DNA of 64,000 nucleotides from NCBI GenBank assembly GCA_050951325.1, contig JBMNIW010000001.1, positions 256,001 to 320,000 of the forward strand. The letters run 5' to 3'. The notes beneath the pieces were generated by a model. That model was not told where the DNA came from, did not search any database, and saw nothing but the letters and a program-made list of their open reading frames with translations. Shown here one piece after another: positions 1 through 64,000 of this stretch (position 1 is the first letter of the stretch; each line of letters begins with the position of its first letter). The translations under genes and the position numbers were made by a program. The DNA comes from Clostridia bacterium. Lineage in GTDB: Bacteria; Bacillota; Clostridia; UBA1212; DUPL01.

Positions 1-1173
1 AAGAAAAAGGAGATTTTTAGTACAAAGAACGCATATCTACCTTTGGAGCATATTCCAGGAGAAGCACAAGTAGACTTTGGAAGTGCTGACTTTTATGAAA
101 ATGGGAAGCTATATAGCGGCAAGTACCTGAATCTGTCATTCCCGTATAGCAATAAAGGATATCTCCAGTTATTCAAGGGAGAAAACCAGGAATGCCTGTT
201 TGAGGGTTTGAAAACAATATTTGAGCATATAGGAGGTGTACCAACCAGGATATGGTTTGATAATACAAGCACTATTGTTACCAAGGTGATTAAGGGAGGA
301 GCTCGGAATCTGACAGATGACTTTTTGCGTTTTAAAGAACATTACCGTTTTGAGGCAGCCTTTTGCAATGTTGAGGCTGGTCATGAAAAAGGGAATGTTG
401 AAAACAAAGTAGGCTATCATAGACGCAACCTTCTTGTCCCTGTGCCGAAATTCCAGAGTCTGATAGACTTCAATAAAGAACTTCTGCAGAAGTGCGAGAG
501 TGATGCCAAAAGAGAACATTACCGAAAGGAAGGGACTATTGAAGATCTGTATAGAGCTGATTCTGAATCTCTTTTAGAGCTGCCGGCGACATCTTTTGAT
601 GCAAGCAAATACATAACGGTGAAAACCAACGGATATGCCAAGTTTGTGCTTAACAATGGCATGCATGAATATTCTGTAGCACCCAAATATGCAAATGAGC
701 ATGTATTGGTAAGGTTGACAGCCTTTAATGTAATAGTTCTTGACGAATGCTATCGTGAAATAGTGCGTCATGACAGACTTTATGGCGATAGCAAACAGCA
801 AAGTATGCAGTGGGTGCCATATCTTGAACAGTTGGCAAGGCGACCAGGTGCATTGAAGTATACAGGAGTATACCAAATGCTACCACAACCATTAAGTGAA
901 TATATGGAATGCTTAAACAAGAGGGATAGAGGGAATGTGCTAATGGTTATAGCAAGGCTGACACAAAAAGGTAGTTTTGAACAAGCTGTTGGTACTGTAT
1001 GTGCAGCATTGCAGCATGGTGTTACTGATGTAGACAGCCTTTTAAGTTTGCACCGACGACTTTATGAGAATATACCTCAGATTGAGCCTGTGCGACTTCC
1101 AGAGCATATTCCACAATTGATAAGATATGAACCTGATCTTACTGCTTATGATAAAAACTTAGGAGGGAGGTGA
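1..1173 (+). CDS. istA: IS21 transposase IstA (5' partial)
   Basis: DDE motifs QVDFG, WFDN, GHEKGNVENKVG; frame open from window start. Confidence 0.93.
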   Translation, partial: KKKEIFSTKNAYLPLEHIPGEAQVDFGSADFYENGKLYSGKYLNLSFPYSNKGYLQLFKGENQECLFEGLKTIFEHIGGVPTRIWFDNTSTIVTKVIKGGARNLTDDFLRFKEHYRFEAAFCNVEAGHEKGNVENKVGYHRRNLLVPVPKFQSLIDFNKELLQKCESDAKREHYRKEGTIEDLYRADSESLLELPATSFDASKYITVKTNGYAKFVLNNGMHEYSVAPKYANEHVLVRLTAFNVIVLDECYREIVRHDRLYGDSKQQSMQWVPYLEQLARRPGALKYTGVYQMLPQPLSEYMECLNKRDRGNVLMVIARLTQKGSFEQAVGTVCAALQHGVTDVDSLLSLHRRLYENIPQIEPVRLPEHIPQLIRYEPDLTAYDKNLGGR

Positions 1174-1904
1174 TAAATATGCTAACAGCTGATATTGCAG
1201 CATGTTGTAAGACTCTTCGTTTAAGTCGCAATATCGTGGATATGTCGGATAAGATTCAGGCGGACAGTCATCAGGAATATCTGCTTAAATTGCTTCAATC
1301 AGAAATCTCACATCGTGATATAGTGAGAAAGAATAAACGATTAAACAAAGCTGGGTTTTATACTATTAAGACATTTGAAAGCTTTAGGTTTGACGAAGTG
1401 ACACTTCCTAGTGGAATAACTCCTGAGTACCTGAGAGAGTGTGAGTTTATCAAAAACAAAACCAATATCGTCATGTATGGCAATGTTGGCACAGGCAAGA
1501 CACATCTTTCAATAGCATTGGGTGTTGAGGCCTGTAAAAGAGGGTTTGAGGTAGCTTTTTACAGGACAACTGCGCTTGTTAACAAGCTTGCAGAGCACAA
1601 GAAAGCTGGAACCTTATCCACTTTCCTTAAGAAACTAAGCAAAGCAGACCTACTGATCTGTGATGAGTGGGGATACGTCCCACTCGACCGGATTGGTGCG
1701 CAACTTCTCTTTGAGGTAATATCAGAGCGATACGAAAACAAGTCTGTAATTATTAATACCAACATTGAGTTTTCAAGGTGGGTAAACATACTTTACGACG
1801 AGCAAATGACAGGTGCAATAATAGATCGAATTCTACATCATTGTCACTTGCTTTTATTCTCTGGTCAAAGCCACAGGATGCGTGAAGCAAGACTTGGCCA
1901 TTGA
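1170..1904 (+). CDS. istB: IS21 helper ATPase IstB
   Basis: Walker A GNVGTGKT, Walker B LLICDEWGY, IIDRILHH. Confidence 0.95.
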   Translation: MINMLTADIAACCKTLRLSRNIVDMSDKIQADSHQEYLLKLLQSEISHRDIVRKNKRLNKAGFYTIKTFESFRFDEVTLPSGITPEYLRECEFIKNKTNIVMYGNVGTGKTHLSIALGVEACKRGFEVAFYRTTALVNKLAEHKKAGTLSTFLKKLSKADLLICDEWGYVPLDRIGAQLLFEVISERYENKSVIINTNIEFSRWVNILYDEQMTGAIIDRILHHCHLLLFSGQSHRMREARLGH

Positions 1905-2087
1905 AAACTTAGTAAAAAGGTTGCGGGGAAACCATAAAAATTCCCCACCCGGTGCCTGGGGAAAAATTTTTGCAAAACTGGGGAATTTACTATTGCAAAA
2001 AACACCTTGTTGAGCATATTGTCTTTGGTGCATTCCTTCATCTTCTTTTTGCTTTGTTTGCATGGAAAATAACTATGCCCTAAGGGA

Positions 2088-2115
2088 AAGAGCCCGGTAA
2101 TATTGCCGGGCTCTT
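2088..2115. terminator. Intrinsic terminator hairpin
   Basis: AAGAGCCCGG-taatattg-CCGGGCTCTT between convergent genes. Confidence 0.7.
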
Positions 2116-2148
2116 GTTCATTTATTGTTAATTTTTATTATTATAAAG

Positions 2149-2790
2149 TCAAAATTCATTTACCTTTGATGCTTTTACTGCTCCTAAAAACTCCCTAGGT
2201 ACTTGTGCAAACTGTAACTTTTGAAAGTCCTCCTTAAACATAAAGGACTTTAAAATGGGTAAGGATTCTTCCAAATCATTTTGTCTATATCCAATTGCTG
2301 GGTCTGTCAGTAAAGCAAATCCAAAATCTGAATACAATTTTATTGCTCGGAAACTAGATGGGTGTGTATGAAGAAAAACAGGATATTCATTCTCTGGAAT
2401 GCTTTTCATAACAATAGAAAGCAGTGCCCTTCCAATGCCCAATCCTTCGTATTCTTTCATAACTTTAAACCAATGTATCGTAGTGATTTTATCGTAGGCC
2501 TTCCATGCAAAACAGGTTCCGATAGGAGCATTGTTTTCATCACAAACAAATAAACACTTTTTAAAAAATAAATCTTCTTTGCTAGCATAGACATCATTGA
2601 AATACTTTGTCATAAAATCACTATATTGCTCAGCAGTCTTTTCATCATCAAAGGGCATCTTTTTCCATATATCTAATTCATCCCTTCTACAGGTTCTTAC
2701 ATAATATCCATCTGGCAACTCAGCAAGGGCACTTGTATTCAATTTTTTACACATCATAAATAGATTCTTATCGGGAATTTCTTTTTCCAT
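2149..2790 (-). CDS. GNAT family N-acetyltransferase
   Basis: Motif A EYEGLGIGRALL, motif B RAIKLYSDFGF; start MEKEIP after AAGGAG. Confidence 0.85.
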   Translation of the reverse strand: MEKEIPDKNLFMMCKKLNTSALAELPDGYYVRTCRRDELDIWKKMPFDDEKTAEQYSDFMTKYFNDVYASKEDLFFKKCLFVCDENNAPIGTCFAWKAYDKITTIHWFKVMKEYEGLGIGRALLSIVMKSIPENEYPVFLHTHPSSFRAIKLYSDFGFALLTDPAIGYRQNDLEESLPILKSFMFKEDFQKLQFAQVPREFLGAVKASKVNEF

Positions 2791-2844
2791 AACACAAACT
2801 CCTTTATAATGAGAACTAGTTTTAATAAACTGAACTTCAGCCAC

Positions 2845-3150
2845 TATTTAAAATTTGATGTTTCTTCCGCTACAATGTCCCGAGTAACGCCAAATTTGTC
2901 ATAAATGGCTGCATGAAATGTGCTTTAATATGTTTTAGTGGGTGGAAGCGAAATCTCAGCATTTTCATTCACCCATCAAATATTTTCTATGCTTCTGTAA
3001 AAATAGGTACTGCTGCAGTTAGCCTAACTATATTCCCCTTTTCTAAAATGTCAATTTCATCAGCAAACCAAAAAGTTATTCCGCAGATTTGCATTTCAGC
3101 ATATAAAATCCAGGTGCTTATATCAGATGGCGGAATCTTAATACCAGGAT
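2845..3150 (-). pseudogene. VOC/PhnB-like glyoxalase-fold protein remnant
   Basis: Manual translation ILYAEMQICGITFWFADE...HAAIYDKFGVTRDIV with internal stops/frameshift. Confidence 0.55.
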
Positions 3151-3427
3151 AAATTTAAAAATAAAACCGTTATTCTTTGATTATAATAATATATCTTTTT
3201 TATTTAAATGGACTTTACCATTATAGATTATATCTTGATAGATGTATTCATAGGAATATAATCCTCGAAATAATTAAGTATATCCTTCAACTTATAATTA
3301 GGTCTGGCAGATGCTATGTAAAAATAACCATTATTTTCATTTTCGATTACCATAACATTTTCAAAATTTTTATTGAAAAATATATTCCCCCAAGTATAAC
3401 GATTTTTAGTCGCACTATATCGTATCA

Positions 3428-3709
3428 TTATTTATTTTTTAGTTCTAAAAGTATAGGTGTTATATTTAGTACAATAGATATAATCGTCAAAATCCATAAC
3501 CACATTTCCATAGTAGGTACAACATCTAATAAAGCCGACCAATCTTTCACTTTTACCCACTTAGATACAAGGCTGTATTCTGAACAAAGTGTTAATGCTG
3601 TAAACGATAATCCTATTGCCATAGTAAGTTTATAATCTTTCCCTGTTTTATACATAAAAAGATTTATAAAAGTTGCTACTATAGCAATAACTCCTAATAT
3701 TAACCACAT
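3428..3709 (-). CDS. Small membrane protein (three hydrophobic segments)
   Basis: MWLILGVIAIVATFINL... hydrophobic helices; GGGG SD-like sequence before ATG 3709. Confidence 0.7.
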   Translation of the reverse strand: MWLILGVIAIVATFINLFMYKTGKDYKLTMAIGLSFTALTLCSEYSLVSKWVKVKDWSALLDVVPTMEMWLWILTIISIVLNITPILLELKNK

Positions 3710-3834
3710 AGTTATACCCCCATTATATTTTCCTTTAGTGTACATAATCCTACTTAAACGTCATGAATTTTCAATCTCAGCCTAATTTTCATATTATTAT
3801 ATCATTTCTTATCCTTAATAGAAGATGAAACTTC

Positions 3835-4300
3835 CTAAAAGGAGTGATTCAATAATACGCATACATAAGAAATAAGTTTTTTAAGCATATTTTCTTCAGG
3901 TTCAGGCTCAACAATCCCTGTTATTTCAAATCCTATTTTTATGAGACTATTTAAGTATATAGTAAGTGCTCTGTGATATTTAATAACTTCCTCTCCTAAA
4001 AATTTAGCATTACGAATACCTTCCGTAAAATAATGGTCAACTGGCCAATGCAGAATATTACCCTTATCATCATAATACCAATCTTGAGGGTCTTGTGCTG
4101 TAAAAATGGGATGCTCTACAGAAAATACAAAATCTCCACCTCTTGAAAGGCATTTATATACTTTATCTAAAACATCCCCAAAGGATTTAATATAATGAAG
4201 CACCAGGGAACTGATAACAACCTCAAAGGATTCCTCAGGAAAATCTATATCTTCGATTGGCATACAGATATACTCGATATTCTCGTATTTTGTTTTGTTT
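3835..4300 (-). pseudogene. Class I SAM-dependent methyltransferase fragment
   Basis: ESFEVVISSLVLHYI...LSRGGDFVFSVEHP present; N-terminal SAM-binding motif absent and C-terminus aberrant. Confidence 0.75.
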
Positions 4301-4362
4301 CATTGTAATCATCCCTTGCATATTTTCCCAATTTTCTTGCAATTAAGTTTCTTGTTTTAAAC

Positions 4363-5416
4363 TCAAGACTTGTATAATCCATTTAATAGTTTTAAGAATT
4401 CCGGGTTATCTCTTAAAAATGCTAATTCTTCATCCTCTTTCACTTCTTTAATCAAAGCAGACAAGAATAATCCTTCCAAGGACGAATCATCCTCTTTTGT
4501 TTTGATGTGCCTATATAATGGTGAACTATTGATATCCCACTTATTGGACATTGCTGTAAGCATAGATTTTAATAATTGAACACATTGAGTTGCATCTTGC
4601 TTAAATACAGCCAGTTCGAAATAAGCCACATAGGAGTCATAATCCCATAAATCATATAACTTGGCTGTTTTATGAGAAATATCTGCAATATATTCTGCTT
4701 CCTCTATTTTATTTTCCTTAAGATGAATTTCCATTAGTTTTAATAGAATTGTTTGGATTTCTTTAACTTCCTCAATTAGTTTCTTTTCTAAAATCTCTAA
4801 TGCTTGGTAATATTTCTTTTGTCTTATATAAAGATTTACTTGTAACTGTCTTTTGTCAAGTGAATGTTCAGGCAGAACATCTATTAGTTCTTGTACTTTA
4901 TCATATTCCTGTCGTTCTATTCGTTTTGAAATCAACTTTGATAATACATGGTTACGAATATCTGTATCTTTGCTATTGGCAATGCGTTCATACATCCTTT
5001 CTATCTGTTCATAATATTTTGCGTTTTCTCCATCATCAAACATAGACAATGAGCCTTCCAATAACATTGCAACCGTATAAATTAATTTATCACAACATGG
5101 ATATTCTTGTATTTTTTTCATTGCCATTTTATAACCGAACTCAAACCCTTTTTTTCTGTATTGCAGTAGCCAAATCATTAGCAAAATTACCTATTTCATT
5201 ATCTGTTAAATCTTCTTTAAATGATAGTAATGTATTTAAATCTGTCTTAAGTAATCTAGCCAAAGCAGGTAGTAATGTAATATCTGGGTAAGACACTCCT
5301 TTTTCCCACTTGTTTACTGCTGGAGTAGAAACCCCTAAATACTTTGCAACATTCTCTTGAGTTAAGTTTTGTTCTTGGCGTTTTTTCTTTATTATCTCAT
5401 TTATCTTCATAGCCAA
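4363..5416 (-). pseudogene. XRE-family HTH regulator with helical (TPR-like) C-terminus, frameshifted
   Basis: HTH LTQENVAKYLGVSTPAVNKWEKG in 5141..5416; remainder in +1 frame 4363..5184; switch at A7 run 5149-5155. Confidence 0.8.
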
Positions 5417-5786
5417 TCACCTCATACTTCTTTAATAGTCTTTTGATATTTTAATTATATTGGAACCAGACACCCTAGGCAATTGACCGTTTGTTAATCT
5501 TTGTTCAAAAAAGTTTATCTGTAGTTAATTATCTTGTATAACTTATAATATCTTAGACAAATTTGAATTTGTCTGCGACTAAATTTCGGGTAGGTTACAC
5601 TAAAATGGTAGGTTGCCTCTGGCTTTGTAAAGGGTGAGTGCAACGAGTTCATCTCACTTAGATAAGCAAATAAAACAGTCACCAATTTGAACATCACGGA
5701 TACAGTTTTTTAGTATAGTTGACCATGTTATCCTTATGGATAAGTCCAATTGTCTTTACATTTTCCCCTATTAGACCTTTGTAAAG

Positions 5787-5819
5787 TGCTAAAATCTTGC
5801 TAAAAATTTGCTAAAAAAT
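5787..5819 (+). repeat. Three tandem 11-bp repeats TGCTAAAA(N3)
   Basis: tgctaaaatct-tgctaaaaatt-tgctaaaaaat seen directly; resembles integrase arm-type sites. Confidence 0.6.
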
Positions 5820-5925
5820 GATTCTGGACAGACTAAAATTGAAAGGAATTAGATGAGATACTAATGTAGCACAAACCCTGATATATCAAGGTTTTTAGGG
5901 AATATCCACAATAAAATGATATGGC

Positions 5926-7230
5926 CTAAAATGCCTCTGGCACGACTGAAAACATAGAGTAGAGTTCCTTCTTGTCAAACTCTCCAATAGGTATCCCATT
6001 TATTAAAATCTCACCTTCTGTAACGTCAAAAAGACCAGTTATCAGTTTTACCAAGGTACTCTTGCCCGCTCCATTTATACCAACAACCGCCAGTTTTTCA
6101 CCTTTTCGAATCTTTAGATTGAGATTCTTGAATATGTAATTGTCGGTATTGGGATATTTAAAGCTTACATTTCTAAGCTCTATTTCAAGAGTGTTTTCGA
6201 CAACAGCCTTCCTTTCTCCACCTTTAACTCCCAGATCCTTGTCCATAAACTCATAAAAATCATGAACATACTGTCCCTCGTTTATAATAAAGGAGGTGTT
6301 GTCAATGAGGGTTTTCAGCATCATTGACAGGCTGACTATTGCGGACAAATACATCAAAAAGTCCGCTATGGGCATGCCATTCAAAGCCTTTACAACCAGT
6401 ATTCCATAAGTAGCCGCATCACTTATCAAAAGAGCTGCCAGACCTGCAAATCCAATCAGGAACTCCTTGTTCCTAATAATTCTGTGAATACCTATGTACG
6501 CCTTTATTTCATCATCATAGTTTCTCAGTATTCTATCCTTTAGATTATGTATCCTTATGTCTTTACCAAAACCAAAGTCATGGGTTGTGTTGTAATAGTA
6601 GCGGTTTCTTCTTTCCGCATGAGAAAGCTCTTTCCTCTTCTCATAATGGTAGTTGTGTACTTTTCTGTTTATCCACATTACACAAAATACATTCAGGATG
6701 TGGGCAAGAAGCACAAATATGTTCAGCCCCCCAATAAACACAACAAGAACAATGGAAGTCAATAGCACTGCAAAGCTTTCAAACAGTTTGTGGTATACAC
6801 CTTCTATACCGTTGTTGTTCGAACTTACAGCTTCAAAGGCCTTGTTGTTAACTTCGAAGAAGGACGCATCCTCCATGTATTTGTAATCCACACTAAGAAG
6901 CTTGTCATACATGTCCCGGATATAGTCGATACGGAGTCTTGTAATACGTGGATATGCATAGTCATGAGAATAGGCTTTTACAAATCCAAATATGGCAGTC
7001 AGGACAAAGTACATTGAAACAATCAAAATAATATTCCGTACCTTTGCACTTCCGCCCATGGAAAGCTCTTCAATCAGGAACTTCGGAAGCATGATTGCAA
7101 ACAATGGATAAACAGCGGCAGTTATTGTGTAAATGGTAAAGTACACAAATATTGTTCTGTTTTGTGCGTGCATGTTCTTTATTAGTCCTTTTATCACCTT
7201 ATGTATTGGATACGCTACAAATTTCTTCAC
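5926..7230 (-). pseudogene. ABC exporter permease/ATPase, 3'-truncated
   Basis: TM domain plus Walker A GINGAGKST; stops at FSVVPEAF before Q-loop, signature and Walker B. Confidence 0.85.
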
Positions 7231-8324
7231 AGAATTTCCTCCTTGTTTTGGTTTTCCATGGCCAGGTCAACAATCTTGTATCCTATGCTGCCAAGCCTGT
7301 TTGTATTTAGTTGATAATATACCCTTCTTGCACTCTCATCCCCTACCGTGATAGACACAATCTCCGACTGCATAAGGATATCCATGTGATGGGACACGGT
7401 TGCAGGTGTAAGGTTAACGTTATCGGCAATTTCCTTCATGTACATGTCCTTTTCCTTAAGCAACCTAATAATCTTAATTCTTGTTGGATCGCTTAAAGCT
7501 TTTAAAGCGCTTACCATGCTCTCGTCACTTACCTTGTTCTTCTCTCTCATGTCATATAGCTTGAGAAAATACATGCCCAGAATAAAAAACTCCACATCGC
7601 TTTTCAGCTCCACCCTCAAGCTGTTAAAGCCAAAGACGGATACATAGATATTGGATTTCTGCCTGCATGTATTTTTCAAATTTACAAAAGAATCAAAGAT
7701 GTCAAACACATCAGGTACCTCATTCAGAAGACTCCATGCATCCATGTAGTCGTCTTCGATAATGTGGAAATGTCTTTTACATGCAGGAACACACTTATCA
7801 ACAAGCTCCCACATTCCTCTGACATTTTCATATCTTTTGTTGTACAACTTTATAAGTTTCACCTTCAGTGAGTCATCAATGCTTTTGTCCACCAGGTTTG
7901 TGACAAGACTCTGCAAATCCTCTATCTCAACATCCTTGTCCTTGCCGGCATGGTCGTATTCAAGGAATATATCGGTAATGTATTCCTTTACCACATCGTC
8001 AATATCCTCATCTGTCAAATCATTCTTGGCACCCATAAGTGTAACCAAACCAAGAGCAATACCTCCCTTGGGTTCGGACATGTTTTCAATAGGCTCAAAA
8101 AGCCAATGATACGACGGATTACTGTCATACAAAGGCAGTATATCCTCAAGGACAGCCTTTTTGTACAGTTTATACTTTTCAAAGAAAGATTCCATCTTTT
8201 CCTTGGTCATTCCAAACTTTGTGTGGTTTGCGATTACCTTTTCCTCAGCTTCCATGTAGTATTCACATAAACAGGAAACCACTTCATATGCCCAAAATGG
8301 TGATTTGTGTATTGCATAGTTCAT
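7227..8324 (-). CDS. ArsR/SmtB-family regulator with long N-terminal domain
   Basis: C-terminal LKALSDPTRIKIIRLL...LTPATVSHHM; GGAGG before ATG 8324; overlaps ABC gene start. Confidence 0.85.
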   Translation of the reverse strand: MNYAIHKSPFWAYEVVSCLCEYYMEAEEKVIANHTKFGMTKEKMESFFEKYKLYKKAVLEDILPLYDSNPSYHWLFEPIENMSEPKGGIALGLVTLMGAKNDLTDEDIDDVVKEYITDIFLEYDHAGKDKDVEIEDLQSLVTNLVDKSIDDSLKVKLIKLYNKRYENVRGMWELVDKCVPACKRHFHIIEDDYMDAWSLLNEVPDVFDIFDSFVNLKNTCRQKSNIYVSVFGFNSLRVELKSDVEFFILGMYFLKLYDMREKNKVSDESMVSALKALSDPTRIKIIRLLKEKDMYMKEIADNVNLTPATVSHHMDILMQSEIVSITVGDESARRVYYQLNTNRLGSIGYKIVDLAMENQNKEEIL

Positions 8325-8478
8325 AGAAAACCCTCCTTCATGAAAACAAAGGTACTTTACAATCATGTTAGATGTTTGTCAATATTGTTATACTCTTATC
8401 TAATGTAATTTTTTCTTGCCACGTACAAAAACTCATTCAGCATAATCGGTAACAGGTAAATTATGGAGGTTGTGCATA

Positions 8479-9258
8479 ATGAAAAGACTTGTACCATTCC
8501 TGATTTATACTTGTATTGCTTTTTAAGTGGATGCTTCAATGGCGGCAATATTGAACCTACGGAAACACCCAAAGAGGAGAAAAAAGTATTAACCCTTGAA
8601 GAGGTTCTGGATATTCTGAACGGCAAATCCGATATTTTTCTCAAAAGAGATGCTGAATTCACCGCAACCATCAACAGAAACATTTCAGAAAAGATTACTG
8701 GTGCATGGCATAGAACAGAGTATGAAAATTATAGAACAACAATAAGCATCAAAACAGACAACGGCAAACTTGCAGCAAAGGTGGAAACAAAGCATCCTGC
8801 AACAGGAATCAGCGATACATATTATGTTGATGGATATGCGTATAGCGAACAGACCAAAAACAAGAGGAAATTTGATTATGAGAAGTTTCTAGAAGATTCC
8901 GGATTTTATGAAGACGAACCTTTTGTCACAGCAGAGGATATAAAAGAATTCTCATACAACGATTATTACTACATTCCGGTATTTACAGATGAATATGTAC
9001 AAAGCAAGTTGGAAGTCGAGGGAGATTATGATCTGGATATAAGTCACACTCTCAGACTTGCCATTTACGAGGAAAAGCTCAAGGAAATAGTACAAACCCT
9101 CAATGTCGAAGGAGATATAACGGACAGCAATGGGATTTACAATCAACTATAAATATAGGATGGACTACAGTCTTGAGTTTCGAGACCTTGTCGATTTCAA
9201 ACTTCCAAACCTGGATGAGTTCCATGAAGAAATACACGCACCGATAACAGAGGACTGA
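8479..9258 (+). pseudogene. Lipoprotein of unknown function, frameshifted at both ends
   Basis: GGAGG + MKRLVPFLI out of frame with lipobox LSGC; tail DYSLEFRDLVDFKLPNLDEF in another frame after 9150. Confidence 0.6.
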
Positions 9259-9343
9259 AAAGAAAGATTGCTGCATCGTCTTGTAATTCTAATATGGTAA
9301 ATATATAATTGATATACATTTCGCACAGAACAGGTGATACATA

Positions 9344-10273
9344 ATGACAATTTTAAAAAAGACAATAATACTAATTTCGACTCTTTTACTTGCAGCATTA
9401 ATCTCCTGCAGTACTCAAAAACATACCACTCTTTACCAACTGCCAACACAAACCCCTCAGCAGATGATGTCGTATGTAATAATTACAAAAGACGGTCACT
9501 GCATTGTAATTGATGGTGGAAACAAGGGAGATGCTGATTATCTTCTGAAGTTTATTAAAGAAAAGACCAATATGAAAAAGCCGGTAATTGATGCCTGGAT
9601 CTTTTCCCATGTGCACTCAGACCATGTCAGTACATTCATTGCACTTGCCAATCTCAAACGAGACGAGTTTACCGTAAAGAAAATATATTACAACTTCCCC
9701 AGTGCTGAGTTCATATCGAAGTATGACTATACTGATACCACCGTACTGACAATGAGTGATTTTTATGCTGCTGTTGATAAACTCGAAGGAACAGAAGTAA
9801 TTATTCCACAGAACAACGACAAGTTTACCATAGGAGATGTGGAAGTTGAAATACTAATGGTTCAGGACGAAGAAGCAGACTTTATGAAAAACTCCAATGT
9901 GGTTAACAACAGCTCCATGATTTTCAGGTTGACTGTAGAAAACCAGACGGTTCTCTTCCTTGGTGATTCTGGTGTGGAGCAAGGAAACGAGCTTTTAAAA
10001 ATGCACGGAGACAATTTAAAAAGCGACATGGTCCAAATGTCGCACCACGGACAAAATGGCGTAAGCAAGGAAGTTTACGAAGCCATCAATCCCAGCGCAT
10101 GTTTATGGCCTACACCCAAATGGCTGTATGAAAACGATAGTGGCGGCGGGTACAACTCAGGTCCATGGAAGACCCTTGAAGTCAGAGAATGGATGGAGGA
10201 ATTGGGTGTCAAACACCACTACGTCGACATGGACGGTTTGCATGAAATAAGGTTTCCGTTTAAGTTTGATTGA
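9344..10273 (+). CDS. Metallo-beta-lactamase-fold (ComEC/Rec2-like) lipoprotein
   Basis: Lipobox LISC; IDGG, SHVHSDH, FLGD, SHHG motifs. Confidence 0.85.
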   Translation: MTILKKTIILISTLLLAALISCSTQKHTTLYQLPTQTPQQMMSYVIITKDGHCIVIDGGNKGDADYLLKFIKEKTNMKKPVIDAWIFSHVHSDHVSTFIALANLKRDEFTVKKIYYNFPSAEFISKYDYTDTTVLTMSDFYAAVDKLEGTEVIIPQNNDKFTIGDVEVEILMVQDEEADFMKNSNVVNNSSMIFRLTVENQTVLFLGDSGVEQGNELLKMHGDNLKSDMVQMSHHGQNGVSKEVYEAINPSACLWPTPKWLYENDSGGGYNSGPWKTLEVREWMEELGVKHHYVDMDGLHEIRFPFKFD

Positions 10274-10275
10274 TG

Positions 10276-10306
10276 CAAAAAGAGCTGCGTTTTCGCAGCT
10301 CTTTTT
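10276..10306. terminator. Bidirectional intrinsic terminator
   Basis: AAAAAGAGCTGCG-tttt-CGCAGCTCTTTTT. Confidence 0.8.
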
Positions 10307-10307
10307 C

Positions 10308-13355
<3,048 letters not shown>

Positions 13356-14204
13356 TTACAACATGCTTTGTCTTCTATATTCAGAAGGCGTCAATCTAGA
13401 ATATTTCTTGAATGTTCGACTGAAATAGAGTTGATCTGAGAAACCTACCATTTCCGCAATTTCCTTAATACTCATGGAAGTATTGGAAAGGAGGTGCTTT
13501 GCATTTTTCATGCGCACCTGAATTTTATACGCATAGGGAGTCATGCCGGTGTGTTTTTTAAAACATCTGATAAAATAGTATTTGTCCAGATGACACATCT
13601 CAGCATAATCTTCAATGGTCTTGTTATTTGCATAGTTTTTGTTAATATCATCAATGACCGGCTGAAGCATAGTGGAATAACTGGAGAACAACTCATCCCT
13701 ATACTCGATTATTCTCCTTTTAACAAGAGATACAAGGGTAAGAAAAAATGCATTTAATAGAGAGTTGTATGCTGGCTTTCTGTATTTAATCTCATTTATC
13801 AAATTATTAAACATTTCCGTTATTTCAACACAGATACCAACATGATATACAACACCAGAGGTAAGATTGTTTTCTCTTAGCAAATCTTCAACTGCACTAC
13901 CCGTAAAATGAACCCAATATACAAGGGTGTCCATACCTCCCACATATACATAATTATGAGGTTCATAAGGCTTAAACAAAAACACCTCACCAGCATTTAC
14001 CTCAATTTCTTCATTATTATGATAAAACAGACCTTTGCCTCTCCAAAAATAAATAAGTTGATAATCTTTTCTGCCTTTTGGTCTTATGGTTGTCATGTCC
14101 TTTTCCCCTATTTCATAACAACCACTACAATTTATATATAAATAATCATCCGATACATAATCCAGCTCTTCCCAATTATTCTCATTATACACTTGCACAA
14201 ACAT
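13356..14204 (-). CDS. AraC-family transcriptional regulator
   Basis: Cupin-like N-terminus; C-terminal IAEMVGFSDQLYFSRTFKK...TPSEYR. Confidence 0.93.
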   Translation of the reverse strand: MFVQVYNENNWEELDYVSDDYLYINCSGCYEIGEKDMTTIRPKGRKDYQLIYFWRGKGLFYHNNEEIEVNAGEVFLFKPYEPHNYVYVGGMDTLVYWVHFTGSAVEDLLRENNLTSGVVYHVGICVEITEMFNNLINEIKYRKPAYNSLLNAFFLTLVSLVKRRIIEYRDELFSSYSTMLQPVIDDINKNYANNKTIEDYAEMCHLDKYYFIRCFKKHTGMTPYAYKIQVRMKNAKHLLSNTSMSIKEIAEMVGFSDQLYFSRTFKKYSRLTPSEYRRQSML

Positions 14205-14301
14205 ATACGTCCTCTCCTACATAGCAGATACCATTACGTTTATTATACAATTTGTCAGCCAAAAGATAAAGGCTGCCATACAAGCAGCCATCTAAATGCA
14301 A

Positions 14302-16227
14302 TCACGCTTTATTGCTGAACAGGAAGTTAAATCTGCCATATGGTGCAGCATCACCATCCTGGTAGAAGGTCCATATTCCATTATCCATGTTGCAGTTATC
14401 CGCCCACTTGAATTGAAGATTCACTATGTCCATTGACGAAATGCCAATTTTTGAAGCGGGAACTTTCAACATAAGCTTGTTTCCTTCAACCCTCATATCA
14501 ACTTCTGCTACCTTTTCCCACTTGTTATCTCCTGCATATTTTTCCAAAACCGCCTTATTCTTTGACGGGGGAGCAGTCCTGTTTACGACAAAATCATAGC
14601 CATTCCACTTCTTTGTTTTTGAAAAACCAGTGGCAAGAAACAGCGTCATCCAGTTGTCCGTAGGGTCTGATATGTCCTCTACTGTATCTACATAAAAGTA
14701 GAAGTGCTTGTCATCCCTTGCTACTTTCATGACACTTATGTCATTTCTTCCTGTGTTGTTTTCATACTCTGATATATCAATATTTTTCCATTTGTCATAC
14801 AAGGATACATCTCTAATGCTCGTATCATTTATGAAGTCCTTGTAGACTGCTGTAGCATCATCCCATTGAGACCAGTCGCCATTTATGTCAACTGTTGTTT
14901 TCTTGCCAACATTTACCCTGCCGTTTGTTCCTTTGTATTGCCTGATAAAATTGCACATTTGCATGTAATAATTGTCCCCATAACCACCTGTCATGGGTTC
15001 TATGTCCCTGCTGTGGTCAATGTTGAAATTGTCCACAAACATGCACATATCACGAGGATCGTCCGTATATTTTCCTAATTGATTATCTTTACTCCATCCT
15101 CTGTCCGAATCCCAATTGCCTGCAATCCATTCATTCCATCCGCAGATGAATATCATAGGCGGATCCTTCTCAATTGCATATTCAAACTGTCTGGCAAAAT
15201 TGATACCGTATAGATACGAATCCTCCTCTCCTTCTATCCAATGACGGTTTCTTTTTCCATCCCAGTTTCTTGAATGATCTTTTGTCTCCCATAAATACCC
15301 ATAAACAGAGTTGAAGGTTTCACATATTTCAGCTACGGATACAGTCATCATCCATGTGTTTCCATTCTCATCTTTCATCTCCGTTGGCCAGTCTGAAAAA
15401 TCTATCCACGGAAACATGTTTTTCTTCTTGTTAAGATCATACTTAAAGGAACCATCTGGCATAACATCCAAAACTTCAAATGCATTCATGTATGAATCCT
15501 TCATAGTGAAGAATTCCTTTGCCCTTTTACTGATACTAGAATCCCTCATATCCCCTACAATTAAGGGTTTGCCGTCGTAGCAGTACCAAAGATGCTCATA
15601 CTCGGGATGTGCCATGTATATGTCATTGTATATCCTCTCTATTGTTGCTCCTGTGTTTGTATGTGTATAATAGCTTACCTTCGGAACCTTCCAGCCTTGC
15701 CTTGAGTACTCATCAAGTATCCTGAACAAGAGAAGTGATTGCTCCTCATAAATGTATGTATTTGTGGCATCTATCATGAGGTAGTCTATATCAGCCTCAA
15801 CAAACATCTGAACATGCTTTCTTATTACATAATCATCCAGCATTGTATAGTAGCTGAACAAGGGTTTTCCCCACCAATGGCTTGCTCCATACAGAGGCGA
15901 CCCTCCTGCTCTAGCCCATTCTTTCTTAGACCTAGGCGCATCAGGATTTTTCTTCAAAATTTCGGTATTGTCAAACACCTGATGCGAACCATGGGAGCCC
16001 GTCCACAAAAAATAGAATATTCCTACTTCCCGATCTTTTCTCTCTACGTCCAAAGCAACTGCTCGACCGAGGTCGTCAATACAGAAGGTTGTACCATTTA
16101 TATCAACATATTCTCCTTTGTACTTTTTCCATGTTGTAATGTCATCATAATTGTATTTGCGATTGCAGCCAAACATACTTCCCACCATAATTGTAGATAT
16201 AACGAGAAAAGCAGTTGCTTTTTTCAT
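14302..16227 (-). CDS. GH99/GH71-like putative glycoside hydrolase, lipoprotein
   Basis: Lipobox MFGC; DDLGR, GIFYFLW, HWWGKPLFSYY, DATN, GWNEW, SRDIEP; C-terminal beta domain. Confidence 0.7.
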   Translation of the reverse strand: MKKATAFLVISTIMVGSMFGCNRKYNYDDITTWKKYKGEYVDINGTTFCIDDLGRAVALDVERKDREVGIFYFLWTGSHGSHQVFDNTEILKKNPDAPRSKKEWARAGGSPLYGASHWWGKPLFSYYTMLDDYVIRKHVQMFVEADIDYLMIDATNTYIYEEQSLLLFRILDEYSRQGWKVPKVSYYTHTNTGATIERIYNDIYMAHPEYEHLWYCYDGKPLIVGDMRDSSISKRAKEFFTMKDSYMNAFEVLDVMPDGSFKYDLNKKKNMFPWIDFSDWPTEMKDENGNTWMMTVSVAEICETFNSVYGYLWETKDHSRNWDGKRNRHWIEGEEDSYLYGINFARQFEYAIEKDPPMIFICGWNEWIAGNWDSDRGWSKDNQLGKYTDDPRDMCMFVDNFNIDHSRDIEPMTGGYGDNYYMQMCNFIRQYKGTNGRVNVGKKTTVDINGDWSQWDDATAVYKDFINDTSIRDVSLYDKWKNIDISEYENNTGRNDISVMKVARDDKHFYFYVDTVEDISDPTDNWMTLFLATGFSKTKKWNGYDFVVNRTAPPSKNKAVLEKYAGDNKWEKVAEVDMRVEGNKLMLKVPASKIGISSMDIVNLQFKWADNCNMDNGIWTFYQDGDAAPYGRFNFLFSNKA

Positions 16228-17123
16228 TATTTTTTCCTCCTTTTTGCTATCACAACAAAGACCACAATTAACAAAACAGCAATAGCAGAAACAGCAGAAA
16301 TAATTACTCCTGTTGCATTCTTGTCTTTGGTCTTCTCTTTCGTAGGAGTTTTCTCTTCATCATTATCAGCAGGTTTTGGTGTTTCTTTAACTTCTTCAGT
16401 AGGTTCAGGAGTTGGCGTAACCTCAGGTTCATATAGATTAACCACCGTCATATTCTCTATAGTAAAAGAGCAGTAGTGGCCCATCATTCCAAGATTGAAC
16501 TCATACCCTTCAGTAAAATGATCGAAATCTCCAGGTTTATCACAATTGGTCAAATCCATATCCAATATTTGGACATCATTTATCTTCATGGAGAGTTTGT
16601 TGTCATCCCTGATTATCTCAAAATGAAACTTTGTGCCATTACTCATAGGGCCAAACTTGCTTGTAGCCTCCGTTTCTCCTTTGAAACTGTATATATCCTG
16701 AATCTTCTCTACACCACTCTGCTCAACAGCAATACCATAGTTTCTTGTTAGGAGTAGATGAACATATACTTCTTTGCCAGTCGCTTCATCATAAGCAGCT
16801 CCGACTTTAAAAAACGGTCCATATATGAATCCTAGTCCATCCTTGTCTTCAGCATAGAACTGGTTTATCTTAAGATCACCGGACCATACAAAACCCTTTG
16901 ACATATTAGGTATGTAGAATACAGCTTCGGAAGCAACTGTTTCATCTTCATTCCTAACAGTAACACTTTTAACTTTGTCTCCATCCATTATAACATCATA
17001 ATCCCAGTTGCCATCCTTGAAATGAACTTCAAAATCCTTGCCGATAATGTTTTCAGCATTTGCTGATACATTAAGCACAATAATTGCAAACAGTACCAAT
17101 ATGCAACATATTTTCCGCATCAT
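16227..17123 (-). CDS. Secreted beta-rich protein with Pro/Thr linker and C-terminal membrane anchor
   Basis: Signal peptide ending ANA, PEVTPTPEPTE linker, TM helix + KRRKK. Confidence 0.75.
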   Translation of the reverse strand: MMRKICCILVLFAIIVLNVSANAENIIGKDFEVHFKDGNWDYDVIMDGDKVKSVTVRNEDETVASEAVFYIPNMSKGFVWSGDLKINQFYAEDKDGLGFIYGPFFKVGAAYDEATGKEVYVHLLLTRNYGIAVEQSGVEKIQDIYSFKGETEATSKFGPMSNGTKFHFEIIRDDNKLSMKINDVQILDMDLTNCDKPGDFDHFTEGYEFNLGMMGHYCSFTIENMTVVNLYEPEVTPTPEPTEEVKETPKPADNDEEKTPTKEKTKDKNATGVIISAVSAIAVLLIVVFVVIAKRRKK

Positions 17124-17228
17124 GCAGTTACCCTCCAATCCAGAAACAGGTATGTTATATGTATAATACATTAAACGGGTGAAATGTTGTAGGTAATATA
17201 TTGTTTTCCATATGTAAATAATTGTGTT

Positions 17229-18479
17229 TTATACTTTTTTCTTTTTGATAACCATCAGAAGAACAACACAAGCAACTGCTGCTATAGCAACAATCACAAT
17301 ACCAGCTATTAAACCGACACTTCTTCTCTTGTCTTTTTCACTGCCCGTCTCTTTTGTTTGCGTGGGAATGGGAGTTGAGTCATCCTCATCGTCTGTTGGC
17401 GCAGGTGTATTCTCTGGCTCTTCAGTTGATGTCTCTTGTGGTTTTTCAATTGTAGATTTTATCACAATTTCTGCCACATCCACCTGTCCTGAGTGTCTCG
17501 TAGAAAGAGCAAGATAACCATTCACAGCTAACAGTGTGTTGGTTAAGTTTGCAATTTGCTTGCCTTCCCCATCCTTTACAACTGCCTTTTCAAAGAACTC
17601 ACTGATGGGGTCCCTATATATTGAGTTATCTCCTTCATCTGCATGAATGGACTTGGAATTTTCGTACTTTGTAACACCACTATATTCTACGCTACATATC
17701 AACTTTTCATTGGCATATATGGAAATCGAAGATGCCTTGTCCACTATCTTAAGATTGAAATAGTCAAAGACATTAAAATCCACATTGAAGTCATTACTCC
17801 ATACACCAAGACCGCCATCATATCTTTCATCATGCAGCCTAATATATATTCTCAGAAGATTCTGGCCATCCAATTTTAATGGTACAATACCAAGACCGCT
17901 GCCACCCAGGTAATTGTAGGTATAAAAATCAAAATCTCCGTCATCCTCCAATTTCGCCTTGTATTCAGGATCATTTAGCCTGTTTGTATTGTAGTCAGTC
18001 TCGAAGTATGTATACTCAAATAGACGATACTCACCATCCTGATAACCACAGTATCGTCTTGAGTAGTAACTCTGTCCTGGCACAAGGTTTGTTCCACGAA
18101 CAAAAATGCCGTACAACGCGTATATATCCTTTCCAACGTCCCCTACTTTAAGTCTGTATTCAACTTCATAGGATTCATCATTTACAGCATCAAAAGGCTG
18201 AGAAAACACAGCTTGACCGTATCCATAAAACCTAAATGCTTTGCTGCCCTTGTCCTCAACGACAGTAATGCTGCCGCCCCACTCAGTATCCAAAGCAGCT
18301 TGTTTAATAAGCCACATTTCCTCAAAGGCAGTAGCCCCCATGCCATCCAACGAGTCGCCGACTTTGTACTCGCCAGAGGAAAAATCCTCTTTGTACTCAT
18401 CAAAACTACTTGCAGCAGCATTTAGAGAAAAAACTGCAGCAATCACAAAAAACAGTACACCAGTCAATGTCTTTCTCAC
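17229..18479 (-). CDS. Secreted beta-rich protein with C-terminal membrane anchor (distant member of the locus domain family)
   Basis: Signal peptide, TEEPENTPAPT linker, TM + KKKK; GIFVRG/LKIVD/KDGEG/GYLAL motifs echo 25326..26210. Confidence 0.7.
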   Translation of the reverse strand: MRKTLTGVLFFVIAAVFSLNAAASSFDEYKEDFSSGEYKVGDSLDGMGATAFEEMWLIKQAALDTEWGGSITVVEDKGSKAFRFYGYGQAVFSQPFDAVNDESYEVEYRLKVGDVGKDIYALYGIFVRGTNLVPGQSYYSRRYCGYQDGEYRLFEYTYFETDYNTNRLNDPEYKAKLEDDGDFDFYTYNYLGGSGLGIVPLKLDGQNLLRIYIRLHDERYDGGLGVWSNDFNVDFNVFDYFNLKIVDKASSISIYANEKLICSVEYSGVTKYENSKSIHADEGDNSIYRDPISEFFEKAVVKDGEGKQIANLTNTLLAVNGYLALSTRHSGQVDVAEIVIKSTIEKPQETSTEEPENTPAPTDDEDDSTPIPTQTKETGSEKDKRRSVGLIAGIVIVAIAAVACVVLLMVIKKKKV

Positions 18480-18482
18480 TCT

Positions 18483-20996
18483 TCATCCCTCCTTTTTGTT
18501 TATTCCAATTGCCTTTTTTGCCAAAAATATCACCAAACCGACAAGTATTAAAGCAACAGACCAAACTGCAATCATTACGTAATCCACACTCTTTTTGGAA
18601 GGAAGTTTTCTAAAGTTTTCATCAGTGTTGAATACAAAACAAAACCTCCCACCAGGTGCCACATCGCCAAACTGGTAAAAATCCATAATATCACCATCGG
18701 ACTGCATGTTGTCAGACCATTTGAAGTTAAATGCAATATTCTTCGCTTTGCCGCTTATGCCAAGATACTCTTTTGGCACCTCTATCTGCATAACATTTCC
18801 ACTTACAGTGTACCTGGCCTCGCCGACCTTATCCCAATCCCAACCGCCTTTGCTCCTTTCAACAATTACTTTATCCACTGTTGCATTCTCTCTGTTTATA
18901 CAAAACTCGAAACCTTCCCAATTACCATTACCCTCAAATGTTGTATCAATAAACAGTCTCATCCAGGCTTTATCAGTGTACGGTGTAATATCATCCTTTG
19001 TTTGTGCAAAGAAATATATGTTGTTCTCATCGTACGCAACTTTTGCAAGGACAAAATCATTCCTCATGGTATCATTGGCATCAAACACAGCACCTCTAAA
19101 GCCACCTGCTTCCCTATATGGCGTGGAGCCAGTGTAGTGATGGTATTCAGGAAGAACATCCTTCCACTGTTCCACTCCTTTCGATATGTCAATCTTTTTG
19201 TATGCGTAGATCGAATCGGGCACGCTCATTCCTTTAAACTTTCTAATATTGCTTACCATTTGATAGTAATAGTGGTCTTTCAAGTCACCTTTTGTCATTT
19301 CTATATCACGACTGTTTTCATCATCAAATTGATCAACAAAGGCATTAATCAATTTCACATGGCCTGTGTCAAATTCAGCATATCTATGTACGGTCCACTC
19401 ATTCCAACCCACAATGAATACAATATCAGGGTCAACCTCATGCGCATAATCCCACTGTTCCTGAAAATTCAGACCTTGTAGTTTTGTCTTAGAGATGATG
19501 TTGCCTTCAGTAAAATCATCATCTCCAATCCATCCATTTTTATATGTCCAGCTTCTACCTGTAGGTCTTAGTTTCGGGTCAGTCTGATTCATAGCAGAAA
19601 AACCAGGTAACTCCCTGTTGCCATTTTGGGCAACACTTACTGGCACATACTCTACAGAGCCGTCCTTCCTTACTCCAAATCTACCCTGTGGATGAATTCT
19701 CAGCCACTGCCAGTATCCTATCTCTTCATTATGCTTGTCTGCATAATCGCCACTGTTTGCCCTGAATGTAAACGAATCAAGAAGATATTTGTGTTTTTCA
19801 TTATCCAATATGTTCTTGTTTGCCATGATTAATGGTTTTCCGTCCAAATAAAACCATAGATCCTGGTACAACCCACGAGCGAATATGTCTCTGTACAACA
19901 TGTCAAGCTGTGTACTTAATTCATATTGGCTCCTTGAGTTTAAAAAGAATGCAAACTGCGGAACTTTAACTCCTTCCGACTTGGCCTTCATGAATGCATC
20001 CACAAGGCACAGAAACTGTGCTCTCCAGAGATACGTTGCGTTTGTGCAGTCAAATACAATGAAGTCCACACCTGCATCAGCAAGAAGTTCTGCATGCTTT
20101 CTATAAACAAAAGCATCTGTTCCGGAGTAGTATCCGTACAAAGGCTCATTCCAGTAATATATCACTCTGCTTTGGGACTCAATAGTCGACCACAGTCTAT
20201 GAATTGGATCAAGTCTTGCATCCGGGTATTCTGTCATCAACTTCTGCAGGCTGTATGGAGTTATTGAATTGGAATACTCTTCCTCAAACCATATTGTGTA
20301 GAATATGCCAACCTTTTTATCCTTTAAGTTACCCACATCCTTGTAGGCAGGAAGTATTCTTCCAAGCCCGTCTACTGCAGCCCAGGTATCAGGTCTGACC
20401 TTGTACTCTCTATCATCAACAGGATTGAAATAGTCAAACTCAAGTATGGGCTCGTCACTCTTGTTCTCCGATATCTCACCAAGTTTCTTTCCATTGCCGC
20501 TAATAAATCTTACATACGCAGCAACACCAATAGAAGGCTCTGCCCTGTCATTGTAATAGACTCTTACATTATTGATACTCTTCTCCACTATTTTGATATT
20601 TACCGCTTTACCAGATGCCTTGTTTAAAAGAAGTATGTACTCACCTTTTGGCAGGGTGTCGAACTTGTAAGTTATTTTATTGCCAAAACCTTCAAATGAC
20701 TTCTTGCGAACAGGTTCCTTTCTCAATGTTTTGGCATAAAACTCATCCCACTCATAAATTGACACTGTAAGTTTTCCCTTGCCGTGCTTTCCAGCATTAA
20801 CCTCTATGGTTACTTCGTCAAAATCCTCCGTTGCATTAAACTGTATAGCCAGGTTGTCATGGGAATACAACCTCATTTCATTTACCAGTTTCTCCTTATC
20901 AAACAAGGCAACTTTTTCAGACGCACCATTTGCCACTATTATCCCAAAACCCAGCATTGCTGAAATAATAATTAGACATGCTTTTACAGCCTTCAT
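18483..20996 (-). CDS. GH99/GH71-like putative glycoside hydrolase with extra N-terminal domain and C-terminal TM anchor
   Basis: DGLGR, GIFYTIW, YYWNEPLYGYY, RKHAELLADAGVDF, DCTN, GWNEW, SRDIEM; ATG overlaps fucosidase TGA. Confidence 0.72.
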   Translation of the reverse strand: MKAVKACLIIISAMLGFGIIVANGASEKVALFDKEKLVNEMRLYSHDNLAIQFNATEDFDEVTIEVNAGKHGKGKLTVSIYEWDEFYAKTLRKEPVRKKSFEGFGNKITYKFDTLPKGEYILLLNKASGKAVNIKIVEKSINNVRVYYNDRAEPSIGVAAYVRFISGNGKKLGEISENKSDEPILEFDYFNPVDDREYKVRPDTWAAVDGLGRILPAYKDVGNLKDKKVGIFYTIWFEEEYSNSITPYSLQKLMTEYPDARLDPIHRLWSTIESQSRVIYYWNEPLYGYYSGTDAFVYRKHAELLADAGVDFIVFDCTNATYLWRAQFLCLVDAFMKAKSEGVKVPQFAFFLNSRSQYELSTQLDMLYRDIFARGLYQDLWFYLDGKPLIMANKNILDNEKHKYLLDSFTFRANSGDYADKHNEEIGYWQWLRIHPQGRFGVRKDGSVEYVPVSVAQNGNRELPGFSAMNQTDPKLRPTGRSWTYKNGWIGDDDFTEGNIISKTKLQGLNFQEQWDYAHEVDPDIVFIVGWNEWTVHRYAEFDTGHVKLINAFVDQFDDENSRDIEMTKGDLKDHYYYQMVSNIRKFKGMSVPDSIYAYKKIDISKGVEQWKDVLPEYHHYTGSTPYREAGGFRGAVFDANDTMRNDFVLAKVAYDENNIYFFAQTKDDITPYTDKAWMRLFIDTTFEGNGNWEGFEFCINRENATVDKVIVERSKGGWDWDKVGEARYTVSGNVMQIEVPKEYLGISGKAKNIAFNFKWSDNMQSDGDIMDFYQFGDVAPGGRFCFVFNTDENFRKLPSKKSVDYVMIAVWSVALILVGLVIFLAKKAIGINKKEG

Positions 20997-21970
20997 TGCC
21001 AACCTCCGTTCATTCTTGCCAAATCTTTCAAAACCTGCATTGCAGGTGCTGGAAACCTTCCCAAATGATCAGGCCCAATGTTCAATAAATAATTTGCACC
21101 AATCCTTTTAAGATGTTCTTTTGTTTTAAATACTTCCTCTGCACTTTTCCAGTTGTTATCGTAATATTTAAAACCCCAGGAATCATTCAAGGTTGCTGGA
21201 CTTTCATACAAAACATCCAAAACCTTATCTATAGGTATCTCATTGTCTCCTGCTGATATATAGTCGTAGATGCCATTGCCAAGTCTAGAGTTTACAAGAC
21301 AATCTGGCTGATAATGTTTTACCATGCTGTATAGTTCAAGACTTTTTTCTTTCGATATTACAAGCGGTGTATCAAACCAGATGAGGAACAGCTCTCCATA
21401 GTTTGTGAGTATTTCTTTAAGCTGAGGTTTTATCTTCTCTTCATAGCAAATATCGTAGCATTTGTTTTCATTATCAGGATAATCCCAGTCATTCGTCCAG
21501 GAAGTAGTCCCTTCTAGATTTAAAAAAGGATATCTGTACCCACCGCCATGCGGATGGGACCAATCGATATCCTGTGAATAGTAAAGACCGAGTTTAATGC
21601 CGTGTTTGTAACAGGCTTCAGCAAGTTCACCTACAACATCTCGTCCAAAAGGTGTCATGTCCACCACATTGAATTTTGTTGCTTTGGAATGAAACATAGC
21701 AAATCCATCATGGTGTTTTGAAGTGAAGACCATGTACTTCATGCCCGCTGCTTTTGCAAGTCTTGCATACTCTTCTGCGTTAAAATATATTGGGTTGAAC
21801 ACTTTTACAAGTTCGTGGTATTCCTTGTTAGGTATGCGGAAATATGCCTGTGTCCATTCAGCGATATACGGCATTCTTTGCCCTTTCCACTCCCCACCCA
21901 ATAAAGAATACAATCCAAAATGAATCATAAGACCAAACTGAGCTTCCTTAAAATGTAACCTAACATCCAT
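20993..21970 (-). CDS. Alpha-L-fucosidase, GH29 (catalytic domain only)
   Basis: FGLMIHFGLYS, TSKHHDGF, GLYYS, IWFD nucleophile, LLNIGP. Confidence 0.92.
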   Translation of the reverse strand: MDVRLHFKEAQFGLMIHFGLYSLLGGEWKGQRMPYIAEWTQAYFRIPNKEYHELVKVFNPIYFNAEEYARLAKAAGMKYMVFTSKHHDGFAMFHSKATKFNVVDMTPFGRDVVGELAEACYKHGIKLGLYYSQDIDWSHPHGGGYRYPFLNLEGTTSWTNDWDYPDNENKCYDICYEEKIKPQLKEILTNYGELFLIWFDTPLVISKEKSLELYSMVKHYQPDCLVNSRLGNGIYDYISAGDNEIPIDKVLDVLYESPATLNDSWGFKYYDNNWKSAEEVFKTKEHLKRIGANYLLNIGPDHLGRFPAPAMQVLKDLARMNGGWQ

Positions 21971-22057
21971 AAAAGCACCTATCTTTCGCACCTTGTATAC
22001 TGTTAGTAATTATATTACTTGTAGGAAAATATTGCAATTAGAACAGTAAAAAGCGGG

Positions 22058-24092
22058 CCCTAGTTTAACAGTTGATATTTCAATTTAAATTGCATAAATG
22101 CCCTAAATAACGCCAACTTGGCGCCTTTTTTTATGTCAAATAATTTTCATCTTTCTGTTGTATAATGTAGTAGAACATGGTATAATATAACTGATTACTA
22201 TCAGGAGGTGCTGTTGGATGTTTTTGAAAGTTACCAAACTGAAAAACGGCAAAATCAATTTAAGTTTTGTTGAAGGTTATCGTGACCCTGCAACCAAAAA
22301 AGTCAAACATAAGCTGGTTGAGAATTTGGGCTATCTGGATGAATATCTTGATCGTTACGAGGATCCAATAGCGCATTTTAAAGAGATTGCACGCATTCGC
22401 ACCCAGGAACTTAACGAGGAAAAAAGTAAAAAGGAAATATTTCTGGGTACTATTTCTGAAGACGAGACCATGGAAGTGAACGAAGATTCCTTGCAGCACA
22501 TGGGATTCCTTCCTCTAAGCTCAATTTACCATCAGTTAAAAATCGACAAATTCATTATCAATCGTCAACGAAGCCTGTCCATGGATTATTCGCTAAACGA
22601 TGTTATGCAATTGTTGGTGTATACAAGGATTCTATCTCCAGGGTCCAAGATAGACAGTTACAGACAAAAAGAACGTATGGCTAAAGATTTCAAATGTGAT
22701 TGGTATGATGTTTATCGTGCATTGGACTATTTTGCATCTTTTCGAGATGACCTTCTCCTCCATCTTCACGAGCAGGTCAGAATCAACTATCAACGTAAAA
22801 CTGATGTTGGCTTTTATGATGTCACAAACTTTTACTTTGAGATTGATAAAGAGGATGAATTTCGTCGCAAGGGTTATTGCAAGCACAATACACGAAATCC
22901 GCTAGTGCAAATGGGACTGCTTCTTGATTCTGATGCTATTCCAATAGCGTATCAGTTATTTAAAGGGAACACCCATGACAGTCAGACAATGATGCCGCTG
23001 TTGCATAAAATACGTGCCAGTTATGGACTGGGTAGAATAATTACCGTAGCAGACAAAGGATTGAATAGCGGAGACAACATCGCATTTCTCATGGCCAAAG
23101 GAGATGGATTCATATTCTCTCAGAAAATACGGGGAGCTTCCAAAGATCTGCAAGACTATGTTTTTGATCAGTCAGGATATGTAGATGTGCACGGGATAGT
23201 AAAACATGCTGATGCATGGAACGAAAGGAATGGCAACCAGGACAGCGGGGTGTTCCGCATGAAATCGCGACTATATCCACAGGAATTCTGGGTAACTCAT
23301 GCAGATGATGTCAAACGCAAAATACCGTTGGATGTAAAACAGATTGTATGTTACAACGAGCTTTATGCAAGACGCCAGAAGCACAAGAGGGATGAACTTA
23401 TTGCCAAGGCCAAAAGAATCATAGAAAATCCCAAACGCTATGATAAGAGTGAGGCAGGTGGGGCATTACGATATGTAAAAAACATTGAATATGACCCGGA
23501 AACTGGTGAGTACATTAAAACCAGGCGTTTACCCAGCCTGGATGAAGACAGGATTGCGGAAGACGAAAAGTATGATGGCTACTATGCAATCATTACAAGC
23601 GAACTGGATATGCCAGACCATGATGTCGTCAAAGCATATCACGGTCTTTGGGAGATAGAACATAGTTTCAGGATTACTAAAAGCGATATTGAAGCCAGAC
23701 CTGTTAATGTTACACTCGAGCAAAGGATTGATGCCCACTTTCTTACATGTTTCATAGCCTTGCTAGTCTTAAGACTTTTGTGTAAACGACTGGACGGAAA
23801 GTATGCCCCTGAACAGGTAATCAAATCTTTGAGAAATTATCAGGTTTGTTGGATTAAGGACAATGTATACAAGGCAACCTACTATGACCAAATACTAAAA
23901 GATTTGGGTGAGGCTTTGAATTTGAGACTGGATAGACGCTTCCTAAAAGCAGGCGACATCAGGCAACTAATTGCAGATACCAAAAAGTGACCATAAATAC
24001 ACAACATTTTTCTGAAATAAACAAAACCTCACAAACCCACTAATTACAAGGGTTTATGGAGGTTTTTTTTAATTCTAACTGTTAAACTCAAG
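22058..24092 (+). mobile_element. IS1634-family element (copy A)
   Basis: Imperfect 16-bp TIRs CCCTAGTTTAACAGTT / AACTGTTAAACTCAAG around transposase. Confidence 0.8.
22218..23990 (+). CDS. IS1634-family DDE transposase
   Basis: FYDVTNFYF, VQMGL, VADKGL, DGYYAIITS, LWEIEHSFRITK, HFLTCFIAL. Confidence 0.92.
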   Translation: MFLKVTKLKNGKINLSFVEGYRDPATKKVKHKLVENLGYLDEYLDRYEDPIAHFKEIARIRTQELNEEKSKKEIFLGTISEDETMEVNEDSLQHMGFLPLSSIYHQLKIDKFIINRQRSLSMDYSLNDVMQLLVYTRILSPGSKIDSYRQKERMAKDFKCDWYDVYRALDYFASFRDDLLLHLHEQVRINYQRKTDVGFYDVTNFYFEIDKEDEFRRKGYCKHNTRNPLVQMGLLLDSDAIPIAYQLFKGNTHDSQTMMPLLHKIRASYGLGRIITVADKGLNSGDNIAFLMAKGDGFIFSQKIRGASKDLQDYVFDQSGYVDVHGIVKHADAWNERNGNQDSGVFRMKSRLYPQEFWVTHADDVKRKIPLDVKQIVCYNELYARRQKHKRDELIAKAKRIIENPKRYDKSEAGGALRYVKNIEYDPETGEYIKTRRLPSLDEDRIAEDEKYDGYYAIITSELDMPDHDVVKAYHGLWEIEHSFRITKSDIEARPVNVTLEQRIDAHFLTCFIALLVLRLLCKRLDGKYAPEQVIKSLRNYQVCWIKDNVYKATYYDQILKDLGEALNLRLDRRFLKAGDIRQLIADTKK

Positions 24093-24221
24093 ATTATAAA
24101 TTACATTGCTTTATATTACAGGTTCATTCTTGTCAATTTGCCACTTTTTCGGTCTTTTCTTGTTGTTTCAGCTTAATCAATTATTGAACCAACCTGGTTA
24201 ATCTGTATAATAATATCAGGA

Positions 24222-25286
24222 GTGATGAAGTTGATTTTAAACAAAAACCTAGCAAGATACCTGCAGCCATTAACTGAAGAAGAATTAATATACAAAGAAT
24301 ATTATGAACTTAAGCAAAAGAACGCACCTCTTGAGGAATTCTTTGAATCCATTGCAAACAGGAATGATATAAGGAAAGACTTGTTCATAAAAGAATTGGA
24401 AGGCTCCGGATACTACGAAAAGGTAACGGATATATTCTATCCTTTCGACTACGACATAGTTGCAGCAAGACACACAAGATATCATCCCCTATTCTTACAC
24501 AGACATCCTTTTTATGAGATTGTCTATCAGATTGAGGGTACCTGCACAAATACAATAAACAACATAACAGTAGAGATGACGGAAGGGGACATATGTATAA
24601 TACCTCCAGGACCTGTTCATACCGTTGGTGTTTTTGACAACAGCATAATAGTTAACATACTTGTAAAACCGGAATCAATCACAAACTCGTTACACGAACT
24701 TCTTGCAAGAAACAATATTATAACCAAGTTCTTTGAGGGTAATGAGTTCACATACTCTTACAACTATGCACTGTTCAGGGTAACAAACGACATAGAGTTG
24801 AAAGACATAATGGAGTCGCTGATACTTGAATGTTTCAACAAGGATATTCATACGCTGCCCATGAGAAAGACTCTTCTAATGCTGGCATTCAATCACTTGC
24901 TGAGATACCAGCTTAACAACATGGAGCTTTCCGAGAACAAAAACAAACTGCACACAAAGGTACAAAGCATATGCCAGTATCTCAAGACAAGTTACCAGAC
25001 AACAAACTTAAATGACACTGCAAGGCAGTTCAATTACTCTCCCACATATCTTTGCAAATTAATTAGAAACAGTACCGGACATACCTTCAACGACATATTA
25101 ACCAGGATAAGAATAACCAAAGCTTGCGATCTCCTTGCCACAACAAAAAAGGGCATTAACGATATTGCAGAACTTGTAGGATACGAATCTCCTGAATACT
25201 TCAACAAAGTCTTCAAAAAATACATGGGTGTGTCCGCAACAGAATACAGGAAGGATTACAACATGTCGGTAATAAAGAATATGTAG
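24222..25286 (+). CDS. AraC-family transcriptional regulator
   Basis: HRHPFYEI cupin motif; IAELVGYESPEYFNKVFKK. Confidence 0.93.
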   Translation: MMKLILNKNLARYLQPLTEEELIYKEYYELKQKNAPLEEFFESIANRNDIRKDLFIKELEGSGYYEKVTDIFYPFDYDIVAARHTRYHPLFLHRHPFYEIVYQIEGTCTNTINNITVEMTEGDICIIPPGPVHTVGVFDNSIIVNILVKPESITNSLHELLARNNIITKFFEGNEFTYSYNYALFRVTNDIELKDIMESLILECFNKDIHTLPMRKTLLMLAFNHLLRYQLNNMELSENKNKLHTKVQSICQYLKTSYQTTNLNDTARQFNYSPTYLCKLIRNSTGHTFNDILTRIRITKACDLLATTKKGINDIAELVGYESPEYFNKVFKKYMGVSATEYRKDYNMSVIKNM

Positions 25287-25291
25287 ACAAC

Positions 25292-25316
25292 AAAGGCTGG
25301 CGATTGCCAGCCTTTT
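25292..25316. terminator. Bidirectional intrinsic terminator
   Basis: AAAGGCTGGC-gatt-GCCAGCCTTT. Confidence 0.8.
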
Positions 25317-25325
25317 ACGTCCTAT

Positions 25326-26210
25326 CTATCTGTATTTAATAACTACCTCGTCAACAATTGTCTTTGCAAAGTGGTTGAACAGTTTCAAAACACCCGTTTG
25401 GTCTTTTAGATTGTTTGCTGCCTTGTATATTTCATTGCCCTCGCCATCGTAAACAATTAGTTCGTCACCAACCATGTCAACGTGCATGAATAGTTCATCA
25501 TCTGCATAGTAGTATACAAGCCCGTTTGCATCAACGATTGTAAGTTTGTGTGTTTCCTTGAAACTAACCGGAACGTTTATCTTGCATGCTCCCTTTGGCC
25601 AGTGTGCTGGTACCCCATGATAGAGAACCAGTTCATTACTCTCAGTAACCGATAGATACAAACCACTATCCAAATCAGAAGGCTTGTAATCTTCGCCGCC
25701 AGGCTCATACACCCTTATACCTACAATGCATCCCATCCATACTTCCTGGTGAGAATCAGGATATGAGGTTTGAAAAGTTATGTGGTACTCATACTGGCTA
25801 ATAGTCTCATCAAAGTCACAGTATACCCCAGGCGCATAAGTTTGGGCTGCATCGAACCATTCATCAGTAGTTCCAATGTAGCTGAGGTAGAGCCTGTCAT
25901 CTATGATGCCATAATATTTTTGGTATCTCACAATGGCTTCAGGGCTGTACTGACCATCTTCAAAGTTATCTTCGAAAACCACGATAGCATCTTCTTGAGG
26001 TTTTCCAAGCTGGCTTTCATCAAGCTTTGGTAAACTTTCTGTAGGTTCGGGAGTCTCTTCAGGCTCCTTGGTGGTTGTAACTTCTTTAGTTTCAGAAGGA
26101 GTATTCTGCGGCTCCTTCGTTGTACCGGGTGTGTTTTGCTTGTTGCAGCTAATAAACACAAGAGACACCATTCCAATCAATATTAAAAGCAAAATACGTT
26201 TTATCCTCAT
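25326..26210 (-). CDS. Lipoprotein with uncharacterised locus-specific beta domain
   Basis: Lipobox FISC, Thr/Pro linker; WMGCIVGIRV, SGLYL, YHG..WPKGA, NNLKDQTG, FNH motifs shared with 28059, 31311, 32945. Confidence 0.8.
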   Translation of the reverse strand: MRIKRILLLILIGMVSLVFISCNKQNTPGTTKEPQNTPSETKEVTTTKEPEETPEPTESLPKLDESQLGKPQEDAIVVFEDNFEDGQYSPEAIVRYQKYYGIIDDRLYLSYIGTTDEWFDAAQTYAPGVYCDFDETISQYEYHITFQTSYPDSHQEVWMGCIVGIRVYEPGGEDYKPSDLDSGLYLSVTESNELVLYHGVPAHWPKGACKINVPVSFKETHKLTIVDANGLVYYYADDELFMHVDMVGDELIVYDGEGNEIYKAANNLKDQTGVLKLFNHFAKTIVDEVVIKYR

Positions 26211-26227
26211 ATTTGTTTTTACCTCCT

Positions 26228-28057
26228 TCAGTTCACGAAAACATAGTTAAGTCTTCCGTAAGGTGCGGTATCGCCATCGAGATAGAAGGACCAGAAATCT
26301 CCTTCTCCCTGATAGTTGTCGCTCCACTTGAACTCAATGTTTATTTCACTTCCAATGTCCAAACCAAGTGCATTCTTTGGAATTGAGAACATAAGCTTGT
26401 TACCTTCTGCCTTGTACTCAATTTCGGATACCTTTTCCCAATCCCAACCGCCTTTGCATTTCTCAACAACAGTTTTAGTATTGGAAAGAATCTGACGATT
26501 TATAACAAAGTCATATCCGTACCAATTGTCTTCGTTGTTTCCCGTTTTAATAAACAGGTTCATCCAATGTTCGTCCGTATACGGACTCAAAGGCTCTTTG
26601 GTTTCAACATAGAAATATACATTCTCACCATCATGTGTAACCTTGCTAAGTACAATATCGTTTCTACCCGTTTCATTGACATATACAATTTTTCCAAATC
26701 CTCTTGCATTTCTATGCATGGTGTCTCCAGCATAATCAACGTATGAAGTCCCAATATCGTCCCACTGGGAAAAATCCCCCTTTATGTCCACACTTGAGTG
26801 TGTAATTTCCTTGTTTTCCTCAAGCTCCTTGTTATTTACCTGCGCAGCACCCTTGAACTTTCGGATATAGTAGATTAGCTGCATATAGTAGTTGTCACCG
26901 TATCCGCCTTTCATGGGCTGAATATCTCTTGAGTAATTGGCAGTGGCTGCATCAACAAAAATAGCCACATCATTGTACCTCTGTTCGGTGACATCGTACC
27001 ACTCATTAAGTCTATAAGCTATCCACTCATTCCATCCTGTTACAAAGATAATATCAGGATCCACGCTTATAGCGTATTCGAACTGTTCAGCAAAGTTGTA
27101 TCCATGCAAGTACGCATCTTCGGATTTATCTTCCTTGCCATTATGGAAGCTTCTGCTTCTAACAGTTTCGTCACCGTGGAAAGCTCCGTTTGAGAACGCA
27201 AGCGAACCTGTATGCTGTGCCACCGATACACTAATTATCGTAGTACCAAGCTCCTTGCCAAAAAGATGCTGGGGACGTTCAAAAGCCATCCAGGGAAAAC
27301 CGTCTTCCCTTTTCGCTTCCCTTGGCCATTGTGAATACCTGATTGTAAAGAACTCTTTAAATTCGTCGGTAAAGGCAGGGTCATCAGTCTTGCCCAGAAT
27401 CAAAGGCTTTCCATCCAATTCAAACCACAAATGGCTGTACTCACTATGAGCTTTATATATCTCATTGAAAATCTCCATCATGTGGGTTCCCGGATTATGC
27501 TTTGTAACAAATGCCACCTTCGGTACCTTATAACCTTGCTTATAAAATTCGTCCAACACTTCGAGCAAGACAAGTACATGTTCTTTGTATGTTGCGCCAT
27601 TTGACGAATCAAGTATGAGAAAATCAACACCTGCATCCGTTAAAAGCATGACATCCCTTTGCTTTACCCATTTGTCGGATCCTCTGAAATAGCCAAATAT
27701 GGATTCTCCCCACCAGTGAATTGTATTAACAGCGCCTCCACCTGCATTAATCCAGCGCTCGTCGGATTTAAAAGCTTCTGGGTCCTTCTCAAGAATTTTT
27801 GAAATATCATAAGGTCCTTGTGTTGTTTTTCCACCGTGGTTGATAAAATAGAACATGCCAACCAGTTTGTCCTTGTTGTATTCAGGTATATCCTTGTCCG
27901 CAGGCATGCCCAACACTCTGCCAAGATCGTCAACTCCGGCGTAAGCCAGCATACCACCATCACTTTTATTATCTATCAAATCATTATCCTCCTTGTTGCA
28001 TCCAATCAAGGCAGCCAATAATATAAATGCTGCTATAAACGTTACAATTCTTTTCAT
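26228..28057 (-). CDS. GH99/GH71-like putative glycoside hydrolase, lipoprotein
   Basis: Lipobox LIGC; DDLGR, HWWGESIFGYF, DAGVDF, DSSN, GWNEW, SRDIQP; paralog of 14302 and 18483. Confidence 0.72.
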   Translation of the reverse strand: MKRIVTFIAAFILLAALIGCNKEDNDLIDNKSDGGMLAYAGVDDLGRVLGMPADKDIPEYNKDKLVGMFYFINHGGKTTQGPYDISKILEKDPEAFKSDERWINAGGGAVNTIHWWGESIFGYFRGSDKWVKQRDVMLLTDAGVDFLILDSSNGATYKEHVLVLLEVLDEFYKQGYKVPKVAFVTKHNPGTHMMEIFNEIYKAHSEYSHLWFELDGKPLILGKTDDPAFTDEFKEFFTIRYSQWPREAKREDGFPWMAFERPQHLFGKELGTTIISVSVAQHTGSLAFSNGAFHGDETVRSRSFHNGKEDKSEDAYLHGYNFAEQFEYAISVDPDIIFVTGWNEWIAYRLNEWYDVTEQRYNDVAIFVDAATANYSRDIQPMKGGYGDNYYMQLIYYIRKFKGAAQVNNKELEENKEITHSSVDIKGDFSQWDDIGTSYVDYAGDTMHRNARGFGKIVYVNETGRNDIVLSKVTHDGENVYFYVETKEPLSPYTDEHWMNLFIKTGNNEDNWYGYDFVINRQILSNTKTVVEKCKGGWDWEKVSEIEYKAEGNKLMFSIPKNALGLDIGSEINIEFKWSDNYQGEGDFWSFYLDGDTAPYGRLNYVFVN

Positions 28058-28058
28058 C

Positions 28059-28949
28059 CTAACACCTTTCACTTACATTTTTTAAACGCATGAATACTGC
28101 AAAAAGTACAAAAGCTGCAATTATCATGGACAAAACAGCCATGAAAGAGTTGTCACCTGTTTCAGGATTTCCAGGCTCCGGCTCCGGAGCAGTAGCCACA
28201 TTGTAGATTTCAATGGAGTCAACTATGGTTTTTGTACTGTGATTGAATATCTTGAAATATCCAACCTGGTCTTTCAAATTGTTGTCGGCTTCATAGATAA
28301 CATTGCTGTCCTTGTCATAAGCAACAAGTTTGTCTCCTGAAATTTTTATGCTCAAGAACAACACTCTGGTTTCTTCTGGTGTATCCATGTAATACGAGAT
28401 TATATCATTGTCATCAACAATGTAAAGGGTATTGGTCTCTGCAAAGTTAGCCGGAATGTCAACAGTAAAAGCTCCTCCAGGCCAGCCACCGCCTCCATGA
28501 TAGACAACAGCCTTGTTGGTGTGGGCAATTCCTATATACAGTCCAGAGTTGGAATCCGCTGGCTTGAAATTGTTTTTGTCGTTGCCTGCAACCCTAATAC
28601 CCACCATGCATGAATACCAAAGGTCATTTCTGAAACCGTTACTCTTGAATTTGACAACATACTCATATTTCTCATGCTCCTCGTCAAACTCAAACTTTTC
28701 GTTGGCAATATATGCTTCAGCAGCATCTCCCCAGTCATTGTCGTTGGTGTTGAAGCCCATATAAAGCTGTTCATTCTCAATCTTGTGCCAAGCATTAAAG
28801 CGGAAAATAGCTTTAGGATTTGCCTGGTTGCCTGAAAAGTCATCAACATATATCAAATCTTTGGATGATGATGCTGTCACACCATTTGTAAATGCAAAAA
28901 ACATAACAAGAACAAGCATATAAAAAACAATATTTTTAGATTTAAACAT
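28059..28949 (-). CDS. Sortase-type (NPETG) surface protein with locus-specific beta domain
   Basis: Signal peptide; PEPEPG-NPETGD + hydrophobic helix + basic residues. Confidence 0.8.
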   Translation of the reverse strand: MFKSKNIVFYMLVLVMFFAFTNGVTASSSKDLIYVDDFSGNQANPKAIFRFNAWHKIENEQLYMGFNTNDNDWGDAAEAYIANEKFEFDEEHEKYEYVVKFKSNGFRNDLWYSCMVGIRVAGNDKNNFKPADSNSGLYIGIAHTNKAVVYHGGGGWPGGAFTVDIPANFAETNTLYIVDDNDIISYYMDTPEETRVLFLSIKISGDKLVAYDKDSNVIYEADNNLKDQVGYFKIFNHSTKTIVDSIEIYNVATAPEPEPGNPETGDNSFMAVLSMIIAAFVLFAVFMRLKNVSERC

Positions 28950-28972
28950 ATCTATTTCTCCCCTTTTGAATA

Positions 28973-29224
28973 AACTGCTATAAGATTAACAAAAAGCAAA
29001 TCGCTTGTCTTCTGATATATTGAGTGTATTTTAGATATATTGACATTTCTTTTAATATTCTGTATCATTAAAAACATCTACAGCGAATATGGATGTGAAA
29101 AATATGTCAGAAAACACTAATTCAGGCTATATTATGTACGTATCAAACGCCAAATCAGATACAAACCAGATATTCAATATATCTAAACCCAAGGAAATCT
29201 TCAGATTCAGACACGCCCATGCCT
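28973..29224 (+). repeat. 252-bp direct repeat, copy 1 (promoter + 5' fragment of the AraC gene)
   Basis: Aligns without gaps to 31195..31446 (14 mismatches counted by eye). Confidence 0.95.
29014..29043. promoter_or_regulatory. GATATATTGA-N10-GATATATTGA candidate AraC operator
   Basis: Direct repeat with 20-bp period; also at 31236 and 34304. Confidence 0.65.
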
Positions 29225-31194
29225 CGATAGTTTGACACTTGCTCACATATCCGATTTTCAGAAAAGCTCATAATATGAGCTTTTTTTATATATTTTTTGT
29301 CAAATTTCCCTAGTTAGCTATTGCGTAATGTCTCGTAATGTGATATAATATCAGGTATTGGAGGTGTCATTATGGCTATTAGAGTATCAATATCTAAATC
29401 AAAAAATGCCAAGTCATACTATCTGATAGAAGATGTTGTGAAAAATGGAAAGAGAACAACGCAGATAAGAGAAAAACTTGGCACTCATGAGGAACTGCTT
29501 AAAGAACTTAACGGACAAGATCCGTATGAATGGGCTAAGAAATACGCCGAGGAACTAAATAGAAAAGAAAAAGAAAACGAACAGGAAAAGAATATTATCG
29601 TTAAGTATTCCCCCACCAAGCAAATTATGAAGAATAAACAGAATACATTTAATGGCGGTTACCTGTTCTTGCAGAAAATCTATTATGAACTGGGTTTGCA
29701 TAAGATTTGCGATGAAATATCTGAAAAATACAAGTTTGAATATGACTTGAACTCAATACTCTCGAGACTACTATACAGTAGAATAATATACCCTTCCTCA
29801 AAACTATCTACGTATAAATTATCAAAAAGATTTTTTGAGCAGCCCAATTTTGACTTGCATCATATATACCGGGCCTTAAGTGTTTTGGCGGAAGAAAATG
29901 ATTTCATACAAGCCACAATCTATGAGAACAGTAAAAAAATATGCAATAGAAATACCAAAATACTATACTACGACTGTACAAACTATTATTTTGAAATTGA
30001 TTACGAGGAAGATGACAAGAGGTATGGTTATGGGAAGGGTCATAAGCCAAATCCCATAGTGCAAATGGGACTGTTCATGGACGGAAGCGGCATCCCTCTT
30101 GCTTTTAGCATCAATAGAGGTAATGCCAATGAACAAACAACAATGGTACCACTGGAAGAAAAGATACTATCTGACTTTAATCTGGCAAAATTTATTGTTT
30201 GTACAGATGCCGGATTGTCATCAACAGCAAACCGGAAATTCAACGACAAAGGCGACAGGGCTTTTATCACAACCCAGTCTGTAAAAAAACTAAAAGAACA
30301 CTTGAAAAACTGGGCCTTGAAACCGACGGGATGGAGTTTGCCAAATGACAGTACAGAATATGACATCAGCAAACTTGATGAAGAAGAATACAAGGACAAG
30401 GTTTTTTACAAAGATCGTTGGATTAAGGAAGACGGTTTGGAACAGAAACTAATAGTGACATTTTCATTCAAGTACAGAAAATATCAACAGCAAAAGCGCC
30501 AAGTTCATATCGAAAAGGCATTAAGCTTGCTTGAAACAGAACCGCAAAAATCAAACAAGAAGCGAAACAGCGACTACAAACGTTTTATCAAAAGCGTTAA
30601 TTGCACAGAAAGTGGAGAGATAGCCGATAATGAAGTTTATTATATTGACGAAGAACTTATTGCCAACGAGCAGAAATATGATGGGTTCTATGCGGTATGC
30701 ACAAACCTTGATGATGATGCTTCAGAAATTGCAAAAATCAACCATAGACGCTGGGAAATAGAAGAATGTTTTAGAATAATGAAAAGTGAGTTCAAAGCCA
30801 GACCTGTTCATTTGAAAGACAAGGATAGGATACTTGCACATTTTGCTACATGTTTTATGGCATTAATTCTGTATAGAATACTCGAGAAAAGACTTGAAGA
30901 AAAATATACATGCTGTGAAATTATTCAGTGTTTGAGAGATATGAATTTTACAGACGAAAATGGGTATGGATACAAACCTTGTTATACAAGAACCGACTTG
31001 ACTGATGATTTGCATAACGTTTTCGGATTCAGGACTGACTATGAAATAATTACAGAGAAAGAGATGAAAAAAATATTCAAGCTCACTAAAAAGTAAAAAC
31101 ATTACGCATTTTTATTGACACATCAAGAAGTCTACAAACCCACTAAATACAAGGGTTTGTAGACTTTTATCTTTCTACAAGTGTCAAAGATGAG
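29225..31194 (+). mobile_element. IS1634-family element (copy B)
   Basis: TIRs CGATAGTTTGACACTTG / CAAGTGTCAAAGATGAG; bounded exactly by the 252-bp repeat. Confidence 0.88.
29372..31096 (+). CDS. IS1634-family DDE transposase
   Basis: YYDCTNYYF, VQMGL, CTDAGL, DGFYAVCTN, RWEIEECFRIMK; TTGCGT-17-TATAAT promoter at 29321-29349. Confidence 0.92.
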   Translation: MAIRVSISKSKNAKSYYLIEDVVKNGKRTTQIREKLGTHEELLKELNGQDPYEWAKKYAEELNRKEKENEQEKNIIVKYSPTKQIMKNKQNTFNGGYLFLQKIYYELGLHKICDEISEKYKFEYDLNSILSRLLYSRIIYPSSKLSTYKLSKRFFEQPNFDLHHIYRALSVLAEENDFIQATIYENSKKICNRNTKILYYDCTNYYFEIDYEEDDKRYGYGKGHKPNPIVQMGLFMDGSGIPLAFSINRGNANEQTTMVPLEEKILSDFNLAKFIVCTDAGLSSTANRKFNDKGDRAFITTQSVKKLKEHLKNWALKPTGWSLPNDSTEYDISKLDEEEYKDKVFYKDRWIKEDGLEQKLIVTFSFKYRKYQQQKRQVHIEKALSLLETEPQKSNKKRNSDYKRFIKSVNCTESGEIADNEVYYIDEELIANEQKYDGFYAVCTNLDDDASEIAKINHRRWEIEECFRIMKSEFKARPVHLKDKDRILAHFATCFMALILYRILEKRLEEKYTCCEIIQCLRDMNFTDENGYGYKPCYTRTDLTDDLHNVFGFRTDYEIITEKEMKKIFKLTKK

Positions 31195-31446
31195 AACTGC
31201 TATAAGATTAACAAAAAGCAAATCGCTTGTCTTCTGATATATTGAGTGTATTTTAGATATATTGACATTTCTTTTAATATTCTGTATTATTTAAAACATC
31301 TACAGCGAATATGGATGTGAAAATTATGTCAGAAAACTCTAACTCCGGCTATATTTTATACGTATCAAACGCCAAATCAGATACAAGCCAAATAATCAAT
31401 ATATCTAAACCTCAGGAAATCTTCAGATTCAGACACGCCCACGCCT
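31195..31446 (+). repeat. 252-bp direct repeat, copy 2
   Basis: See 28973..29224. Confidence 0.95.
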
Positions 31447-32828
31447 TCATAGACAACAAGCTGTATCTTTGTCATAAGTTCGGTACCTGGCAGAAGAACG
31501 CAGAAACTTTCACACCGGATTGCTACTGTGAAGCAGAAAAAGGCAGAACGGAATACATATATAGAATCAACTTTTCAGTACAAGACTCCATGCCGTATCA
31601 TAACATAAAATACAAGTGGACTGCTTGTTTCATAGGAGCAAGAGTCTCTTCGCCCCATGGAGATGAAGCAAACCCATTGCATAAAGACTGCGGCTTTTAC
31701 ATAGCTATAGGCGACAGCAATAAAGCTGTAATATACCACGGCAAGGAGAGAACCTGGCCTCATGGCTGTTGTACAGTAAAACTTCCTGAAAACTTTTCAA
31801 CACCGCATACATTAATAGTAACTGATGACGGTGAAACTATTACCTATTCCATGATACTTTCCACAGGAGAAGAGAGAAATATTCTCAAAGCTTGCCTATC
31901 GGGCGAAGATATTCTTGTTTACGACAGCGGAAACAATCTTGTGTACAAGGAAAAAAACAATCTCAGAAACCGCAAGGGTGGCTACTTCAAGGTATTCAAC
32001 CACGAAGCCCAGACAATCATATCCTCTGTAAGCATACATAACAAAGAACTTAAAACAGGATGTCTGAAGATGGTATACAAAGACAGTTTTTCATCTTTTC
32101 GTACCAGTGAGGGCTTTAAACTTTTCTACATAACTCAAGGAGAAAGCAACTGCCTCATAAACCAGAACCTGTTGTCCCTCGAAAAAGACGACATTTTACT
32201 GATTTCGGCTTACGATACATATTTAATGAACGAAAACATGCCCATGACAAAGGTGCAGTTCAACAAGGAATTTTTATACAGATACTTCAGTCACGATGTG
32301 GTGGACAATGTGCTTACGTGCTTTAACAACAAGCAAATACGATTAAAAGGTGAAAAACTCTCGCTAATAAGGACAAAACTGCAGAATCTTAAAGAGTCTG
32401 AAAATGAGGATGACAGAATACCGGCCTTCATTCATCTGTATGAGATTCTGTTCTTGCTGTCAAGAGAGAAAAAGGGAGTTATTAGGGATGCAAGTCACAA
32501 CCCATATGTGTACAAAATTATTAACTACATAAATAAATATTACTCCACAATTTTTACTGTCGATGACATCGCAGAATATTGTGGAGTATCAAAACATCAT
32601 TTATGTCGTGTATTTAAAGAGAATATGAATATGACCATAATTTCATTCCTTAATCAAGCAAAAGTAAACAATGCATGCAAGGAACTTGTTGAAACGGATA
32701 ATCAAATCCTGCAGATTGCACTCAATAACGGTTTCAATTCAGCCTCCTACTTCAATTATGTATTTAAAAAGCAGACAGGTATATCACCGATTGAGTACAG
32801 GAACATACATACAAAGAAATCTAAATAA
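31311..32828 (+). CDS. AraC-family regulator with N-terminal locus-specific beta domain
   Basis: aa ~14-245 align with the surface proteins; then cupin-like region and HTH IALNNGFNSASYFNYVFKK; no signal peptide. Confidence 0.9.
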   Translation: MDVKIMSENSNSGYILYVSNAKSDTSQIINISKPQEIFRFRHAHAFIDNKLYLCHKFGTWQKNAETFTPDCYCEAEKGRTEYIYRINFSVQDSMPYHNIKYKWTACFIGARVSSPHGDEANPLHKDCGFYIAIGDSNKAVIYHGKERTWPHGCCTVKLPENFSTPHTLIVTDDGETITYSMILSTGEERNILKACLSGEDILVYDSGNNLVYKEKNNLRNRKGGYFKVFNHEAQTIISSVSIHNKELKTGCLKMVYKDSFSSFRTSEGFKLFYITQGESNCLINQNLLSLEKDDILLISAYDTYLMNENMPMTKVQFNKEFLYRYFSHDVVDNVLTCFNNKQIRLKGEKLSLIRTKLQNLKESENEDDRIPAFIHLYEILFLLSREKKGVIRDASHNPYVYKIINYINKYYSTIFTVDDIAEYCGVSKHHLCRVFKENMNMTIISFLNQAKVNNACKELVETDNQILQIALNNGFNSASYFNYVFKKQTGISPIEYRNIHTKKSK

Positions 32829-32934
32829 GGTCTTCGAAGTCAACACCTATGAAATCCAGACCACTTACTGTAACTTCCTCTTCCGTTTCAAATATCACAA
32901 CATCCATTTGCGGATCCTCGTATATCTTTTTCAT
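32821..32934 (-). CDS. 37-aa acidic peptide MKKIYEDPQMDVVIFETEEEVTVSGLDFIGVDFEDLI (not in ORF track)
   Basis: TAAGGAGGAGCTT-ATG: strong RBS fused to the upstream stop codon; YxxP leader-like motif. Confidence 0.75.
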   Translation of the reverse strand: MKKIYEDPQMDVVIFETEEEVTVSGLDFIGVDFEDLI

Positions 32935-32944
32935 AAGCTCCTCC

Positions 32945-34240
32945 TTACTCAAACCATGACCTTACAGCCGGATCAAGGCTGTCTGCTTCGTTGTTTTCAA
33001 CTATTTCCTGGTATACCCTTGAAAGCGAATTCTCCTGAACAGAGGTATATAAATAAATTATATTTCCATCGGAATCTTCACATTCAAGCCATACTCTCGC
33101 CAGAATAATTGTTTCCTTTGCAGTATCAGGTATGTTATATATGTAAATGGATTTGTACATATTACCATTCACATCAACATCAATCATCTCCGGCTGTGCA
33201 ACCAATCCATCAATCTTGCCAACCTGTTCCAAAACCATTATATTTGGATCTGACAATTTATCTTTCAGTATGACAAGTCCACCTAAATCTTTGACAGTGT
33301 ACTCTTTACCCTCATAGTCAAATACTTCACCAACACCCATTACATCAAAGCAGAATCTCAGACCCTGTCTCAAATCACTATCTACTATCTCGCCACTTTT
33401 GGTTCTGAAGGGTACCAGTGTTGATCTTATCTGGGAACCTGAATATGATGCAGCTGCTTCCGGAGCAGTTGGAACAGAATCATCCACACTGTATATCTCT
33501 ATGGAATCAACAATGGTTTTTGTACTATGGCTGAAAATCTTAAAGTACCCCGTCTGCCCCTTCAGATTGTTTGCCGCTTCATAAATAACATTGTCGTCCT
33601 TATCATATGCAGTAAGCATGTCTCCCGATATTTTAATTGACAGAAACAACACCCTGGGTTCTTCAGGTGTATCCATGTAGTACCTGACAGTGTCATTGTC
33701 ATCAACTATGTAAAGTGTATTAGTCTCCGCAAAGTTGGCTGGAATGTCAATACTAAAAGCTCCTCCAGGCCAACCGCCACTACCATGATAGACAACTGCT
33801 TTATTGGTGTGGGCAATTCCTACATACAGTCCAGAGTTGGCATCTCCTGGTTTAAAATCGTTCTTGTCGTTACCTGCAACCCTAATGCCTACCATGCATG
33901 AGTACCAAAGGTCATTTCTAAAGCCATTACTGTTGAATTTGACTACATACTCATATTTCTTATTCTCTTCATCAAAATCCAACCTTTGGTTTGCAATATA
34001 TGCTTCAGCAGCTTCTCCCCAGTCGTTGTCATTGATGTTAAAACCCATATACAATTGCTCATTTTCTATCTTGTGCCATGCATTAAAACGGAATATTGCC
34101 TTTGGATTGGCTTTATTATCCTCAAACCCATCACAATACACCAGTGTTTTTGTTGACGAGGCAGTTATGCCGCTTGTCAAACTGAATAATATAGCCAGGA
34201 TTAAAACAAATATGATAGTCTTCTTCCCTTTTACAAACAT
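32945..34240 (-). CDS. Secreted protein: locus-specific beta domain + C-terminal GSQIR...GLRF domain
   Basis: N-terminal ~250 aa closely similar to 28059..28949; C-terminus unrelated, without TM or sortase signal. Confidence 0.82.
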   Translation of the reverse strand: MFVKGKKTIIFVLILAILFSLTSGITASSTKTLVYCDGFEDNKANPKAIFRFNAWHKIENEQLYMGFNINDNDWGEAAEAYIANQRLDFDEENKKYEYVVKFNSNGFRNDLWYSCMVGIRVAGNDKNDFKPGDANSGLYVGIAHTNKAVVYHGSGGWPGGAFSIDIPANFAETNTLYIVDDNDTVRYYMDTPEEPRVLFLSIKISGDMLTAYDKDDNVIYEAANNLKGQTGYFKIFSHSTKTIVDSIEIYSVDDSVPTAPEAAASYSGSQIRSTLVPFRTKSGEIVDSDLRQGLRFCFDVMGVGEVFDYEGKEYTVKDLGGLVILKDKLSDPNIMVLEQVGKIDGLVAQPEMIDVDVNGNMYKSIYIYNIPDTAKETIILARVWLECEDSDGNIIYLYTSVQENSLSRVYQEIVENNEADSLDPAVRSWFE

Positions 34241-34303
34241 ATCCAAATCTCTCCTTTTTATCTGGTAAGCAAAGATTATCAAAAAGATTTCTATGTGTCT
34301 TCT

Positions 34304-34333
34304 GATATATTGAGGGAGATTTAGATATATTGA
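34304..34333. promoter_or_regulatory. GATATATTGA-N10-GATATATTGA candidate AraC operator
   Basis: Boxes identical to 29014 while the spacer differs. Confidence 0.65.
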
Positions 34334-34395
34334 TTTTTTTCTATGTTATATAGCAAAAACAATAAGAATTAATGTGATACGATAATACTGACTTA

Positions 34396-35127
34396 TCAAT
34401 ATTTCTGAACCGGCTCTTCTGAGCTTATTATTCTAAATAGATTTTCAACCTCATCATCAGTTAAATGTCTCCATTTGCCTACAGGCAAGGTGCCAAGCTC
34501 TATATTCATAATTCTAATGCGTTTCAAATTGACAACCTTGTAACTCAGTTTGGTACACATTCTCCTTATTTGCCTGTTCAATCCTTGTGTAAGAATTATT
34601 TTAAATGCTCTGTTATTAATCTTCACAACCTTGCAGGGATTGGTTATCGCATACTCATTTCTAACTGGATTGTATATCTTAACGCCCTTTGACATTTTTT
34701 TCAGGAACTCATCCGTTATATCCTTGTCAACGGTCACAACATACTCCTTTTCATTATTGTTGGTGCTTCTTAAAACCTTGTTAACTATTCCACCGTCATT
34801 GGTAAGAAGAATCAACCCTTCGGAATCCTTGTCGAGTCTTCCTATAGGGAAGATGCGTTCAGGATAGTTTACAAAATCAACAATGTTTCCCTCTATATGT
34901 CTTTCCGTTGTGCATACAACACCCCTTGGTTTGTTCAGTGCGATATATACATATTCGCTTTTACCTTTAAGAAGTTTCCCATTTACCTCTACCACATCAT
35001 CCGGACTCACATCAGTACCAATTACTGCAACTGTATTATTTACCTTGACCTTCCCCTGTTTAATAAGTTCATCAGCCTGCCTTCTTGAGCATAGACCAGT
35101 TGAACTAATATATCTATTTAATCTCAT
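34396..35127 (-). CDS. rRNA pseudouridine synthase, RsuA/RluF family
   Basis: S4 domain RLNRYIS..GLCSRRQAD, GRLDKDSEGL, GLNRQIRRM. Confidence 0.92.
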   Translation of the reverse strand: MRLNRYISSTGLCSRRQADELIKQGKVKVNNTVAVIGTDVSPDDVVEVNGKLLKGKSEYVYIALNKPRGVVCTTERHIEGNIVDFVNYPERIFPIGRLDKDSEGLILLTNDGGIVNKVLRSTNNNEKEYVVTVDKDITDEFLKKMSKGVKIYNPVRNEYAITNPCKVVKINNRAFKIILTQGLNRQIRRMCTKLSYKVVNLKRIRIMNIELGTLPVGKWRHLTDDEVENLFRIISSEEPVQKY

Positions 35128-35309
35128 ATGTTCTCCTTTTCATTCTTCTTAAAATCACATATATTATCCCAACTAGTGTTTTATCTATGCCAGTTGTGAC
35201 TTGAACAAAAAAAACTCCCCTTTAGGGCATGCAGCCATTACGGGGAGGTTGCTATAACAATATATTCCACATAAATATATAAATCAATTGTATTTTGGTT
35301 AATTATGTG

Positions 35310-36941
35310 TTACGTATTGGTTATTTTTAGTCTGTTCCTTTCCTCTTCTATTACATCCTTGTCTATCCTTTCAAAAAGAATAGAGATATCGGTAAGCTGG
35401 TGGCCTTCCTTGACAAATTGAGGTTTCCAAGCTCTATCCAAACCAAGCCAGTCAATGGCTTTCTGCGAGGAAAAAGGAAGGATGGGCTCCAGCAAGACAG
35501 CAAGATTTGCAATTATCTGCACACAGTTATACAGTGTATTAAAACACTTTTCCTTATCACCGTGTCTCGTTTTCCACGGCTCCATTGTGTCGTAGTATTT
35601 GTTGCCAAAGCGCACAAGGTCAAAAATAACCTCAAGTGCTCCTTTAAACTGACCGTCTTCAAGCAAACTGCCTGCCTCTGAATATGCATCGTTAATCTTT
35701 TTTTCGATATCCTTTTCCAAGGCCCCGCAAGGAACAACTCCGTTATTATACTTAACTATAAAAGCCAGCGTCCTGTTGACAAAGTTGCCATATACCCCTA
35801 CAAGATCCGAATTGTTCCTCTCTGCAAACTCATGCCAGGAAAAGTCCGAATCCCTTTTCTCAGGACCATTTGCTAGGAAAAAGTATCTCAAAGAATCAGA
35901 ATTGTACCTGTCAACAATATCCTTTAACCATACCGCCCAGTTTTGACTTGTTGATATTTTTCTGCCTTCCAATGTCAAATATTCGCTTGAAACAATATCG
36001 TCAGGTAGTCTCAAGTTGTCACCATGAGCAATCAGCAGTGCAGGAAGAATTATCGTATGAAAGGGTATATTATCCTTGCCGTGGATGTAATAATGGCGTG
36101 CATTGCTTCCCCACACTTCCTTAAAATCAACACCCCTTTCATCTGCCACCTGTTTGCTGGCTGACAAATAACCAAGCACATTCTCCGCCCAAATGTATAT
36201 CTTCTTATCCTCAAACCCTAATCTGGGGACATCTATTCCCCAGTCAATGCTCCTGGTTATAGCTCTGTCCCTCAGTCCTTCATCCAGATATCTTTTGGTG
36301 AAGGCATAGGCATTCTTTCTCCAATGTGGTTTTGATAGCAGATAGTCCGAAAGATGCTTTTCCAGCTTTGATATGGCAAGATACAGCTGTTTGGTTGCAT
36401 AAAATACCACATTGGCTCCACATTCTGAACAAACAGGATCAATCACAGTATGCGGTTCCAGTACAGTACCACAATTGTCGCACTGGTCTGATCTTGTCTC
36501 CTTATTACAAATCGGACACAACCCTATTACAAGCCTGTCAGTTAGAACCTTTCCACATTGCTCACAATAAGCTTCAGGAGAAGTCTTTTCGTATACAAAC
36601 TCACTATCGTAAAGCTTTCTGTGAAACTCTGTCACAAATTCCTTATGAGCTTTATCCGTGGTCTTGGTATACAAATCATAACTAAAACCAAGCTTATCAA
36701 ATACACGCACAAACTCTTGATGATAAAATCCAGATATCTCTTCCGGTGTACGGCCTTCCTGCCTCGCCCTTATTGTCACCGGTGTTCCGTGACAATCACT
36801 TCCTGAAACATAAAACACCCTGTCACCTTTCAACCTATAATATCTTGCAAGAACATCACCAGGCAGCAAGGCTGCAATATGTCCTATGTGAAGGGAACCA
36901 TTGGCATAAGGCCACGCACCGCCAATAACTATGTTTTTCAT
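35310..36941 (-). CDS. metG: Methionine--tRNA ligase (MetRS2-type, no C-terminal tRNA-binding domain)
   Basis: GGAWPYANGSLHIGH, four CxxC pairs, HGKDNIPFH, KISTS. Confidence 0.95.
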   Translation of the reverse strand: MKNIVIGGAWPYANGSLHIGHIAALLPGDVLARYYRLKGDRVFYVSGSDCHGTPVTIRARQEGRTPEEISGFYHQEFVRVFDKLGFSYDLYTKTTDKAHKEFVTEFHRKLYDSEFVYEKTSPEAYCEQCGKVLTDRLVIGLCPICNKETRSDQCDNCGTVLEPHTVIDPVCSECGANVVFYATKQLYLAISKLEKHLSDYLLSKPHWRKNAYAFTKRYLDEGLRDRAITRSIDWGIDVPRLGFEDKKIYIWAENVLGYLSASKQVADERGVDFKEVWGSNARHYYIHGKDNIPFHTIILPALLIAHGDNLRLPDDIVSSEYLTLEGRKISTSQNWAVWLKDIVDRYNSDSLRYFFLANGPEKRDSDFSWHEFAERNNSDLVGVYGNFVNRTLAFIVKYNNGVVPCGALEKDIEKKINDAYSEAGSLLEDGQFKGALEVIFDLVRFGNKYYDTMEPWKTRHGDKEKCFNTLYNCVQIIANLAVLLEPILPFSSQKAIDWLGLDRAWKPQFVKEGHQLTDISILFERIDKDVIEEERNRLKITNT

Positions 36942-36965
36942 TGTAAACCCCCATTTCAAAATATA

Positions 36966-37256
36966 TTAAAAAAGCTCCCGCCCAGAAATATAATTTCTGG
37001 GACGAGAGCCAAGCTTCGTGGTACCACCCAAATTCATCCATTCCTCACGAAATGGACCTCTTCAAGTACGGGTAAATCATATCGTTTACCGATACTCTAT
37101 CTCTATAACGGGAGATCCCGTCGTAGCCTAAAAGAATAATTCTTCTCGGTACGCTGCTCCGAGGCCATGTTCGAAAGCCGTCGCTTTGCCCATTCTCAGC
37201 CCCCTGGGTTCTCTGTAAAAGCTATTGCTTCCTACTCTTCTCTTCAACGCATTTTA
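36966..37256 (-). promoter_or_regulatory. T-box riboswitch, Met specifier
   Basis: AGAGA and GCTGAGA stem-I motifs, specifier AUG at 37166-37168, GGGTGGTACCACG T-box, terminator with T tail upstream of metG. Confidence 0.92.
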
Positions 37257-37302
37257 AGTTTTATTTTATTTTGTGAAATATTAACACAAATGAGCTAAAA
37301 TA

Positions 37303-38559
37303 TCAACTTTTCACATCCAGAGTTAAAAACCGGGATGTTGTGATATAAGGGTTACCGCATACATGAGTTGTAAGCTCAATGTAGTAACTGTGTGCATCTT
37401 CAGGAAGCTTTACATGAATCACATCTCCCTCCACACTGCAGTCCACGGTAAACCACTCCTGATCTATTGTATCACACCACTCCAATTTATACCTACCATT
37501 GCGTGAATAACTGAGTTTCTCTTTAATATAATATGCTTTTGCAGTAACTTCATCCGCATCCTCAGGTATATCCATATAAAAAGAAACATTTCTTTCAGTC
37601 CCAATCTTTTCAATACATGTCGCAAAGGGCTTTGTACCTTTTACAATACAATCAGCAAACCTGTAAATCTCAGGAGCAATCCACCCTTCAATATGACCGT
37701 GCTGCATGTCCTGCTTCATTGAAAGAATGCCGTTTTTCGTATCTGCAAAGGATTTGTCGTTGGAATTGATGGAAAAACAAGAGTCATCAGTCCAACAGAG
37801 CCATAAAACTGGCATTTTTACACTATTCAATCTATGTGAAGGTTCCCAGATTTCTTTTGTTCCAGGATAGTTAAAATTGTCTTTAATCCAGGCAAGACTC
37901 TCATAAAGGTATCCGCTTCCATACACAGGTATGGCAAAGAGAAATCTGTCATCATAACCAATTGCAATTGAAGCTATTACACTTCCCCAGGAAATACCCG
38001 TAAGCCCTATTTTATCCTTGTCCACAAACTCCAACTGTCTTAGGATAGTGTTAGCTATTATGGTTTGACTGACTGCATGATACATCCATTGTTTATCAAA
38101 TGACTCCATGGATGTTGTCATGTTGTCAAAGTCAGGAGGAAGCACATAATCGTCATCCCTTAGTTCGCGTGTCCAGTTCTCAGGGTTATAGAAGTCGGTG
38201 ATTCCAGGCTTTACTGGATAGTAACCTGTATTGGCTATGGCAATGGCAGCATAACCTCTATCCGTCCATTCCTTTATCCAGGAAGGAAAGGTCCTGCCTC
38301 CTCCACCGTGTTGAAGAACCATACCTGGGACAGGATTGTCCTTTGATGCGTTTTCCGGAAAACCTATATATGCAAAAACCTTTGTGGGTTTACCCATATG
38401 TTCCTCTCCAATTATCCACATGGCTTTCATATTGGGATAACCTGCAGGATCATAATCAGAGCAATACTCAAATACAGCATCCTTTTTCTGTTTCAGCCCG
38501 GACAGCAGTATTTCCAATTCTATCTTTCGCTTGTCGTTATCATGATTCACAATTAACAC
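37303..38559 (-). CDS. Alpha/beta hydrolase (acetylxylan-esterase-like)
   Basis: HGGGG, GISWG nucleophile elbow, MQHGH. Confidence 0.8.
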   Translation of the reverse strand: MLIVNHDNDKRKIELEILLSGLKQKKDAVFEYCSDYDPAGYPNMKAMWIIGEEHMGKPTKVFAYIGFPENASKDNPVPGMVLQHGGGGRTFPSWIKEWTDRGYAAIAIANTGYYPVKPGITDFYNPENWTRELRDDDYVLPPDFDNMTTSMESFDKQWMYHAVSQTIIANTILRQLEFVDKDKIGLTGISWGSVIASIAIGYDDRFLFAIPVYGSGYLYESLAWIKDNFNYPGTKEIWEPSHRLNSVKMPVLWLCWTDDSCFSINSNDKSFADTKNGILSMKQDMQHGHIEGWIAPEIYRFADCIVKGTKPFATCIEKIGTERNVSFYMDIPEDADEVTAKAYYIKEKLSYSRNGRYKLEWCDTIDQEWFTVDCSVEGDVIHVKLPEDAHSYYIELTTHVCGNPYITTSRFLTLDVKS

Positions 38560-38573
38560 CTTCGTTTACTCAT

Positions 38574-39108
38574 TTAGATTCCATTTGACGCCTCTATATG
38601 CTTTTGTATTTCTTCTTCATGTATTTTGCAGTACTCAAAACTGGACATCATGAATGTACGAATATCCATCTCATCATACATCTTGTCTACAACCTCAAGC
38701 ACATAGTCTCCGTTTACCTTCATATCGAAAAAGAAGGGATAAATACAACCTCCATTTTCTCTTGGAAAATACGGTTCAATTGAAGCAAGACGCGGATCTT
38801 TTTTTATACTTTCCACCACCATCTCACTCAATATCCACTTCAATGACGGTATTTCATATTCTTCATATGAATCCTGAAACAGATTATTCCACACATGAAA
38901 CCAAACAAAGTAAATTTTCTCATGTACGGAAAAACCAATGGCCCCCTTCTCACTGATTAGGTAAAAAAACTCAAAAATGCTCTTTATCCAGCTGAGGATA
39001 AAACCAAAAAAGAGGGTCCGTCCAGAAGGAAGTTGCTTCTTCTGTCTGAAACCCAAGAATACTTTCAACCATGTGGTCAGCACCAGGATTTACAAATTCA
39101 ATATTCAT
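38574..39108 (-). pseudogene. Hypothetical protein, frameshifted
   Basis: GAGG + MNIEFVNPG...FYPQLDKEHF stops ~38970; continuation FSVHEKIYFVWF in another frame. Confidence 0.55.
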
Positions 39109-39118
39109 TACAACCTCT

Positions 39119-39703
39119 CTATTTCCTCTCATTCTTCAAAAGACCAATAAGTCCCATGGTGAGCGTTATAACTGTTTCAGCCATGAAGCGGGCTGATTTT
39201 TTCATATCATCGTCTAGCCACTTTTGAACAATTCCCACACATCCTGTTATGGTAAAGGAGTATACGTACTCCGCATCCTCTTTTGTAATGTTGCTGTTGT
39301 CTGTCAGTTCGTTTATGATGGTGTCATATACAAGGGTCATTACACTTTTCTGAAAGTTAAGACCACCTTTTTCGCTAAGGAGTATCTTGCATATTTTGGC
39401 ATTCTGTTTTATGTACTCAAAAATCTTCTCTGCCAGCAATACTGAATCAACTTCATCCTCGCTCTTTTCAAGTTCCGCCAAATAGTCCCTTATGTTGTCA
39501 AGAAGTTCATCCTGAATCTTTCTCATCAGGTCATACTGGTCGGTATAGTGGGAATAGAAGGTGGAACGATTAATATCAGCATCCTTGCAAATTTCCTTGA
39601 TGGTAATCTGGGAGATATCTTTCTTTTCAAGAAGGTTTATGAAGCTTTCTTTAATAACCATTCTTGTATACCTTACTCTTCTATCAAGCTTTACTTTCTT
39701 CAT
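39119..39703 (-). CDS. TetR/AcrR-family regulator
   Basis: ITIKEICKDADINRSTFYSHY; divergent from MMPL gene. Confidence 0.92.
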   Translation of the reverse strand: MKKVKLDRRVRYTRMVIKESFINLLEKKDISQITIKEICKDADINRSTFYSHYTDQYDLMRKIQDELLDNIRDYLAELEKSEDEVDSVLLAEKIFEYIKQNAKICKILLSEKGGLNFQKSVMTLVYDTIINELTDNSNITKEDAEYVYSFTITGCVGIVQKWLDDDMKKSARFMAETVITLTMGLIGLLKNERK

Positions 39704-39873
39704 TCACCACACCTCAATTTGCTGAATTTTGTTATATATCAATCACATTATACTCATATGTTTGACAACTAACATATAATAAGCATCTGTCTGTTGAGTT
39801 TTATCCATAATGTTATTAAACTGTATATATAATGTTTTGTCAACATCGTGTGCGTTAACAAAGGTGAGAGGAT

Positions 39874-41940
39874 ATGGACAGATTCTCGAATGCTATTATC
39901 AATCACAAAAGAATTGTTTTCTATCTATTTATAATTGCAGCACTGGTTTGCGCATTCCTGGCCATGTTTGTATCTGTCAATTACAACATGGTAGACTATC
40001 TCCCGAAGGATGCGCAATCCACTGTTGCGATTAGGATAATGGAGGACGAGTTTGAGAATGATTTTCCAAACGCAAGAGTCATGATACAGAATGTTTCTGT
40101 CATGGAAGCTTTTGAGTACAAGAAAAAGCTATCTTCCATAAGCGGGGTTCAATCTGTCACCTGGCTGGATGATGTAACAGGTATCGACATATTAAAAACC
40201 ACTCCTCTTGAGTTTTTGGACAATGCAATAGTTGAGAACTACTACAAGAACAAAAGCGCACTCTACACATTAACCATAGAAAGCGGCAAAGAACTGGATG
40301 CACTGAATGAAATATATAAGGTCATAGGGAAGGATAACGCAGTATCGGGTGATGCGGTCAGTCTTGCCAAAACTCAGGAGATGTCGGCAACAGAAGTATT
40401 AAAGGCTCTTGGAATACTTTTGCCGATAATAATTGTAATTCTTGTTGTATCAACCACATCATGGATTGAACCTGTTTTGTTTCTGTCCGCCATAGGTGCA
40501 GCAGTTCTAACCAACATGGGTACAAACCTCATATTTAAAGAAGTCTCATTTATAACCTTAACCGTAAGCCCCATATTACAGCTGGCGGTATCCATGGACT
40601 ATGCAATCTTTCTGCTTCACTCCTTTGAACATCACCGAAGAGATCACGAACCCAAACAAGCAATGGCTCTTGCAATGAAGCAGGCAGTACCAACCGTTGC
40701 AGCAAGCGCAATAACAACTGTCATTGGTTTTGCAGCACTGCTATTTATGCGTTTTGGGGTTGGTTCGGATTTAGGGCTCAACCTTTTTAAAGGTGTGTTA
40801 TTAAGCTTCATCTCAGTTATGGTGTTTTTGCCTGCCTTGACACTAATGCTCCATAAACTTATAGATAAAACCAAGCACAGAAAGCTGATACCAAGTGTTA
40901 ACAAGGCAGGCAATCTCTTAATGAAGCTTAGAATACCTTCATTAATAATTGCCCTACTTATAGTAATACCTTGCTTCTTAGGCCAGTCAGAAACAAAATT
41001 CCTTTATGGAACGGGAAGTATAGCTAATGTTGACCGCATAAAAAGAGATACAACCCTTATCAACAAAGAATTTGGCGATGAAAACATTTTTTCCTTGCTC
41101 GTACCAAAAGAAAATCCGGGCAAAGAGTCAGAACTCGCAAGCGAACTTGATAAGATGCCTTATGTTACAAACGTGGTTTCTTATTCAACTTATGTAGGCG
41201 CTGAAATTCCTCAGGAATTTGTTCCTAAGGATGTGTCAAAACAGTTCTACTCAGACAATTATGTAAGAATACTCATATACACCGACATGAAGGACGAAGG
41301 AAAAGAAACCTTCAAAACCGTTGAAACGATTAAAGATACTGCGGGCAAATATTACGATGAACATTACCTGGCTGGACAAAGCGCAACCTTATACGATATG
41401 AAGAATGTTCTTGATGTCGATACGAATGTGGTAAACGGCATTGCAGTACTTGGAATATTCATAACACTCCTCGTTACATTCCGCTCTTTGTCACTTCCAT
41501 TTATCCTCCTCTTCACCATTGAAACTGCCATATGGATAAATTTGTCCATACCATATTTCATGGGTAGTTCCTTAAGCTACGTAGGCTACCTCATTGTCAG
41601 CACAGTTCAATTAGGAGCAACCGTTGACTATGCCATACTGTTTACCAACAGTTATCTTGAAAACAGGAAGTCTCTCAGCAAAAAAGAAGCCATGACCAAA
41701 ACCATACAAACAAACGTATCTGCCATACTTACCTCAGCAGGCATTCTTGCCAGCGCAGGTTTTGCCATGGCCTTAACCACAAGTATACCCGTGGTTTATG
41801 ACCTTGGCGTCCTTGTTGGCAGGGGAACCTTGCTGTCCCTTGCCATGGTAGCCTTGGTATTACCTGCTTTGCTTGTTCTGTTTGACAAGGCAATTATGAA
41901 GACAACATTGAAAAACCAGTTTAAAATGGAGGGTGATTAA
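39874..41940 (+). CDS. MMPL/RND-family transporter
   Basis: Two repeats with LAVSMDYAIF and LGATVDYAIL; about 12 TM helices. Confidence 0.9.
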   Translation: MDRFSNAIINHKRIVFYLFIIAALVCAFLAMFVSVNYNMVDYLPKDAQSTVAIRIMEDEFENDFPNARVMIQNVSVMEAFEYKKKLSSISGVQSVTWLDDVTGIDILKTTPLEFLDNAIVENYYKNKSALYTLTIESGKELDALNEIYKVIGKDNAVSGDAVSLAKTQEMSATEVLKALGILLPIIIVILVVSTTSWIEPVLFLSAIGAAVLTNMGTNLIFKEVSFITLTVSPILQLAVSMDYAIFLLHSFEHHRRDHEPKQAMALAMKQAVPTVAASAITTVIGFAALLFMRFGVGSDLGLNLFKGVLLSFISVMVFLPALTLMLHKLIDKTKHRKLIPSVNKAGNLLMKLRIPSLIIALLIVIPCFLGQSETKFLYGTGSIANVDRIKRDTTLINKEFGDENIFSLLVPKENPGKESELASELDKMPYVTNVVSYSTYVGAEIPQEFVPKDVSKQFYSDNYVRILIYTDMKDEGKETFKTVETIKDTAGKYYDEHYLAGQSATLYDMKNVLDVDTNVVNGIAVLGIFITLLVTFRSLSLPFILLFTIETAIWINLSIPYFMGSSLSYVGYLIVSTVQLGATVDYAILFTNSYLENRKSLSKKEAMTKTIQTNVSAILTSAGILASAGFAMALTTSIPVVYDLGVLVGRGTLLSLAMVALVLPALLVLFDKAIMKTTLKNQFKMEGD

Positions 41941-43483
41941 AGTGAAAAGATTCTTTTCCTTTGTTCTCATACTGATACTTCTAACCTCTACAGTCCCAAT
42001 AAATGCGGACAATGAACCAACACACAAAGAAGAAGTGGTTTACGGCATTCTCAACCTTGATGGAAGTGTAAAGGGAATCCATGTAGTTAACATCTTTGAA
42101 GGCGGGAAAATACTGGACTATGGCAATTATTCAGAGATTAGAAACCTTACCTCCTCTGAAAAAATAAATAAGGATGGAGACAGGATAACCATAGACACGT
42201 CCTCGGATAAGTTCTACTATCAAGGAACTTTGAAGAAAAAAGAACTCCCCTGGGTAATCTCCATCAAATACTATTTTGACAACAAGGAGATAAAAGGCGA
42301 TGAGCTTGGCGGCAAAAGCGGTGATTTGAAAATACATATTACAGTCAAAAAGAATAAAAATGTAAATGATGTTTTCTTCAACAACCATGCCCTGCAAATA
42401 AGTTTGTCGCTTGATAATAGACTGTGCAGAAATATCAAAAGTGAAAATGCTACAGTTGCAGAAGCAGGCAGCAAAAAACAGCTTGCATACACGGTCTTGC
42501 CAGGCTTTGAGGCTGATATTGTAGTCACAGCCACCGTCAAGGATTTTGAAATGGATCCGATTCAGATAAACGGCATACGCCTTAACATGGGTATGGATGT
42601 GGACACAGGCGAGTTTACAAGACAAATATCAGAACTGGTTAATGCAATAAGGCTGCTTGACGAGGGTGCAGATGGTTTGCTTGACGGAGCCGCAAATCTG
42701 GCAAATGGAATGCAAAGCTATATTGACGGCCTCAATGCTTTCAAAAACGGTTTATCTCTCCTTCCGGACAGTGTGAATGAGATATATAATGGAGTTTCTC
42801 AAGTAAGTTATGGGTTGAATGAACTTGCAAAACAGAACGACTCTCTTCTTGCAGGGGCATTGGCAATTCAACAAGCTACCTTTGAGACGGTCAACATGCA
42901 GCTTGCAGGTATGGGATTGCCAACTCTTACCCCTGAAAACTATAGCGCAATACTTGCACCAATACCACAACTTGCAGAAGTAAAGCTTAAACTTGATGAA
43001 ATTGTTCAGTTTACAGAAGGTCTAAAAAGCTATTTAAACGGAGTGGGAGAGATTAGCAGCGGAACCAAGGAGCTTGAAAGAGGCATGTCAGAGTTCAAAT
43101 CCTCTGCCAATACAATAGCCGCTTCTGCAAATGAAATCTACAGCGCCGCTGTAACTATAAACAATGGGATAAAAGGACTAAAAGAAGGTCTTAATGAATA
43201 CAAACAAGGTACCGGCCAACTAAGAGAAGGTACAAAAGACTTGGTTGCCATGATAGATACACAGCTTTCAGAAATACTCTCACTTATATCCGAAGGAGAT
43301 GATGAAGTCGTATCCTTTGTTTCCGATAAAAACACCAATGTAGATTCTGTACAGTTTGTGCTTAAGACAGATTCTATTGAAAAACCAGTTTCCGAGAAAC
43401 CTGACAGCCCAAAATCCCCTACCCTTTCATTTTGGCAAAGATTGCTGAAACTTTTTGGGCTGTATAAGGATAAGGATGAATAA
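41933..43483 (+). CDS. Secreted YhgE/Pip-like protein with xxxLxxG heptad repeats
   Basis: Signal peptide, KEEVVYG, LLDEGADGLLDGAANLANG heptads; overlaps MMPL stop. Confidence 0.75.
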   Translation: MIKVKRFFSFVLILILLTSTVPINADNEPTHKEEVVYGILNLDGSVKGIHVVNIFEGGKILDYGNYSEIRNLTSSEKINKDGDRITIDTSSDKFYYQGTLKKKELPWVISIKYYFDNKEIKGDELGGKSGDLKIHITVKKNKNVNDVFFNNHALQISLSLDNRLCRNIKSENATVAEAGSKKQLAYTVLPGFEADIVVTATVKDFEMDPIQINGIRLNMGMDVDTGEFTRQISELVNAIRLLDEGADGLLDGAANLANGMQSYIDGLNAFKNGLSLLPDSVNEIYNGVSQVSYGLNELAKQNDSLLAGALAIQQATFETVNMQLAGMGLPTLTPENYSAILAPIPQLAEVKLKLDEIVQFTEGLKSYLNGVGEISSGTKELERGMSEFKSSANTIAASANEIYSAAVTINNGIKGLKEGLNEYKQGTGQLREGTKDLVAMIDTQLSEILSLISEGDDEVVSFVSDKNTNVDSVQFVLKTDSIEKPVSEKPDSPKSPTLSFWQRLLKLFGLYKDKDE

Positions 43484-43508
43484 AGGCTCTTCCCCCAAGA
43501 GCCTTTAT
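43481..43508. terminator. Bidirectional terminator
   Basis: TAAAGGCTCTT-cccc-AAGAGCCTTTA. Confidence 0.75.
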
Positions 43509-44479
43509 TCATATCCTTTATACATATCCATTACATACTTTGTCAAGTTGAAATCATTATCTGGATACTCAAAACAAAGTTTAACTGCAACTTCTTTTGA
43601 AACCTCACGAAAAAGATCGAGACATGTAAACAAAGAGTTCCAGCAGTTTTCATACGTATCCATTCTATATGTTGTCATAAGTCTGTTCCACAAACCATCA
43701 GAAACATACCTTTTCAAATATTTATAGTTCTTACCGACACTAAGAGAAAAGTGCGTTTCAAGACCTACCTTCCAGGACATCATCCTCAAAAGCTCCCGCC
43801 TCACTATACCAAGATGAGCTATTGAATAAAGTATTTCCCTTCGCATAAGTCCTTTAACAACATATGTGGACACATGCCAGAACTCATTGCAGCAGTCATC
43901 AAACTGCCTCATGGTAGGTTTCCTAATATGATACTCCTCATCCGTTGGTATAATCTTCTCCTTTATCCTGTTATCCTTGTCAAGAAGCACCGTTACAAGC
44001 TTGTCTCTTTTCAAATACTCCTCAAGACAATTCAAGGGAATCAAAGTAAGGTCCACTTTATTGTAGTCGTCAAACAGCATAAGATAGGAAAAACCCAATT
44101 CAGAAGGAGGAAACAGCTCCATATCCTCAGGCTTGGTTACCTCATCCACAAATTCGGAGTTGTAAAACAAGGTGGGTTTACCTTCGTACACTTTCAAAGA
44201 AAAAGGAGTTTCCAAATCCTGAACATATTTAAGCAGTTTTAAATTGTCCCAGGACAGTATTCCTGTTAAATACTGAAGATGAAAACTCATATCAGTAAGC
44301 TGTACAATTGTGCCATCAGATAAAAACATTGAGTTGCACATAAGAGGATTTATACCCAACCTATGTGTTTTGGAAAACTTCTTGTATACCTCTTTTGATA
44401 CCTTGACTCCTTTACTGACAACAAGGCATTTCAAATCTATCGAGTCAATCTCACAATTGTTTATGTAATATTTGTTCAA
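43505..44479 (-). CDS. Chimeric ORF: unrelated N-terminus fused to C-terminal part of aminoglycoside 6-adenylyltransferase (AadE/Ant(6))
   Basis: From KPEDMELFPP: FSYLMLFDDYNKVDLTL, VLLDKD, FDDCCNEFW, GKNYK; Ant(6) N-terminal GSR/DxD motifs missing. Confidence 0.8.
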   Translation of the reverse strand: MNKYYINNCEIDSIDLKCLVVSKGVKVSKEVYKKFSKTHRLGINPLMCNSMFLSDGTIVQLTDMSFHLQYLTGILSWDNLKLLKYVQDLETPFSLKVYEGKPTLFYNSEFVDEVTKPEDMELFPPSELGFSYLMLFDDYNKVDLTLIPLNCLEEYLKRDKLVTVLLDKDNRIKEKIIPTDEEYHIRKPTMRQFDDCCNEFWHVSTYVVKGLMRREILYSIAHLGIVRRELLRMMSWKVGLETHFSLSVGKNYKYLKRYVSDGLWNRLMTTYRMDTYENCWNSLFTCLDLFREVSKEVAVKLCFEYPDNDFNLTKYVMDMYKGYE

Positions 44480-44568
44480 GTTATCACCTCAAAAACTCAT
44501 GCAAACCTAATTCTATCATACGGTTTTCACGAGTTTTTAAAGAATAACAGATATTTTGTACTTTTTTG

Positions 44569-45477
44569 TTATTCTCTTAAAATTTCGAGGTACTGGCACA
44601 ATATATCTCTTACATATTCACCTATGAGAAAAACCATTGGAGATTCATCTGTGTTGTTAAAATACTGGTTCAAACCGTCGATATGTTTCTCCTTGTCCGC
44701 ATATTTGATAATAATGGGCGGGTAACCTGCCTGCATAAGCATTAGATTAAGTAACAAGAATCCTGTCCTGCCATTACCTTCAATAAACGGATGTATCCTG
44801 CTGTATTCCAAGTAAAAAAGAACTGCTTTTTCAATCGGATGTCTGCTGCCTTTATCAAGTGAAGCAACCAACCTTTCCATCATAACAGGGACCAGATCAG
44901 GCTTTGGATGATTGTATTCGCTCGCAATGTTTACGCTTCTGTATTCACCTCTGTGCTGATAATTATCAACCATGACAAGGGAGTGAATCTCACGAATCAC
45001 CCATTCGGAAATAGGAATATTGTCGCTTAAAAGAGACATGACATATCTTGCTGCATCTCCATATCCAACAGTTTCAAGCTGGTCTTTCAAGGGTTTGCCT
45101 TCAAGCGTAACTCCCTGTAAAACTTGTGAGATTTCTTCAAGCGTCAAACTGTTCCCTTCCATGGCAACGGAGTTGTATGTAAACTCCACCAGGAAATCCT
45201 CCAACAGTTTTACTATCTCTCTTCTTGTCAGCCTGTTCCTGCTGACAGTCTCATGTTTCATCTTGTCAATCGATGCAAACAGTGTTTTATACCTTTTTGG
45301 TATATATACTCCCCTGTAGCTTCTGTTATCTATAGGCCTAATTGCATCTTTAGGAATTAGATAGGACCTGCCTTTTCTAATTACTCCTTCCACTCTACCT
45401 TCCGCACAAAAGGCACATACGCGCCTTTCTGAAACACCCCATTTCGCAGCAGCTTCCTTTACTGTAATATACTCCAC
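44569..45477 (-). CDS. Fic-domain protein with N-terminal HTH
   Basis: TVKEAAAKWGVSERRV HTH; SVAMEGN inhibitory motif; HPFIEGNGRTGF. Confidence 0.88.
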   Translation of the reverse strand: MEYITVKEAAAKWGVSERRVCAFCAEGRVEGVIRKGRSYLIPKDAIRPIDNRSYRGVYIPKRYKTLFASIDKMKHETVSRNRLTRREIVKLLEDFLVEFTYNSVAMEGNSLTLEEISQVLQGVTLEGKPLKDQLETVGYGDAARYVMSLLSDNIPISEWVIREIHSLVMVDNYQHRGEYRSVNIASEYNHPKPDLVPVMMERLVASLDKGSRHPIEKAVLFYLEYSRIHPFIEGNGRTGFLLLNLMLMQAGYPPIIIKYADKEKHIDGLNQYFNNTDESPMVFLIGEYVRDILCQYLEILRE

Positions 45478-45708
45478 AACCCATCCTCCCATTTTTATAC
45501 CTTTCAAGTATCTGCTTTTCCCTTTGTTTTACACCATCCCAATAAATTGGCTATTATATCAATTATCTCATGCACGAGCCTTGTTCCGTCAACATGCAGA
45601 ATTTCGCAGGACATGGACTTTACCCAGTTGCTCGTACATGTCACCACCTTTCAGGACTTTTGTCACCCAGGTCTGCGTTTACCGCAGTTTTGATAAACTT
45701 GTCACTCA

Positions 45709-46224
45709 TTAAAGGTTATACCTCTCTTTAACATATTCAAGCATAAATGTTTCTCTTGGAACCCAGCCCTGACAAGGGTAGGACCTCATAAGCTTTTTGT
45801 TAGCTTCAATAGCTTTATCAATATCAACCCATACAGGAATTAGACCAAGAGCTATCTCATAATCATCCAATGACTGCTTGCCGAAGTTTAAGTCTACATC
45901 ACATGAATAGTAATATGATATTCTCTTAAAGATATCATAGTCCTCTTCAATAGGAATATCATATTCAATAACCTTGCCTATCTCCTCATTTATAGACAGT
46001 ACTTCAGTACCACATTCTTCTTTAATTTCTCTGACAAGGGCCTCTTCAAAGGATTCTCCTTCATCGACACCTCCGCCTGGAAATTTGTAATCACCACCAT
46101 TTGTCGAGTACACCATTAGGATTGTTTTTCCTCTTAAAACAACTCCTCTTACAGCGTTCCTTGCAATCGTTTTGCCTACTGTGTTGACGTTCGGCTTTCT
46201 CATTATTTCCTTTAATATCTTCAT
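45709..46224 (-). CDS. NUDIX hydrolase
   Basis: GGGVDEGESFEEALVREIKEECG Nudix box. Confidence 0.92.
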   Translation of the reverse strand: MKILKEIMRKPNVNTVGKTIARNAVRGVVLRGKTILMVYSTNGGDYKFPGGGVDEGESFEEALVREIKEECGTEVLSINEEIGKVIEYDIPIEEDYDIFKRISYYYSCDVDLNFGKQSLDDYEIALGLIPVWVDIDKAIEANKKLMRSYPCQGWVPRETFMLEYVKERYNL

Positions 46225-46248
46225 AGCTCACCTATACCAAACTCTTCT

Positions 46249-46809
46249 TTATCGAATCAATATGTACTTTATGTCCTGAAAACTCTTCTTTAGTTGTTCC
46301 GAATAATATTCACTTTTCTTATAAATCTTGAAACCGCATTTCTCAATAACCCTTCTTGACTGCATATTTTCTACAAAATGTCCAACTGTCAAAGCATTCA
46401 AATTCAGTTTGTCAAAGCAAAACTTAATAACTGCACTGACAGCCTCAGGCATAAGGCCCATGCCCCAGTAATCTTTAGAAAGAACATAACCAATTTCTTT
46501 TATCTTAAGGTTCTTGTATTCATGCTCTTCATTGGCCCATGAGTAATGCAGGCCCAAAGAACCAATAACCTTGTTGTTTTCCTTGAATACAACGGCAAGC
46601 ACATTTTTATCTGCTATGAATAAATGCAAGATATTTCTTGATTCTTCAATAGATTTATGATGCGGCCAGCCTGCCATCTCTCCAACGCCTTCTACCGATG
46701 CATACTCATACAAATCATCAAGGTCACTTTCCAACCAGGGACGAAGCACCAACCTTTGTGTTTCAATTATTGTATTGGATAAATCAATTTCCACATCCAC
46801 CAAAAACAC
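46249..46809 (-). CDS. GNAT (RimJ/RimL-like) acetyltransferase
   Basis: ETQRLVLRP, EIGYVLSKDYWGMGLMPEA, NMQSRRVIEKCGF. Confidence 0.9.
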   Translation of the reverse strand: MFLVDVEIDLSNTIIETQRLVLRPWLESDLDDLYEYASVEGVGEMAGWPHHKSIEESRNILHLFIADKNVLAVVFKENNKVIGSLGLHYSWANEEHEYKNLKIKEIGYVLSKDYWGMGLMPEAVSAVIKFCFDKLNLNALTVGHFVENMQSRRVIEKCGFKIYKKSEYYSEQLKKSFQDIKYILIR

Positions 46810-46825
46810 TCCCTTTAATCAAAGT

Positions 46826-47605
46826 CTATTCCCAAAGATAACTGGTCATGGTTACCGAACCAAGCACGCATGCCTTGTTGTATACACTAACTTCATCATT
46901 CCTGCTGGATGCACCAAGTGCATAAAGAAGCGGGTAATAGTGGTCAGGAATTGGCACAGAATACTTGGCACACTCTCCAGCTTGATGATACAGCATAATC
47001 CTGTCATGGTTTGCATCCATGATATTGTCGTGGATGTAGTCGTCAAACTCATATGCCCAGTCGTAGCCTTTGTTCTCCATATTCCAGTCTACCATCCTCA
47101 AATTGTGAACAATATTGCCACTGCAGAATATGAGAACATTGTGGTTTCTCAAAGCCCCCAGCTCCTTGCCAATCATGTAATGCACTTCCGGAGGCGCATT
47201 TCTATCAACACTTAATTGAAGCACGGGTATGTCTCTATCGGGATACATGTGTACCAGTACCGACCAGGTCCCATGGTCTATTCCCCAAGTGTTGTCATAC
47301 TCGCTGTCCTTTGTAACCAGTGCTTTGACAACCTTGGCTACTGTGGGAGAGCCGGGACAATCATACACAATCTCATAAAGTGGCCTTGGAAAACCATACA
47401 TGTCGTAAATGGTCTTTGGATTTTCCTCATTGTTTATCTTTGTACCTCTTGTGTACCAGTGGGCTGAAACGGACAAAATCGCCTCAGGTTTTGGAATCTT
47501 CCTTGCAATTTCTTTCCACGACCTTGAAAACTGGTTGTCTTCAATTGCATTCATGGGTGAACCATGACCAACAAACAAAACCGGCATCTTCGACATATAT
47601 CTCAC
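46826..47605 (-). CDS. ygiD: 4,5-DOPA extradiol dioxygenase (YgiD/LigB family)
   Basis: FVGHGSPMN, VSAHW, GIDHGTW, SGNIVHNL, PDHYYPL. Confidence 0.85.
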   Translation of the reverse strand: MRYMSKMPVLFVGHGSPMNAIEDNQFSRSWKEIARKIPKPEAILSVSAHWYTRGTKINNEENPKTIYDMYGFPRPLYEIVYDCPGSPTVAKVVKALVTKDSEYDNTWGIDHGTWSVLVHMYPDRDIPVLQLSVDRNAPPEVHYMIGKELGALRNHNVLIFCSGNIVHNLRMVDWNMENKGYDWAYEFDDYIHDNIMDANHDRIMLYHQAGECAKYSVPIPDHYYPLLYALGASSRNDEVSVYNKACVLGSVTMTSYLWE

Positions 47606-47628
47606 AGTCCCTTCTTCATTTCGTTTTA

Positions 47629-48063
47629 CTATATCACATTATGCTTGTCCGGATTTATCAGAAAACTCTTTATCTCCTTTATCTTGGCCTTCTTGCCAAA
47701 GCTGCCAAATACATATACATCACAAAACTCAAAGTTTCCTTTGGCAAAATGATAGCATCCGTAGACAGCGGCAACATTTCCATGGGTAATAACATTCGCA
47801 ACTTCTATTTTGCTCAAATCCATGTCGACAAGGTTCTTTATACTGTTTAAAACTTCTTTCTTGCCCAAAAGCTTTTTAACACCAACCACATCCAACATGA
47901 CATCTTCAGCAACATGCTCAAGTATGAAGTCATCATCTTTTTCCGTTATGGCTTTGTATATTTCTATAAGCAAAATCTTCTTGGGTGAATTACCGCAGTG
48001 CTCCGGATAAACTATCATCATAACACCTAACTCCATTTTTTGATAATACATATACATTACCAA
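47629..48063 (-). CDS. NTF2/SnoaL-like protein
   Basis: CGNSPKK, NVITHGNVAAV, FCDVYVF; true start uncertain. Confidence 0.7.
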   Translation of the reverse strand: MVMYMYYQKMELGVMMIVYPEHCGNSPKKILLIEIYKAITEKDDDFILEHVAEDVMLDVVGVKKLLGKKEVLNSIKNLVDMDLSKIEVANVITHGNVAAVYGCYHFAKGNFEFCDVYVFGSFGKKAKIKEIKSFLINPDKHNVI

Positions 48064-48090
48064 ATTTTAGGCCAACATGCAAAAGAATAA

Positions 48091-49572
48091 TTACTCAATT
48101 TCTACAACTTTTGTGCTGATGTTGTTTCTAAAAGCCTCGTCATGCTCAACAAACAAAAGTGTCGGACAATACTCAAGAATCAACTTCTCTATCTGCATGC
48201 GTGAGAACACGTCAATGTAGTTTAAAGGTTCATCCCAGACATAAAGGTGTGCCTGCTCGCAAAGACTTTTAGCAAGAAGCACTTTCTTTTTCTGACCAGC
48301 GCTAAAGTCCGCTATGTCTTTGTCAAACTGTTCTCTTCCAAAGTCGAGCTTCCTGAGTATTGTTTTAAACTGGGTTTCATCAATCCCATTTTCATATGCA
48401 AAATCAGAAAGATTTCCGTACAGCCATGATGTATCCTGTGAAATGTATGAAACTTTCAGTCCGCTGGCAACTATCAAGCTGCCTGAATATTGAATTCCCT
48501 CCCCAACAATTAGTTTAAGAATACTGGTTTTGCCACTTCCATTTCTGCCTGCAAGGGCAACTCTGTCGCCTGCATTTATGGCAAAGTTCAGACTGCTAAA
48601 AACAATCCTGTCGCCATAGAAAATGGCAAGGTCCTTTGCTTCAACCAAGGTTCTTTTATAAAATTCAAGAGGCGTTATCTTAAGGTCGTCGTATTCTTCA
48701 ATATTATGAAGAAGCTCTGACTTTTGACTGATTGCCTTCATTTTTCTTGCCTCAATATTTTTTGCCCTCTTCATCGCCTTTGCTGACTTGTGTCCTACAT
48801 AACCTTTATCAAGCTTTATACCGGAATCATCTTTCCCATACTTGCTTTTTTCCACCCGATGAGCCCAAACAGCGCTTCTTCTTGTAGCCTCCGATAGCCT
48901 CTTTATCTCTCCCACAAGCTTTCTATTCTCTGCAATTTCAAAATTATCCTGCCTCATCTTGTTCTCCCACCAGGAAGAAAAATCGCCTTTCTGCACCTCG
49001 ATATTCGTTTTGTTTATGGATAATACATGATCTATGCATGTATCAAGAAGATTTCTGTCATGGGATACCAAAATGAATCCCTTCTTGTTCTTTAGATAAT
49101 TTACAAGCACCCTTCTTGCATCAATATCCAGATGGTTTGTAGGTTCGTCAAGCAAGAGAAAGCAATTCCTTCTTAAAAACATGGATGCCAGCAAAACCTT
49201 TGTCTGTTCGCCATTAGACAAGGTTGCAAATGGTCTGTACAAAATATCTTCTTCAACATCCAACAAGGATAATTCTTTTACCTTTTCCCACTCCATGCAT
49301 TCAGGACAGATTTCATTCATTACATCAATAGTAAAACGGGTTTTATCCTCCACTTCATAGGGAAAATATTCAAACTCAACTGATGCGCTTATGCTTCCTG
49401 AATACTCATACTCACCCATCAAAAGTTTAAGAAAGGTGGTTTTTCCTCTTCCATTCCTTCCTATAAAACCAAGCTTCCAGTCCGTATCTATTTGAAAACT
49501 AACATCCTCAAAAATATTGTCGTAACTCCCATCGTAGGAAAAAGTAAGGTTTGAAACGTTTATTAGTGACAT
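48091..49572 (-). CDS. ABC-F ribosomal protection protein, Lsa/CplR-like
   Basis: MSLINVSNLTFSYDGSYDNIF, two ABC cassettes (GRNGRGKT, GRNGSGKT), linker DKGYVGHKSAKAMKRAK, no TM. Confidence 0.9.
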   Translation of the reverse strand: MSLINVSNLTFSYDGSYDNIFEDVSFQIDTDWKLGFIGRNGRGKTTFLKLLMGEYEYSGSISASVEFEYFPYEVEDKTRFTIDVMNEICPECMEWEKVKELSLLDVEEDILYRPFATLSNGEQTKVLLASMFLRRNCFLLLDEPTNHLDIDARRVLVNYLKNKKGFILVSHDRNLLDTCIDHVLSINKTNIEVQKGDFSSWWENKMRQDNFEIAENRKLVGEIKRLSEATRRSAVWAHRVEKSKYGKDDSGIKLDKGYVGHKSAKAMKRAKNIEARKMKAISQKSELLHNIEEYDDLKITPLEFYKRTLVEAKDLAIFYGDRIVFSSLNFAINAGDRVALAGRNGSGKTSILKLIVGEGIQYSGSLIVASGLKVSYISQDTSWLYGNLSDFAYENGIDETQFKTILRKLDFGREQFDKDIADFSAGQKKKVLLAKSLCEQAHLYVWDEPLNYIDVFSRMQIEKLILEYCPTLLFVEHDEAFRNNISTKVVEIE

Positions 49573-49574
49573 AA

Positions 49575-49800
49575 AAATCCCTCCTAACAAAATCAAGCCG
49601 CAAGAAAGTCAAACTTCTTACGGCTTAAATACACAAACAACCCTTTTTCCCAAATCAAAAGGTACGTTTATCAAGTAAAGAATGTTCAACTTTCCTGCTA
49701 TTTACACGCAAAAACATGCGGTCTATAACCGCTGTGACAAAGCCCTATATTTTGTGCATACCTGTTAGCAAGAAAAGTTGTACATCCTTTCACCTCCAAT
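49575..49800 (-). promoter_or_regulatory. Attenuator leader with uORF MYNFSC (49765-49785)
   Basis: GGAGGTG RBS + 6-codon uORF; uORF complementary to TAGCAGGAAAGTTG downstream; hairpin 49595-49626 before ABC-F RBS. Confidence 0.75.
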
Positions 49801-49868
49801 TAATCCAATTATATCACATATTCATAAAAATCTACAATATAATTTTCACAAATCCGGACGCAAGCATT

Positions 49869-50057
49869 TTAACTAAAATAATCATATGCAATAGAATCGA
49901 GTTGTGCTTTGATTTTCTCAAAAGAACACCCCAGGTCCAAAGTACGAACACTAATTTTATTCCCACTCATTCTGTAATCATAATCTGGCAATATCTCTTC
50001 ATCCGTTCTTGCATACAACAGCATTCCAGATACTTCATGGGGCCTTCCGCATAGCTC
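49869..50057 (-). pseudogene. mcrC: McrC-like C-terminal fragment
   Basis: Manual translation PHEVSGMLLYARTDEEILPDYDYRMSGNKISVRTLDLGCSFEKIKAQLDSI. Confidence 0.75.
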
Positions 50058-51117
50058 CGACTATTTGATTCTGTCCTTTCTTTGCAAAAACAATATCACC
50101 AGGTTTCATTTCATGTACAAACTGCCATGTTGCCAAGGCCGAATTTCTAAAAGAAAAATTAGGACCTATCCTTTCTTTCATAGCTTTCTGCATTTCGTCT
50201 TTACTTGAGTATTGTAACAAGTCACCAATCTCATCCCAACCAATGCCCATAATACCTTTCTCGTAAAATTCATCCCACATTGAAGCATTATCACCAGGTG
50301 AATATATCCAATAATGTACTGTGCTAACATCCTCATCTGCAAGTCCGTCTCCTTTGCTGTCACGGATTGCTCTTCCTTTTTCTTTTGAAAACAGCCAAGC
50401 ATTATGTGATAGTTCGGGAAAACTCTTGTACTTGTCCGTGCTTAATGCATATTCTTTTAGTTTTTTTACAATTGCAAAGTATTTTCCGGAGGGAATTTTC
50501 CCTTCAATCTCAGGCAATGATGCAACGTGTTCTTCCGGGAATTCACCTGATTTATATATGTATTGAACGTTATGTTTGTCAAGACTAATGAAATCGTATG
50601 GTGCAATCCAGTAAAGGCCTATGGTCAGCTTACTGTTGCCTATGCCTTTTTTGCTCATGGCAAGATCAAAATATCGCCCAACAGTTTCTCGTTTGTCACC
50701 TGTTGGATTTTCTACATATTGCAATGCATATTCAAACAATTCCCACAACTCATTTATATCATTGTCGCCTCTGTCACCAAGGAAGTAATAGAAAGTGGCG
50801 TTTTGCGGGTTTACAACAGGAATTCCTGAAAAGTCTGTTGGTATTGGGTTTGTTAACCCAAAGATGTCAGCAATAGCAGCTATTACTCTTTTACGTGAGT
50901 TTTCTCCAAGACCTTTGCTAAACAGACCAATCACAGTAAATGGATCAATATCCACTATCTGATTGTCCCTCTCCAACGTTGGCATAGCAATTCCTGTAAC
51001 CTCATAAATACGCCGTACCTTCTCAATCAATTCATGTCGATTATCCTTATACTTTCGCAGCACCTGAGCAAACTCTTCATAAAAATTCACCCAGTCGAAC
51101 TTGTTCTCTTTCATCAT
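50035..51117 (-). pseudogene. mcrB: McrB-like N-terminal fragment lacking the AAA/GTPase domain
   Basis: FDWVNFYEEFA, DIDPFTV, YWIYSPG..WDEFYEKGIMGIGW, MKPGDIVFAK; ends abruptly and abuts McrC tail. Confidence 0.65.
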
Positions 51118-51299
51118 ACTAACTCCCTGTTACACATTGTATTTGATTAAAATTATATAGTATCGCCTCCAAATGGTAAAGGTTATGTTTTATATATAAA
51201 GTCCAAGTTTTATGAATTGAGACACCTGCAGGTTTTCAATTAATTCGTAGTTAAAACCAACGTTCCTCCAAAACGGCTAATTGTATGTAGCTCTGAATT

Positions 51300-51452
51300 T
51301 TACTCAGCAACTCCCTTCAACTCCTCATACTCAATCCTGTTACGCCCCAACATCTTTGCTTTGTATAGCAATCTATCAGCAGTAGATACAATGTCCTCAA
51401 GCAATATATCCGGCGAATAACGAACTGTAGTAACACCAAAGCTTGCTGTTAC
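51300..51452 (-). pseudogene. GGDEF diguanylate cyclase C-terminal remnant
   Basis: VTASFGV...ADRLLYKAKMLGRNRI. Confidence 0.75.
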
Positions 51453-51454
51453 TA

Positions 51455-51790
51455 GAAGTCACTGATGGCTTTAAGAGACTAATGTGCCATTATGGCTTCA
51501 AAAGCAATTTTTACAACCCAAACTCTGGTCATGAAAAAGGATCTGCCGAGAATTATGTTGGAACAAGCCGAAGAAATATGTTTGTACCTGTGCCACGTAT
51601 AGAGGATTTGTAAAAGCTGTGCCCTTTCACTTTATATGCTGTACAAATTGCTTATGTGGCGAATAATGTTCAAGAGAATGTAGTCATTAGAAAAAATAAA
51701 TAGTTTAAATAGCGAGGTGCATGGATTTTAACTTCCGCACTGCAGGGTTTTTAACTTCCGCGCTGCACGGATTTATACTTGCCAAACACA
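51455..51790 (+). mobile_element. Internally deleted IS21-family remnant
   Basis: IstA fragment HYGFKSNFYNPNSGHEKGSAENYVGTSRRNMFVPVP; repeats TTTTAACTTCCGC.CTGCA and end ...GCCAAACACA. Confidence 0.8.
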
Positions 51791-51857
51791 AACTTGGCAG
51801 TGTTCACCTCAAATACAATGACATGGTATACCCCATAACTATGGTTATATTGACAGG

Positions 51858-52178
51858 ATAATTGCACTCATTCCTGCGCTTGAAGAATCAGGTTTTATAT
51901 ATCGTAAACACAATGTGGCGGATGTCATGCTTTTTGTATGTAGAGACAAAAATGCAGATATAAGGACCCATCATATTCATGTAGTCAGATCAGGAAACAA
52001 TGAATGGTACAATTATATAAACTTCAGGAATTACTGGGCCCTGAGAGCAAAAACATGAAGCCCTTAAGCTTCGGCTTATGAGTGAACATTTGATCAACAG
52101 ATTAGCCTATTACGCATTTTGTACCCATGTTTTAATATGGTCGCACAGCTCGACTAATCCCCGTTTTAAACCAAGCAT
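51858..52178. pseudogene. GrpB (UPF0157) family fragments on opposite strands
   Basis: + strand RTHHIHVV...WYNYINFRNY; - strand RBS + MLGLKRGLVELCDH at 52110-52178. Confidence 0.65.
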
Positions 52179-52422
52179 ATCTAACCTCTCCAGGATAATA
52201 ATGGACTAAATATATCATATAGTCCCTCTGTATATAACACCTGGTCGAATTATCTCGTATAATTCTTTAAGATCCTTTCCCACCCTATCCTACTCTTGAT
52301 TTCTTTCTATTCCCACTCCTGCTTCAACTAAACGCAAAACTTGTCACACAAACAGCGCACACCTAAAACCAGAGTTGCATATACTATTATTACAAAAATC
52401 CTAAATACATAGGGAGGTTTCT

Positions 52423-53617
52423 ATGAAAATAAAATGTTTTTACATTTTTACTATATTAATATTATTAACTTGCATATTTATCATACCTAACAAGGTATCC
52501 GCACAATCGCCAACTGCTACACTTAGAGTTGATGGGGGAGCACCTATTCCCTATGACTCAGTGCAAGATGCTATAGATGATATTGAATTTATTGTAGGAA
52601 CAGAGTTCCTTGTAGAAATTGCTAATGGCACTGTAACTGAAGCGATAAACATTTTACAGCACACGGATAAGAATGTTTATATCAGACCGCAATCCGGTGC
52701 AACAGTTACGGTTACGAACACAATTACAATTGACGGAAACGGACAAATTGACGGTCGTGAATCCGTTGTCATCGAAAACATCATATTTGATTTTACAGAT
52801 GATAGCGCTCCGGCAGAATGCATATACTTAAATTTAATACCTGGCAGAGTCGGGAACGCATATACTCATAATGTCTTTGTAAACGGATGTACTTTCAACG
52901 GCATTTATGACAAGACTGTGGCTGTAAGAAGCACGACGGGCGGTACGAGGAACCTGTCAATTATGAACAGCACCGCTACCGACATGCACAGTCTCGTTCA
53001 GCTAAGAGCTTTGTCAGGCTTTGCCTTTATCCAAAATGTTACCTTGCAAAACTCCGATGGTGGGGTTAACTTCTTTGGCGAAGAACCTATTCTGTATATT
53101 GACAGCTGCAACTTTGATGTAACGGGATATGCCGTTCGCAGTGGTCAGACAACGGGAAATATCAGAACTCTTGGCGCAGTTAATATAAACAACAGTATTC
53201 TTACGTCCAACTCTCCAGGAATAGGTACTATTGTTTTGAGAGGAGACAGTACGAACAATATAAACATTATCCATTCGAATATAACCAACAACGAGGGCGG
53301 GCCGTACATTCAAAATGAAAACGATGACAGCATACAGCACATATGACATTGACCTCGTTGAGTCCAATGTTTCAGGTCAAGTTGACCGTATCGCCACAGC
53401 CACTATGTCAGTTATTGATGCACCAAATGTTAAAAACGGCCCAATTTGTGTGCAAAGTTCAAACGGCAACGGTGATAACGGTAACGGCGATAACGGCAAC
53501 GACTTGATAACAATGCTTTTAACCATAATTCTGGTTGTCTTGGCCATCGTTCTGATTGCAATACTACTTCCATTTATTGTAGCAATCTTTATTATAAGGC
53601 GTTTACTGCCAAGGTAA
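52423..53617 (+). pseudogene. Secreted beta-helix-like protein with C-terminal TM anchor, frameshift near 53340
   Basis: Signal peptide ending VSA, Asn/Ile-rich repeats; +1 frame continues YDIDLVESN...GNGDNGNGDN...TM + RR. Confidence 0.65.
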
Positions 53618-53628
53618 ATGATCTTAAA

Positions 53629-53662
53629 AATCTAAACACCCACTAGTTTGGGTGTTTAGATT
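53629..53662. terminator. Intrinsic terminator hairpin
   Basis: AATCTAAACACCCA-ctagtt-TGGGTGTTTAGATT. Confidence 0.75.
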
Positions 53663-53820
53663 TCTAATCTATTTATAATACATAACGGTAATGGAAGTGC
53701 TTGTTGCCGCCATGTATATTCACCAACCAAATAAATATTGACCTGTTAATATCACTATTCTACAGAAAATGTACAAGCAGTATACTCGTCCTCTAGTATC
53801 CCAGGCAGACAGACAACTAC

Positions 53821-54597
53821 TTATCCATGGTCTGCATTTCTCCACCACAGCATTGTTCCCAACACACCCATTACATTCGTTACAATCACAACAAGAATCC
53901 CTGCAGCATCGATAGTAGCATCCCCTGTCATACCGCTTGCAACAGCTGGAATAGACCATGGAAAGAGATGTCCATATCCTACTGCTGCAATGATTTGTGC
54001 AAGAACAATAGTGAAAATCATAAAACCAAATGATGATAAATAACCTCTCCCAATACTTGCAAGCAAAGCAACAGGTGAAGAAAGAAAAATTGTTAGCACT
54101 GCACATAGAATATAAAGCTTCACTCCACTAATCAAAACTTCCAATGAGAGCCCAGGTATATAAATCAATACACCTACAATCAGACTGGTCGCAAATACGA
54201 ATACTGATAAAATCAGACACCAAAGATAGATAACAATAAACTTGGAAAGAACTATCATACACCGAGACGTTGGAAGGGCCAACAAATCTTTTATTGTTCT
54301 GTCTGAGTATTCTCTTCCAAATACCCAGCTTGTTACAAACCCAAACACAATAAGGCCACCTATGGCAATAGCTTGGGATATAAGGCTTAAAAATGATGGC
54401 CAGTCCGCTGTACCTACAAACTGTGCTTTTGTTGATATGAGTCCCATCTTTTGTGCAAAATCAGGGTCTTTAAGAACAAACATGAAGAATCCACCAACAA
54501 AAGGAATCAACATTACCGAGAGCAGAGTTATCAAGGGCACCTTTGAGCAAAATAGTTTCTTGGATTCTATAAACACACATGTCAGCAGCCTTCTCAT
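53821..54597 (-). CDS. ABC transporter permease (peptide-antibiotic exporter type)
   Basis: FGREYSDRTIKDLLALP; about 6 TM. Confidence 0.85.
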   Translation of the reverse strand: MRRLLTCVFIESKKLFCSKVPLITLLSVMLIPFVGGFFMFVLKDPDFAQKMGLISTKAQFVGTADWPSFLSLISQAIAIGGLIVFGFVTSWVFGREYSDRTIKDLLALPTSRCMIVLSKFIVIYLWCLILSVFVFATSLIVGVLIYIPGLSLEVLISGVKLYILCAVLTIFLSSPVALLASIGRGYLSSFGFMIFTIVLAQIIAAVGYGHLFPWSIPAVASGMTGDATIDAAGILVVIVTNVMGVLGTMLWWRNADHG

Positions 54598-55517
54598 TTT
54601 GACGTTCCTCCAATCTCACTGATGGTTCTAAGAAAATACATCTCCAAGTCTTCAACTTCGACCTTCAAAAGCGTTGGAGGACAACCTGCATTTACAAGCA
54701 CCACAGCAACTTTGTCTGGATTATTAACAGCATGCTCATCCACAATCTGCAAAGAATCAAAACTTCTATGAACAATGTATCCATTATTGGAAAGAACAGC
54801 TTCCATATAATCTCTATCCCTTCCATCTATAATCAATGTTTTTTTCAATTGACTATGCAGCTGCTTTGCATCAATATTTTTTATTAGTTTTCCTTCATGT
54901 ATTATTGCAATATTAGTTGCAATCCTGGAAATCTCCTCTAGCTTGTGACTTGATATAAATATGGTTACATTTGAGTTCTGAGACAATTCCTTAAGCAGAC
55001 TACGTATTTCAACAATTCCAGCAGGATCAAGTCCGTTGGTAGGCTCATCAAGAATTAGAATCTTAGGGCTATGAATAATTGCTTTAGCAATACCAAGTCT
55101 TTGAGCATTTCCCAAAGACAAATGTTTTGCTTTCATTGATTCATAGCCATCCAACTTTAATTTCTTAATAACCCGGTCAACACATGTGTTATCATCTAAT
55201 CCCCTTAACTTGCGATAAATCTCCAAATTCTCTCTTACAGTCAAATTAGGATAGGAATATGGGGTTTCTACAAGATATCCCACATCAGACCAGATAGTAG
55301 TATTTCCCTTGTCTACTTTCTTGCCTAGGATAAAGCATTGTCCGGATGTTGGAGCAACCATTCCCAGCAACATCGTTATAGTAGTCGTCTTGCCAGCACC
55401 ATTAAGTCCAAGGAAACCAAATATCTCACCTCTGTTTATTGACAGGTTCATGTTATCAACCGCAGTGACATCCCTATACTTCTTTGTTAATCCAACAGTC
55501 TTTATTACGTCAATCAT
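54594..55517 (-). CDS. ABC transporter ATP-binding protein (BcrA-like)
   Basis: GLNGAGKT, LSLGNAQRL, ILDEPTNGLDP. Confidence 0.9.
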   Translation of the reverse strand: MIDVIKTVGLTKKYRDVTAVDNMNLSINRGEIFGFLGLNGAGKTTTITMLLGMVAPTSGQCFILGKKVDKGNTTIWSDVGYLVETPYSYPNLTVRENLEIYRKLRGLDDNTCVDRVIKKLKLDGYESMKAKHLSLGNAQRLGIAKAIIHSPKILILDEPTNGLDPAGIVEIRSLLKELSQNSNVTIFISSHKLEEISRIATNIAIIHEGKLIKNIDAKQLHSQLKKTLIIDGRDRDYMEAVLSNNGYIVHRSFDSLQIVDEHAVNNPDKVAVVLVNAGCPPTLLKVEVEDLEMYFLRTISEIGGTSK

Positions 55518-56115
55518 TTTCAAGTTCTCCTTCCAACACCTGGACGGCAAGACCTCTAATCAAGAGCTTAAGTGCATCGTCAAAATTCTTTGCTCCAACC
55601 TCTTCGATATGCAGCATACTCATAAATATTGCTCTGAGTGAAGCTGTAACAACTTCCAAACTAACTCCTTCTTTTATTTTGACATATAAGAAAATTTCAG
55701 AAGCAAAATGCATGTCAAACAAATGATGCTTAAGAATAAGCTCTTTAGGAAGTTTTCTCATTAAGTATTCCATCTCATTATCTTTAACAATATTGATTAT
55801 GAAAGAATGTCTGACTTTTTGATACAGCTCATAAATAAGCTCTGAAAACTTATCTGCATTTAAGTCTTCTTCACTCTTGAGACTGTCAGCCAGCCCTTCC
55901 AAAAGTGACTTTTGATAATCTTCCAATACAGTGAAAAACAGTATTTCTTTGGAATCATAGAATTTATAAAAGGAACCTTTTGCTATCCCCGCCATTTGCA
56001 CCAATTGGTCAACTGTTGTCTTCTTCACTCCATATCTGGATAAACATTCACGGGCAGCCTCTTTTAACTTGTCATTTATAAACCTTTTTTCTTCTTCACT
56101 AAATGCAACTGCCAT
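55510..56115 (-). CDS. TetR/AcrR-family regulator
   Basis: TTVDQLVQMAGIAKGSFYKFY. Confidence 0.9.
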   Translation of the reverse strand: MAVAFSEEEKRFINDKLKEAARECLSRYGVKKTTVDQLVQMAGIAKGSFYKFYDSKEILFFTVLEDYQKSLLEGLADSLKSEEDLNADKFSELIYELYQKVRHSFIINIVKDNEMEYLMRKLPKELILKHHLFDMHFASEIFLYVKIKEGVSLEVVTASLRAIFMSMLHIEEVGAKNFDDALKLLIRGLAVQVLEGELEND

Positions 56116-56131
56116 AACAACCTCCATACTG

Positions 56132-56159
56132 TATGACTGTTTTTGTGTATTCAGTCATA
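56132..56159. promoter_or_regulatory. Candidate TetR operator
   Basis: Inverted repeat TATGACTG...CAGTCATA just upstream of tetR RBS. Confidence 0.6.
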
Positions 56160-56184
56160 TCTTATCATAAAAAAAGACTAGTTG

Positions 56185-56802
56185 TCAATCTTTAAACCCA
56201 CCATTATCAAGACGATATATCACGAACTTATCCTTATCATTACTACCTTTAGAAACCATTATGTCACTAATCCTTCTAAACGGAGTACTGGTATTAAGAA
56301 AATCCAGATACTCACGATCCGGATAGTACAGTATCAAATCCATGGTTCTTCCATGTTTCTCAAATGAAAACAAAATATTCTGCACAACCTTTCTAAAAAT
56401 CTGTACTGTAAACGGATTAAAGAAATAAAAGCAGTTGTCCTTCTCCTCTATTCTATAATGCTGCGCAAGGCAACATAAAAACTCTACAGGAGCGGATATG
56501 TCTCCTGCTTTTAAATTGTAGCTATCCTTGTTCGCAAGAGCTTCTTCAAAAGTTATTCTATTTGCTTCAATGCCAACAACAGGCAGATTAAATCGGTCAT
56601 GCAGATAAAATGCGAAACGACCTCGGCCGCATCCAAAATCCACAACTTGATCAACTCCATTAAAATCATAATTTTCACATAGCACATCCAACGCCCTGTA
56701 TGGGGTTGCCTCATACCTATGATACTGTATATTCACTCCAAGCCATTCTCTTGTTCCAACTGTCACTATTCCTAGAGCTTCATCTCGTTTTCTTTCATCC
56801 AT
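56185..56802 (-). CDS. Class I SAM-dependent methyltransferase
   Basis: YEATPY, VDFGCGRGR, FYFFNPF. Confidence 0.85.
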   Translation of the reverse strand: MDERKRDEALGIVTVGTREWLGVNIQYHRYEATPYRALDVLCENYDFNGVDQVVDFGCGRGRFAFYLHDRFNLPVVGIEANRITFEEALANKDSYNLKAGDISAPVEFLCCLAQHYRIEEKDNCFYFFNPFTVQIFRKVVQNILFSFEKHGRTMDLILYYPDREYLDFLNTSTPFRRISDIMVSKGSNDKDKFVIYRLDNGGFKD

Positions 56803-57302
56803 TCCTGCTCCTTCATTTCGCTTATATAATCTTGCAGCCAAAAACGGTTGCATAAATAATACATAGTCTATTTCATTACAATAACCAGTTACATTATACA
56901 ATAAACCCAGCTAATAATAAATCTGCGTTGGGATACATTGAAGAAAACCTAAAAAACCAAATAACTGCATTGGTGTAATCCATTTCGTATTTAATTTTCA
57001 CCATTGGCAAATGGGCTGATACTTGTGGTAATATACTGTTTCAAATTGTTCCCTCTTTTATACTGACAGCATTCAGTCGTAGAAAATCCTTAAAATTAGA
57101 AGAACTACATTTTGAATTCCTGCCACTAAAAATAGTTTCAAGGTAAATATTAATACGTCATTTACTTTTCCAGCCGTAGCGGAAGTAATAATTTTTGACA
57201 TTATTACAGAAGTATATAATGCAACCGGGATTGGTATAGTTTTTATCAAAAATTATATATTAAAAATCGTACCAATGCATGAACGAGTGAATAAAATGAA
57301 TA

Positions 57303-57331
57303 TTGAAATTTATAAAAGACAGATGTATAAT
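57303..57331 (+). promoter_or_regulatory. Sigma-A promoter of tRNA gene
   Basis: TTGAAA-17 bp-TATAAT. Confidence 0.7.
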
Positions 57332-57345
57332 ATGTGATGAAAAAA

Positions 57346-57419
57346 GCGGGGTTAATTCATCGGTAGAATACTTGGTTCCCAACCAAGACAGGCGGGTTCG
57401 ACTCCCGTACTCCGCTCCA
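57346..57419 (+). tRNA. tRNA-Gly (anticodon CCC)
   Basis: Acceptor GCGGGGT/ACTCCGC, anticodon arm CTTGG-TTCCCAA-CCAAG, GGTTCGA, U73, encoded CCA. Confidence 0.95.
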
Positions 57420-57455
57420 AAAAAGATCTTGTTCGAACAAGAACAAGATCTTTTA
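57420..57455 (+). terminator. Terminator after tRNA
   Basis: AAAAGATCTTGTTC-gaacaa-GAACAAGATCTTTT. Confidence 0.75.
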
Positions 57456-57543
57456 TTTTTCCCATAAATATTTGTAAAACCTTTACAAAAAGAGAGAATT
57501 GAATATATAATACACAAAACAGGCAAATTGACGGAGGTATATT

Positions 57544-58521
57544 ATGAAACTCTCTAAACTATTGATTTTGCTTATGTGCGTCCTTATGCTCTTTGCAAGT
57601 TCATGTGATTCACAACCTGAATCAGATAATCCAACACCTGAACCTACAGAGACAGATATGCCCGAGGAAAAGAATACCATTCTATATCAACTGCCAACTC
57701 AAACACCACAGCAGATGATGTCTTATGTAATAATAACGAAAGACGAGTCCTGCATAGTAATTGATGGCGGAAATACAGGTGATGGCAATTATCTACTTAA
57801 CTTCCTGAAAGAGAAGACAGGAAAAGAAAAACCTGAAATTGATGCATGGTTCTTCTCCCATGCCCATTCCGATCACGTCAATGCATTTATAGCTTTGGTG
57901 AATCAGAAGAAAGATGAGTTTGCAGTCAAGAAAATATATTACAACTTCCCAAGTAAAGAATTTGTAAGGACGTACGACAGCTCCTCTGTGATTGAAACAA
58001 TGGACAATTTCCACGCCGCAGTTGAAAAGCTTGACAATACGGAAGTTATTATTCCCCAGGAGGGTGACAAGTTTGACATAGGTAGTGTTGAATTTGAAAT
58101 TCTAATGGTTCAGGACGAAGAAGCAAACTTCATGAGGAATGGCAATGTTGTAAATAATAGCTGCATGATTTTTAGAATGAAAGTTGAGGAACAAACAGTC
58201 CTTTTCCTTGGGGATACCGGTGTTGAGCAGGGAATTATGCTGTTAGTAAAGCATCGGGACTATCTTAAGAGCGACATGGTTCAAATGGCACATCACGGAC
58301 AGAACGGAGTTAACAAAAAGGTTTACGAAACCATCAATCCCAGCGTCTGCCTGTGGCCCACACCCGCCTGGCTATATAACAACGACAATGGCGGTGGTTA
58401 TGATTCCGGCCCATGGCTTACAATTGAAGTAAGAGGTTGGATGGAGGAACTAGGTGTCAAACATCACTTTATTGACAAGGACGGGCTGCACGAAATTGTA
58501 TTTCCTTTTGAACTGGACTGA
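57544..58521 (+). CDS. Metallo-beta-lactamase-fold lipoprotein, paralog of 9344..10273
   Basis: Lipobox ASSC, SHAHSDH, AHHG; long identical blocks such as LYQLPTQTPQQMMSYVIITKD. Confidence 0.85.
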   Translation: MKLSKLLILLMCVLMLFASSCDSQPESDNPTPEPTETDMPEEKNTILYQLPTQTPQQMMSYVIITKDESCIVIDGGNTGDGNYLLNFLKEKTGKEKPEIDAWFFSHAHSDHVNAFIALVNQKKDEFAVKKIYYNFPSKEFVRTYDSSSVIETMDNFHAAVEKLDNTEVIIPQEGDKFDIGSVEFEILMVQDEEANFMRNGNVVNNSCMIFRMKVEEQTVLFLGDTGVEQGIMLLVKHRDYLKSDMVQMAHHGQNGVNKKVYETINPSVCLWPTPAWLYNNDNGGGYDSGPWLTIEVRGWMEELGVKHHFIDKDGLHEIVFPFELD

Positions 58522-58560
58522 AATTATTGAGATAAGGCCTCCTGGTAATGGAGGCCACCT

Positions 58561-60465
58561 TTATTCATGCCGTAATGACTTGACAGGATCCAATGAGGAT
58601 GCTCTTGCTGCAGGTATAAAGCTTGCCATCATGCTTATACCAACACTTATTAATATCCCTAATATAACATGGGGAAGATTAATTGCAACAAGCTTGGTAC
58701 CAGTTATACGGTATAAAACAATGTTGGCAAAGCCACCTGTGACAACTGCAATCATTACACCAATTATTCCGCTGCTTAATCCAAGCAAGGTACCCTCAGA
58801 AAGAAAAATTCTTCTAATATCCGCCTCTCTTGCTCCTATTGCTCTTAAGATTCCAATTTCTTTTGTCCTCTCTACGACACTGATAAAAAGTACCACCATG
58901 ATCATTATACCAGATACCACAAGTGACACAGCGGCTACTCCAGTAAGCCCAATAGTAACAGTCTTGATGAATGACATGACTCTATTCAGAGCAGAATCTC
59001 TGCTGTTTATATCAAAACCAAGTTTCTTTACCGCCAATTTTATATGTTTCACATAATTATTACTTCCCGCAGTCACATAGAGAATGTTAACCGAACACTC
59101 AACATCTTCATAATTGGCATATACAGTCTTGATTCTGGAAGCAGGACTTCCATCGTTTTCAATAATTCCGCTGATAACAAATGTCCTTTGCTCATCGTCA
59201 TCCATTATCAACCCAACTTCCTTGCCAATCAAATAGTCATAATCCTTGTTCAACACATCAGCAACAGACTCACTTACAAGTATCTCACCACTTCTTGGCA
59301 TCCTTCCCTTCTTGAGGTCAAAAGAAGAACCCTTGTGAAGAGTTGACATAACTGCAATACTCTCGTTTCTGCCATCCACTTTTAAAATAGTGGACCCCGT
59401 TATTATACTTCCTTTTTCCACACTCTCAATCCCTGAAATGTCAAGTATATCTTCAACTTCCTCTTCAGTAAACGGCTCAAGATTTGCAAAAGATGCAAAC
59501 CTTCTTCCTGCAGAGCCATCCTTCCCCTGCTTTACCACCTCAATCATCAAAGGATTGGCTTGAGAGTACATCTGGCTGGATACATAGTTCCCTATACCTC
59601 TTGAAAGAAACAAGAGTATAACGACTGAGAATATTCCTATTCCAGTGCCTAGAGAAACCAGTATATTTCTAAGCTTGTTCTTTCTTATGTTTTTATACGC
59701 AGCAGATAGGGAATGCAAAACACCATAGCCTTTTGAAGAAAAATGCCTTGTCCTGTTGTCAAAATGTCTTTCAGATGCTTTGCCACCATCTTCCGATACA
59801 ATACCATATTCCAATCTAATAATTCTGTCACATTTTGCTGCCACTTTCTCAGAGTGGGTAACTACTAAAACCAGTTTGCCTTGCCGGGCTATGGACTTTA
59901 AGAGTTCAATAATTCTATCCGCATTATCCTTGTCAAGAGCTCCTGTTGGCTCATCCGCCAAAATTATATCAGGATCATTCATTAGAGCCCTTGCAATTGC
60001 CACTCTTTGTCTTTCTCCTCCGGACAAAGAATGCGGCATTTTATTCTCAAACCCAGCAAGCCCAAGCATGGAGAGCAGATTCAATGCTTTTCCTCTTTTT
60101 TCTTTTTTTGACATTGTAGTCATATCTGTTGGGACAAGTACATTTTCAATAACTGTATAACCAGGTATAAGGTTGAAGGACTGAAACACAAAACCAATAT
60201 TCATCTTCCTGTACTCATCCAGCTCTTTTCCCTTTAAATCCTTTATGTTCCTCCCACTAATTTGCACACTGCCTTCATAATCCGAATCAAGGCCGCCAAT
60301 TACATTCAAAAGAGTAGATTTCCCCGACCCGGATTCACCAACAACAGCAACAAGTTCCCCTTTATCCAAAGAGAGATTAACACCCTTGAGAACTTCCTGC
60401 ACCTTTCCGCTACTTATTGTGTAATTCTTTTGCAGCTGGTCAATCTCAATCAAAGCCATCATCAA
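58561..60465 (-). CDS. MacB-like ABC transporter (ATPase + FtsX permease)
   Basis: GESGSGKS, LSGGERQR, ADEPTGALD, ERTKEIGILRAIGA. Confidence 0.9.
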   Translation of the reverse strand: MMMALIEIDQLQKNYTISSGKVQEVLKGVNLSLDKGELVAVVGESGSGKSTLLNVIGGLDSDYEGSVQISGRNIKDLKGKELDEYRKMNIGFVFQSFNLIPGYTVIENVLVPTDMTTMSKKEKRGKALNLLSMLGLAGFENKMPHSLSGGERQRVAIARALMNDPDIILADEPTGALDKDNADRIIELLKSIARQGKLVLVVTHSEKVAAKCDRIIRLEYGIVSEDGGKASERHFDNRTRHFSSKGYGVLHSLSAAYKNIRKNKLRNILVSLGTGIGIFSVVILLFLSRGIGNYVSSQMYSQANPLMIEVVKQGKDGSAGRRFASFANLEPFTEEEVEDILDISGIESVEKGSIITGSTILKVDGRNESIAVMSTLHKGSSFDLKKGRMPRSGEILVSESVADVLNKDYDYLIGKEVGLIMDDDEQRTFVISGIIENDGSPASRIKTVYANYEDVECSVNILYVTAGSNNYVKHIKLAVKKLGFDINSRDSALNRVMSFIKTVTIGLTGVAAVSLVVSGIMIMVVLFISVVERTKEIGILRAIGAREADIRRIFLSEGTLLGLSSGIIGVMIAVVTGGFANIVLYRITGTKLVAINLPHVILGILISVGISMMASFIPAARASSLDPVKSLRHE

Positions 60466-61361
60466 CCCCCCATATTTCCATAAAATATGTTGGTTATGAA
60501 CTCCTCAACTTCCTCCCATGCCTTGTTTGCATCCTCCAGTTCGGGAAACAGCATCTGGAACACATGAAACATGCCTGGATACGTTGTCTGGGTAACTAAA
60601 ACACCTGCATCTTTAGCCTTTGCCGCAACCTTCAGTGTATCATTGAGGATTATCTCATCTCCACCTGCCTGCATCAGCATGGGTGGAAAATCATGATACT
60701 CTCCATATACAGGTGAGATGTATGGATTGTCCGCCCTTTCATTACCAACATATGCAGGCTTTCTTCTTTTGTAATTGAGATTTGTCCATGCCGACATGGT
60801 TATGAGTCCTGCAGGCATGGGCATATTATTATCCCTCAGGAAAAGTACTATTGCCAATGCAAGACCGCCGCCTGCAGAATCCCCCACGATAATTATATTT
60901 TCGGCAGTAAACCCATTATCCAAAAGCCAGTTGTATGCAAGAAGAGCATCTTCCAGTGCTGCAGGATATGGATCTTTTGGAGCAACCCTGTAGTCCACTG
61001 TCAGCACTGCCGCTCCACTTATTCTCGCATACTGCACTGCCGCCCTTCTGTAGGTCATGCCGTTATCCTTAAGCGACCGTGTATATGCTCCGCCATGCAG
61101 CTGCAGTATTGCCTTGTCAGGATTAGCATCCTTTTTCACGACCCATTCCATAGCAATACCATCAACCTCAAATATTTCAAGCGTATAATCCTCAGGCATC
61201 TTGAAATTCTTGTTCAGCTCATTCAGCATCTCAATATTCTTGTTGTCCTCAAAATCAAATCTGCCTATTTTGTCCTTTATTCTTTTATACATAAAGAAAA
61301 TGCCAATTGCAAAAACGAGTATAATTACCAATACAATTAATGATTTCTTCTTACTCATCAT
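60462..61361 (-). CDS. Membrane-anchored HSL-family esterase/lipase
   Basis: N-terminal TM; HGGAY, VDYRVAP, GDSAGG, MFHVF. Confidence 0.88.
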   Translation of the reverse strand: MMSKKKSLIVLVIILVFAIGIFFMYKRIKDKIGRFDFEDNKNIEMLNELNKNFKMPEDYTLEIFEVDGIAMEWVVKKDANPDKAILQLHGGAYTRSLKDNGMTYRRAAVQYARISGAAVLTVDYRVAPKDPYPAALEDALLAYNWLLDNGFTAENIIIVGDSAGGGLALAIVLFLRDNNMPMPAGLITMSAWTNLNYKRRKPAYVGNERADNPYISPVYGEYHDFPPMLMQAGGDEIILNDTLKVAAKAKDAGVLVTQTTYPGMFHVFQMLFPELEDANKAWEEVEEFITNIFYGNMGG

Positions 61362-61797
61362 CCCAACTCTCTTCCAGCATTACCTTGTATGTTTCAGTCA
61401 GTTTTTCCACAAGCTCAATCAGTTTGTCCGTATCGGATTCTCCTAGAGAATCCACAATCCTTTCTGCAACAGCCAGAATTCTTCCGTTTGCTTGTTCCAA
61501 GGCTTTCCTTCCCTCATCTGTAAGCTCAATATTTATGTTTCTTCTGTCATCCTTATCTATCATCCGGGTAATATAGTTTCTTTTTTCAAGGTCATTCAAA
61601 ATTCGGGTAATGGAAGGGCGTGACAATTCCAAAATTTCGGACAGCTCCGATGCTTTCAAGTATCCATCGTCCTTTGAAACATTTCTTAAAACTAAATATT
61701 CGCCCGTGGACAGATTCCCTTTGGCAAGCAGCTTGTTCAGCTGTTTTCTCATATTCAAAGTAGCGTATAAAAGATGTGCGCCTTTTAAAGTTTTCAT
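61351..61797 (-). CDS. MarR-family regulator
   Basis: SRPSITRILNDLEKRNYI...DDRR; AAGGAGG before ATG 61797. Confidence 0.9.
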   Translation of the reverse strand: MKTLKGAHLLYATLNMRKQLNKLLAKGNLSTGEYLVLRNVSKDDGYLKASELSEILELSRPSITRILNDLEKRNYITRMIDKDDRRNINIELTDEGRKALEQANGRILAVAERIVDSLGESDTDKLIELVEKLTETYKVMLEESWDDE

Positions 61798-61808
61798 GTT
61801 AACCTCCT

Positions 61809-61871
61809 TTGTTTTGATGTATAATAGTTTTGTATGTAAACTATTATACATCAAAACAATTAATGTGTCAA
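61809..61871 (-). promoter_or_regulatory. Consensus sigma-A promoter overlapped by a perfect 22-bp inverted repeat
   Basis: TTGACA (61866-61871)-17-TATAAT (61843-61848); arms 61809-61830 and 61838-61859. Confidence 0.8.
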
Positions 61872-61920
61872 AAAAAAAGCAAGGCAATAAATACCCTGCT
61901 TTTTTATGTATAAATCACTA

Positions 61921-62898
61921 TTAAAACTTTTTAAACCTGTCGCCAGGAACTCCGCAAATTGCGCACTTTTCTGGAACGTATTTCTCAATATTGCCGCATA
62001 CAGGACAGAGATAATAGAAAACTTCTTCAGTCTGATCAATATTCTCAAGTGCTTCCTGATACAGTCTTGCATGCACTTCCTCAGCTCTCATTGCAAAATT
62101 GAAGATAGTTGCAGCTGCTTTGTTTCCAGCTTCCTGAGCTTCCTTCAAGAATGGAGGATACATCTCCTTGTACTCATATGTCTCTCCTGCTATTGCATCT
62201 TTCAAGTTATCTTCTGTTGAACGAAGCTTGCCAGCTATTTCAAACTGCTTTCTTGCATGGATTGCTTCTGCTTCAGCAGCTGCCCTGAATAGTTTTGCGG
62301 CATTAATTCTTCCTTCCTTTTCAGCCTGCTCTGCATATGCCAAGTACTTTCTGTTAGCTTGAGATTCTCCTGCAAATCCTTCCATTAGATTTTTAACTGT
62401 TCTGTTTTCTTCCATTTCTTCTTCCTCCTTCTTTTCATACAAAAGCTTTAACAATTTTTCCGCTGATTCTTTAGGGAATCCTTCCGGATTCTTTTCAATC
62501 AGCGACCCCAACAACTCTTTGGCATTATCACTTTGAGGAAGCATAAAGCCTGCCTCACGCACGATATCTTCTGCCATAATTCTGTTGGACTTCTCGATAG
62601 CTTTGGCAAGATTTCCAGGTAAACTGCTTGCCATGTTTTCCTGGGTTGCCTTGCTGCGCAAAAGTGCATTCATTGCACCAACAACGGTTTCTGTTTTTGG
62701 CTGCTGGGGCGGATATTCAAAAGGCACCATGGATATCGCACCTGATGGACAAGCATCTGCACAGTCGCCGCAGCCAATGCACTTTTCCACATCTATTATG
62801 CTATTTTCCGTATCCGTTGCACCAGTAGGACATACATACAAACACAAGCAATCTTTTGTGCACAAACGTATATTTCTTACTGCATATTTTTCTGACAT
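61921..62898 (-). CDS. 4Fe-4S dicluster domain fused to rubrerythrin
   Basis: CIGCGDCADACP; FAGESQA, EAIHA, ETYE, EEVH, CPVCG...CAICG. Confidence 0.85.
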   Translation of the reverse strand: MSEKYAVRNIRLCTKDCLCLYVCPTGATDTENSIIDVEKCIGCGDCADACPSGAISMVPFEYPPQQPKTETVVGAMNALLRSKATQENMASSLPGNLAKAIEKSNRIMAEDIVREAGFMLPQSDNAKELLGSLIEKNPEGFPKESAEKLLKLLYEKKEEEEMEENRTVKNLMEGFAGESQANRKYLAYAEQAEKEGRINAAKLFRAAAEAEAIHARKQFEIAGKLRSTEDNLKDAIAGETYEYKEMYPPFLKEAQEAGNKAAATIFNFAMRAEEVHARLYQEALENIDQTEEVFYYLCPVCGNIEKYVPEKCAICGVPGDRFKKF

Positions 62899-62912
62899 AT
62901 TCATACCTCCCC

Positions 62913-63548
62913 TCAACCAACCTTTTCAAACTTCCAGTTAGGAACTTTACATACAGGACAAACATCCGGCAGCTTGTCTCCTATGTAGACAAATCCGCAA
63001 ATAGTACACACATGAACCTCAGCATTCTCAAGCATGGCATCTCCCTCTTTCATATATCGGGTGAGAATTGACTTGAGCATGCGGGTCACCTTTTCACTCC
63101 AGGTTAATGCACGCAAAGCACCCCTGTCTTTTTCTTCTGCAGCTACAGCATTTGCATTCGGCATACCCTCTGATAAATCCTTCTCCACCATTTCAAGCAG
63201 CTTGTCAAATCCTGGACTTTCATATGGAGCAGCAACCTTCTTGAAATATCCGGCCAGTTCCTTGAAAAGTTCCGATTCTTCCTGTTTGTACTGCTTTTCA
63301 CATCCTCTGGCAAGATTTGAAAACAGCGCACTGAGTTCCAATGGAGAAAGCTCGTCAACTTCAGTTGATACCTCAATTAAAGGTACTTCTTTCTCTTCCT
63401 GTACAGGTGCTGCTTCGCCCTTCTTTACAAACTCCGACTTGGATGCTCCACATAACGGGCACACCCAATCTTCCGGCAGCTCATTCCACGGTTTTTCATT
63501 GGATTCTTCATATTCGTAACCGCATACAGAACATACATATTTGACCAT
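62913..63548 (-). CDS. Rubredoxin-domain protein (two rubredoxin-like sites around a helical domain)
   Basis: CSVCG...WVCPLCG and CTICG...CPVC. Confidence 0.85.
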
Positions 63549-63821
63549 CGTACAACCTCCTCATTAATATTTATATTTAATCCTAACTAAATATACAAAA
63601 CAAAAATACCCATGAAGAAATATATCTTCATGGGTTAACATAATCAAGGCAGGTTAAATCCTTCAGTCTCGGCAATGGCAGACCGATAATACTTCTATAC
63701 AATTTCTGCTTCAATTTCTCAAACGAATACTTCACAAATATTGCTCCGTCCATTACATTTTTTATATAACTACAATACGATTTTACCTCATTTTCCGACA
63801 AAAGTCAATAACTTAATATAG

Positions 63822-64000
63822 TTACAATTTCACAGCATCCGGGTCTTCAGACAAACATATTTCAAGCAAAAGCTCCAATTCCTCCGTATGGTCATCACCA
63901 GGTTCCTCGTATTCCAAAAACTTTACAACATTCATTTCAAAACTATCAGCGCCGTATTTGTTCCAAAGTTCCTGAAGATGCTTGTTTGGATGAAGTTTTG
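63822..64000 (-). CDS. GIY-YIG-like protein, 3' end (partial)
   Basis: HPNKHLQELWNKYGADSFE...EELELL; start outside window. Confidence 0.6.
   Translation of the reverse strand, partial: KLHPNKHLQELWNKYGADSFEMNVVKFLEYEEPGDDHTEELELLLEICLSEDPDAVKL

Follow-up and report, generated by a model that had tools for sequence, protein, structure and literature searches.

Introduction

The catalytic dyad of GH99 enzymes lies in the motif EW[H/G]E, which is conserved in all domains of life, and their substrate-binding motif is H[I/L]EPY (PMC11025385). The initial annotation of the locus described here started from the use of two glutamates in NEWxE by GH99, in agreement with this description. In GH71, both residues of the D-x-x-E dyad are required for catalysis, and mutation of the general-acid glutamate of AnGH71C lowered activity ~15,000-fold (PMC12394665). 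The two families differ in mechanism on the same scaffold, with neighbouring-group participation by the sugar 2-OH in GH99 and classical inversion in GH71 (PMC12394665, PMC6001782). GH195, the sole newly named GH99-related family met in the literature searched, is an endo-alpha-1,3-mannanase family acting on partly desulfated diatom mannan (PMC13063451); examples are the endo C6-sulfate alpha-1,3-mannanase domain of PbSulf1-GH195 and OpGH195 (Microbiome 2026, PMC13063451).

Here we compare with these systems three proteins, P0001, P0002 and P0003, encoded in a 64,000-nucleotide stretch (the window) of the genome of a Clostridia bacterium. As part of a joint explanation that we hold with moderate confidence, their family would be a branch of its own, the third, within the (beta/alpha)8-barrel endo-glycanases of the GH99/GH71 group.

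Results

Three paralogs in two operons

The genes of interest and their neighbours are as follows.

10308..13334, minus strand: GH2 LacZ-type beta-galactosidase, 1008 aa
13356..14204, minus strand: AraC-family regulator (cupin and HTH)
14302..16227, minus strand: P0001, 641 aa, lipoprotein type, TIM barrel and C-terminal beta domain; GWNEWIA at 15121-15141, FVD at 15031-15039, SRDIE at 14998-15012
16227..17171, minus strand: P0004, anchored secreted protein, one of 11 related genes that adjoin family paralogs in the genome
17229..18479, minus strand: P0005, anchored secreted protein without family, weakly similar to the P0004-like group
18483..20996, minus strand: P0002, 837 aa counted from ATG; signal peptide, N-terminal module of ~165 aa, barrel, beta domain and C-terminal membrane anchor, in this order; GWNEWTV at 19389-19409
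20993..21991, minus strand: GH29 alpha-L-fucosidase without signal peptide, its stop overlapping the P0002 start (ATGA)
22218..23990, plus strand: IS transposase (DDE_Tnp_1), between both operons
24222..25286, plus strand: AraC-family regulator (cupin and HTH)
25326..26210, minus strand: P0006, P0007 paralog of lipoprotein type, with a ConA-like (lectin-fold) domain
26228..28057, minus strand: P0003, 609 aa from Met6, lipoprotein type, the protein modelled; GWNEWIA at 27017-27037, FVD at 26951-26959, SRDIQ at 26918-26932
28059..28949, minus strand: P0007, anchored lectin-fold protein
29372..31096, plus strand: IS transposase of the same group as that at 22218..23990, between P0007 and P0277
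31311..32828, plus strand: P0277, AraC-type regulator with neither signal peptide nor membrane segment apparent
32945..34282, minus strand: P0278, secreted paralog of P0007 (78% identical) with a C-terminal extension

The open reading frames of the three paralogs, all on the minus strand, are 14302-16227 (641 aa), 18483-21002 (839 aa, TTG) and 26228-28072 (614 aa, GTG). For P0002 the ATG at 20996 is the likelier start because it is preceded by GGAGG and overlaps the GH29 stop codon; for P0003 Met6 at 28057 is likelier than the GTG since a 609-aa database twin and the Atlas record begin there.

P0002 and P0003 are 31% and 42% identical to P0001, respectively, and identities within the whole trio range from 31 to 42%. 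The family profile recovers each of the three from the genome at E<=1e-170, and by this measure their resemblance is homology and not chance. The motifs that the initial annotation had listed as common to the trio are all present, two of them, 'W-W' and 'GY', in approximate form only. In P0001, P0002 and P0003, respectively, they read DDLGR, DGLGR and DDLGR; HWWGKPLFSYY, YYWNEPLYGYY and HWWGESIFGYF; EADIDY, DAGVDF and DAGVDF; GWNEWIA, GWNEWTV and GWNEWIA; SRDIE, SRDIE and SRDIQ after FVD; and, near the C-terminus, APYGR, APGGR and APYGR. The sequences agree with the proposed surface location. The signal peptides of P0001 and P0003 end in cysteine, as in lipoproteins; that of P0002 is complemented at the C-terminus by a hydrophobic anchor with basic residues behind it. 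No convincing assignment emerged for the N-terminal module of the latter (best Pfam match DUF2141, E 0.018; best Atlas match 0.90, without family).

P0002 and the GH29 gene are translationally coupled, and the GH2 gene belongs to the same locus. One member of the P0004-like group weakly matches 3keto-disac_hyd/DUF1080. A model of P0007 (pLDDT 85) has L-type lectins as top structural neighbours (ERGIC-53 CRD, Z 16.7), and residues 30-244 of P0277 share homology with P0007 at 34% identity (E 1e-33). P0277 is a probable sensor-regulator of the P0007-P0003-P0006 operon, with the lectin domain as sensor; an IS element now separates it from this operon. Because a word-indexed search returned almost no relatives of P0004 and P0007 (1 and 3 matches, respectively), their alignments were built on paralogs from the same genome. 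No sugar importer was found within the two operons of the window.

Metatranscriptome contigs from four digester runs cover P0001, P0004, P0005, P0002 and the GH29 gene, and one contig of 3191 nt spans 14110-17282; DNA carry-over may contribute, which makes this cover weak evidence. The region 25352-29000 (P0006-P0003-P0007) has almost no cover in the RNA libraries of the four runs, a result that is silent on expression of this operon.

Kinship with GH99 and GH71

No match of P0001-P0003 to PF16317 or PF03659 (GH71) was found in Pfam at E<=1, and NCBIfam returned nothing; within these two collections the proteins stay unassigned, as the thresholds are not reached. None of the 20 PF16317 matches in the genome attains the gathering threshold of 33 bits. 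Among 52 relatives, sub-threshold PF16317 matches occur in 21 (best 1.6e-7), PF03659 matches in none, and a match to Glyco_tran_WbsX (PF14307) in one, whose E of 0.0017 falls short of membership. DUF5010 (PF16402) was rejected as a name: it has no match in the genome and appears solely as an automatic Atlas cluster label.

The P0003 sequence alone retrieved nothing from the PDB at E<=10. The family profile, by contrast, matched BtGH99 (4acz) at E 6.6e-8, BxGH99 at 7e-7 and MANEA at 5e-4, with NEW set against NEWHEG of the GH99 structures. True GH99 comparators were taken from Bacteroidia since a search of 301 genomes of the phylum yielded none at E<=1e-20; hhalign of the family profile against two of them gave 98.0% probability and E 2.8e-13 over 290 columns in identical register. 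A model of P0003 (pLDDT 91.5, pTM 0.90) contains the expected TIM barrel. The top Foldseek matches were GH99 (3.7e-6) and GH71 (1.1e-5), and VIA-align gave Z 18.7-19.4 over ~270 residues for GH99 (4ad1: Z 19.4, 273 aa, rmsd 4.5), Z 15.1-16.4 for GH71 and Z <=12.7 for unrelated barrels. Profile and structure thus both bear out the GH99/GH71 likeness noted initially. Structure searches with the P0003 model found no solved structure closer than GH99/GH71. PDB 5ngw ('Glycoside hydrolase-like protein'), on which we found no paper in the literature searched, superimposes with Z 17.8 over 253 residues (rmsd 3.8), but the family profile does not match it at E<=10.

With GH99 the family shares, besides the barrel, the first catalytic glutamate, the segment G-Y-(Y/S)-S-x-D-x-x-(V/I)-(I/R)-K-H after strand 2 and the motif (S/G)-(F/W)-N-E-W. 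It differs in that the second glutamate of EW[H/G]E is replaced by alanine, valine or another non-acidic residue, and in that HIEPY is not kept (profile alignments place 'FYTN' of the consensus and 'FVTKHN' of P0003 there). Five invariant aspartates, a beta-hairpin and FVD strand after NEW, an extra C-terminal beta domain of ~200 aa and scores below the Pfam cut-off further set it apart. With GH71 (AnGH71C 9fnf, Agn1 8yfh) it has in common the barrel clan and a dyad site at the same strand end (PMC12394665); the barrel, which in GH71 packs tightly against a C-terminal beta-sandwich, is followed by a C-terminal beta domain that may likewise be a sandwich. However, D-x-x-E of GH71 corresponds to E-x-x-A in the family, and the C-terminal domain (residues 430-614 of the P0003 model) fits CBM74 of Sas6, its top structural match (Z 12.2), better than the GH71 sandwich.

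Conservation of the putative active-site region

The dyad of GH99 (ExxE) and GH71 (DxxE) is reduced to NEW-x-A/V in P0001-P0003. The absence of the second glutamate (NEWIA, NEWTV and NEWIA), on which the initial annotation rested, extends to the whole family. The corresponding position, 352 in P0003, is alanine in 258 of 267 relatives and aspartate or glutamate in none; it is likewise non-acidic in all 42 paralogs of the genome, whose conservation pattern is that of the relatives. Six acidic residues are near-invariant across phyla: Glu349 (263 of 267 relatives), Asp150 (262), Asp155 (261), Asp374 (265), Asp383 (265) and Asp393 (266; P0003 numbering). Arg382, Lys407 and others are conserved to a similar degree. 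By contrast, the final residue of SRDI(E/Q) is freely variable and is glutamine in 64 of 267 relatives, so that it is probably non-catalytic; the special meaning given to the glutamine of P0003 does not hold. In the alignment the FVD strand is missing from L109, a Bacteroidia protein related more distantly (E 3.8e-29 against the family profile), and Asp374 is therefore not universal beyond the core family.

Expansion, domain fusions and genomic neighbourhoods

The trio represents only three of ~42 long paralogs at 39 sites of the 3.08-Mb genome, a count well above the three initially recognized; for comparison, the genome has 2 GH29, 10 GH78-like and 7 sulfatase genes. Family matches occur in 27 of 29 related genomes (1-29 per genome). 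At 50% identity the family comprises at least 2,429 clusters from Bacillota, Planctomycetota, Verrucomicrobiota, Acidobacteriota, Bacteroidota and others, and it was detected in 4 of 401 sampled Bacteroidia genomes. Among 44 long homologs, domains fused to the family were dockerins (9), CBM6/35 (7), F5/8-type C or NedA-like domains (6) and Cu_amine_oxidN1 (5), with single cases of a CBM13-like domain, a GDSL esterase and a T9SS tail. Such homologs, with a fused CBM6/32/35, dockerin or T9SS tail, suggest that the family acts as secreted glycanases.

In the genome itself, the 277 open reading frames within three genes of 56 family matches include 23 AraC regulators and 11 P0004-like genes, and paralogs occur time and again beside AraC regulators and anchored proteins of the lectin fold. 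Each of the two GH29 genes also has a family member as neighbour. Scans of 17 loci and of 3 Bacteroidia loci found the family gene adjacent to a GH78 rhamnosidase in 5 and 1, respectively, and SusD neighbours as well. Since neighbourhoods differ among lineages, no single substrate is indicated. No published activity or study of the family was found in the literature searched (GH99-like, DUF5010, WbsX, DUF5722/PF18989, GH195).

Discussion

The model put forward here is built on homology, fold, conservation, modular architecture, expansion and gene neighbourhoods. P0001, P0002 and P0003 would be cell-surface carbohydrate-active enzymes, two of them lipoproteins and one membrane-anchored, which may cleave polysaccharides extracellularly to oligosaccharides; hydrolytic activity, endo action and substrates we infer. 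Lectin-fold partner proteins would keep the glycan at the cell surface, and cytoplasmic exo-glycosidases (GH29 and GH2 at the locus) would complete its breakdown. AraC-type regulators may induce each paralog, one of them carrying the same lectin domain as a probable ligand sensor. In catalysis, invariant Glu349 of NEW, the counterpart of the first carboxylate of GH99 ExxE and GH71 DxxE, may have retained its role, whereas the function of proton donor would have passed from the dyad to a different invariant acid. Asp374 of FVD, which ends the strand that follows, is the foremost candidate, with Asp155 and Asp383 as alternatives; the proximity of all three to Glu349 is predicted from the order of secondary structure elements in the TIM barrel only. 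On balance, we judge this explanation as a whole, from surface endo-glycanases of a GH99/GH71 branch with a shifted proton donor to their lectin partners, exo-glycosidases and AraC-dependent induction, to be rather probable.

Since the general acid needed by GH99 and GH71 is missing family-wide, loss of catalysis is a real possibility. The proteins might then be surface pseudo-enzymes descended from a GH99-like hydrolase that bind glycans as adhesins or for glycan capture, a role compatible with the dozens of surface-anchored copies and with GH99 E-to-Q variants that, according to PDB entry titles, still bind substrate. However, near-invariance of six acidic residues, Arg382, Lys407 and others across phyla is an unusual trait in a protein that only binds, CBMs and dockerins, which are enzyme accessories, form part of the same polypeptides, and separate lectin-fold partners already adjoin them; we regard non-catalytic binding as quite unlikely. 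A different chemistry on the same barrel would dispense with the second carboxylate at the dyad, for example in a transglycosylase, a lyase or a hydrolase whose catalysis is assisted by its substrate (e.g., a 2-acetamido or uronic sugar). The scaffold tolerates changes of mechanism, as the difference between GH99 and GH71 documents (PMC12394665, PMC6001782), and conserved Arg307, Arg382, Lys222 and Lys407 are candidates for contacts with an anionic substrate. Yet the neighbourhoods hold no specific uronate or lyase pointers, GH88/GH105 being absent from the scanned loci, and this purely inferential proposal strikes us as very unlikely.

It is also conceivable that the proteins belong to an already named CAZy family, most plausibly GH195, of which NEW-x-A/V would then be the known make-up. 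As described by its authors, GH195 from Polaribacter and Ochrovirga is endo-acting, secreted (T9SS) and distantly related to GH99 (PMC13063451); the present family, too, is only distantly GH99-like, to judge from the sub-threshold PF16317 matches of its members, and occurs in Bacteroidota with T9SS tails. This likeness is one of description. A sulfatase fusion, as in GH195, or a sulfatase neighbour was found neither in the 44 long homologs nor at the three Bacteroidia loci, the family is present in few of the sampled Bacteroidia genomes, and other GH99-like groups, such as ~410-aa WbsX/GH99-like proteins or the SASA-fused L109, could correspond to GH195 instead. Identity with a named family appears unlikely.

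The combination of surface endo-enzyme, glycan-binding surface proteins and one regulator per locus that our preferred model envisages is analogous to the polysaccharide utilisation loci of Bacteroidota. Differences lie in the Gram-positive-type equipment with lipoproteins and C-terminal anchors, in the AraC one-component regulators and in the window, which has no SusC/D and no adjacent importer. It is tempting to speculate, although with somewhat less than even confidence, that a third GH99/GH71 branch with a moved proton donor serves an entire order of Clostridia from digesters and guts as the main surface glycan degrader. Each of ~40 paralogs per genome would have as partners a lectin-fold protein for capture and an AraC regulator able to reuse the lectin domain as sensor, resulting in a Gram-positive counterpart of such loci based on one enzyme family.

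If active, the family would represent a third mechanistic solution on a scaffold that already hosts epoxide-intermediate retaining and classical inverting mechanisms. It would also be a large blind spot of CAZyme annotation, and surveys of digester, rumen, gut and soil metagenomes would overlook the putative glycanase that dominates in some lineages. The link between lectin partner and AraC sensor suggests how Gram-positive anaerobes may couple glycan sensing to their surface enzymes.

Three paralogs with a GH99/GH71-like scaffold

The three paralogs are encoded by the following ORFs:

P0001: 14302-16227 (-), 641 aa
P0002: 18483-21002 (-), likeliest start at 20996
P0003: 26228-28072 (-), likeliest start at 28057 (Met6)

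The ATG at 20996 is preceded by GGAGG and overlaps, as ATGA, with the stop codon of the upstream GH29 gene, and Met6 as start of P0003 agrees with a 609-aa database twin and an Atlas record. Identity to P0001 is 31% for P0002 and 42% for P0003 over an alignment that spans the whole common length. The motifs which the initial annotation had listed for all three proteins, among them GWNEW and FVD...SRDI(E/Q), were each found where it had placed them. The signal peptides of P0001 and P0003 end in a cysteine, and P0002 has, besides its signal peptide and the common part, an additional ~165-aa module on the N-terminal side and a hydrophobic anchor at the C-terminus.

None of the three proteins matched Pfam or NCBIfam at E<=1, and a single-sequence search of the PDB with P0003 gave no match. 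Relatives are abundant: more than 4,947 were retrieved in a word-indexed search, and an exhaustive phmmer search with P0001 against 1.84 billion cluster representatives yielded 2,429 at E<=1e-3, 862 of them reaching E<=1e-30. The profile of family alignment A2 (52 sequences) matched, within the PDB, no structures other than those of GH99 (BtGH99, 6.6e-8; BxGH99, 7e-7; MANEA, 5e-4), and 21 of the 52 members showed sub-threshold matches to PF16317. When A2 was compared by hhalign with two bona fide GH99s (PF16317 E 1e-140 to 1e-147), both from Bacteroidia genomes, a probability of 98% and an E value of 2.8e-13 were obtained over 290 columns. The AlphaFold2 model of P0003 (pLDDT 91.5, pTM 0.90) comprises a barrel (~41-411) and a beta domain (~430-614), and no solved structure closer than GH99/GH71 was present in a PDB copy extending to April 2026.

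Structural neighbours of the P0003 model
Foldseek: GH99 top (3.7e-6), GH71 second (1.1e-5)
VIA-align: GH99, Z 19.4
VIA-align: MANEA, Z 18.7-19.1
VIA-align: GH71, Z 15-16
VIA-align: unrelated barrels, Z <=12.7
Foldseek-independent search: additionally 5ngw at Z 17.8 (a 'glycoside hydrolase-like protein' without annotation)
C-terminal domain: likeness to CBM74 of Sas6, Z 12.2, 172 aa

P0001-P0003 share their scaffold type with GH99 and GH71 but lack the features that define these families (scores above the Pfam thresholds, catalytic dyad, HIEPY motif). DUF5010 and WbsX were also considered as identities, and both were rejected by Pfam-based matching. Membership in GH195 or another named family appears improbable. 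GH195 is the only newly named GH99-related family that we found (PMC13063451). The sulfatase link of GH195, which we compared by description only, did not recur in 44 long homologs and three Bacteroidia loci. Literature searches returned no published activity for the family. The main proposal of the initial annotation, a GH99/GH71-like family that is unclassified and whose catalytic machinery is altered, has good support within the limits of what sequence and fold can show.

Putative catalytic residues

In both profile alignments (A2 against the PDB, and hhalign) GWNEW-x-A falls on (S/T)FNEWHEG of GH99. EW[H/G]E of GH99 is kept across all domains of life (PMC11025385); its first glutamate acts on the 2-OH of the sugar, its second as the acid (PMC6001782). 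The GH71 equivalent is DxxE, where both residues matter, activity of AnGH71C being lowered ~6,000-fold by D265A and ~15,000-fold by E268A (PMC12394665). The dyad's first glutamate is present in 263 of 267 relatives and in all 42 long paralogs of the same genome. The second position is occupied by alanine in 258 of the 267 relatives and by aspartate or glutamate in none of the relatives or paralogs.

Near-invariant acids (P0003 numbering; each in 261-266 of the 267 relatives) are Asp150, Asp155, Asp374, Asp383 and Asp393, and Asn158, Arg382 and Lys407 are near-invariant as well. The emphasis initially laid on SRDI(E/Q) was not borne out: glutamine, as in P0003, is a common variant there (64 of 267 relatives), and this position is therefore unlikely to be catalytic. 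By the order of strands in the P0003 model, NEW closes one barrel strand and after a hairpin FVD forms the next, so that Asp374 should lie beside Glu349 at the barrel rim. Asp374 is a candidate proton donor, not a secure one because the FVD strand is absent, in the alignment, from a more distant relative (L109:1173-4175 (-), Bacteroidia genome G613). This 1000-aa protein combines a SASA-type carbohydrate esterase, a GH99-like barrel, CBM6 and a T9SS tail, and is adjoined by a hybrid two-component regulator. Its barrel matches A2 at E 3.8e-29, stands between GH99 and the A2 family, and keeps NEW (NEWTG) and S-x-D-x-EPM.

Distribution and expansion of the family

At least 607 stretches were matched in a scan of species-representative genomes, whose hosts include, by record titles, Clostridia, Paenibacillus, Cohnella, Planctomycetota, Verrucomicrobiota, Acidobacteriota, Kiritimatiellales, Armatimonadota, Chloroflexota and Bacteroidota; among sampled Bacteroidia genomes only 4 of 401 possess the family. 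Recognised accessory modules occur in 25 of the 44 long homologs: dockerin (9), CBM6/35 (7), F5/8-type C or NedA-like (6), Cu_amine_oxidN1 (5), and one case each of a CBM13-like module, a T9SS tail and a GDSL esterase. Modules of these kinds usually accompany secreted enzymes that degrade polysaccharides.

The genome containing the window (3.08 Mb, 12 contigs) has 58 six-frame and 56 ORF-level A2 matches; 42 of the latter, at 39 places, have >=500 aa and >400 bits. Arithmetic from ORF lengths gives ~90 kb of family coding sequence. Matches for comparison number 2 (GH29), 7 (sulfatase) and 10 (GH78-like). At least 22 of the 42 long paralogs end in a hydrophobic segment, 16 carry a P0002-like N-terminal extension (176-270 aa), a few paralogs lack a signal peptide, and three shorter family lipoproteins consist of the barrel only. 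In related genomes of the same order, 27 of 29 contain matches at E<=1e-30 (1 to 29 each). A midpoint-rooted FastTree of 129 sequences (the 42 paralogs together with 87 sequences taken from the 79 best public loci, a biased sample) groups P0001 with P0003 in a Clostridia-rich clade and puts P0002 in a separate clade holding most N-terminally extended, anchored paralogs, with sequences of other phyla falling between the clades of this genome. The three genes are therefore old subfamily members, not recent local duplicates.

Genomic context and substrate leads

Of 17 loci, 5 (three Paenibacillus, one Cohnella, one Bryobacteraceae) have a GH78 rhamnosidase gene adjoining the family gene. So has one of three Bacteroidia loci, where an aldolase, a xylose-isomerase-like gene and a GntR regulator lie alongside; the pairing spans three independent lineages. 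Further neighbours in the 17 loci are a sulfatase with a BNR protein, GH2, acetyl esterase, SusD, melibiase and glucuronyl esterase. Because neighbours differ across loci no single substrate is indicated; the most promising leads are heteroglycans that contain rhamnose or fucose/galactose.

Three Paenibacillus and Cohnella loci (L005, L008, L019) share a conserved 1,220-1,320-aa DUF5722 protein (E 1e-143 to 1e-150; no literature on DUF5722 was found) upstream of the family gene, with genes for a GntR/LacI regulator and for an ABC solute-binding protein coming later in all three; in L005 and L008 the family gene is succeeded by a GH78-like gene, which in L019 lies upstream of DUF5722. Near paralogs in the genome of the window (C11:58426-59649, C12:775376-776227 and others) are GFO/IDH/MocA oxidoreductases (3), xylose-isomerase-like TIM proteins (2) and DUF1080-like proteins, and the same set occurs near family genes of Planctomycetota (L042, L050, L065). 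We take it to resemble an oxidative 3-keto-glycoside cleavage pathway.

Near-identical DNA is found in bioreactor, sludge and anaerobic-digester metagenomes of many studies. Contigs of four metatranscriptome libraries cover P0001, P0004, P0005, P0002 and GH29, one of them (3,191 nt) spanning 14110-17282; they hint at transcription of these genes, DNA carry-over being possible in such contigs. Two contigs of RNA-library run X16 join 15142 (P0001) to 27082/27084 (P0003) near GWNEW with a shorter side of 22-24 letters. They most likely stem from chimeric assembly, or from a different paralog or strain, rather than from a real deletion. An 18-nt in-frame insertion at 16332 in an X15 contig, inside the P0004 gene, probably reflects strain variation in a Pro/Thr/Glu-rich linker.

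Lectin-fold partners and regulators

One operon of the window comprises GH29 (without signal peptide), P0002, the anchored proteins P0005 and P0004, and P0001, followed by genes for an AraC regulator and a GH2 beta-galactosidase; the other comprises P0007, P0003 and P0006. The paralogs P0006 and P0007 share 38% identity, and the genome encodes about a dozen relatives of the pair. P0007 was modelled (pLDDT 85) with a ConA-like lectin fold; the best structural neighbours are the ERGIC-53 CRD (Z 16.7), YesU-like 1oq1 (16.6) and DUF1080 protein 3hbk (14.8), with GH16 enzymes at ~14. Among the 277 ORFs that lie no more than three genes from a family match in this genome, 23 AraC regulators form one cluster and 11 anchored P0004-like proteins another; one of the latter weakly matches 3keto-disac_hyd/DUF1080 (1.9e-4).

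Residues 30-244 of the AraC regulator at 31311-32828 (+) constitute a P0007-type domain (34% identity to P0007, E 1e-33), and no export signal was seen in its sequence. This suggests one ligand-binding module common to capture at the cell surface and sensing in the cytoplasm. Secreted or anchored relatives of the domain are encoded in the window at 28059-28949, 25326-26210 and 32945-34282, and P0007-type similarity recurs in a second gene of the AraC cluster (C8:185967-187094). Two related DDE transposase genes, 22218-23990 and 29372-31096 (+), members of a four-gene group in this genome, lie between the glycan operons and their regulators; one of them, as an IS element, now separates this regulator from the P0007-P0003-P0006 operon. 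Elsewhere in the window, an ABC exporter-type protein (5926-7230 (-), 434 aa), apparently truncated in its ATPase domain (ABC_tran 1-65 of 137), is encoded beside an ArsR-type HTH protein (7227-8366 (-), 379 aa).

The larger story of this family is its genome- and order-wide expansion, together with its regulators and lectin-fold partners.

Follow-up and report, generated by a model that had tools for sequence, protein, structure and literature searches.

An AraC-family regulator with an extra, lectin-like domain shared with neighbouring surface proteins in a Clostridia bacterium

The window considered here is the whole stretch of 64,000 nucleotides that was analysed from a Clostridia bacterium, a biogas-reactor organism. 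On its forward strand, the gene at 31311-32828 codes for a regulator of the AraC family that carries an additional domain at its N-terminus; the product has 505 aa, or 500 aa when started at Met6, as most gene callers do. Three genes of the reverse strand code for surface proteins carrying the same domain. One of them (32945-34282, with the ATG at 34240 as the probable true start) specifies an exported protein made of the domain and an unassigned C-terminal part of ~180 aa. The other two belong to the 28059-26228-25326 operon, which encodes an exported single-domain protein of 296 aa (28059-28949; signal peptide, domain, P/E-rich linker, and C-terminal hydrophobic anchor), a lipoprotein of 614 aa with weak GH99 likeness (26228-28072), and a lipoprotein of 294 aa (25326-26210; lipobox cysteine, P/T/E-rich linker, and domain). 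The 614-aa protein belongs to a large uncharacterised family and repeatedly accompanies the domain. This operon is also flanked by an ordinary AraC gene (24222-25286), whose product could regulate it. Between the operon and the regulator gene, an IS4-like insertion sequence with inverted ends is found on the forward strand (29225-31195; DDE transposase ORF at 29372-31096), preceded at 28971-29229, also on the forward strand, by a putative second copy (~95% identical) of the regulator's promoter, operator and first ~46 codons (ATG at 29090). This truncated 5' duplicate is divergent from the 28059 operon and is interrupted by the insertion sequence; no contig in the runs examined bridges 29034-29225, and the duplicate therefore lacks independent confirmation. 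With these two elements adjoining the regulator gene, the locus is in flux. Low-depth contigs from RNA libraries cover parts of the regulator, 32945 and 614-aa genes, and they are not counted as expression since DNA carry-over is possible.

The regulator is a cytoplasmic protein of three modules, namely a ConA-like jelly roll (aa 14-246; 31350-32048), an AraC-type regulatory domain with a seven-stranded cupin-like barrel and helices (aa 252-389; 32064-32477), and a double helix-turn-helix (HTH) DNA-binding domain (aa 397-504; 32499-32822), all read from the forward strand. The HTH part has been recognised by the Pfam models HTH_18 (residues 420-498, E 2.3e-20) and HTH_AraC (E 8.2e-19), and the AraC model of NCBIfam aligns with residues 268-503. 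Solved structures matching this part include 3oou (Z 15.9, rmsd 1.2 A, 105 aligned residues), 3oio (Z 15.8) and AdpA 3w6v (Z 15.5). For the regulatory domain, structural matches were obtained with RhaR 5u93 (Z 15.1, 145/160 aligned), AraC 1xja (Z 13.1) and BgaR 6nwh (Z 13.0). Being structurally intact, this domain could be the sole effector site, leaving the lectin-like domain another role. The original prediction of a "normal cupin-like + HTH" part holds for the HTH and for the AraC/RhaR-like fold, but not for the sequence of the cupin region: this region is not detected by Pfam AraC_binding, and the motif H-x-H-x(2,3)-[YFH]-E, present in 57 of 71 unfused AraC relatives, is found in none of the six full-length proteins with the domain at the N-terminus (N-fusions). 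Its nearest relatives without the fusion have 253-327 aa, and none of the 50 solved chains listed spans the jelly-roll and AraC parts together. An assembly artefact as the source of the fusion was ruled out, the 90% cluster of the regulator having 11 members from several sources; moreover, single DNA contigs from two runs span 31227-32972 and 31227-32648.

A colinear domain in the regulator and in the 25326, 28059 and 32945 proteins had been claimed from the DNA letters alone, and the claim has been borne out, with each of the motifs then quoted being present. In a MAFFT alignment, the four proteins are colinear over regulator residues ~14-245 with 46 invariant columns, and BLASTP relates the regulator to the 25326 protein (134 bits, E 4e-40, 33% identity over 212 aa) and to the 28059 protein (115 bits, E 1e-33, 34% identity over 221 aa). 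These comparisons establish, far beyond chance, that residues 14-245 and the exported domain of the three neighbours are homologues. The lack of a signal peptide in the regulator was likewise confirmed. In its first 45 residues, the best 12-aa Kyte-Doolittle mean is 0.16, vs 2.97-3.36 at the N-termini of the three neighbours. No membrane segment was found in nine AraC fusions carrying the domain (best 19-aa Kyte-Doolittle mean of 0.71-1.54).

The AlphaFold (AF2) model of the domain (pLDDT 86, pTM 0.86) is all-beta, with 18 strands, and as modelled it has the features of the ConA-like lectin/glucanase superfamily, that is, a two-sheet jelly-roll sandwich of ~200 residues. When models were compared with solved structures by VIA-align wide, 179 chains matched the domain at Z >= 8, and the top 50 (Z 11.1-14.3) are almost all ConA-like lectins, carbohydrate-binding modules (CBMs), GH16, PL7 or SPRY domains. 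Among them are the carbohydrate-recognition domain of ERGIC-53 (Z 14.3, rmsd 3.1 A, 179 aligned), CBM66 4b1m (Z 14.2, 163/165 residues), VIP36 (Z 14.1), BT3469/DUF1080 (4jqt, Z 13.2), legume lectins, 3imm and 3hbk (Z 12.4-12.7), and GH16/PL7 enzymes (Z 12-13). Lectins, CBMs, GH16 and PL7 tie within 1 Z, and the structural matches therefore do not by themselves separate binding from catalysis. The language-model neighbours of the domain are also ConA-like families, the best being PF25849 (PelX_N). In sequence, the nearest family is PF06439. By hhalign, a profile of 58 sequences matched it with Prob 93.4 (E 2.5e-7) and one of 40 sequences with Prob 91.6 (E 8.2e-7), whereas among the controls Prob stayed at or below 0.3 for the reversed alignment and for 20 column shuffles, and was 0.5 for a real F5/8-type-C family. 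A profile of four sequences reached only Prob 5.6, and the eight AraC-borne copies alone Prob 15.1. The PF06439 HMM gave no match for the four window copies (E up to 1) or for 65 relatives (E up to 1e-4). The PF06439/DUF1080 kinship thus appears distant and dependent on profile depth. Together, the model, the structural matches and the hhalign results support the lectin/ConA-like assignment made in the original prediction.

Two groups of known domains share this fold. CBM66, the C-terminal module of the Bacillus subtilis exo-levanase SacC, has the same ConA-like fold, as does the DUF1080 protein 4jqt, and levanase CBM66 chains in PDB are recovered by a PF06439-type profile built here. Identity to the CBM66/PF06439 group is however 8-12% in profile or structural alignments, with no Pfam match even at E up to 1; and where CBM66 is partnered by GH32, the present domain is found with a GH99-like enzyme and with AraC regulators. 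The L-type lectins (ERGIC-53, VIP36, Emp47p and legume lectins) lead the structural matches or tie for the lead (Z 13.2-14.3, 179-190 aligned), but with 4-12% identity and no sequence-level signal. As these are eukaryotic cargo receptors, the resemblance is confined to the fold. As for ligands, CBM66 is reported to bind fructans (PMC8715580, citing Cuskin et al., 2012).

The domain constitutes a rare ConA-like family without a model, with 65 representative clusters. When its sequence was searched against Pfam, NCBIfam and PDB, no match was obtained, and a deeper profile (A3) matched PDB chains solely through its AraC columns. Among 1,835,955,588 representative proteins (1.84 billion), 65 matches were recovered, six of them with an AraC HTH; the other modules found among the 65 are dockerin, Cu_amine_oxidN1, ricin-B, SLH, CE2_N and a weak GH99 match. 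A signal peptide is present in 48/59 rows, the 11 without one being the nine AraC fusions and two more proteins (P0005 and P0012). The signal-peptide-bearing copies outside regulators are mostly lipoproteins, and export of these copies agrees with the extracellular use that had been proposed for them. Word-indexed homologue searches, a method nearly blind here, recovered only the regulator's own cluster with its N-terminus as query and two proteins with an alignment of the six fusion N-termini. A metagenome scan (profile A2) gave four loci, all near-identical to the window's genome. Nor did the domain prove common in AraC proteins within the loci covered, being found in 0/80 of the best AraC loci in species-representative genomes, a scan made with the full-length fusion alignment and a search pattern drawn from the HTH, which returned ordinary AraC genes only. 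The original prediction had not recognised the architecture as a described one, and this stands: no Pfam or NCBIfam model covers the domain, its database members are unnamed or labelled "hypothetical protein", and a literature search for AraC regulators with a lectin/CBM-type sensor module found none. An AraC design with a lectin-like extra domain is therefore rare and apparently undescribed.

Outside regulators, copies of the domain recur beside or fused to a putative GH99-like extracellular enzyme. The 614-aa window protein shares 56% identity with its counterpart in a second locus, 35% with the enzyme part of an 861-aa fusion bearing a distant copy of the domain, and 34% and 26% with neighbours of domain lipoproteins in two further genomes (G043 and G025). 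Domain and enzyme are fused in P0031, P0044 and P0066. In addition, a domain lipoprotein and a GH99-like gene adjoin both the second N-fusion (contig C8) and a protein with the domain at the C-terminus of the regulator (C-fusion; G025). Pfam PF16317 (GH99) does not match the window 614-aa protein; its relatives show sub-threshold matches (25.5-33.2 bits vs a cut-off of 33), and some database relatives bear a precomputed PF16317 label. The family comprises at least 4974 clusters (E up to 1e-10), with anaerobic-digester bacteria among the hosts.

The history of the AraC-borne copies has been examined by phylogeny. The N-fusion copies (seven genes) form one clade (SH-aLRT 98), whose sister (support 81) is a clade of neighbouring lipoproteins, and the C-fusion copies form a separate clade (support 100) adjoining the domain-enzyme fusions. 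A single origin of all AraC-borne copies was rejected (delta lnL 70.4, p-AU 2.5e-109). AraC regulators have gained the domain twice independently, once N-terminally and once C-terminally, which argues that the combination of the domain with AraC is selected for. The N-terminal fusion is old and conserved. The six full-length N-fusions align end to end, with 25-41% identity to the window protein, and their mean identity rises from 21% for the helical linker through 31% for the domain and 32% for the cupin region to 42% for the HTH. At 22 conserved positions, including W103, G109, R111, H143, W149, D172, D205 and H231, AraC-borne and sister secreted copies have the same residue. Within the 90% cluster of the regulator, 10 of the 11 members are full-length, and only 13 of 505 columns vary among those 10.

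A candidate operator, GATATATTGA-N10-GATATATTGA (31236-31265), precedes the regulator gene. Its second half-site overlaps the -35 of a promoter-like site directed at this gene (TTGACA-N17-TATTAT, 31262-31290), so that the whole element occupies 31236-31290 on the forward strand. As in AraC-type sites, two direct repeats 20 nt apart overlap the -35, a spacing typical of such sites. The tandem pair occurs three times in the 3.08-Mb genome, always at this locus, upstream of the regulator gene and of two surface-protein genes; the other copies are at 29014-29043, within the duplicated promoter, and at 34304-34333 (forward strand), upstream of the 32945 gene, where the half-sites are identical and the flanks have diverged. 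The repeat stands ~65 nt upstream of both the 28059-26228-25326 operon and the 32945 gene, and the best promoter-like sites of the region overlap the second half-site. Besides the two half-sites of the regulator's own operator, a third, inverted copy of the 10-mer (31396-31405, reverse strand) lies within the regulator coding region. In the window, eight exact 10-mers are observed vs 0.33 expected, and 0/100 shuffles reach eight. These operator copies are however paralogous DNA, two of them ~95% identical overall, and their conservation is therefore weak evidence of selection. No convincing tandem or inverted operator-like repeats were seen in the C8 and G025 loci.

A mechanism can be proposed from these observations. 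A dimer of the regulator would bind the tandem direct repeat GATATATTGA-N10-GATATATTGA, and the lectin-like domain would bind an oligosaccharide in the cytoplasm, one akin to the glycan on which surface proteins and GH99-like enzyme would act outside. Ligand binding would then alter the activity of the AraC core and the surface apparatus would be switched on. An extracellular carbohydrate-binding module would thus have been exapted as a cytoplasmic effector sensor. The design probably lets the cell sense a glycan handled by the adjoining surface proteins, and to the whole reading, in which an exported module has become the sensor of the regulator, we give an even chance. The window and the C8 locus lack a sugar transporter gene by which a ligand might enter the cytoplasm, which counts against this reading. 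The broader proposal, that bacteria have twice made an extracellular carbohydrate-binding module into an AraC sensor for the glycan fragment that the co-encoded lipoprotein and enzyme capture and cut, is offered tentatively, its chances being somewhat below even. If it is true, the specificities of capture, cleavage and induction would be matched through domain sharing, and a soluble regulator domain could reveal what an uncharacterised family of thousands of enzymes acts on.

Few activators that respond to sugars are as common as AraC regulators. The present one resembles AraC, RhaR/RhaS and BgaR in its C-terminal double HTH and in its cupin plus helical regulatory domain; it differs from AraC/XylS activators in the extra 230-aa jelly roll that precedes a complete regulator, and from its relatives in that family by the missing HxH..E cupin motif. 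We know of no described AraC regulator with a lectin/CBM-type sensor shared with the surface proteins that it probably controls. A similar idea is met in the RsgI anti-sigma factors of cellulolytic clostridia, membrane proteins whose CBM-like sensor modules perceive extracellular polysaccharide and which work via a sigma factor. The idea in common would be a regulator that has taken over a carbohydrate-binding module like those of the enzymes under its control; by contrast, the AraC fusions have no membrane segment and are predicted to bind DNA directly. For tests, the locus is conveniently compact, with a soluble domain of 250 aa, a defined candidate operator and three promoters as candidate targets. 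It also gives access to two uncharacterised families, a rare ConA-like module and a very large family of GH99-like enzymes. Biosensors, too, could make use of a regulator that responds to glycans and has a modular binding domain.

Alternatively, the ordinary AraC cupin might be the effector sensor and the lectin-like domain an accessory, acting in higher-order oligomerisation, in the sensing of a second signal, or in a DNA loop that joins the tandem site to the inverted intragenic copy. We regard this as unlikely, even though the regulatory fold is full and AraC/RhaR/BgaR-like (Z 13.0-15.1), the C-fusion type retains a Pfam-detectable AraC_binding domain, an inverted 10-mer is available ~130 nt downstream of the tandem site, and ConA-like folds also make protein-protein contacts (SPRY/B30.2 rows, Z ~12). 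On the other hand, the cupin motif common in unfused relatives is absent from the six full-length N-fusions, the region escapes Pfam AraC_binding, and two independent acquisitions, both from the enzyme-associated lineage of the domain, fit shared ligand specificity more easily than generic oligomerisation. It is less probable still that the domain is catalytic, as a small DUF1080-type 3-keto-glycoside lyase/hydrolase or a GH16-/PL7-like enzyme. In that case the regulator would act as a trigger enzyme that controls its DNA binding by turning over a cytoplasmic sugar, and the copies at the surface would be enzymes and not binders. This possibility, which we consider improbable, agrees with the name of PF06439 (3-keto-disaccharide hydrolase), with the GH16 and PL7 enzymes among the structural matches, and with the invariant polar residues R111, H143, D172, D205 and H231 common to cytoplasmic and secreted copies. 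However, the leading structural matches are non-catalytic lectins and CBM66, and the domain is appended to a separate putative catalytic module or occurs with dockerin, SLH or ricin modules, company that is usual for binding modules. Finally, it is highly improbable, and already disfavoured, that rearrangement in an IS-rich locus has simply left a neutral or decaying fusion with a functionless domain: the insertion sequence and the truncated duplicate do lie immediately upstream of the regulator gene and the genome's second fusion gene is frameshifted, but the six full-length proteins keep the same architecture throughout despite their divergence, the domain is conserved as much as the cupin region, columns of the 90% cluster rarely vary, and a second, independent fusion type exists. 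The frameshift itself also speaks against decay, as the second N-fusion gene is frameshifted at one place in the genome and elsewhere in a metagenome contig, each assembly being intact where the other is broken. The IS4-like element is multi-copy in the runs examined.

The AraC regulator of the window is encoded by an ORF of 505 aa (31311-32828, + strand), and its first module is shared with the products of three neighbouring genes, all on the - strand (25326-26210, 28059-28949, and 32945-34282). Residues 14-245 of the regulator are colinear with the exported domain of all three neighbours (46 invariant columns in the four-copy alignment), and BLASTP relates it to the 25326 protein (E 4e-40, 33% identity, 212 aa) and the 28059 protein (E 1e-33, 34% identity, 221 aa); the colinear homology claimed in the original prediction is thus recovered, together with all the motifs quoted for it. 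The regulator had also been described as devoid of a signal peptide, and its N-terminus indeed has no hydrophobic stretch. Signal peptides are present in the three neighbours, so that the domain is exported in these proteins and cytoplasmic in the regulator. The C-terminus of the 32945 protein has an extension of about 180 residues (32945-33484, - strand) without a family match, the same region of its paralogue 28059 being a P/E-rich linker followed by a hydrophobic anchor; the TTG start listed for the 32945 protein is probably 14 codons too early.

The remainder of the regulator had been predicted to carry an HTH, in agreement with the Pfam HTH_18 match on residues 420-498 (E 2.3e-20) and with the NCBIfam AraC-type models, which align to approximately residues 260-503. 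The full-length model (pLDDT 86, pTM 0.62) contains three modules, whose relative placement is unsure given this pTM. Residues 32-250 resemble lectins, the middle module resembles the regulatory domains of RhaR (5u93, Z 15.1, 145/160 residues), AraC (1xja, Z 13.1), and BgaR, which senses lactose (6nwh, Z 13.0), and residues 397-505 resemble AraC-type DNA-binding domains (3oou, Z 15.9, rmsd 1.2 Å). Its HTH and its regulatory fold place the protein in the AraC/XylS family. No chain among the listed structural matches extends from the first module into the AraC core; therefore, the domain has been added ahead of a complete AraC regulator and does not replace the cupin. The regulator's closest unfused relatives in species-representative genomes are AraC proteins of the ordinary kind, 253-327 aa long (median 276). 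In the proposed mechanism, the lectin-like domain would bind, in the cytoplasm, an oligosaccharide akin to the material handled by the surface proteins and their partner enzyme. The main alternative has the effector sensed by the intact cupin, with another job for the extra domain. The normal cupin-like part previously claimed stands as regards the fold, but the common motif H-x-H-x(2,3)-[YFH]-E, present in 57 of the 71 unfused relatives with an alignable cupin part, is absent from all six regulators with the domain at the N-terminus.

The sensing role proposed for the extra domain would be in line with its predicted fold. The AlphaFold2 model of residues 1-250 (40-sequence alignment, mean pLDDT 86, pTM 0.86) is all-beta with 18 strands and, when compared with 48,161 PDB representatives, has as top match the carbohydrate-recognition domain of ERGIC-53 (Z 14.3, rmsd 3.1 Å, 179 residues), followed by Bacillus subtilis CBM66 (Z 14.2, 163/165 residues), VIP36 (Z 14.1), Emp47p (Z 13.2), and the DUF1080 protein BT3469 (Z 13.2). 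Lower matches (Z about 12-13) include legume lectins, GH16 enzymes, further DUF1080 proteins, and PL7 lyases. The best of these lie within about 1 Z of each other, so that structure leaves the sub-family undecided; nevertheless, the model securely places the domain by its fold in the ConA-like superfamily, as the lectin/ConA-like assignment had anticipated. A catalytic domain, making the regulator a "trigger enzyme," is a less likely explanation: enzymes appear among the lower matches and a carbohydrate-recognition domain at the top.

At the sequence level, the four window copies have no Pfam or NCBIfam match at E up to 1 and no match among PDB sequences. An exhaustive HMMER scan of 1,835,955,588 representatives with the four-copy profile retrieved only 65 proteins at E up to 0.001 (42 at 1e-10 or better, 14 at 1e-30 or better). 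At E up to 1e-4, 50 of them have no Pfam assignment; another 13 carry families only outside the part aligned to the profile (AraC HTH, Cu_amine_oxidN1, dockerin, ricin-B, CE2_N, and FIMAH/Big_2 with weak GH99), and the remaining two, P0036 and P0050 (SLH/fn3), are repetitive proteins. With hhalign, a 58-sequence domain alignment matched 18 PF06439 regions drawn from genomes of the same order (Prob 93.4, E 2.5e-7, 177 columns), as did a second run of 40 versus 13 sequences (Prob 91.6, E 8.2e-7), whereas the controls gave a Prob of at most 0.3 (reversed template and 20 column shuffles) or 0.5 (F5/8 type C, a real, unrelated beta-sandwich family). On the other hand, Prob fell to 5.6 with a shallow 4-sequence profile and to 15.1 with eight AraC-borne copies alone, and the domain scores below the threshold of PF06439 itself. 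A PF06439-type profile retrieves levanase CBM66 chains from the PDB, and fructans are given as the ligand of CBM66 (PMC8715580). As leads, the protein-language-model neighbours are likewise ConA-like families (PelX_N, 3keto-disac_hyd, GH32_C, the GH59_C lectin, and DUF1961). The domain is a probable distant relative of PF06439/CBM66.

The genome of the window (3.08 Mb, 12 contigs), the sole genome of its family, has 14 domain genes, the highest count in its order; of the 45 genomes in that order, 20 contain a match at E up to 1e-5. An N-terminal signal, mostly a lipobox cysteine and then a P/T-rich linker, is found in 48 of the 59 proteins with a near-complete domain; the other 11 are nine AraC fusions, P0012 (226 aa, probably a fragment), and P0005, a fusion-like protein of 250 aa that stops just past the domain and represents either a free-standing copy in the cytoplasm or a fusion gene that has been truncated. 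P0005 comes from a public assembly and is, at 62% identity, the nearest relative that the AraC-borne domain has. The six full-length proteins with the domain ahead of the AraC core (the window protein, P0007, P0011, P0014, P0018, and P0019) align end to end, with 25-41% identity to the window protein. A second such gene of this genome (contig C8:185967-187458, - strand; L013:10967-12458) adjoins its own domain lipoprotein gene and a 627-aa GH99-like gene, and is interrupted by a single additional T in a T-run, which leaves ORFs of 128 and 375 aa; a near-identical copy on a metagenome contig (L113:6900-8407) is intact at this run and frameshifted further downstream, so that each copy is intact where the other is broken. 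Neutral decay of the fusion is less likely: frameshifts do occur, and the domain is conserved to the same degree as the cupin region, mean identities among the six being 31% (domain), 32% (cupin region), 21% (helical linker), and 42% (HTH).

The domain is also found at the C-terminus, after cupin and HTH, in P0038, genome G025, and partly genome G027; the G025 protein (557 aa) has AraC_binding at 32-98, HTH at 214-289, and the domain at 324-554. This gene is divergent from an operon that encodes a domain lipoprotein, an unassigned protein of 396 aa, and a GH99-like protein of 404 aa (L116:4613-9874, contig C6). A maximum-likelihood tree built from 58 copies of the domain places the N-terminal fusions in one clade (SH-aLRT 98), whose sister group (support 81) includes the three exported neighbours of the window regulator together with the lipoprotein of C8. 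The C-terminal fusions form a separate clade (support 100) beside lipoproteins that combine the domain with the GH99-like enzyme. Forcing all AraC-borne copies, a group chosen after the tree was seen, into a single clade costs 70.4 log-likelihood units (p-AU 2.5e-109). The phylogeny shows two independent fusions of the domain to AraC regulators.

The recurring partner of the domain is a GH99-like enzyme. Between two domain genes of the window lies that of a 614-aa lipoprotein (26228-28072, - strand), without Pfam or PDB sequence match, which is 56% identical to the product adjoining the C8 lipoprotein, and 34% and 26% identical to neighbours of domain lipoproteins in genomes G043 and G025, respectively, both with sub-threshold GH99 matches. 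It is also 35% identical to the enzyme part of an 861-aa protein of the same genome (C1:55736-58321; L020:9736-12321, + strand), whose single chain starts with a distant domain copy, continues with the GH99-like enzyme, and ends in a hydrophobic anchor; similar fusions occur in other organisms (P0031, P0044, and P0066). This recurring adjacency or fusion indicates that the domain behaves as an accessory module of the enzyme or as its separately encoded companion. The family of this lipoprotein is very large, with no fewer than 4974 clusters at E up to 1e-10; its members are unnamed or "hypothetical" and in some cases fused to F5/8 type C or dockerin modules, and it is probably an uncharacterised family of glycoside hydrolases.

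A candidate operator is provided by the 10-mer GATATATTGA, with 8 copies in the window against 0.33 expected (none of 100 shuffles reaches 8). Six copies are arranged as tandem pairs whose half-sites start 20 nt apart (29014/29034, 31236/31256, and 34304/34324), and two are inverted (29174 and 31396). In the whole genome there are 44 exact single copies, but tandem pairs (half-sites 19-22 nt apart with no more than 1 mismatch each) number just three, all at this locus. The best promoter-like sites of the region (TTGACA-N17-TATCAT and TTGACA-N17-TATTAT) are directed at the regulator gene, and their -35 overlaps the second half-site; direct repeats two helical turns apart and overlapping the -35 are typical of AraC-type activators. 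Two pairs lie within a 257-nt direct repeat, about 95% identical (28971-29229 and 31195-31453), which holds the regulator promoter and about the first 46 codons and flanks an IS4-like element (29225-31195). On the left, the repeat amounts to a second, truncated fusion gene, which faces the 28059-26228-25326 operon. The 32945 gene has the third pair about 65 nt upstream of its probable start, with no change in TGTCTTCTGATATATTGAG and TTTAGATATATTG despite the divergence of the flanks. The regulator would bind the tandem repeat, and oligosaccharide binding would turn on the surface genes and autoregulate the regulator. Points against this reading are that the copies are paralogous DNA, that the locus is rearranged, that an ordinary AraC gene (24222-25286) adjoins the operon, and that neither the window nor the C8 locus has a sugar transporter gene. 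In two DNA runs the IS is covered about 10 times as deeply as its flanks and contigs stop at its borders; no contig among the metagenome-run contigs examined bridges 29034-29225. The region is rich in insertion sequences; a second IS4-like DDE transposase (22218-23990, + strand) and an IS21-like pair (1-1904, + strand; a Mu-transposase-like ORF and IstB) are also present.

Contigs with this stretch come from anaerobic-digester and bioreactor metagenomes of 15 studies. Contigs from two RNA libraries cover, at low depth, parts of the regulator, 32945, and enzyme genes, and might reflect DNA carry-over. The architecture had not been recognised as a described AraC type; no AraC regulator with such a module was found in open-access papers and preprints, and its database members are unnamed. 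Recruitment of a CBM by a regulator has a precedent in the RsgI anti-sigma factors; these are membrane sensors of extracellular polysaccharide, whereas the AraC fusion has no N-terminal signal and is cytoplasmic. Elsewhere in the window, four consecutive ORFs of 641, 314, 416, and 839 aa (14302-21002, - strand) have no credible Pfam family (three without match at E up to 0.01, the 416-aa ORF with a sub-threshold DUF4690, E 0.0092); they are flanked by an ordinary AraC gene and a GH2 beta-galactosidase on one side and by a GH29 alpha-L-fucosidase on the other, and may be another unannotated glycan-utilisation cluster. Finally, a gene at 43505-44479 (- strand) matches Pfam Adenyl_transf, the streptomycin adenylyltransferase family (E 2.1e-75), and adjoins a Fic-domain gene.

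Follow-up and report, generated by a model that had tools for sequence, protein, structure and literature searches.

The stretch of DNA analysed here (the window, 64,000 nucleotides) carries a 37-codon reading frame directly behind the gene of a secreted protein, which raises the question of whether this frame is a gene and what its product, MKKIYEDPQMDVVIFETEEEVTVSGLDFIGVDFEDLI, might do. An earlier sequence-only reading had described it as a YxxP peptide coupled in translation to a protein with a GSQIR/GLRF C-terminal domain, and had offered as explanations an orphan RiPP-like precursor or a peptide–domain module for sortase-independent display or chaperoning. Positions of the features are given in Table 1.

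Table 1. Features of the locus and of the distant cluster, with positions in the window unless another sequence is named.
Feature	Position	Strand	Basis or content
37-aa peptide gene, proposed LPP-like precursor	32821..32934 (stop 32821..32823)	minus	ORF and translation, genome copies, 13-sequence alignment, pN/pS
Proposed leader, residues 1-17	32884..32934	minus	Y5-x-x-P8 and F15-E16-T17; boundary inferred
Proposed core, residues 18-37	32824..32883	minus	T22, S24 (codon 32863..32865), tail G-(V/I)-D-F-E-D-L-I; putative function
Junction	32938..32947	minus	Upstream-gene TAA 32945..32947, GGAGGAG 32938..32944, ATG 3 nt further; read from sequence
Secreted 431-aa protein	32945..34240	minus	Signal-peptide-like N-terminus, LamG/3-keto-disaccharide-hydrolase-like N-domain, then C-terminal domain
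GSQIR/GLRF C-terminal domain, residues 262-431	32948..33457	minus	Alignments; FN3-like beta-sandwich and two C-terminal helices (model)
Paralog of the secreted protein	28059..28949	minus	NPETG-type sorting-signal-like tail replaces the C-terminal domain; no peptide gene behind
AraC-type regulator, convergent	31311..32828	plus	3' end shares 8 nt, stop included, with that of the peptide ORF
lpp-like cluster	L058 7072..14587 = G000:C12 about 115.1-122.6 kb		Family matches and fold match

The peptide gene and its conservation

The peptide ATG at 32934 is separated from the upstream stop by 10 nt. The ribosome site previously noted at that stop is present: GGAGGAG abuts the TAA, and overlaps it if read as AAGGAGG. 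Comparable junctions were found at the peptide paralogs and at the metagenome loci, and a purine-rich GGAG-type ribosome site preceded every peptide copy shown. Scanning of the gap between the two genes gave no promoter-like site. On the 3' side of the peptide gene, the search for an intrinsic terminator was negative, and the 131 nt that follow fold in an ordinary way (z = -1.37). Metatranscriptome contigs X16 (32600-33723) and X15 (32857-34172), both from one sample, spanned the junction, although a two-gene contig is not proof of one transcript and DNA carry-over is possible; contigs X17 and X19 covered the stretch only in part.

The protein collection (P0001) and the ESM Atlas both contain the exact 37-aa sequence as a predicted protein without a name. 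The program-made ORF list also holds an alternative 43-aa frame from a TTG start, and the homologue search of the protein collection with that frame returned the peptide itself as the sole match. Pfam and NCBIfam gave no family match for the peptide, and its profile had no match among PDB sequences at E ≤ 10.

The genome contains five copies of the peptide ORF, the window copy and four paralogs. As the sequence-only reading had anticipated, the small ORF accompanies the GLRF-domain genes: it came next to all four GSQIR/GLRF domain copies of the genome and stood behind the domain gene in 10 of the 11 metagenome loci with the domain (eight of the metagenome loci are new sequences; L042 and L048 repeat the same genome). 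The fifth peptide copy lies behind a gene without this domain. Among 13 peptide sequences, mean pN was 0.27 against a mean pS of 0.71, with pN < pS in 78/78 pairs. The leader type was seen in 23 of the 45 genomes from the order and, among 150 genomes sampled from the class, in 15; a single genome can have up to 10 dispersed peptide copies.

An ORF arising by chance in an intergenic tail could be as short as this one and would likewise belong to no protein family. That explanation is refuted by the genome copies, the fixed position behind domain genes, the metagenome loci and the pN < pS relation; the GGAG-type site before each copy shown also stands against it, and we assign it practically no probability. 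The sequence comparisons confirmed that the ORF is a real, conserved and selected gene with its own strong ribosome site.

In the 13-sequence alignment every peptide has P8, and all but one, which has F, have Y5. F15 and E16 do not vary either, the next residue being T, S, A or V. Further on, T22, S24, G30, F33 and L36 are invariant, and the C-terminal half is as conserved as the leader. Across 41 peptides from at least 20 genomes, F15 and S24 were at least 90% conserved, and the Y5 and P8 positions held Y/F and P/A in most. The peptide has a pI of about 4.05, no signal peptide and no Cys, and in the tails F, Y and W are frequent next to acidic residues. A double-glycine leader or AgrD-like reading was also considered and set aside, as the spacing of the conserved residues does not seem to fit.

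The upstream secreted protein and its C-terminal domain

The upstream protein is 431 aa long if translation begins at the ATG of position 34240; the ORF list gives TTG at 34282 as another start. Its N-domain had no family match above cut-off, and distant relatives of this domain type match PF06439 and PF13385 weakly. The N-terminal 215 aa of the convergent AraC-type regulator are 32% identical to the same N-domain.

The GSQIR, GLRF, YNIP and ARVW motifs all fall in residues 262-431, which define a rare, unnamed C-terminal domain, here GSQIR/GLRF. It matched no Pfam or NCBIfam family; 71 representatives were found at E ≤ 1e-3 among 1.84 billion proteins, the profile scan of the genome contig collection gave no relative, and the ESM Atlas returned unnamed clusters only. 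The domain is common to proteins with varied N-terminal parts (F5/8 type C, CBM4_9, GH26, CE2/GDSL, LRR_5, Metallophos), and among the 47 full-length proteins that have it, 43 appear to be secreted. Its pI ranges from 4.3 to 5.4. The AlphaFold2 model of the domain had a pLDDT of 96.0. VIA-align gave a best Z of 8.0 (7zlv_i, rmsd 3.3, 114 aligned), many FN3 domains scoring 6-7.8 and CBM56 scoring 6.7, values that are common for unrelated sandwiches, and Foldseek gave no match at E ≤ 1e-3.

The paralog at 28059 shares 78% identity over residues 4-261 but departs directly after 'TAPE', continuing with NPETGD, a hydrophobic stretch and the basic end RLKNVSERC. The earlier claim that the domain sits exactly where this paralog has a sortase signal holds for the point of divergence and the NPETGD-type tail, but as a sortase signal the tail has a single family match, NF033073, and that is below cut-off (E 0.046, 13.7 bits against 48). 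The GSQIR/GLRF domain resembles LPXTG/sortase signals, T9SS C-terminal domains and dockerins in being a conserved C-terminal module on varied proteins; however, no similarity to any of them was found, the domain having no Pfam family and a predicted fold of a generic, FN3-like sandwich kind. We know of no counterpart in sortase, T9SS or dockerin systems for a dedicated small gene behind the module.

A probable maturation cluster elsewhere in the genome and its relation to known pathways

Our scan of the window agrees with the sequence-only reading that it holds no RiPP maturase, but the genome encodes an lpp-like cluster elsewhere. The term 'orphan' therefore does not apply to the precursor, for which maturases are encoded in trans on another contig. 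Some 600 kb separate the cluster from the closest peptide copy, which is on its contig, and none of the five genome copies is inside it. Two PqqD-type RRE genes (PF05402, above cut-off) are located at G000:C12:118180-118660; the PDB matches of either RRE comprised TfuB1, PbaB1 and TbiB1 only, all weak, without LppB (9x8z). Beside them is a radical SAM/SPASM enzyme whose best NCBIfam models, ScmE and WgkB, scored below cut-off. The SipW-like peptidase (L058 7484..7954) matched PF00717 above cut-off (E 3.8e-6) and TIGR02228 below it (E 2.7e-7), and has retained the Ser of GxSMxP, the His of VLHRI and the GD motif. A degenerate second SipW-like copy (L058 7072..7482) has D and R at the Ser and His places.

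The 272-aa protein at L058 7969..8787 carries a conserved H..SGTGKST P-loop (13-sequence alignment). By sequence it gave weak matches only (TIGR04249, E 1.6e-4, below cut-off), and the first ten Foldseek matches of its model (mean pLDDT 79) were HprK/P, with E from 1.7e-5 to 7.3e-5 and a best probability of 1.00. The cluster also encodes a PF14907 nucleotidyltransferase-like enzyme (E 2.3e-42), an exporter with ABC_membrane and ABC_tran that matched MsbA-related models best, and a 104-aa YxxP precursor candidate with Cys residues. Two Wzz/tyrosine-autokinase (polysaccharide chain-length) genes adjoin it. Comparison with the SynChlorMet (SCM) cassette (NCBIfam TIGR04248-04251, TIGR04352) gave ScmE (E 5e-32), ScmD (one PqqD, E 1e-3) and ScmC (the P-loop protein, E 1.6e-4) as best matches. 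As every score falls far short of its curated cut-off, the cluster is not an SCM member and has only the same general tool kit.

In two relatives the peptide is encoded beside such enzymes. The gene order is secreted protein, peptide, HprK-like, SpI-like and PF14907 in genome G006, and secreted protein, three peptides, HprK-like, PqqD and SpI-like in G020; the peptides lie between a large secreted-protein gene and the LPP-type enzymes, with no radical SAM gene adjoining them. G034 encodes a peptide of this leader type whose core has Cys, and the gene behind it is of the radical SAM/SPASM type. Among the 45 genomes of the order, 20 had peptide and kinase, three the peptide only, four the kinase only and 18 neither, counts that come from related genomes and from a peptide profile built from hits in those same genomes. 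The earlier suggestion of a RiPP-like precursor with a YxxP leader gains from these data: P8 is invariant and Y5 nearly so, the genome encodes PqqD-type RREs and LPP-type enzymes, and like peptides precede such enzymes in relatives.

The closest described system is the linear polyphosphorylated peptide (LPP) pathway of Bacilli. As presented by Popov et al. (Nat Commun 2026, PMC13381572), it consists of the precursor LppA, the discrete PqqD-type RRE LppB, the HprK-like kinase LppK, the archaeal-type (SipW-like) leader peptidase LppS, the PF14907 NTP transferase LppN and the MsbA-like exporter LppD, encoded in a polysaccharide locus. The leader motif is YxxPxVLxHQxIxFETxxS, with RRE-dependent cleavage after T-1 and polyphosphate on S3; precursors of 35-200 aa are encoded inside their clusters and have 'highly variable C termini'. 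The discussion of that paper gives the final structure and the biological role as unknown.

Set against this published description, the clostridial peptide also has YxxP, F-E-small and then a conserved Ser, its 37 aa fit the precursor range (PMC13381572), and the genome holds the core enzyme set (RRE, HprK-like, SipW-like, PF14907, MsbA-like) beside polysaccharide genes; likewise, no lasso-type peptidase was found in the genome. The peptide departs from the full LPP consensus in spacing, with a Y-to-F distance of 10 instead of 13 and the Ser at F+9 instead of F+5 (PMC13381572). Moreover, the lineage is Clostridia, and the precursors are outside the cluster, in five dispersed copies, whereas those of the relatives G006 and G020 are inside. 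For each of four copies, the coupled gene has the GSQIR/GLRF domain at its end. Within the subfamily the core shows conservation, unlike the highly variable LPP C termini, and it follows the type of upstream domain. The cluster further includes a radical SAM/SPASM enzyme, another RRE and a second, degenerate peptidase. The terms Clostridia, surface, orphan and radical SAM do not occur in the main text of PMC13381572, whose supplementary tables may list such clusters.

Lasso peptides of the paeninodin/pseudomycoidin type have parts in common with the present system, namely YxxP, a PqqD-type RRE, an HprK-like enzyme and PF14907. In that group, as far as the two accounts describe it, a [Y/W]xxP leader is bound by a discrete PqqD-type RRE and an HprK homologue phosphorylates Ser (PMC6993621, PMC13381572); in the pseudomycoidin type, a PF14907-family enzyme (PsmN) is needed for hexose addition to the phosphate (PMC6993621). 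The peptide has Y where paeninodins typically have W, and no ring-forming residue pattern was seen in it. The lasso-type reading of the YxxP motif given earlier is unlikely, because the 96% complete genome had no match to the lasso B2 peptidase PF13471 at E ≤ 0.01.

Taken by analogy, the ORF probably encodes the ribosomal precursor of a clostridial variant of the LPP-like RiPP pathway. We propose that Y5xxP8 is the RRE-binding motif, that F15-E16-T17 is the cleavage site, given its likeness to F-3/E-2/T-1 of LppA in the published description (PMC13381572), and that S24 is the phospho-acceptor. By comparison with LppA, LppB, LppK and LppS, the RRE would bind Y5xxP8 and the kinase would place one or more phosphates on S24, to which the PF14907 enzyme may add a sugar. 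The SipW-like peptidase would then remove the leader, probably after F15-E16-T17, and the ABC exporter would release a short and strongly acidic peptide with ...DFEDLI at its end.

The position of the precursors outside the cluster, the leader spacing, the conserved core and the basis of the co-occurrence counts weigh against the LPP reading, as do two further points. The 104-aa Cys precursor could be the sole substrate of the cluster, and the kinase assignment combines weak sequence matches with the fold match of a model of pLDDT 79.

Pairing of peptide and domain, and competing explanations

The tail class of the peptide tracked the class of the upstream C-terminal domain, even inside the single genomes G032 and G037. 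DFEDLI tails occurred with the GSQIR type, LPDxF tails with the YSxxY-helix type and FWxxEF tails with the IPES type. A helical pair ends both the GSQIR domain and the C-terminal part that the relatives' upstream proteins carry; we treated the two as different types, since profile-profile comparison gave a probability of 2%. For the peptide–domain module proposed earlier, the conserved gene pair and this tracking bear out the association, for which binding, chaperoning or surface display would be possible roles. No description of such peptides behind secreted-protein genes was found in the literature, and the combination of a fixed position there with a tail that tracks the upstream domain type looks undescribed.

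The pairing might mean that the peptide, left unmodified, is a direct partner of the domain, acting as a small acidic chaperone, a docking strand or ligand, or an anchoring adaptor, with a YxxP resemblance that has no function in this lineage. Such a role would suit the strictness of the association (4/4 in the genome, 10/11 metagenome loci), the coupled translation indicated by the junction sequence, the conservation of the entire peptide beyond its leader, the tail classes (also within G032 and G037) and the placement of the domain where the paralog has its sorting-signal-like tail. However, the predicted domain is a complete sandwich that folds confidently alone, apparently without lacking a strand. 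Most of the domain proteins look secreted but the peptide is without a signal peptide, and a direct partner would therefore need a dedicated exporter. The fifth copy stands behind a gene without the domain, and the N-terminal half is common to peptides that precede RiPP enzymes. On this evidence we regard a direct, unmodified partner as unlikely. Donor-strand completion in particular is improbable with a domain model that is complete and confident by itself, and charge complementarity was rejected as an argument, both partners being acidic.

A different possibility accepts a RiPP precursor but gives its defining modification to the cluster's radical SAM/SPASM enzyme, for example as a cross-link on the conserved tail aromatics, so that the kinase would not be the key enzyme. 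The position of that enzyme beside two RREs, the gene order in G034 and tails with F/Y/W beside acidic residues are all compatible with it. Yet the peptides have no Cys, their nearly invariant residue is a Ser, the contiguous clusters of G006 and G020 have kinase, peptidase and PF14907 with no radical SAM beside the peptides, and the 104-aa Cys precursor is the more obvious substrate; we consider this possibility quite improbable. The many dispersed copies per genome, and translation coupled to specific cargo genes, would also be expected of leader-like decoys or regulators that occupy the RRE, or signal translation of the upstream gene, with no exported product. A pure RRE decoy should not have a C-terminal half as conserved as its leader, and a role of this kind appears very improbable.

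Under the preferred LPP-like pathway, our weaker inference is that, outside the cell, the mature peptide and the upstream protein's C-terminal domain work jointly, given that the peptide gene always lies behind a gene for a secreted protein and that the peptide tail differs with the domain type. A more speculative and rather doubtful extension is that each secreted protein brings its own small RiPP 'tag', which would be phosphorylated, perhaps glycosylated, by a shared LPP-type machine, exported, and recognised by the FN3-like domain of that protein. If its phosphate linked the tag to capsule or wall polysaccharide, tag and protein would constitute sortase-independent, peptide-addressed display, with the tail and domain classes as matching addresses, and the so far function-less LPP family would gain a role.

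One by one, the precursors are tied to genes that encode secreted proteins binding or acting on carbohydrates, a lead without equivalent in the LPP clusters of Bacilli. Together with a tail that changes with the domain, this tie turns the purpose of LPP into a testable question of peptide–domain binding and surface placement. Precursors dispersed in this way would be missed by RiPP mining restricted to clusters.

The peptide gene and its junction with the upstream gene

The peptide ORF is a conserved gene and is coupled to the gene upstream of it. The sequence-only reading had described a short ORF behind a motif-bearing protein gene, and its account was borne out: the peptide ORF, the ribosome site and the upstream motifs were all present. 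The ribosome site abutted the stop codon of the upstream gene, and no promoter-like site was found between 32945..34240 and the peptide ORF. The exact peptide sequence is already listed, unnamed, among the predicted proteins of two collections. Two RNA contigs, X16 (32600-33723) and X15 (32857-34172), obtained from the metatranscriptome libraries of a single anaerobic-digester sample, covered the gene junction. This indicates presence in RNA libraries rather than a single transcript, with DNA carry-over possible. DNA near-identical to window 32600-34400 was observed in sludge, anaerobic-digester and bioreactor metagenomes (20 public-run rows from 15 studies; six rows were flagged as possible sources and six are RNA libraries).

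The source genome (12 contigs, 3.08 Mb, 96% complete) contained five peptide-type ORFs of 34-37 aa, each preceded by a purine-rich ribosome site. All four of its copies of the GSQIR/GLRF domain were directly followed by a peptide ORF. The fifth peptide copy (L005 1498..1605; G000:C1 about 192.5-194.1 kb) was located about 105 nt behind a metallophosphoesterase-like gene (1713..3062) that lacks the domain. Because P0039, a distant domain-protein representative, joins Metallophos to the GSQIR/GLRF domain, loss of the domain from this gene is suggested. Among 11 metagenome loci found by the domain profile, ten carried the peptide ORF; two of the loci (L042 and L048) repeat the source genome, and eight are new sequences. 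The domain in the metagenome contig without the peptide ORF, L041, was identical to that of the window, and unrelated sequence followed its stop (position 3013); this contig appears to come from a strain with a rearrangement or from a chimeric assembly. In the 13-sequence peptide alignment, P8, F15, E16, T22, S24, G30, F33 and L36 were invariant, and pN was lower than pS in 78 of 78 pairs (mean 0.27 vs 0.71).

Features of the peptide locus (window) and of the enzyme cluster on contig C12 of the source genome (L058)
Feature	Location	Strand	Remarks
Peptide ORF	32821..32934	minus	translation MKKIYEDPQMDVVIFETEEEVTVSGLDFIGVDFEDLI, then stop
Ribosome site GGAGGAG	32944..32938	minus	abuts upstream TAA; peptide ATG at 32934
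Upstream secreted-protein gene	32945..34240	minus	TAA stop at 32947..32945
Two Wzz/tyrosine-autokinase genes	L058 15991..17412 and 14571..15998	minus	
MsbA-like ABC exporter	L058 12809..14587	minus	
PF14907	L058 11635..12885	minus	
Surface Ig-like protein	L058 10741..11631	minus	
Two PqqD genes	L058 10452..10775 and 10166..10540	minus	
Radical SAM/SPASM enzyme	L058 9094..10254	minus	
104-aa ORF	L058 8793..9116 (G000:C12:116793-117116)	minus	starts MKMYEKPKLRFEE; several Cys; between radical SAM and kinase-like genes
272-aa P-loop protein	L058 7969..8787	minus	
Two SipW-like peptidases	L058 7484..7954 and 7072..7482 (the latter G000:C12:115072-115482)	minus	

The upstream protein and its C-terminal domain

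The product of 32945..34240, 431 aa from its ATG, has a signal-peptide-like N-terminus and carries the motifs GSQIR, GLRF, YNIP and ARVW within residues 262-431. Its N-domain matched no family above the cut-off. The paralog 28059..28949 is 78% identical to it over residues 4-261 and diverges directly after 'TAPE', continuing with NPETGD, a hydrophobic stretch and a basic tail, on which a sorting-signal model gave only a sub-threshold match. The domain profile returned 71 representatives among 1.84 billion at E<=1e-3, 15 of them at E<=1e-30, and in most of the 71 the match ended at or near the protein C-terminus. A Pfam scan of 27 of these representatives placed no family over the domain in any of them; their N-terminal parts comprised F5/8 type C, CBM4_9, GH26, CE2/GDSL, BspA-type LRR, InlB B-repeat, 3-keto-disaccharide-hydrolase-like and Metallophos regions. 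By a crude in-house rule, 43 of 47 full-length domain representatives had a signal-peptide-like N-terminus. Within the source genome, only the window copy clearly had such an N-terminus, and no signal peptide was obvious in the copies on contigs C4 and C8 (L008, L009). The C12 copy occupies its own frame of 195-235 aa behind a 501-aa ORF (L100 11210..12715 and 12763..13350; G000:C12 about 727.2-729.3 kb), so that this gene is split or frameshifted.

The domain model (pLDDT 96.0, from a 33-row alignment) showed a beta-sandwich followed by two helices, and the predicted fold is complete without the peptide. Foldseek returned no match to this model at E<=1e-3. The best VIA-align hit was phage T5 pb4 (Z 8.0), with many FN3 domains at Z 6-7.8 and CBM56 at Z 6.7. 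The modelled domain would thus have a common FN3-like arrangement, which is uninformative on function.

RiPP-type enzymes and comparison with LPP precursors

In two relatives, the peptide is contiguous with RiPP-type enzymes. The gene order in G006 is a 738-aa LamG-type secreted protein, the peptide, a 235-aa P-loop protein, a SipW-like peptidase and PF14907, and that in G020 is an 811-aa secreted protein, three peptides, a P-loop protein, PqqD and a SipW-like peptidase. Another relative, G034, carries a peptide with a Cys-containing tail followed by a radical SAM/SPASM maturase. A search of the source genome with the relatives' proteins located the C12 cluster; the RiPP-type enzyme set is encoded there in trans to the peptide. 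No lasso B2 peptidase was found in the source genome. The 272-aa P-loop protein gave weak sequence matches only and shows an H..SGTGKST motif in a 13-sequence alignment; HprK/P structures were the first matches to its model (pLDDT 79; E 1.7e-5). One SipW-like peptidase retains the GxSMxP Ser, the VLHRI His and the GD motif. In the other, at 7072..7482, Asp and Arg replace the catalytic Ser and His of its neighbour and of three relatives, and this protein is probably an inactive paralog. The 104-aa ORF is a candidate for a second, in-cluster YxxP-type precursor, which may be the reason for two RREs in this cluster. We also observed a second, partial PF14907 match in a 202-aa ORF (G000:C12:723778-723981); the C12 peptide copy lies about 5 kb downstream of it. 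At a locus in a related genome (L093; G005:C32:7869-10961), a SPASM-like ORF is followed by an 89-aa peptide that contains Cys and is related at its N-terminus; this peptide appears to be another RiPP type with a similar leader.

As described in the main text of Popov et al. (PMC13381572), linear polyphosphorylated peptides (LPPs) are RiPPs of Bacilli whose clusters lie within capsule loci. The core enzymes are the SipW-like peptidase LppS, the discrete RRE LppB, the HprK-like kinase LppK, the NTP transferase LppN and the MsbA-like exporter LppD. The precursors, one to three per cluster and 35-200 aa long, share the N-terminal motif YxxPxVLxHQxIxFETxxS. The YxxP is bound by the RRE, cleavage by LppS falls after T-1 and depends on F-3 and E-2, and LppK places several phosphates on S3 (PMC13381572). 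In the lasso peptide pseudomycoidin, hexose addition to phospho-Ser is reported to require a PF14907-type enzyme (PMC6993621).

Compared with this main-text description, the C12 cluster has a counterpart for each member of the core enzyme set, plus an extra RRE and a radical SAM enzyme. The leader motifs are present in the peptide: like LPP precursors, it has YxxP, F-E-(T/S/A/V) and a conserved Ser. In contrast to them, Y and F are 10 residues apart (13 in LPP), the conserved Ser follows F by 9 residues (5 in LPP), and the gene lies outside the enzyme cluster. Because the window peptide departs from LPP precursors in two membership features, we class it as an LPP variant; the preferred reading is a clostridial form of these precursors whose copies are dispersed. 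On the evidence available, the peptide would work like an LPP precursor. By analogy with LppA (the LPP precursor), LppB, LppK and LppS, the RRE would bind Y5xxP8, S24 would be phosphorylated, cleavage would occur near F15-E16-T17, and the ABC transporter would export the product. PF14907 could also add a sugar.

Peptide tails and upstream domains among relatives

With a profile of the five paralogs, small ORFs of 32-58 aa were matched in 19 of 60 related genomes, over positions 1-25 only, with the common pattern M-K-x-x-(Y/F)-E-x-(P/A)-x-h-E-h-h-x-F-x-x-x-D-V-I-T-x-S-G and tails that are variable, acidic and often Gly-rich. A long open frame ended just upstream of the peptide ORF in 24 of 27 loci (at 13-41 nt in 23, at 155 nt in one); the other three comprised one peptide behind other peptides, one at a contig edge and one with a 343-nt gap. 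The 41-sequence profile matched 23 of the 45 genomes of the order, with up to 10 copies per genome, and M1, F15 and S24 were each at least 90% conserved across the 41 peptides. Of 150 genomes sampled evenly across the class, 15 had matches. Co-occurrence in the order (peptide profile E<=1e-3, HprK-like protein E<=1e-5) is descriptive and not a test, because the genomes are related to one another and the peptide profile derives from matches within them: 20 of 45 genomes had both peptide and kinase, 18 neither, three the peptide only (G005, G020, G044) and four the kinase only (G002, G004, G026, G036). Among the peptide-only genomes, G005 gave a weak match, a divergent kinase-like gene adjoins the peptides of G020, and G044 is 66% complete. 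In most relatives, many of them fragmented assemblies, peptides and kinase are on different contigs, as in the source genome.

In nearly all cases, the gene that precedes the peptide gene encodes a large protein that appears to be secreted. We sorted 48 distinct peptides into tail/domain classes by regular expressions, corrected by eye for three loci (L015, L024, L044). The ...DFEDL(I) tail occurred in 13 peptides, 12 of them behind a GSQIR-type domain; the thirteenth is the copy whose upstream gene lacks the domain. The ...LP(D/E)x(F/L) tail was found 10 times behind a different C-terminal region ending in YSxxxY and a helix, which is unrelated to the GSQIR domain by profile comparison; one further case lies inside a cluster and another elsewhere. 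The ...FWxxEFG tail followed an 'IPES...RAYWE' domain with a weak match to the GSQIR profile (E 0.004). Both of the latter pairings are present in each of two genomes, G032 and G037; therefore, the tail/domain match does not reflect lineage alone. Since tail type tracks domain type, we infer a functional tie between the peptide tail and the upstream C-terminal domain, the simplest form of which would be binding of one to the other. Judged from this co-variation, each mature peptide would work together with the domain at the end of the protein encoded next to it. Such one-to-one pairing, with peptides matched to a rare C-terminal domain found in secreted proteins, could provide a function for LPPs. 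The position behind secreted-protein genes and the tail/domain matching are absent from the LPP picture in the published main text; literature searches and a term search of the main text of PMC13381572 returned no description of the peptide/secreted-protein arrangement.

Elsewhere in the window, a 258-nt direct repeat (94% identical; window 28973-29230 and 31195-31452) flanks a 574-aa transposase-like ORF, 29372..31096(+). The repeat contains the region ahead of an AraC-type gene together with its first ~48 codons, leaving the fragment ORF 29089..29235, and looks like the outcome of an insertion that duplicated the 5' end of the regulator gene. Over its residues 30-244, this AraC-type regulator, 31311..32828(+), matches the N-domain of the 32945..34240 product at 32% identity (E 4e-35), pointing to a putative sensor-like domain common to the intracellular regulator and the extracellular paralogs, including 25326..26210 and 28059..28949. 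AraC-type genes also adjoin the peptide at two other loci, L003 and L039.
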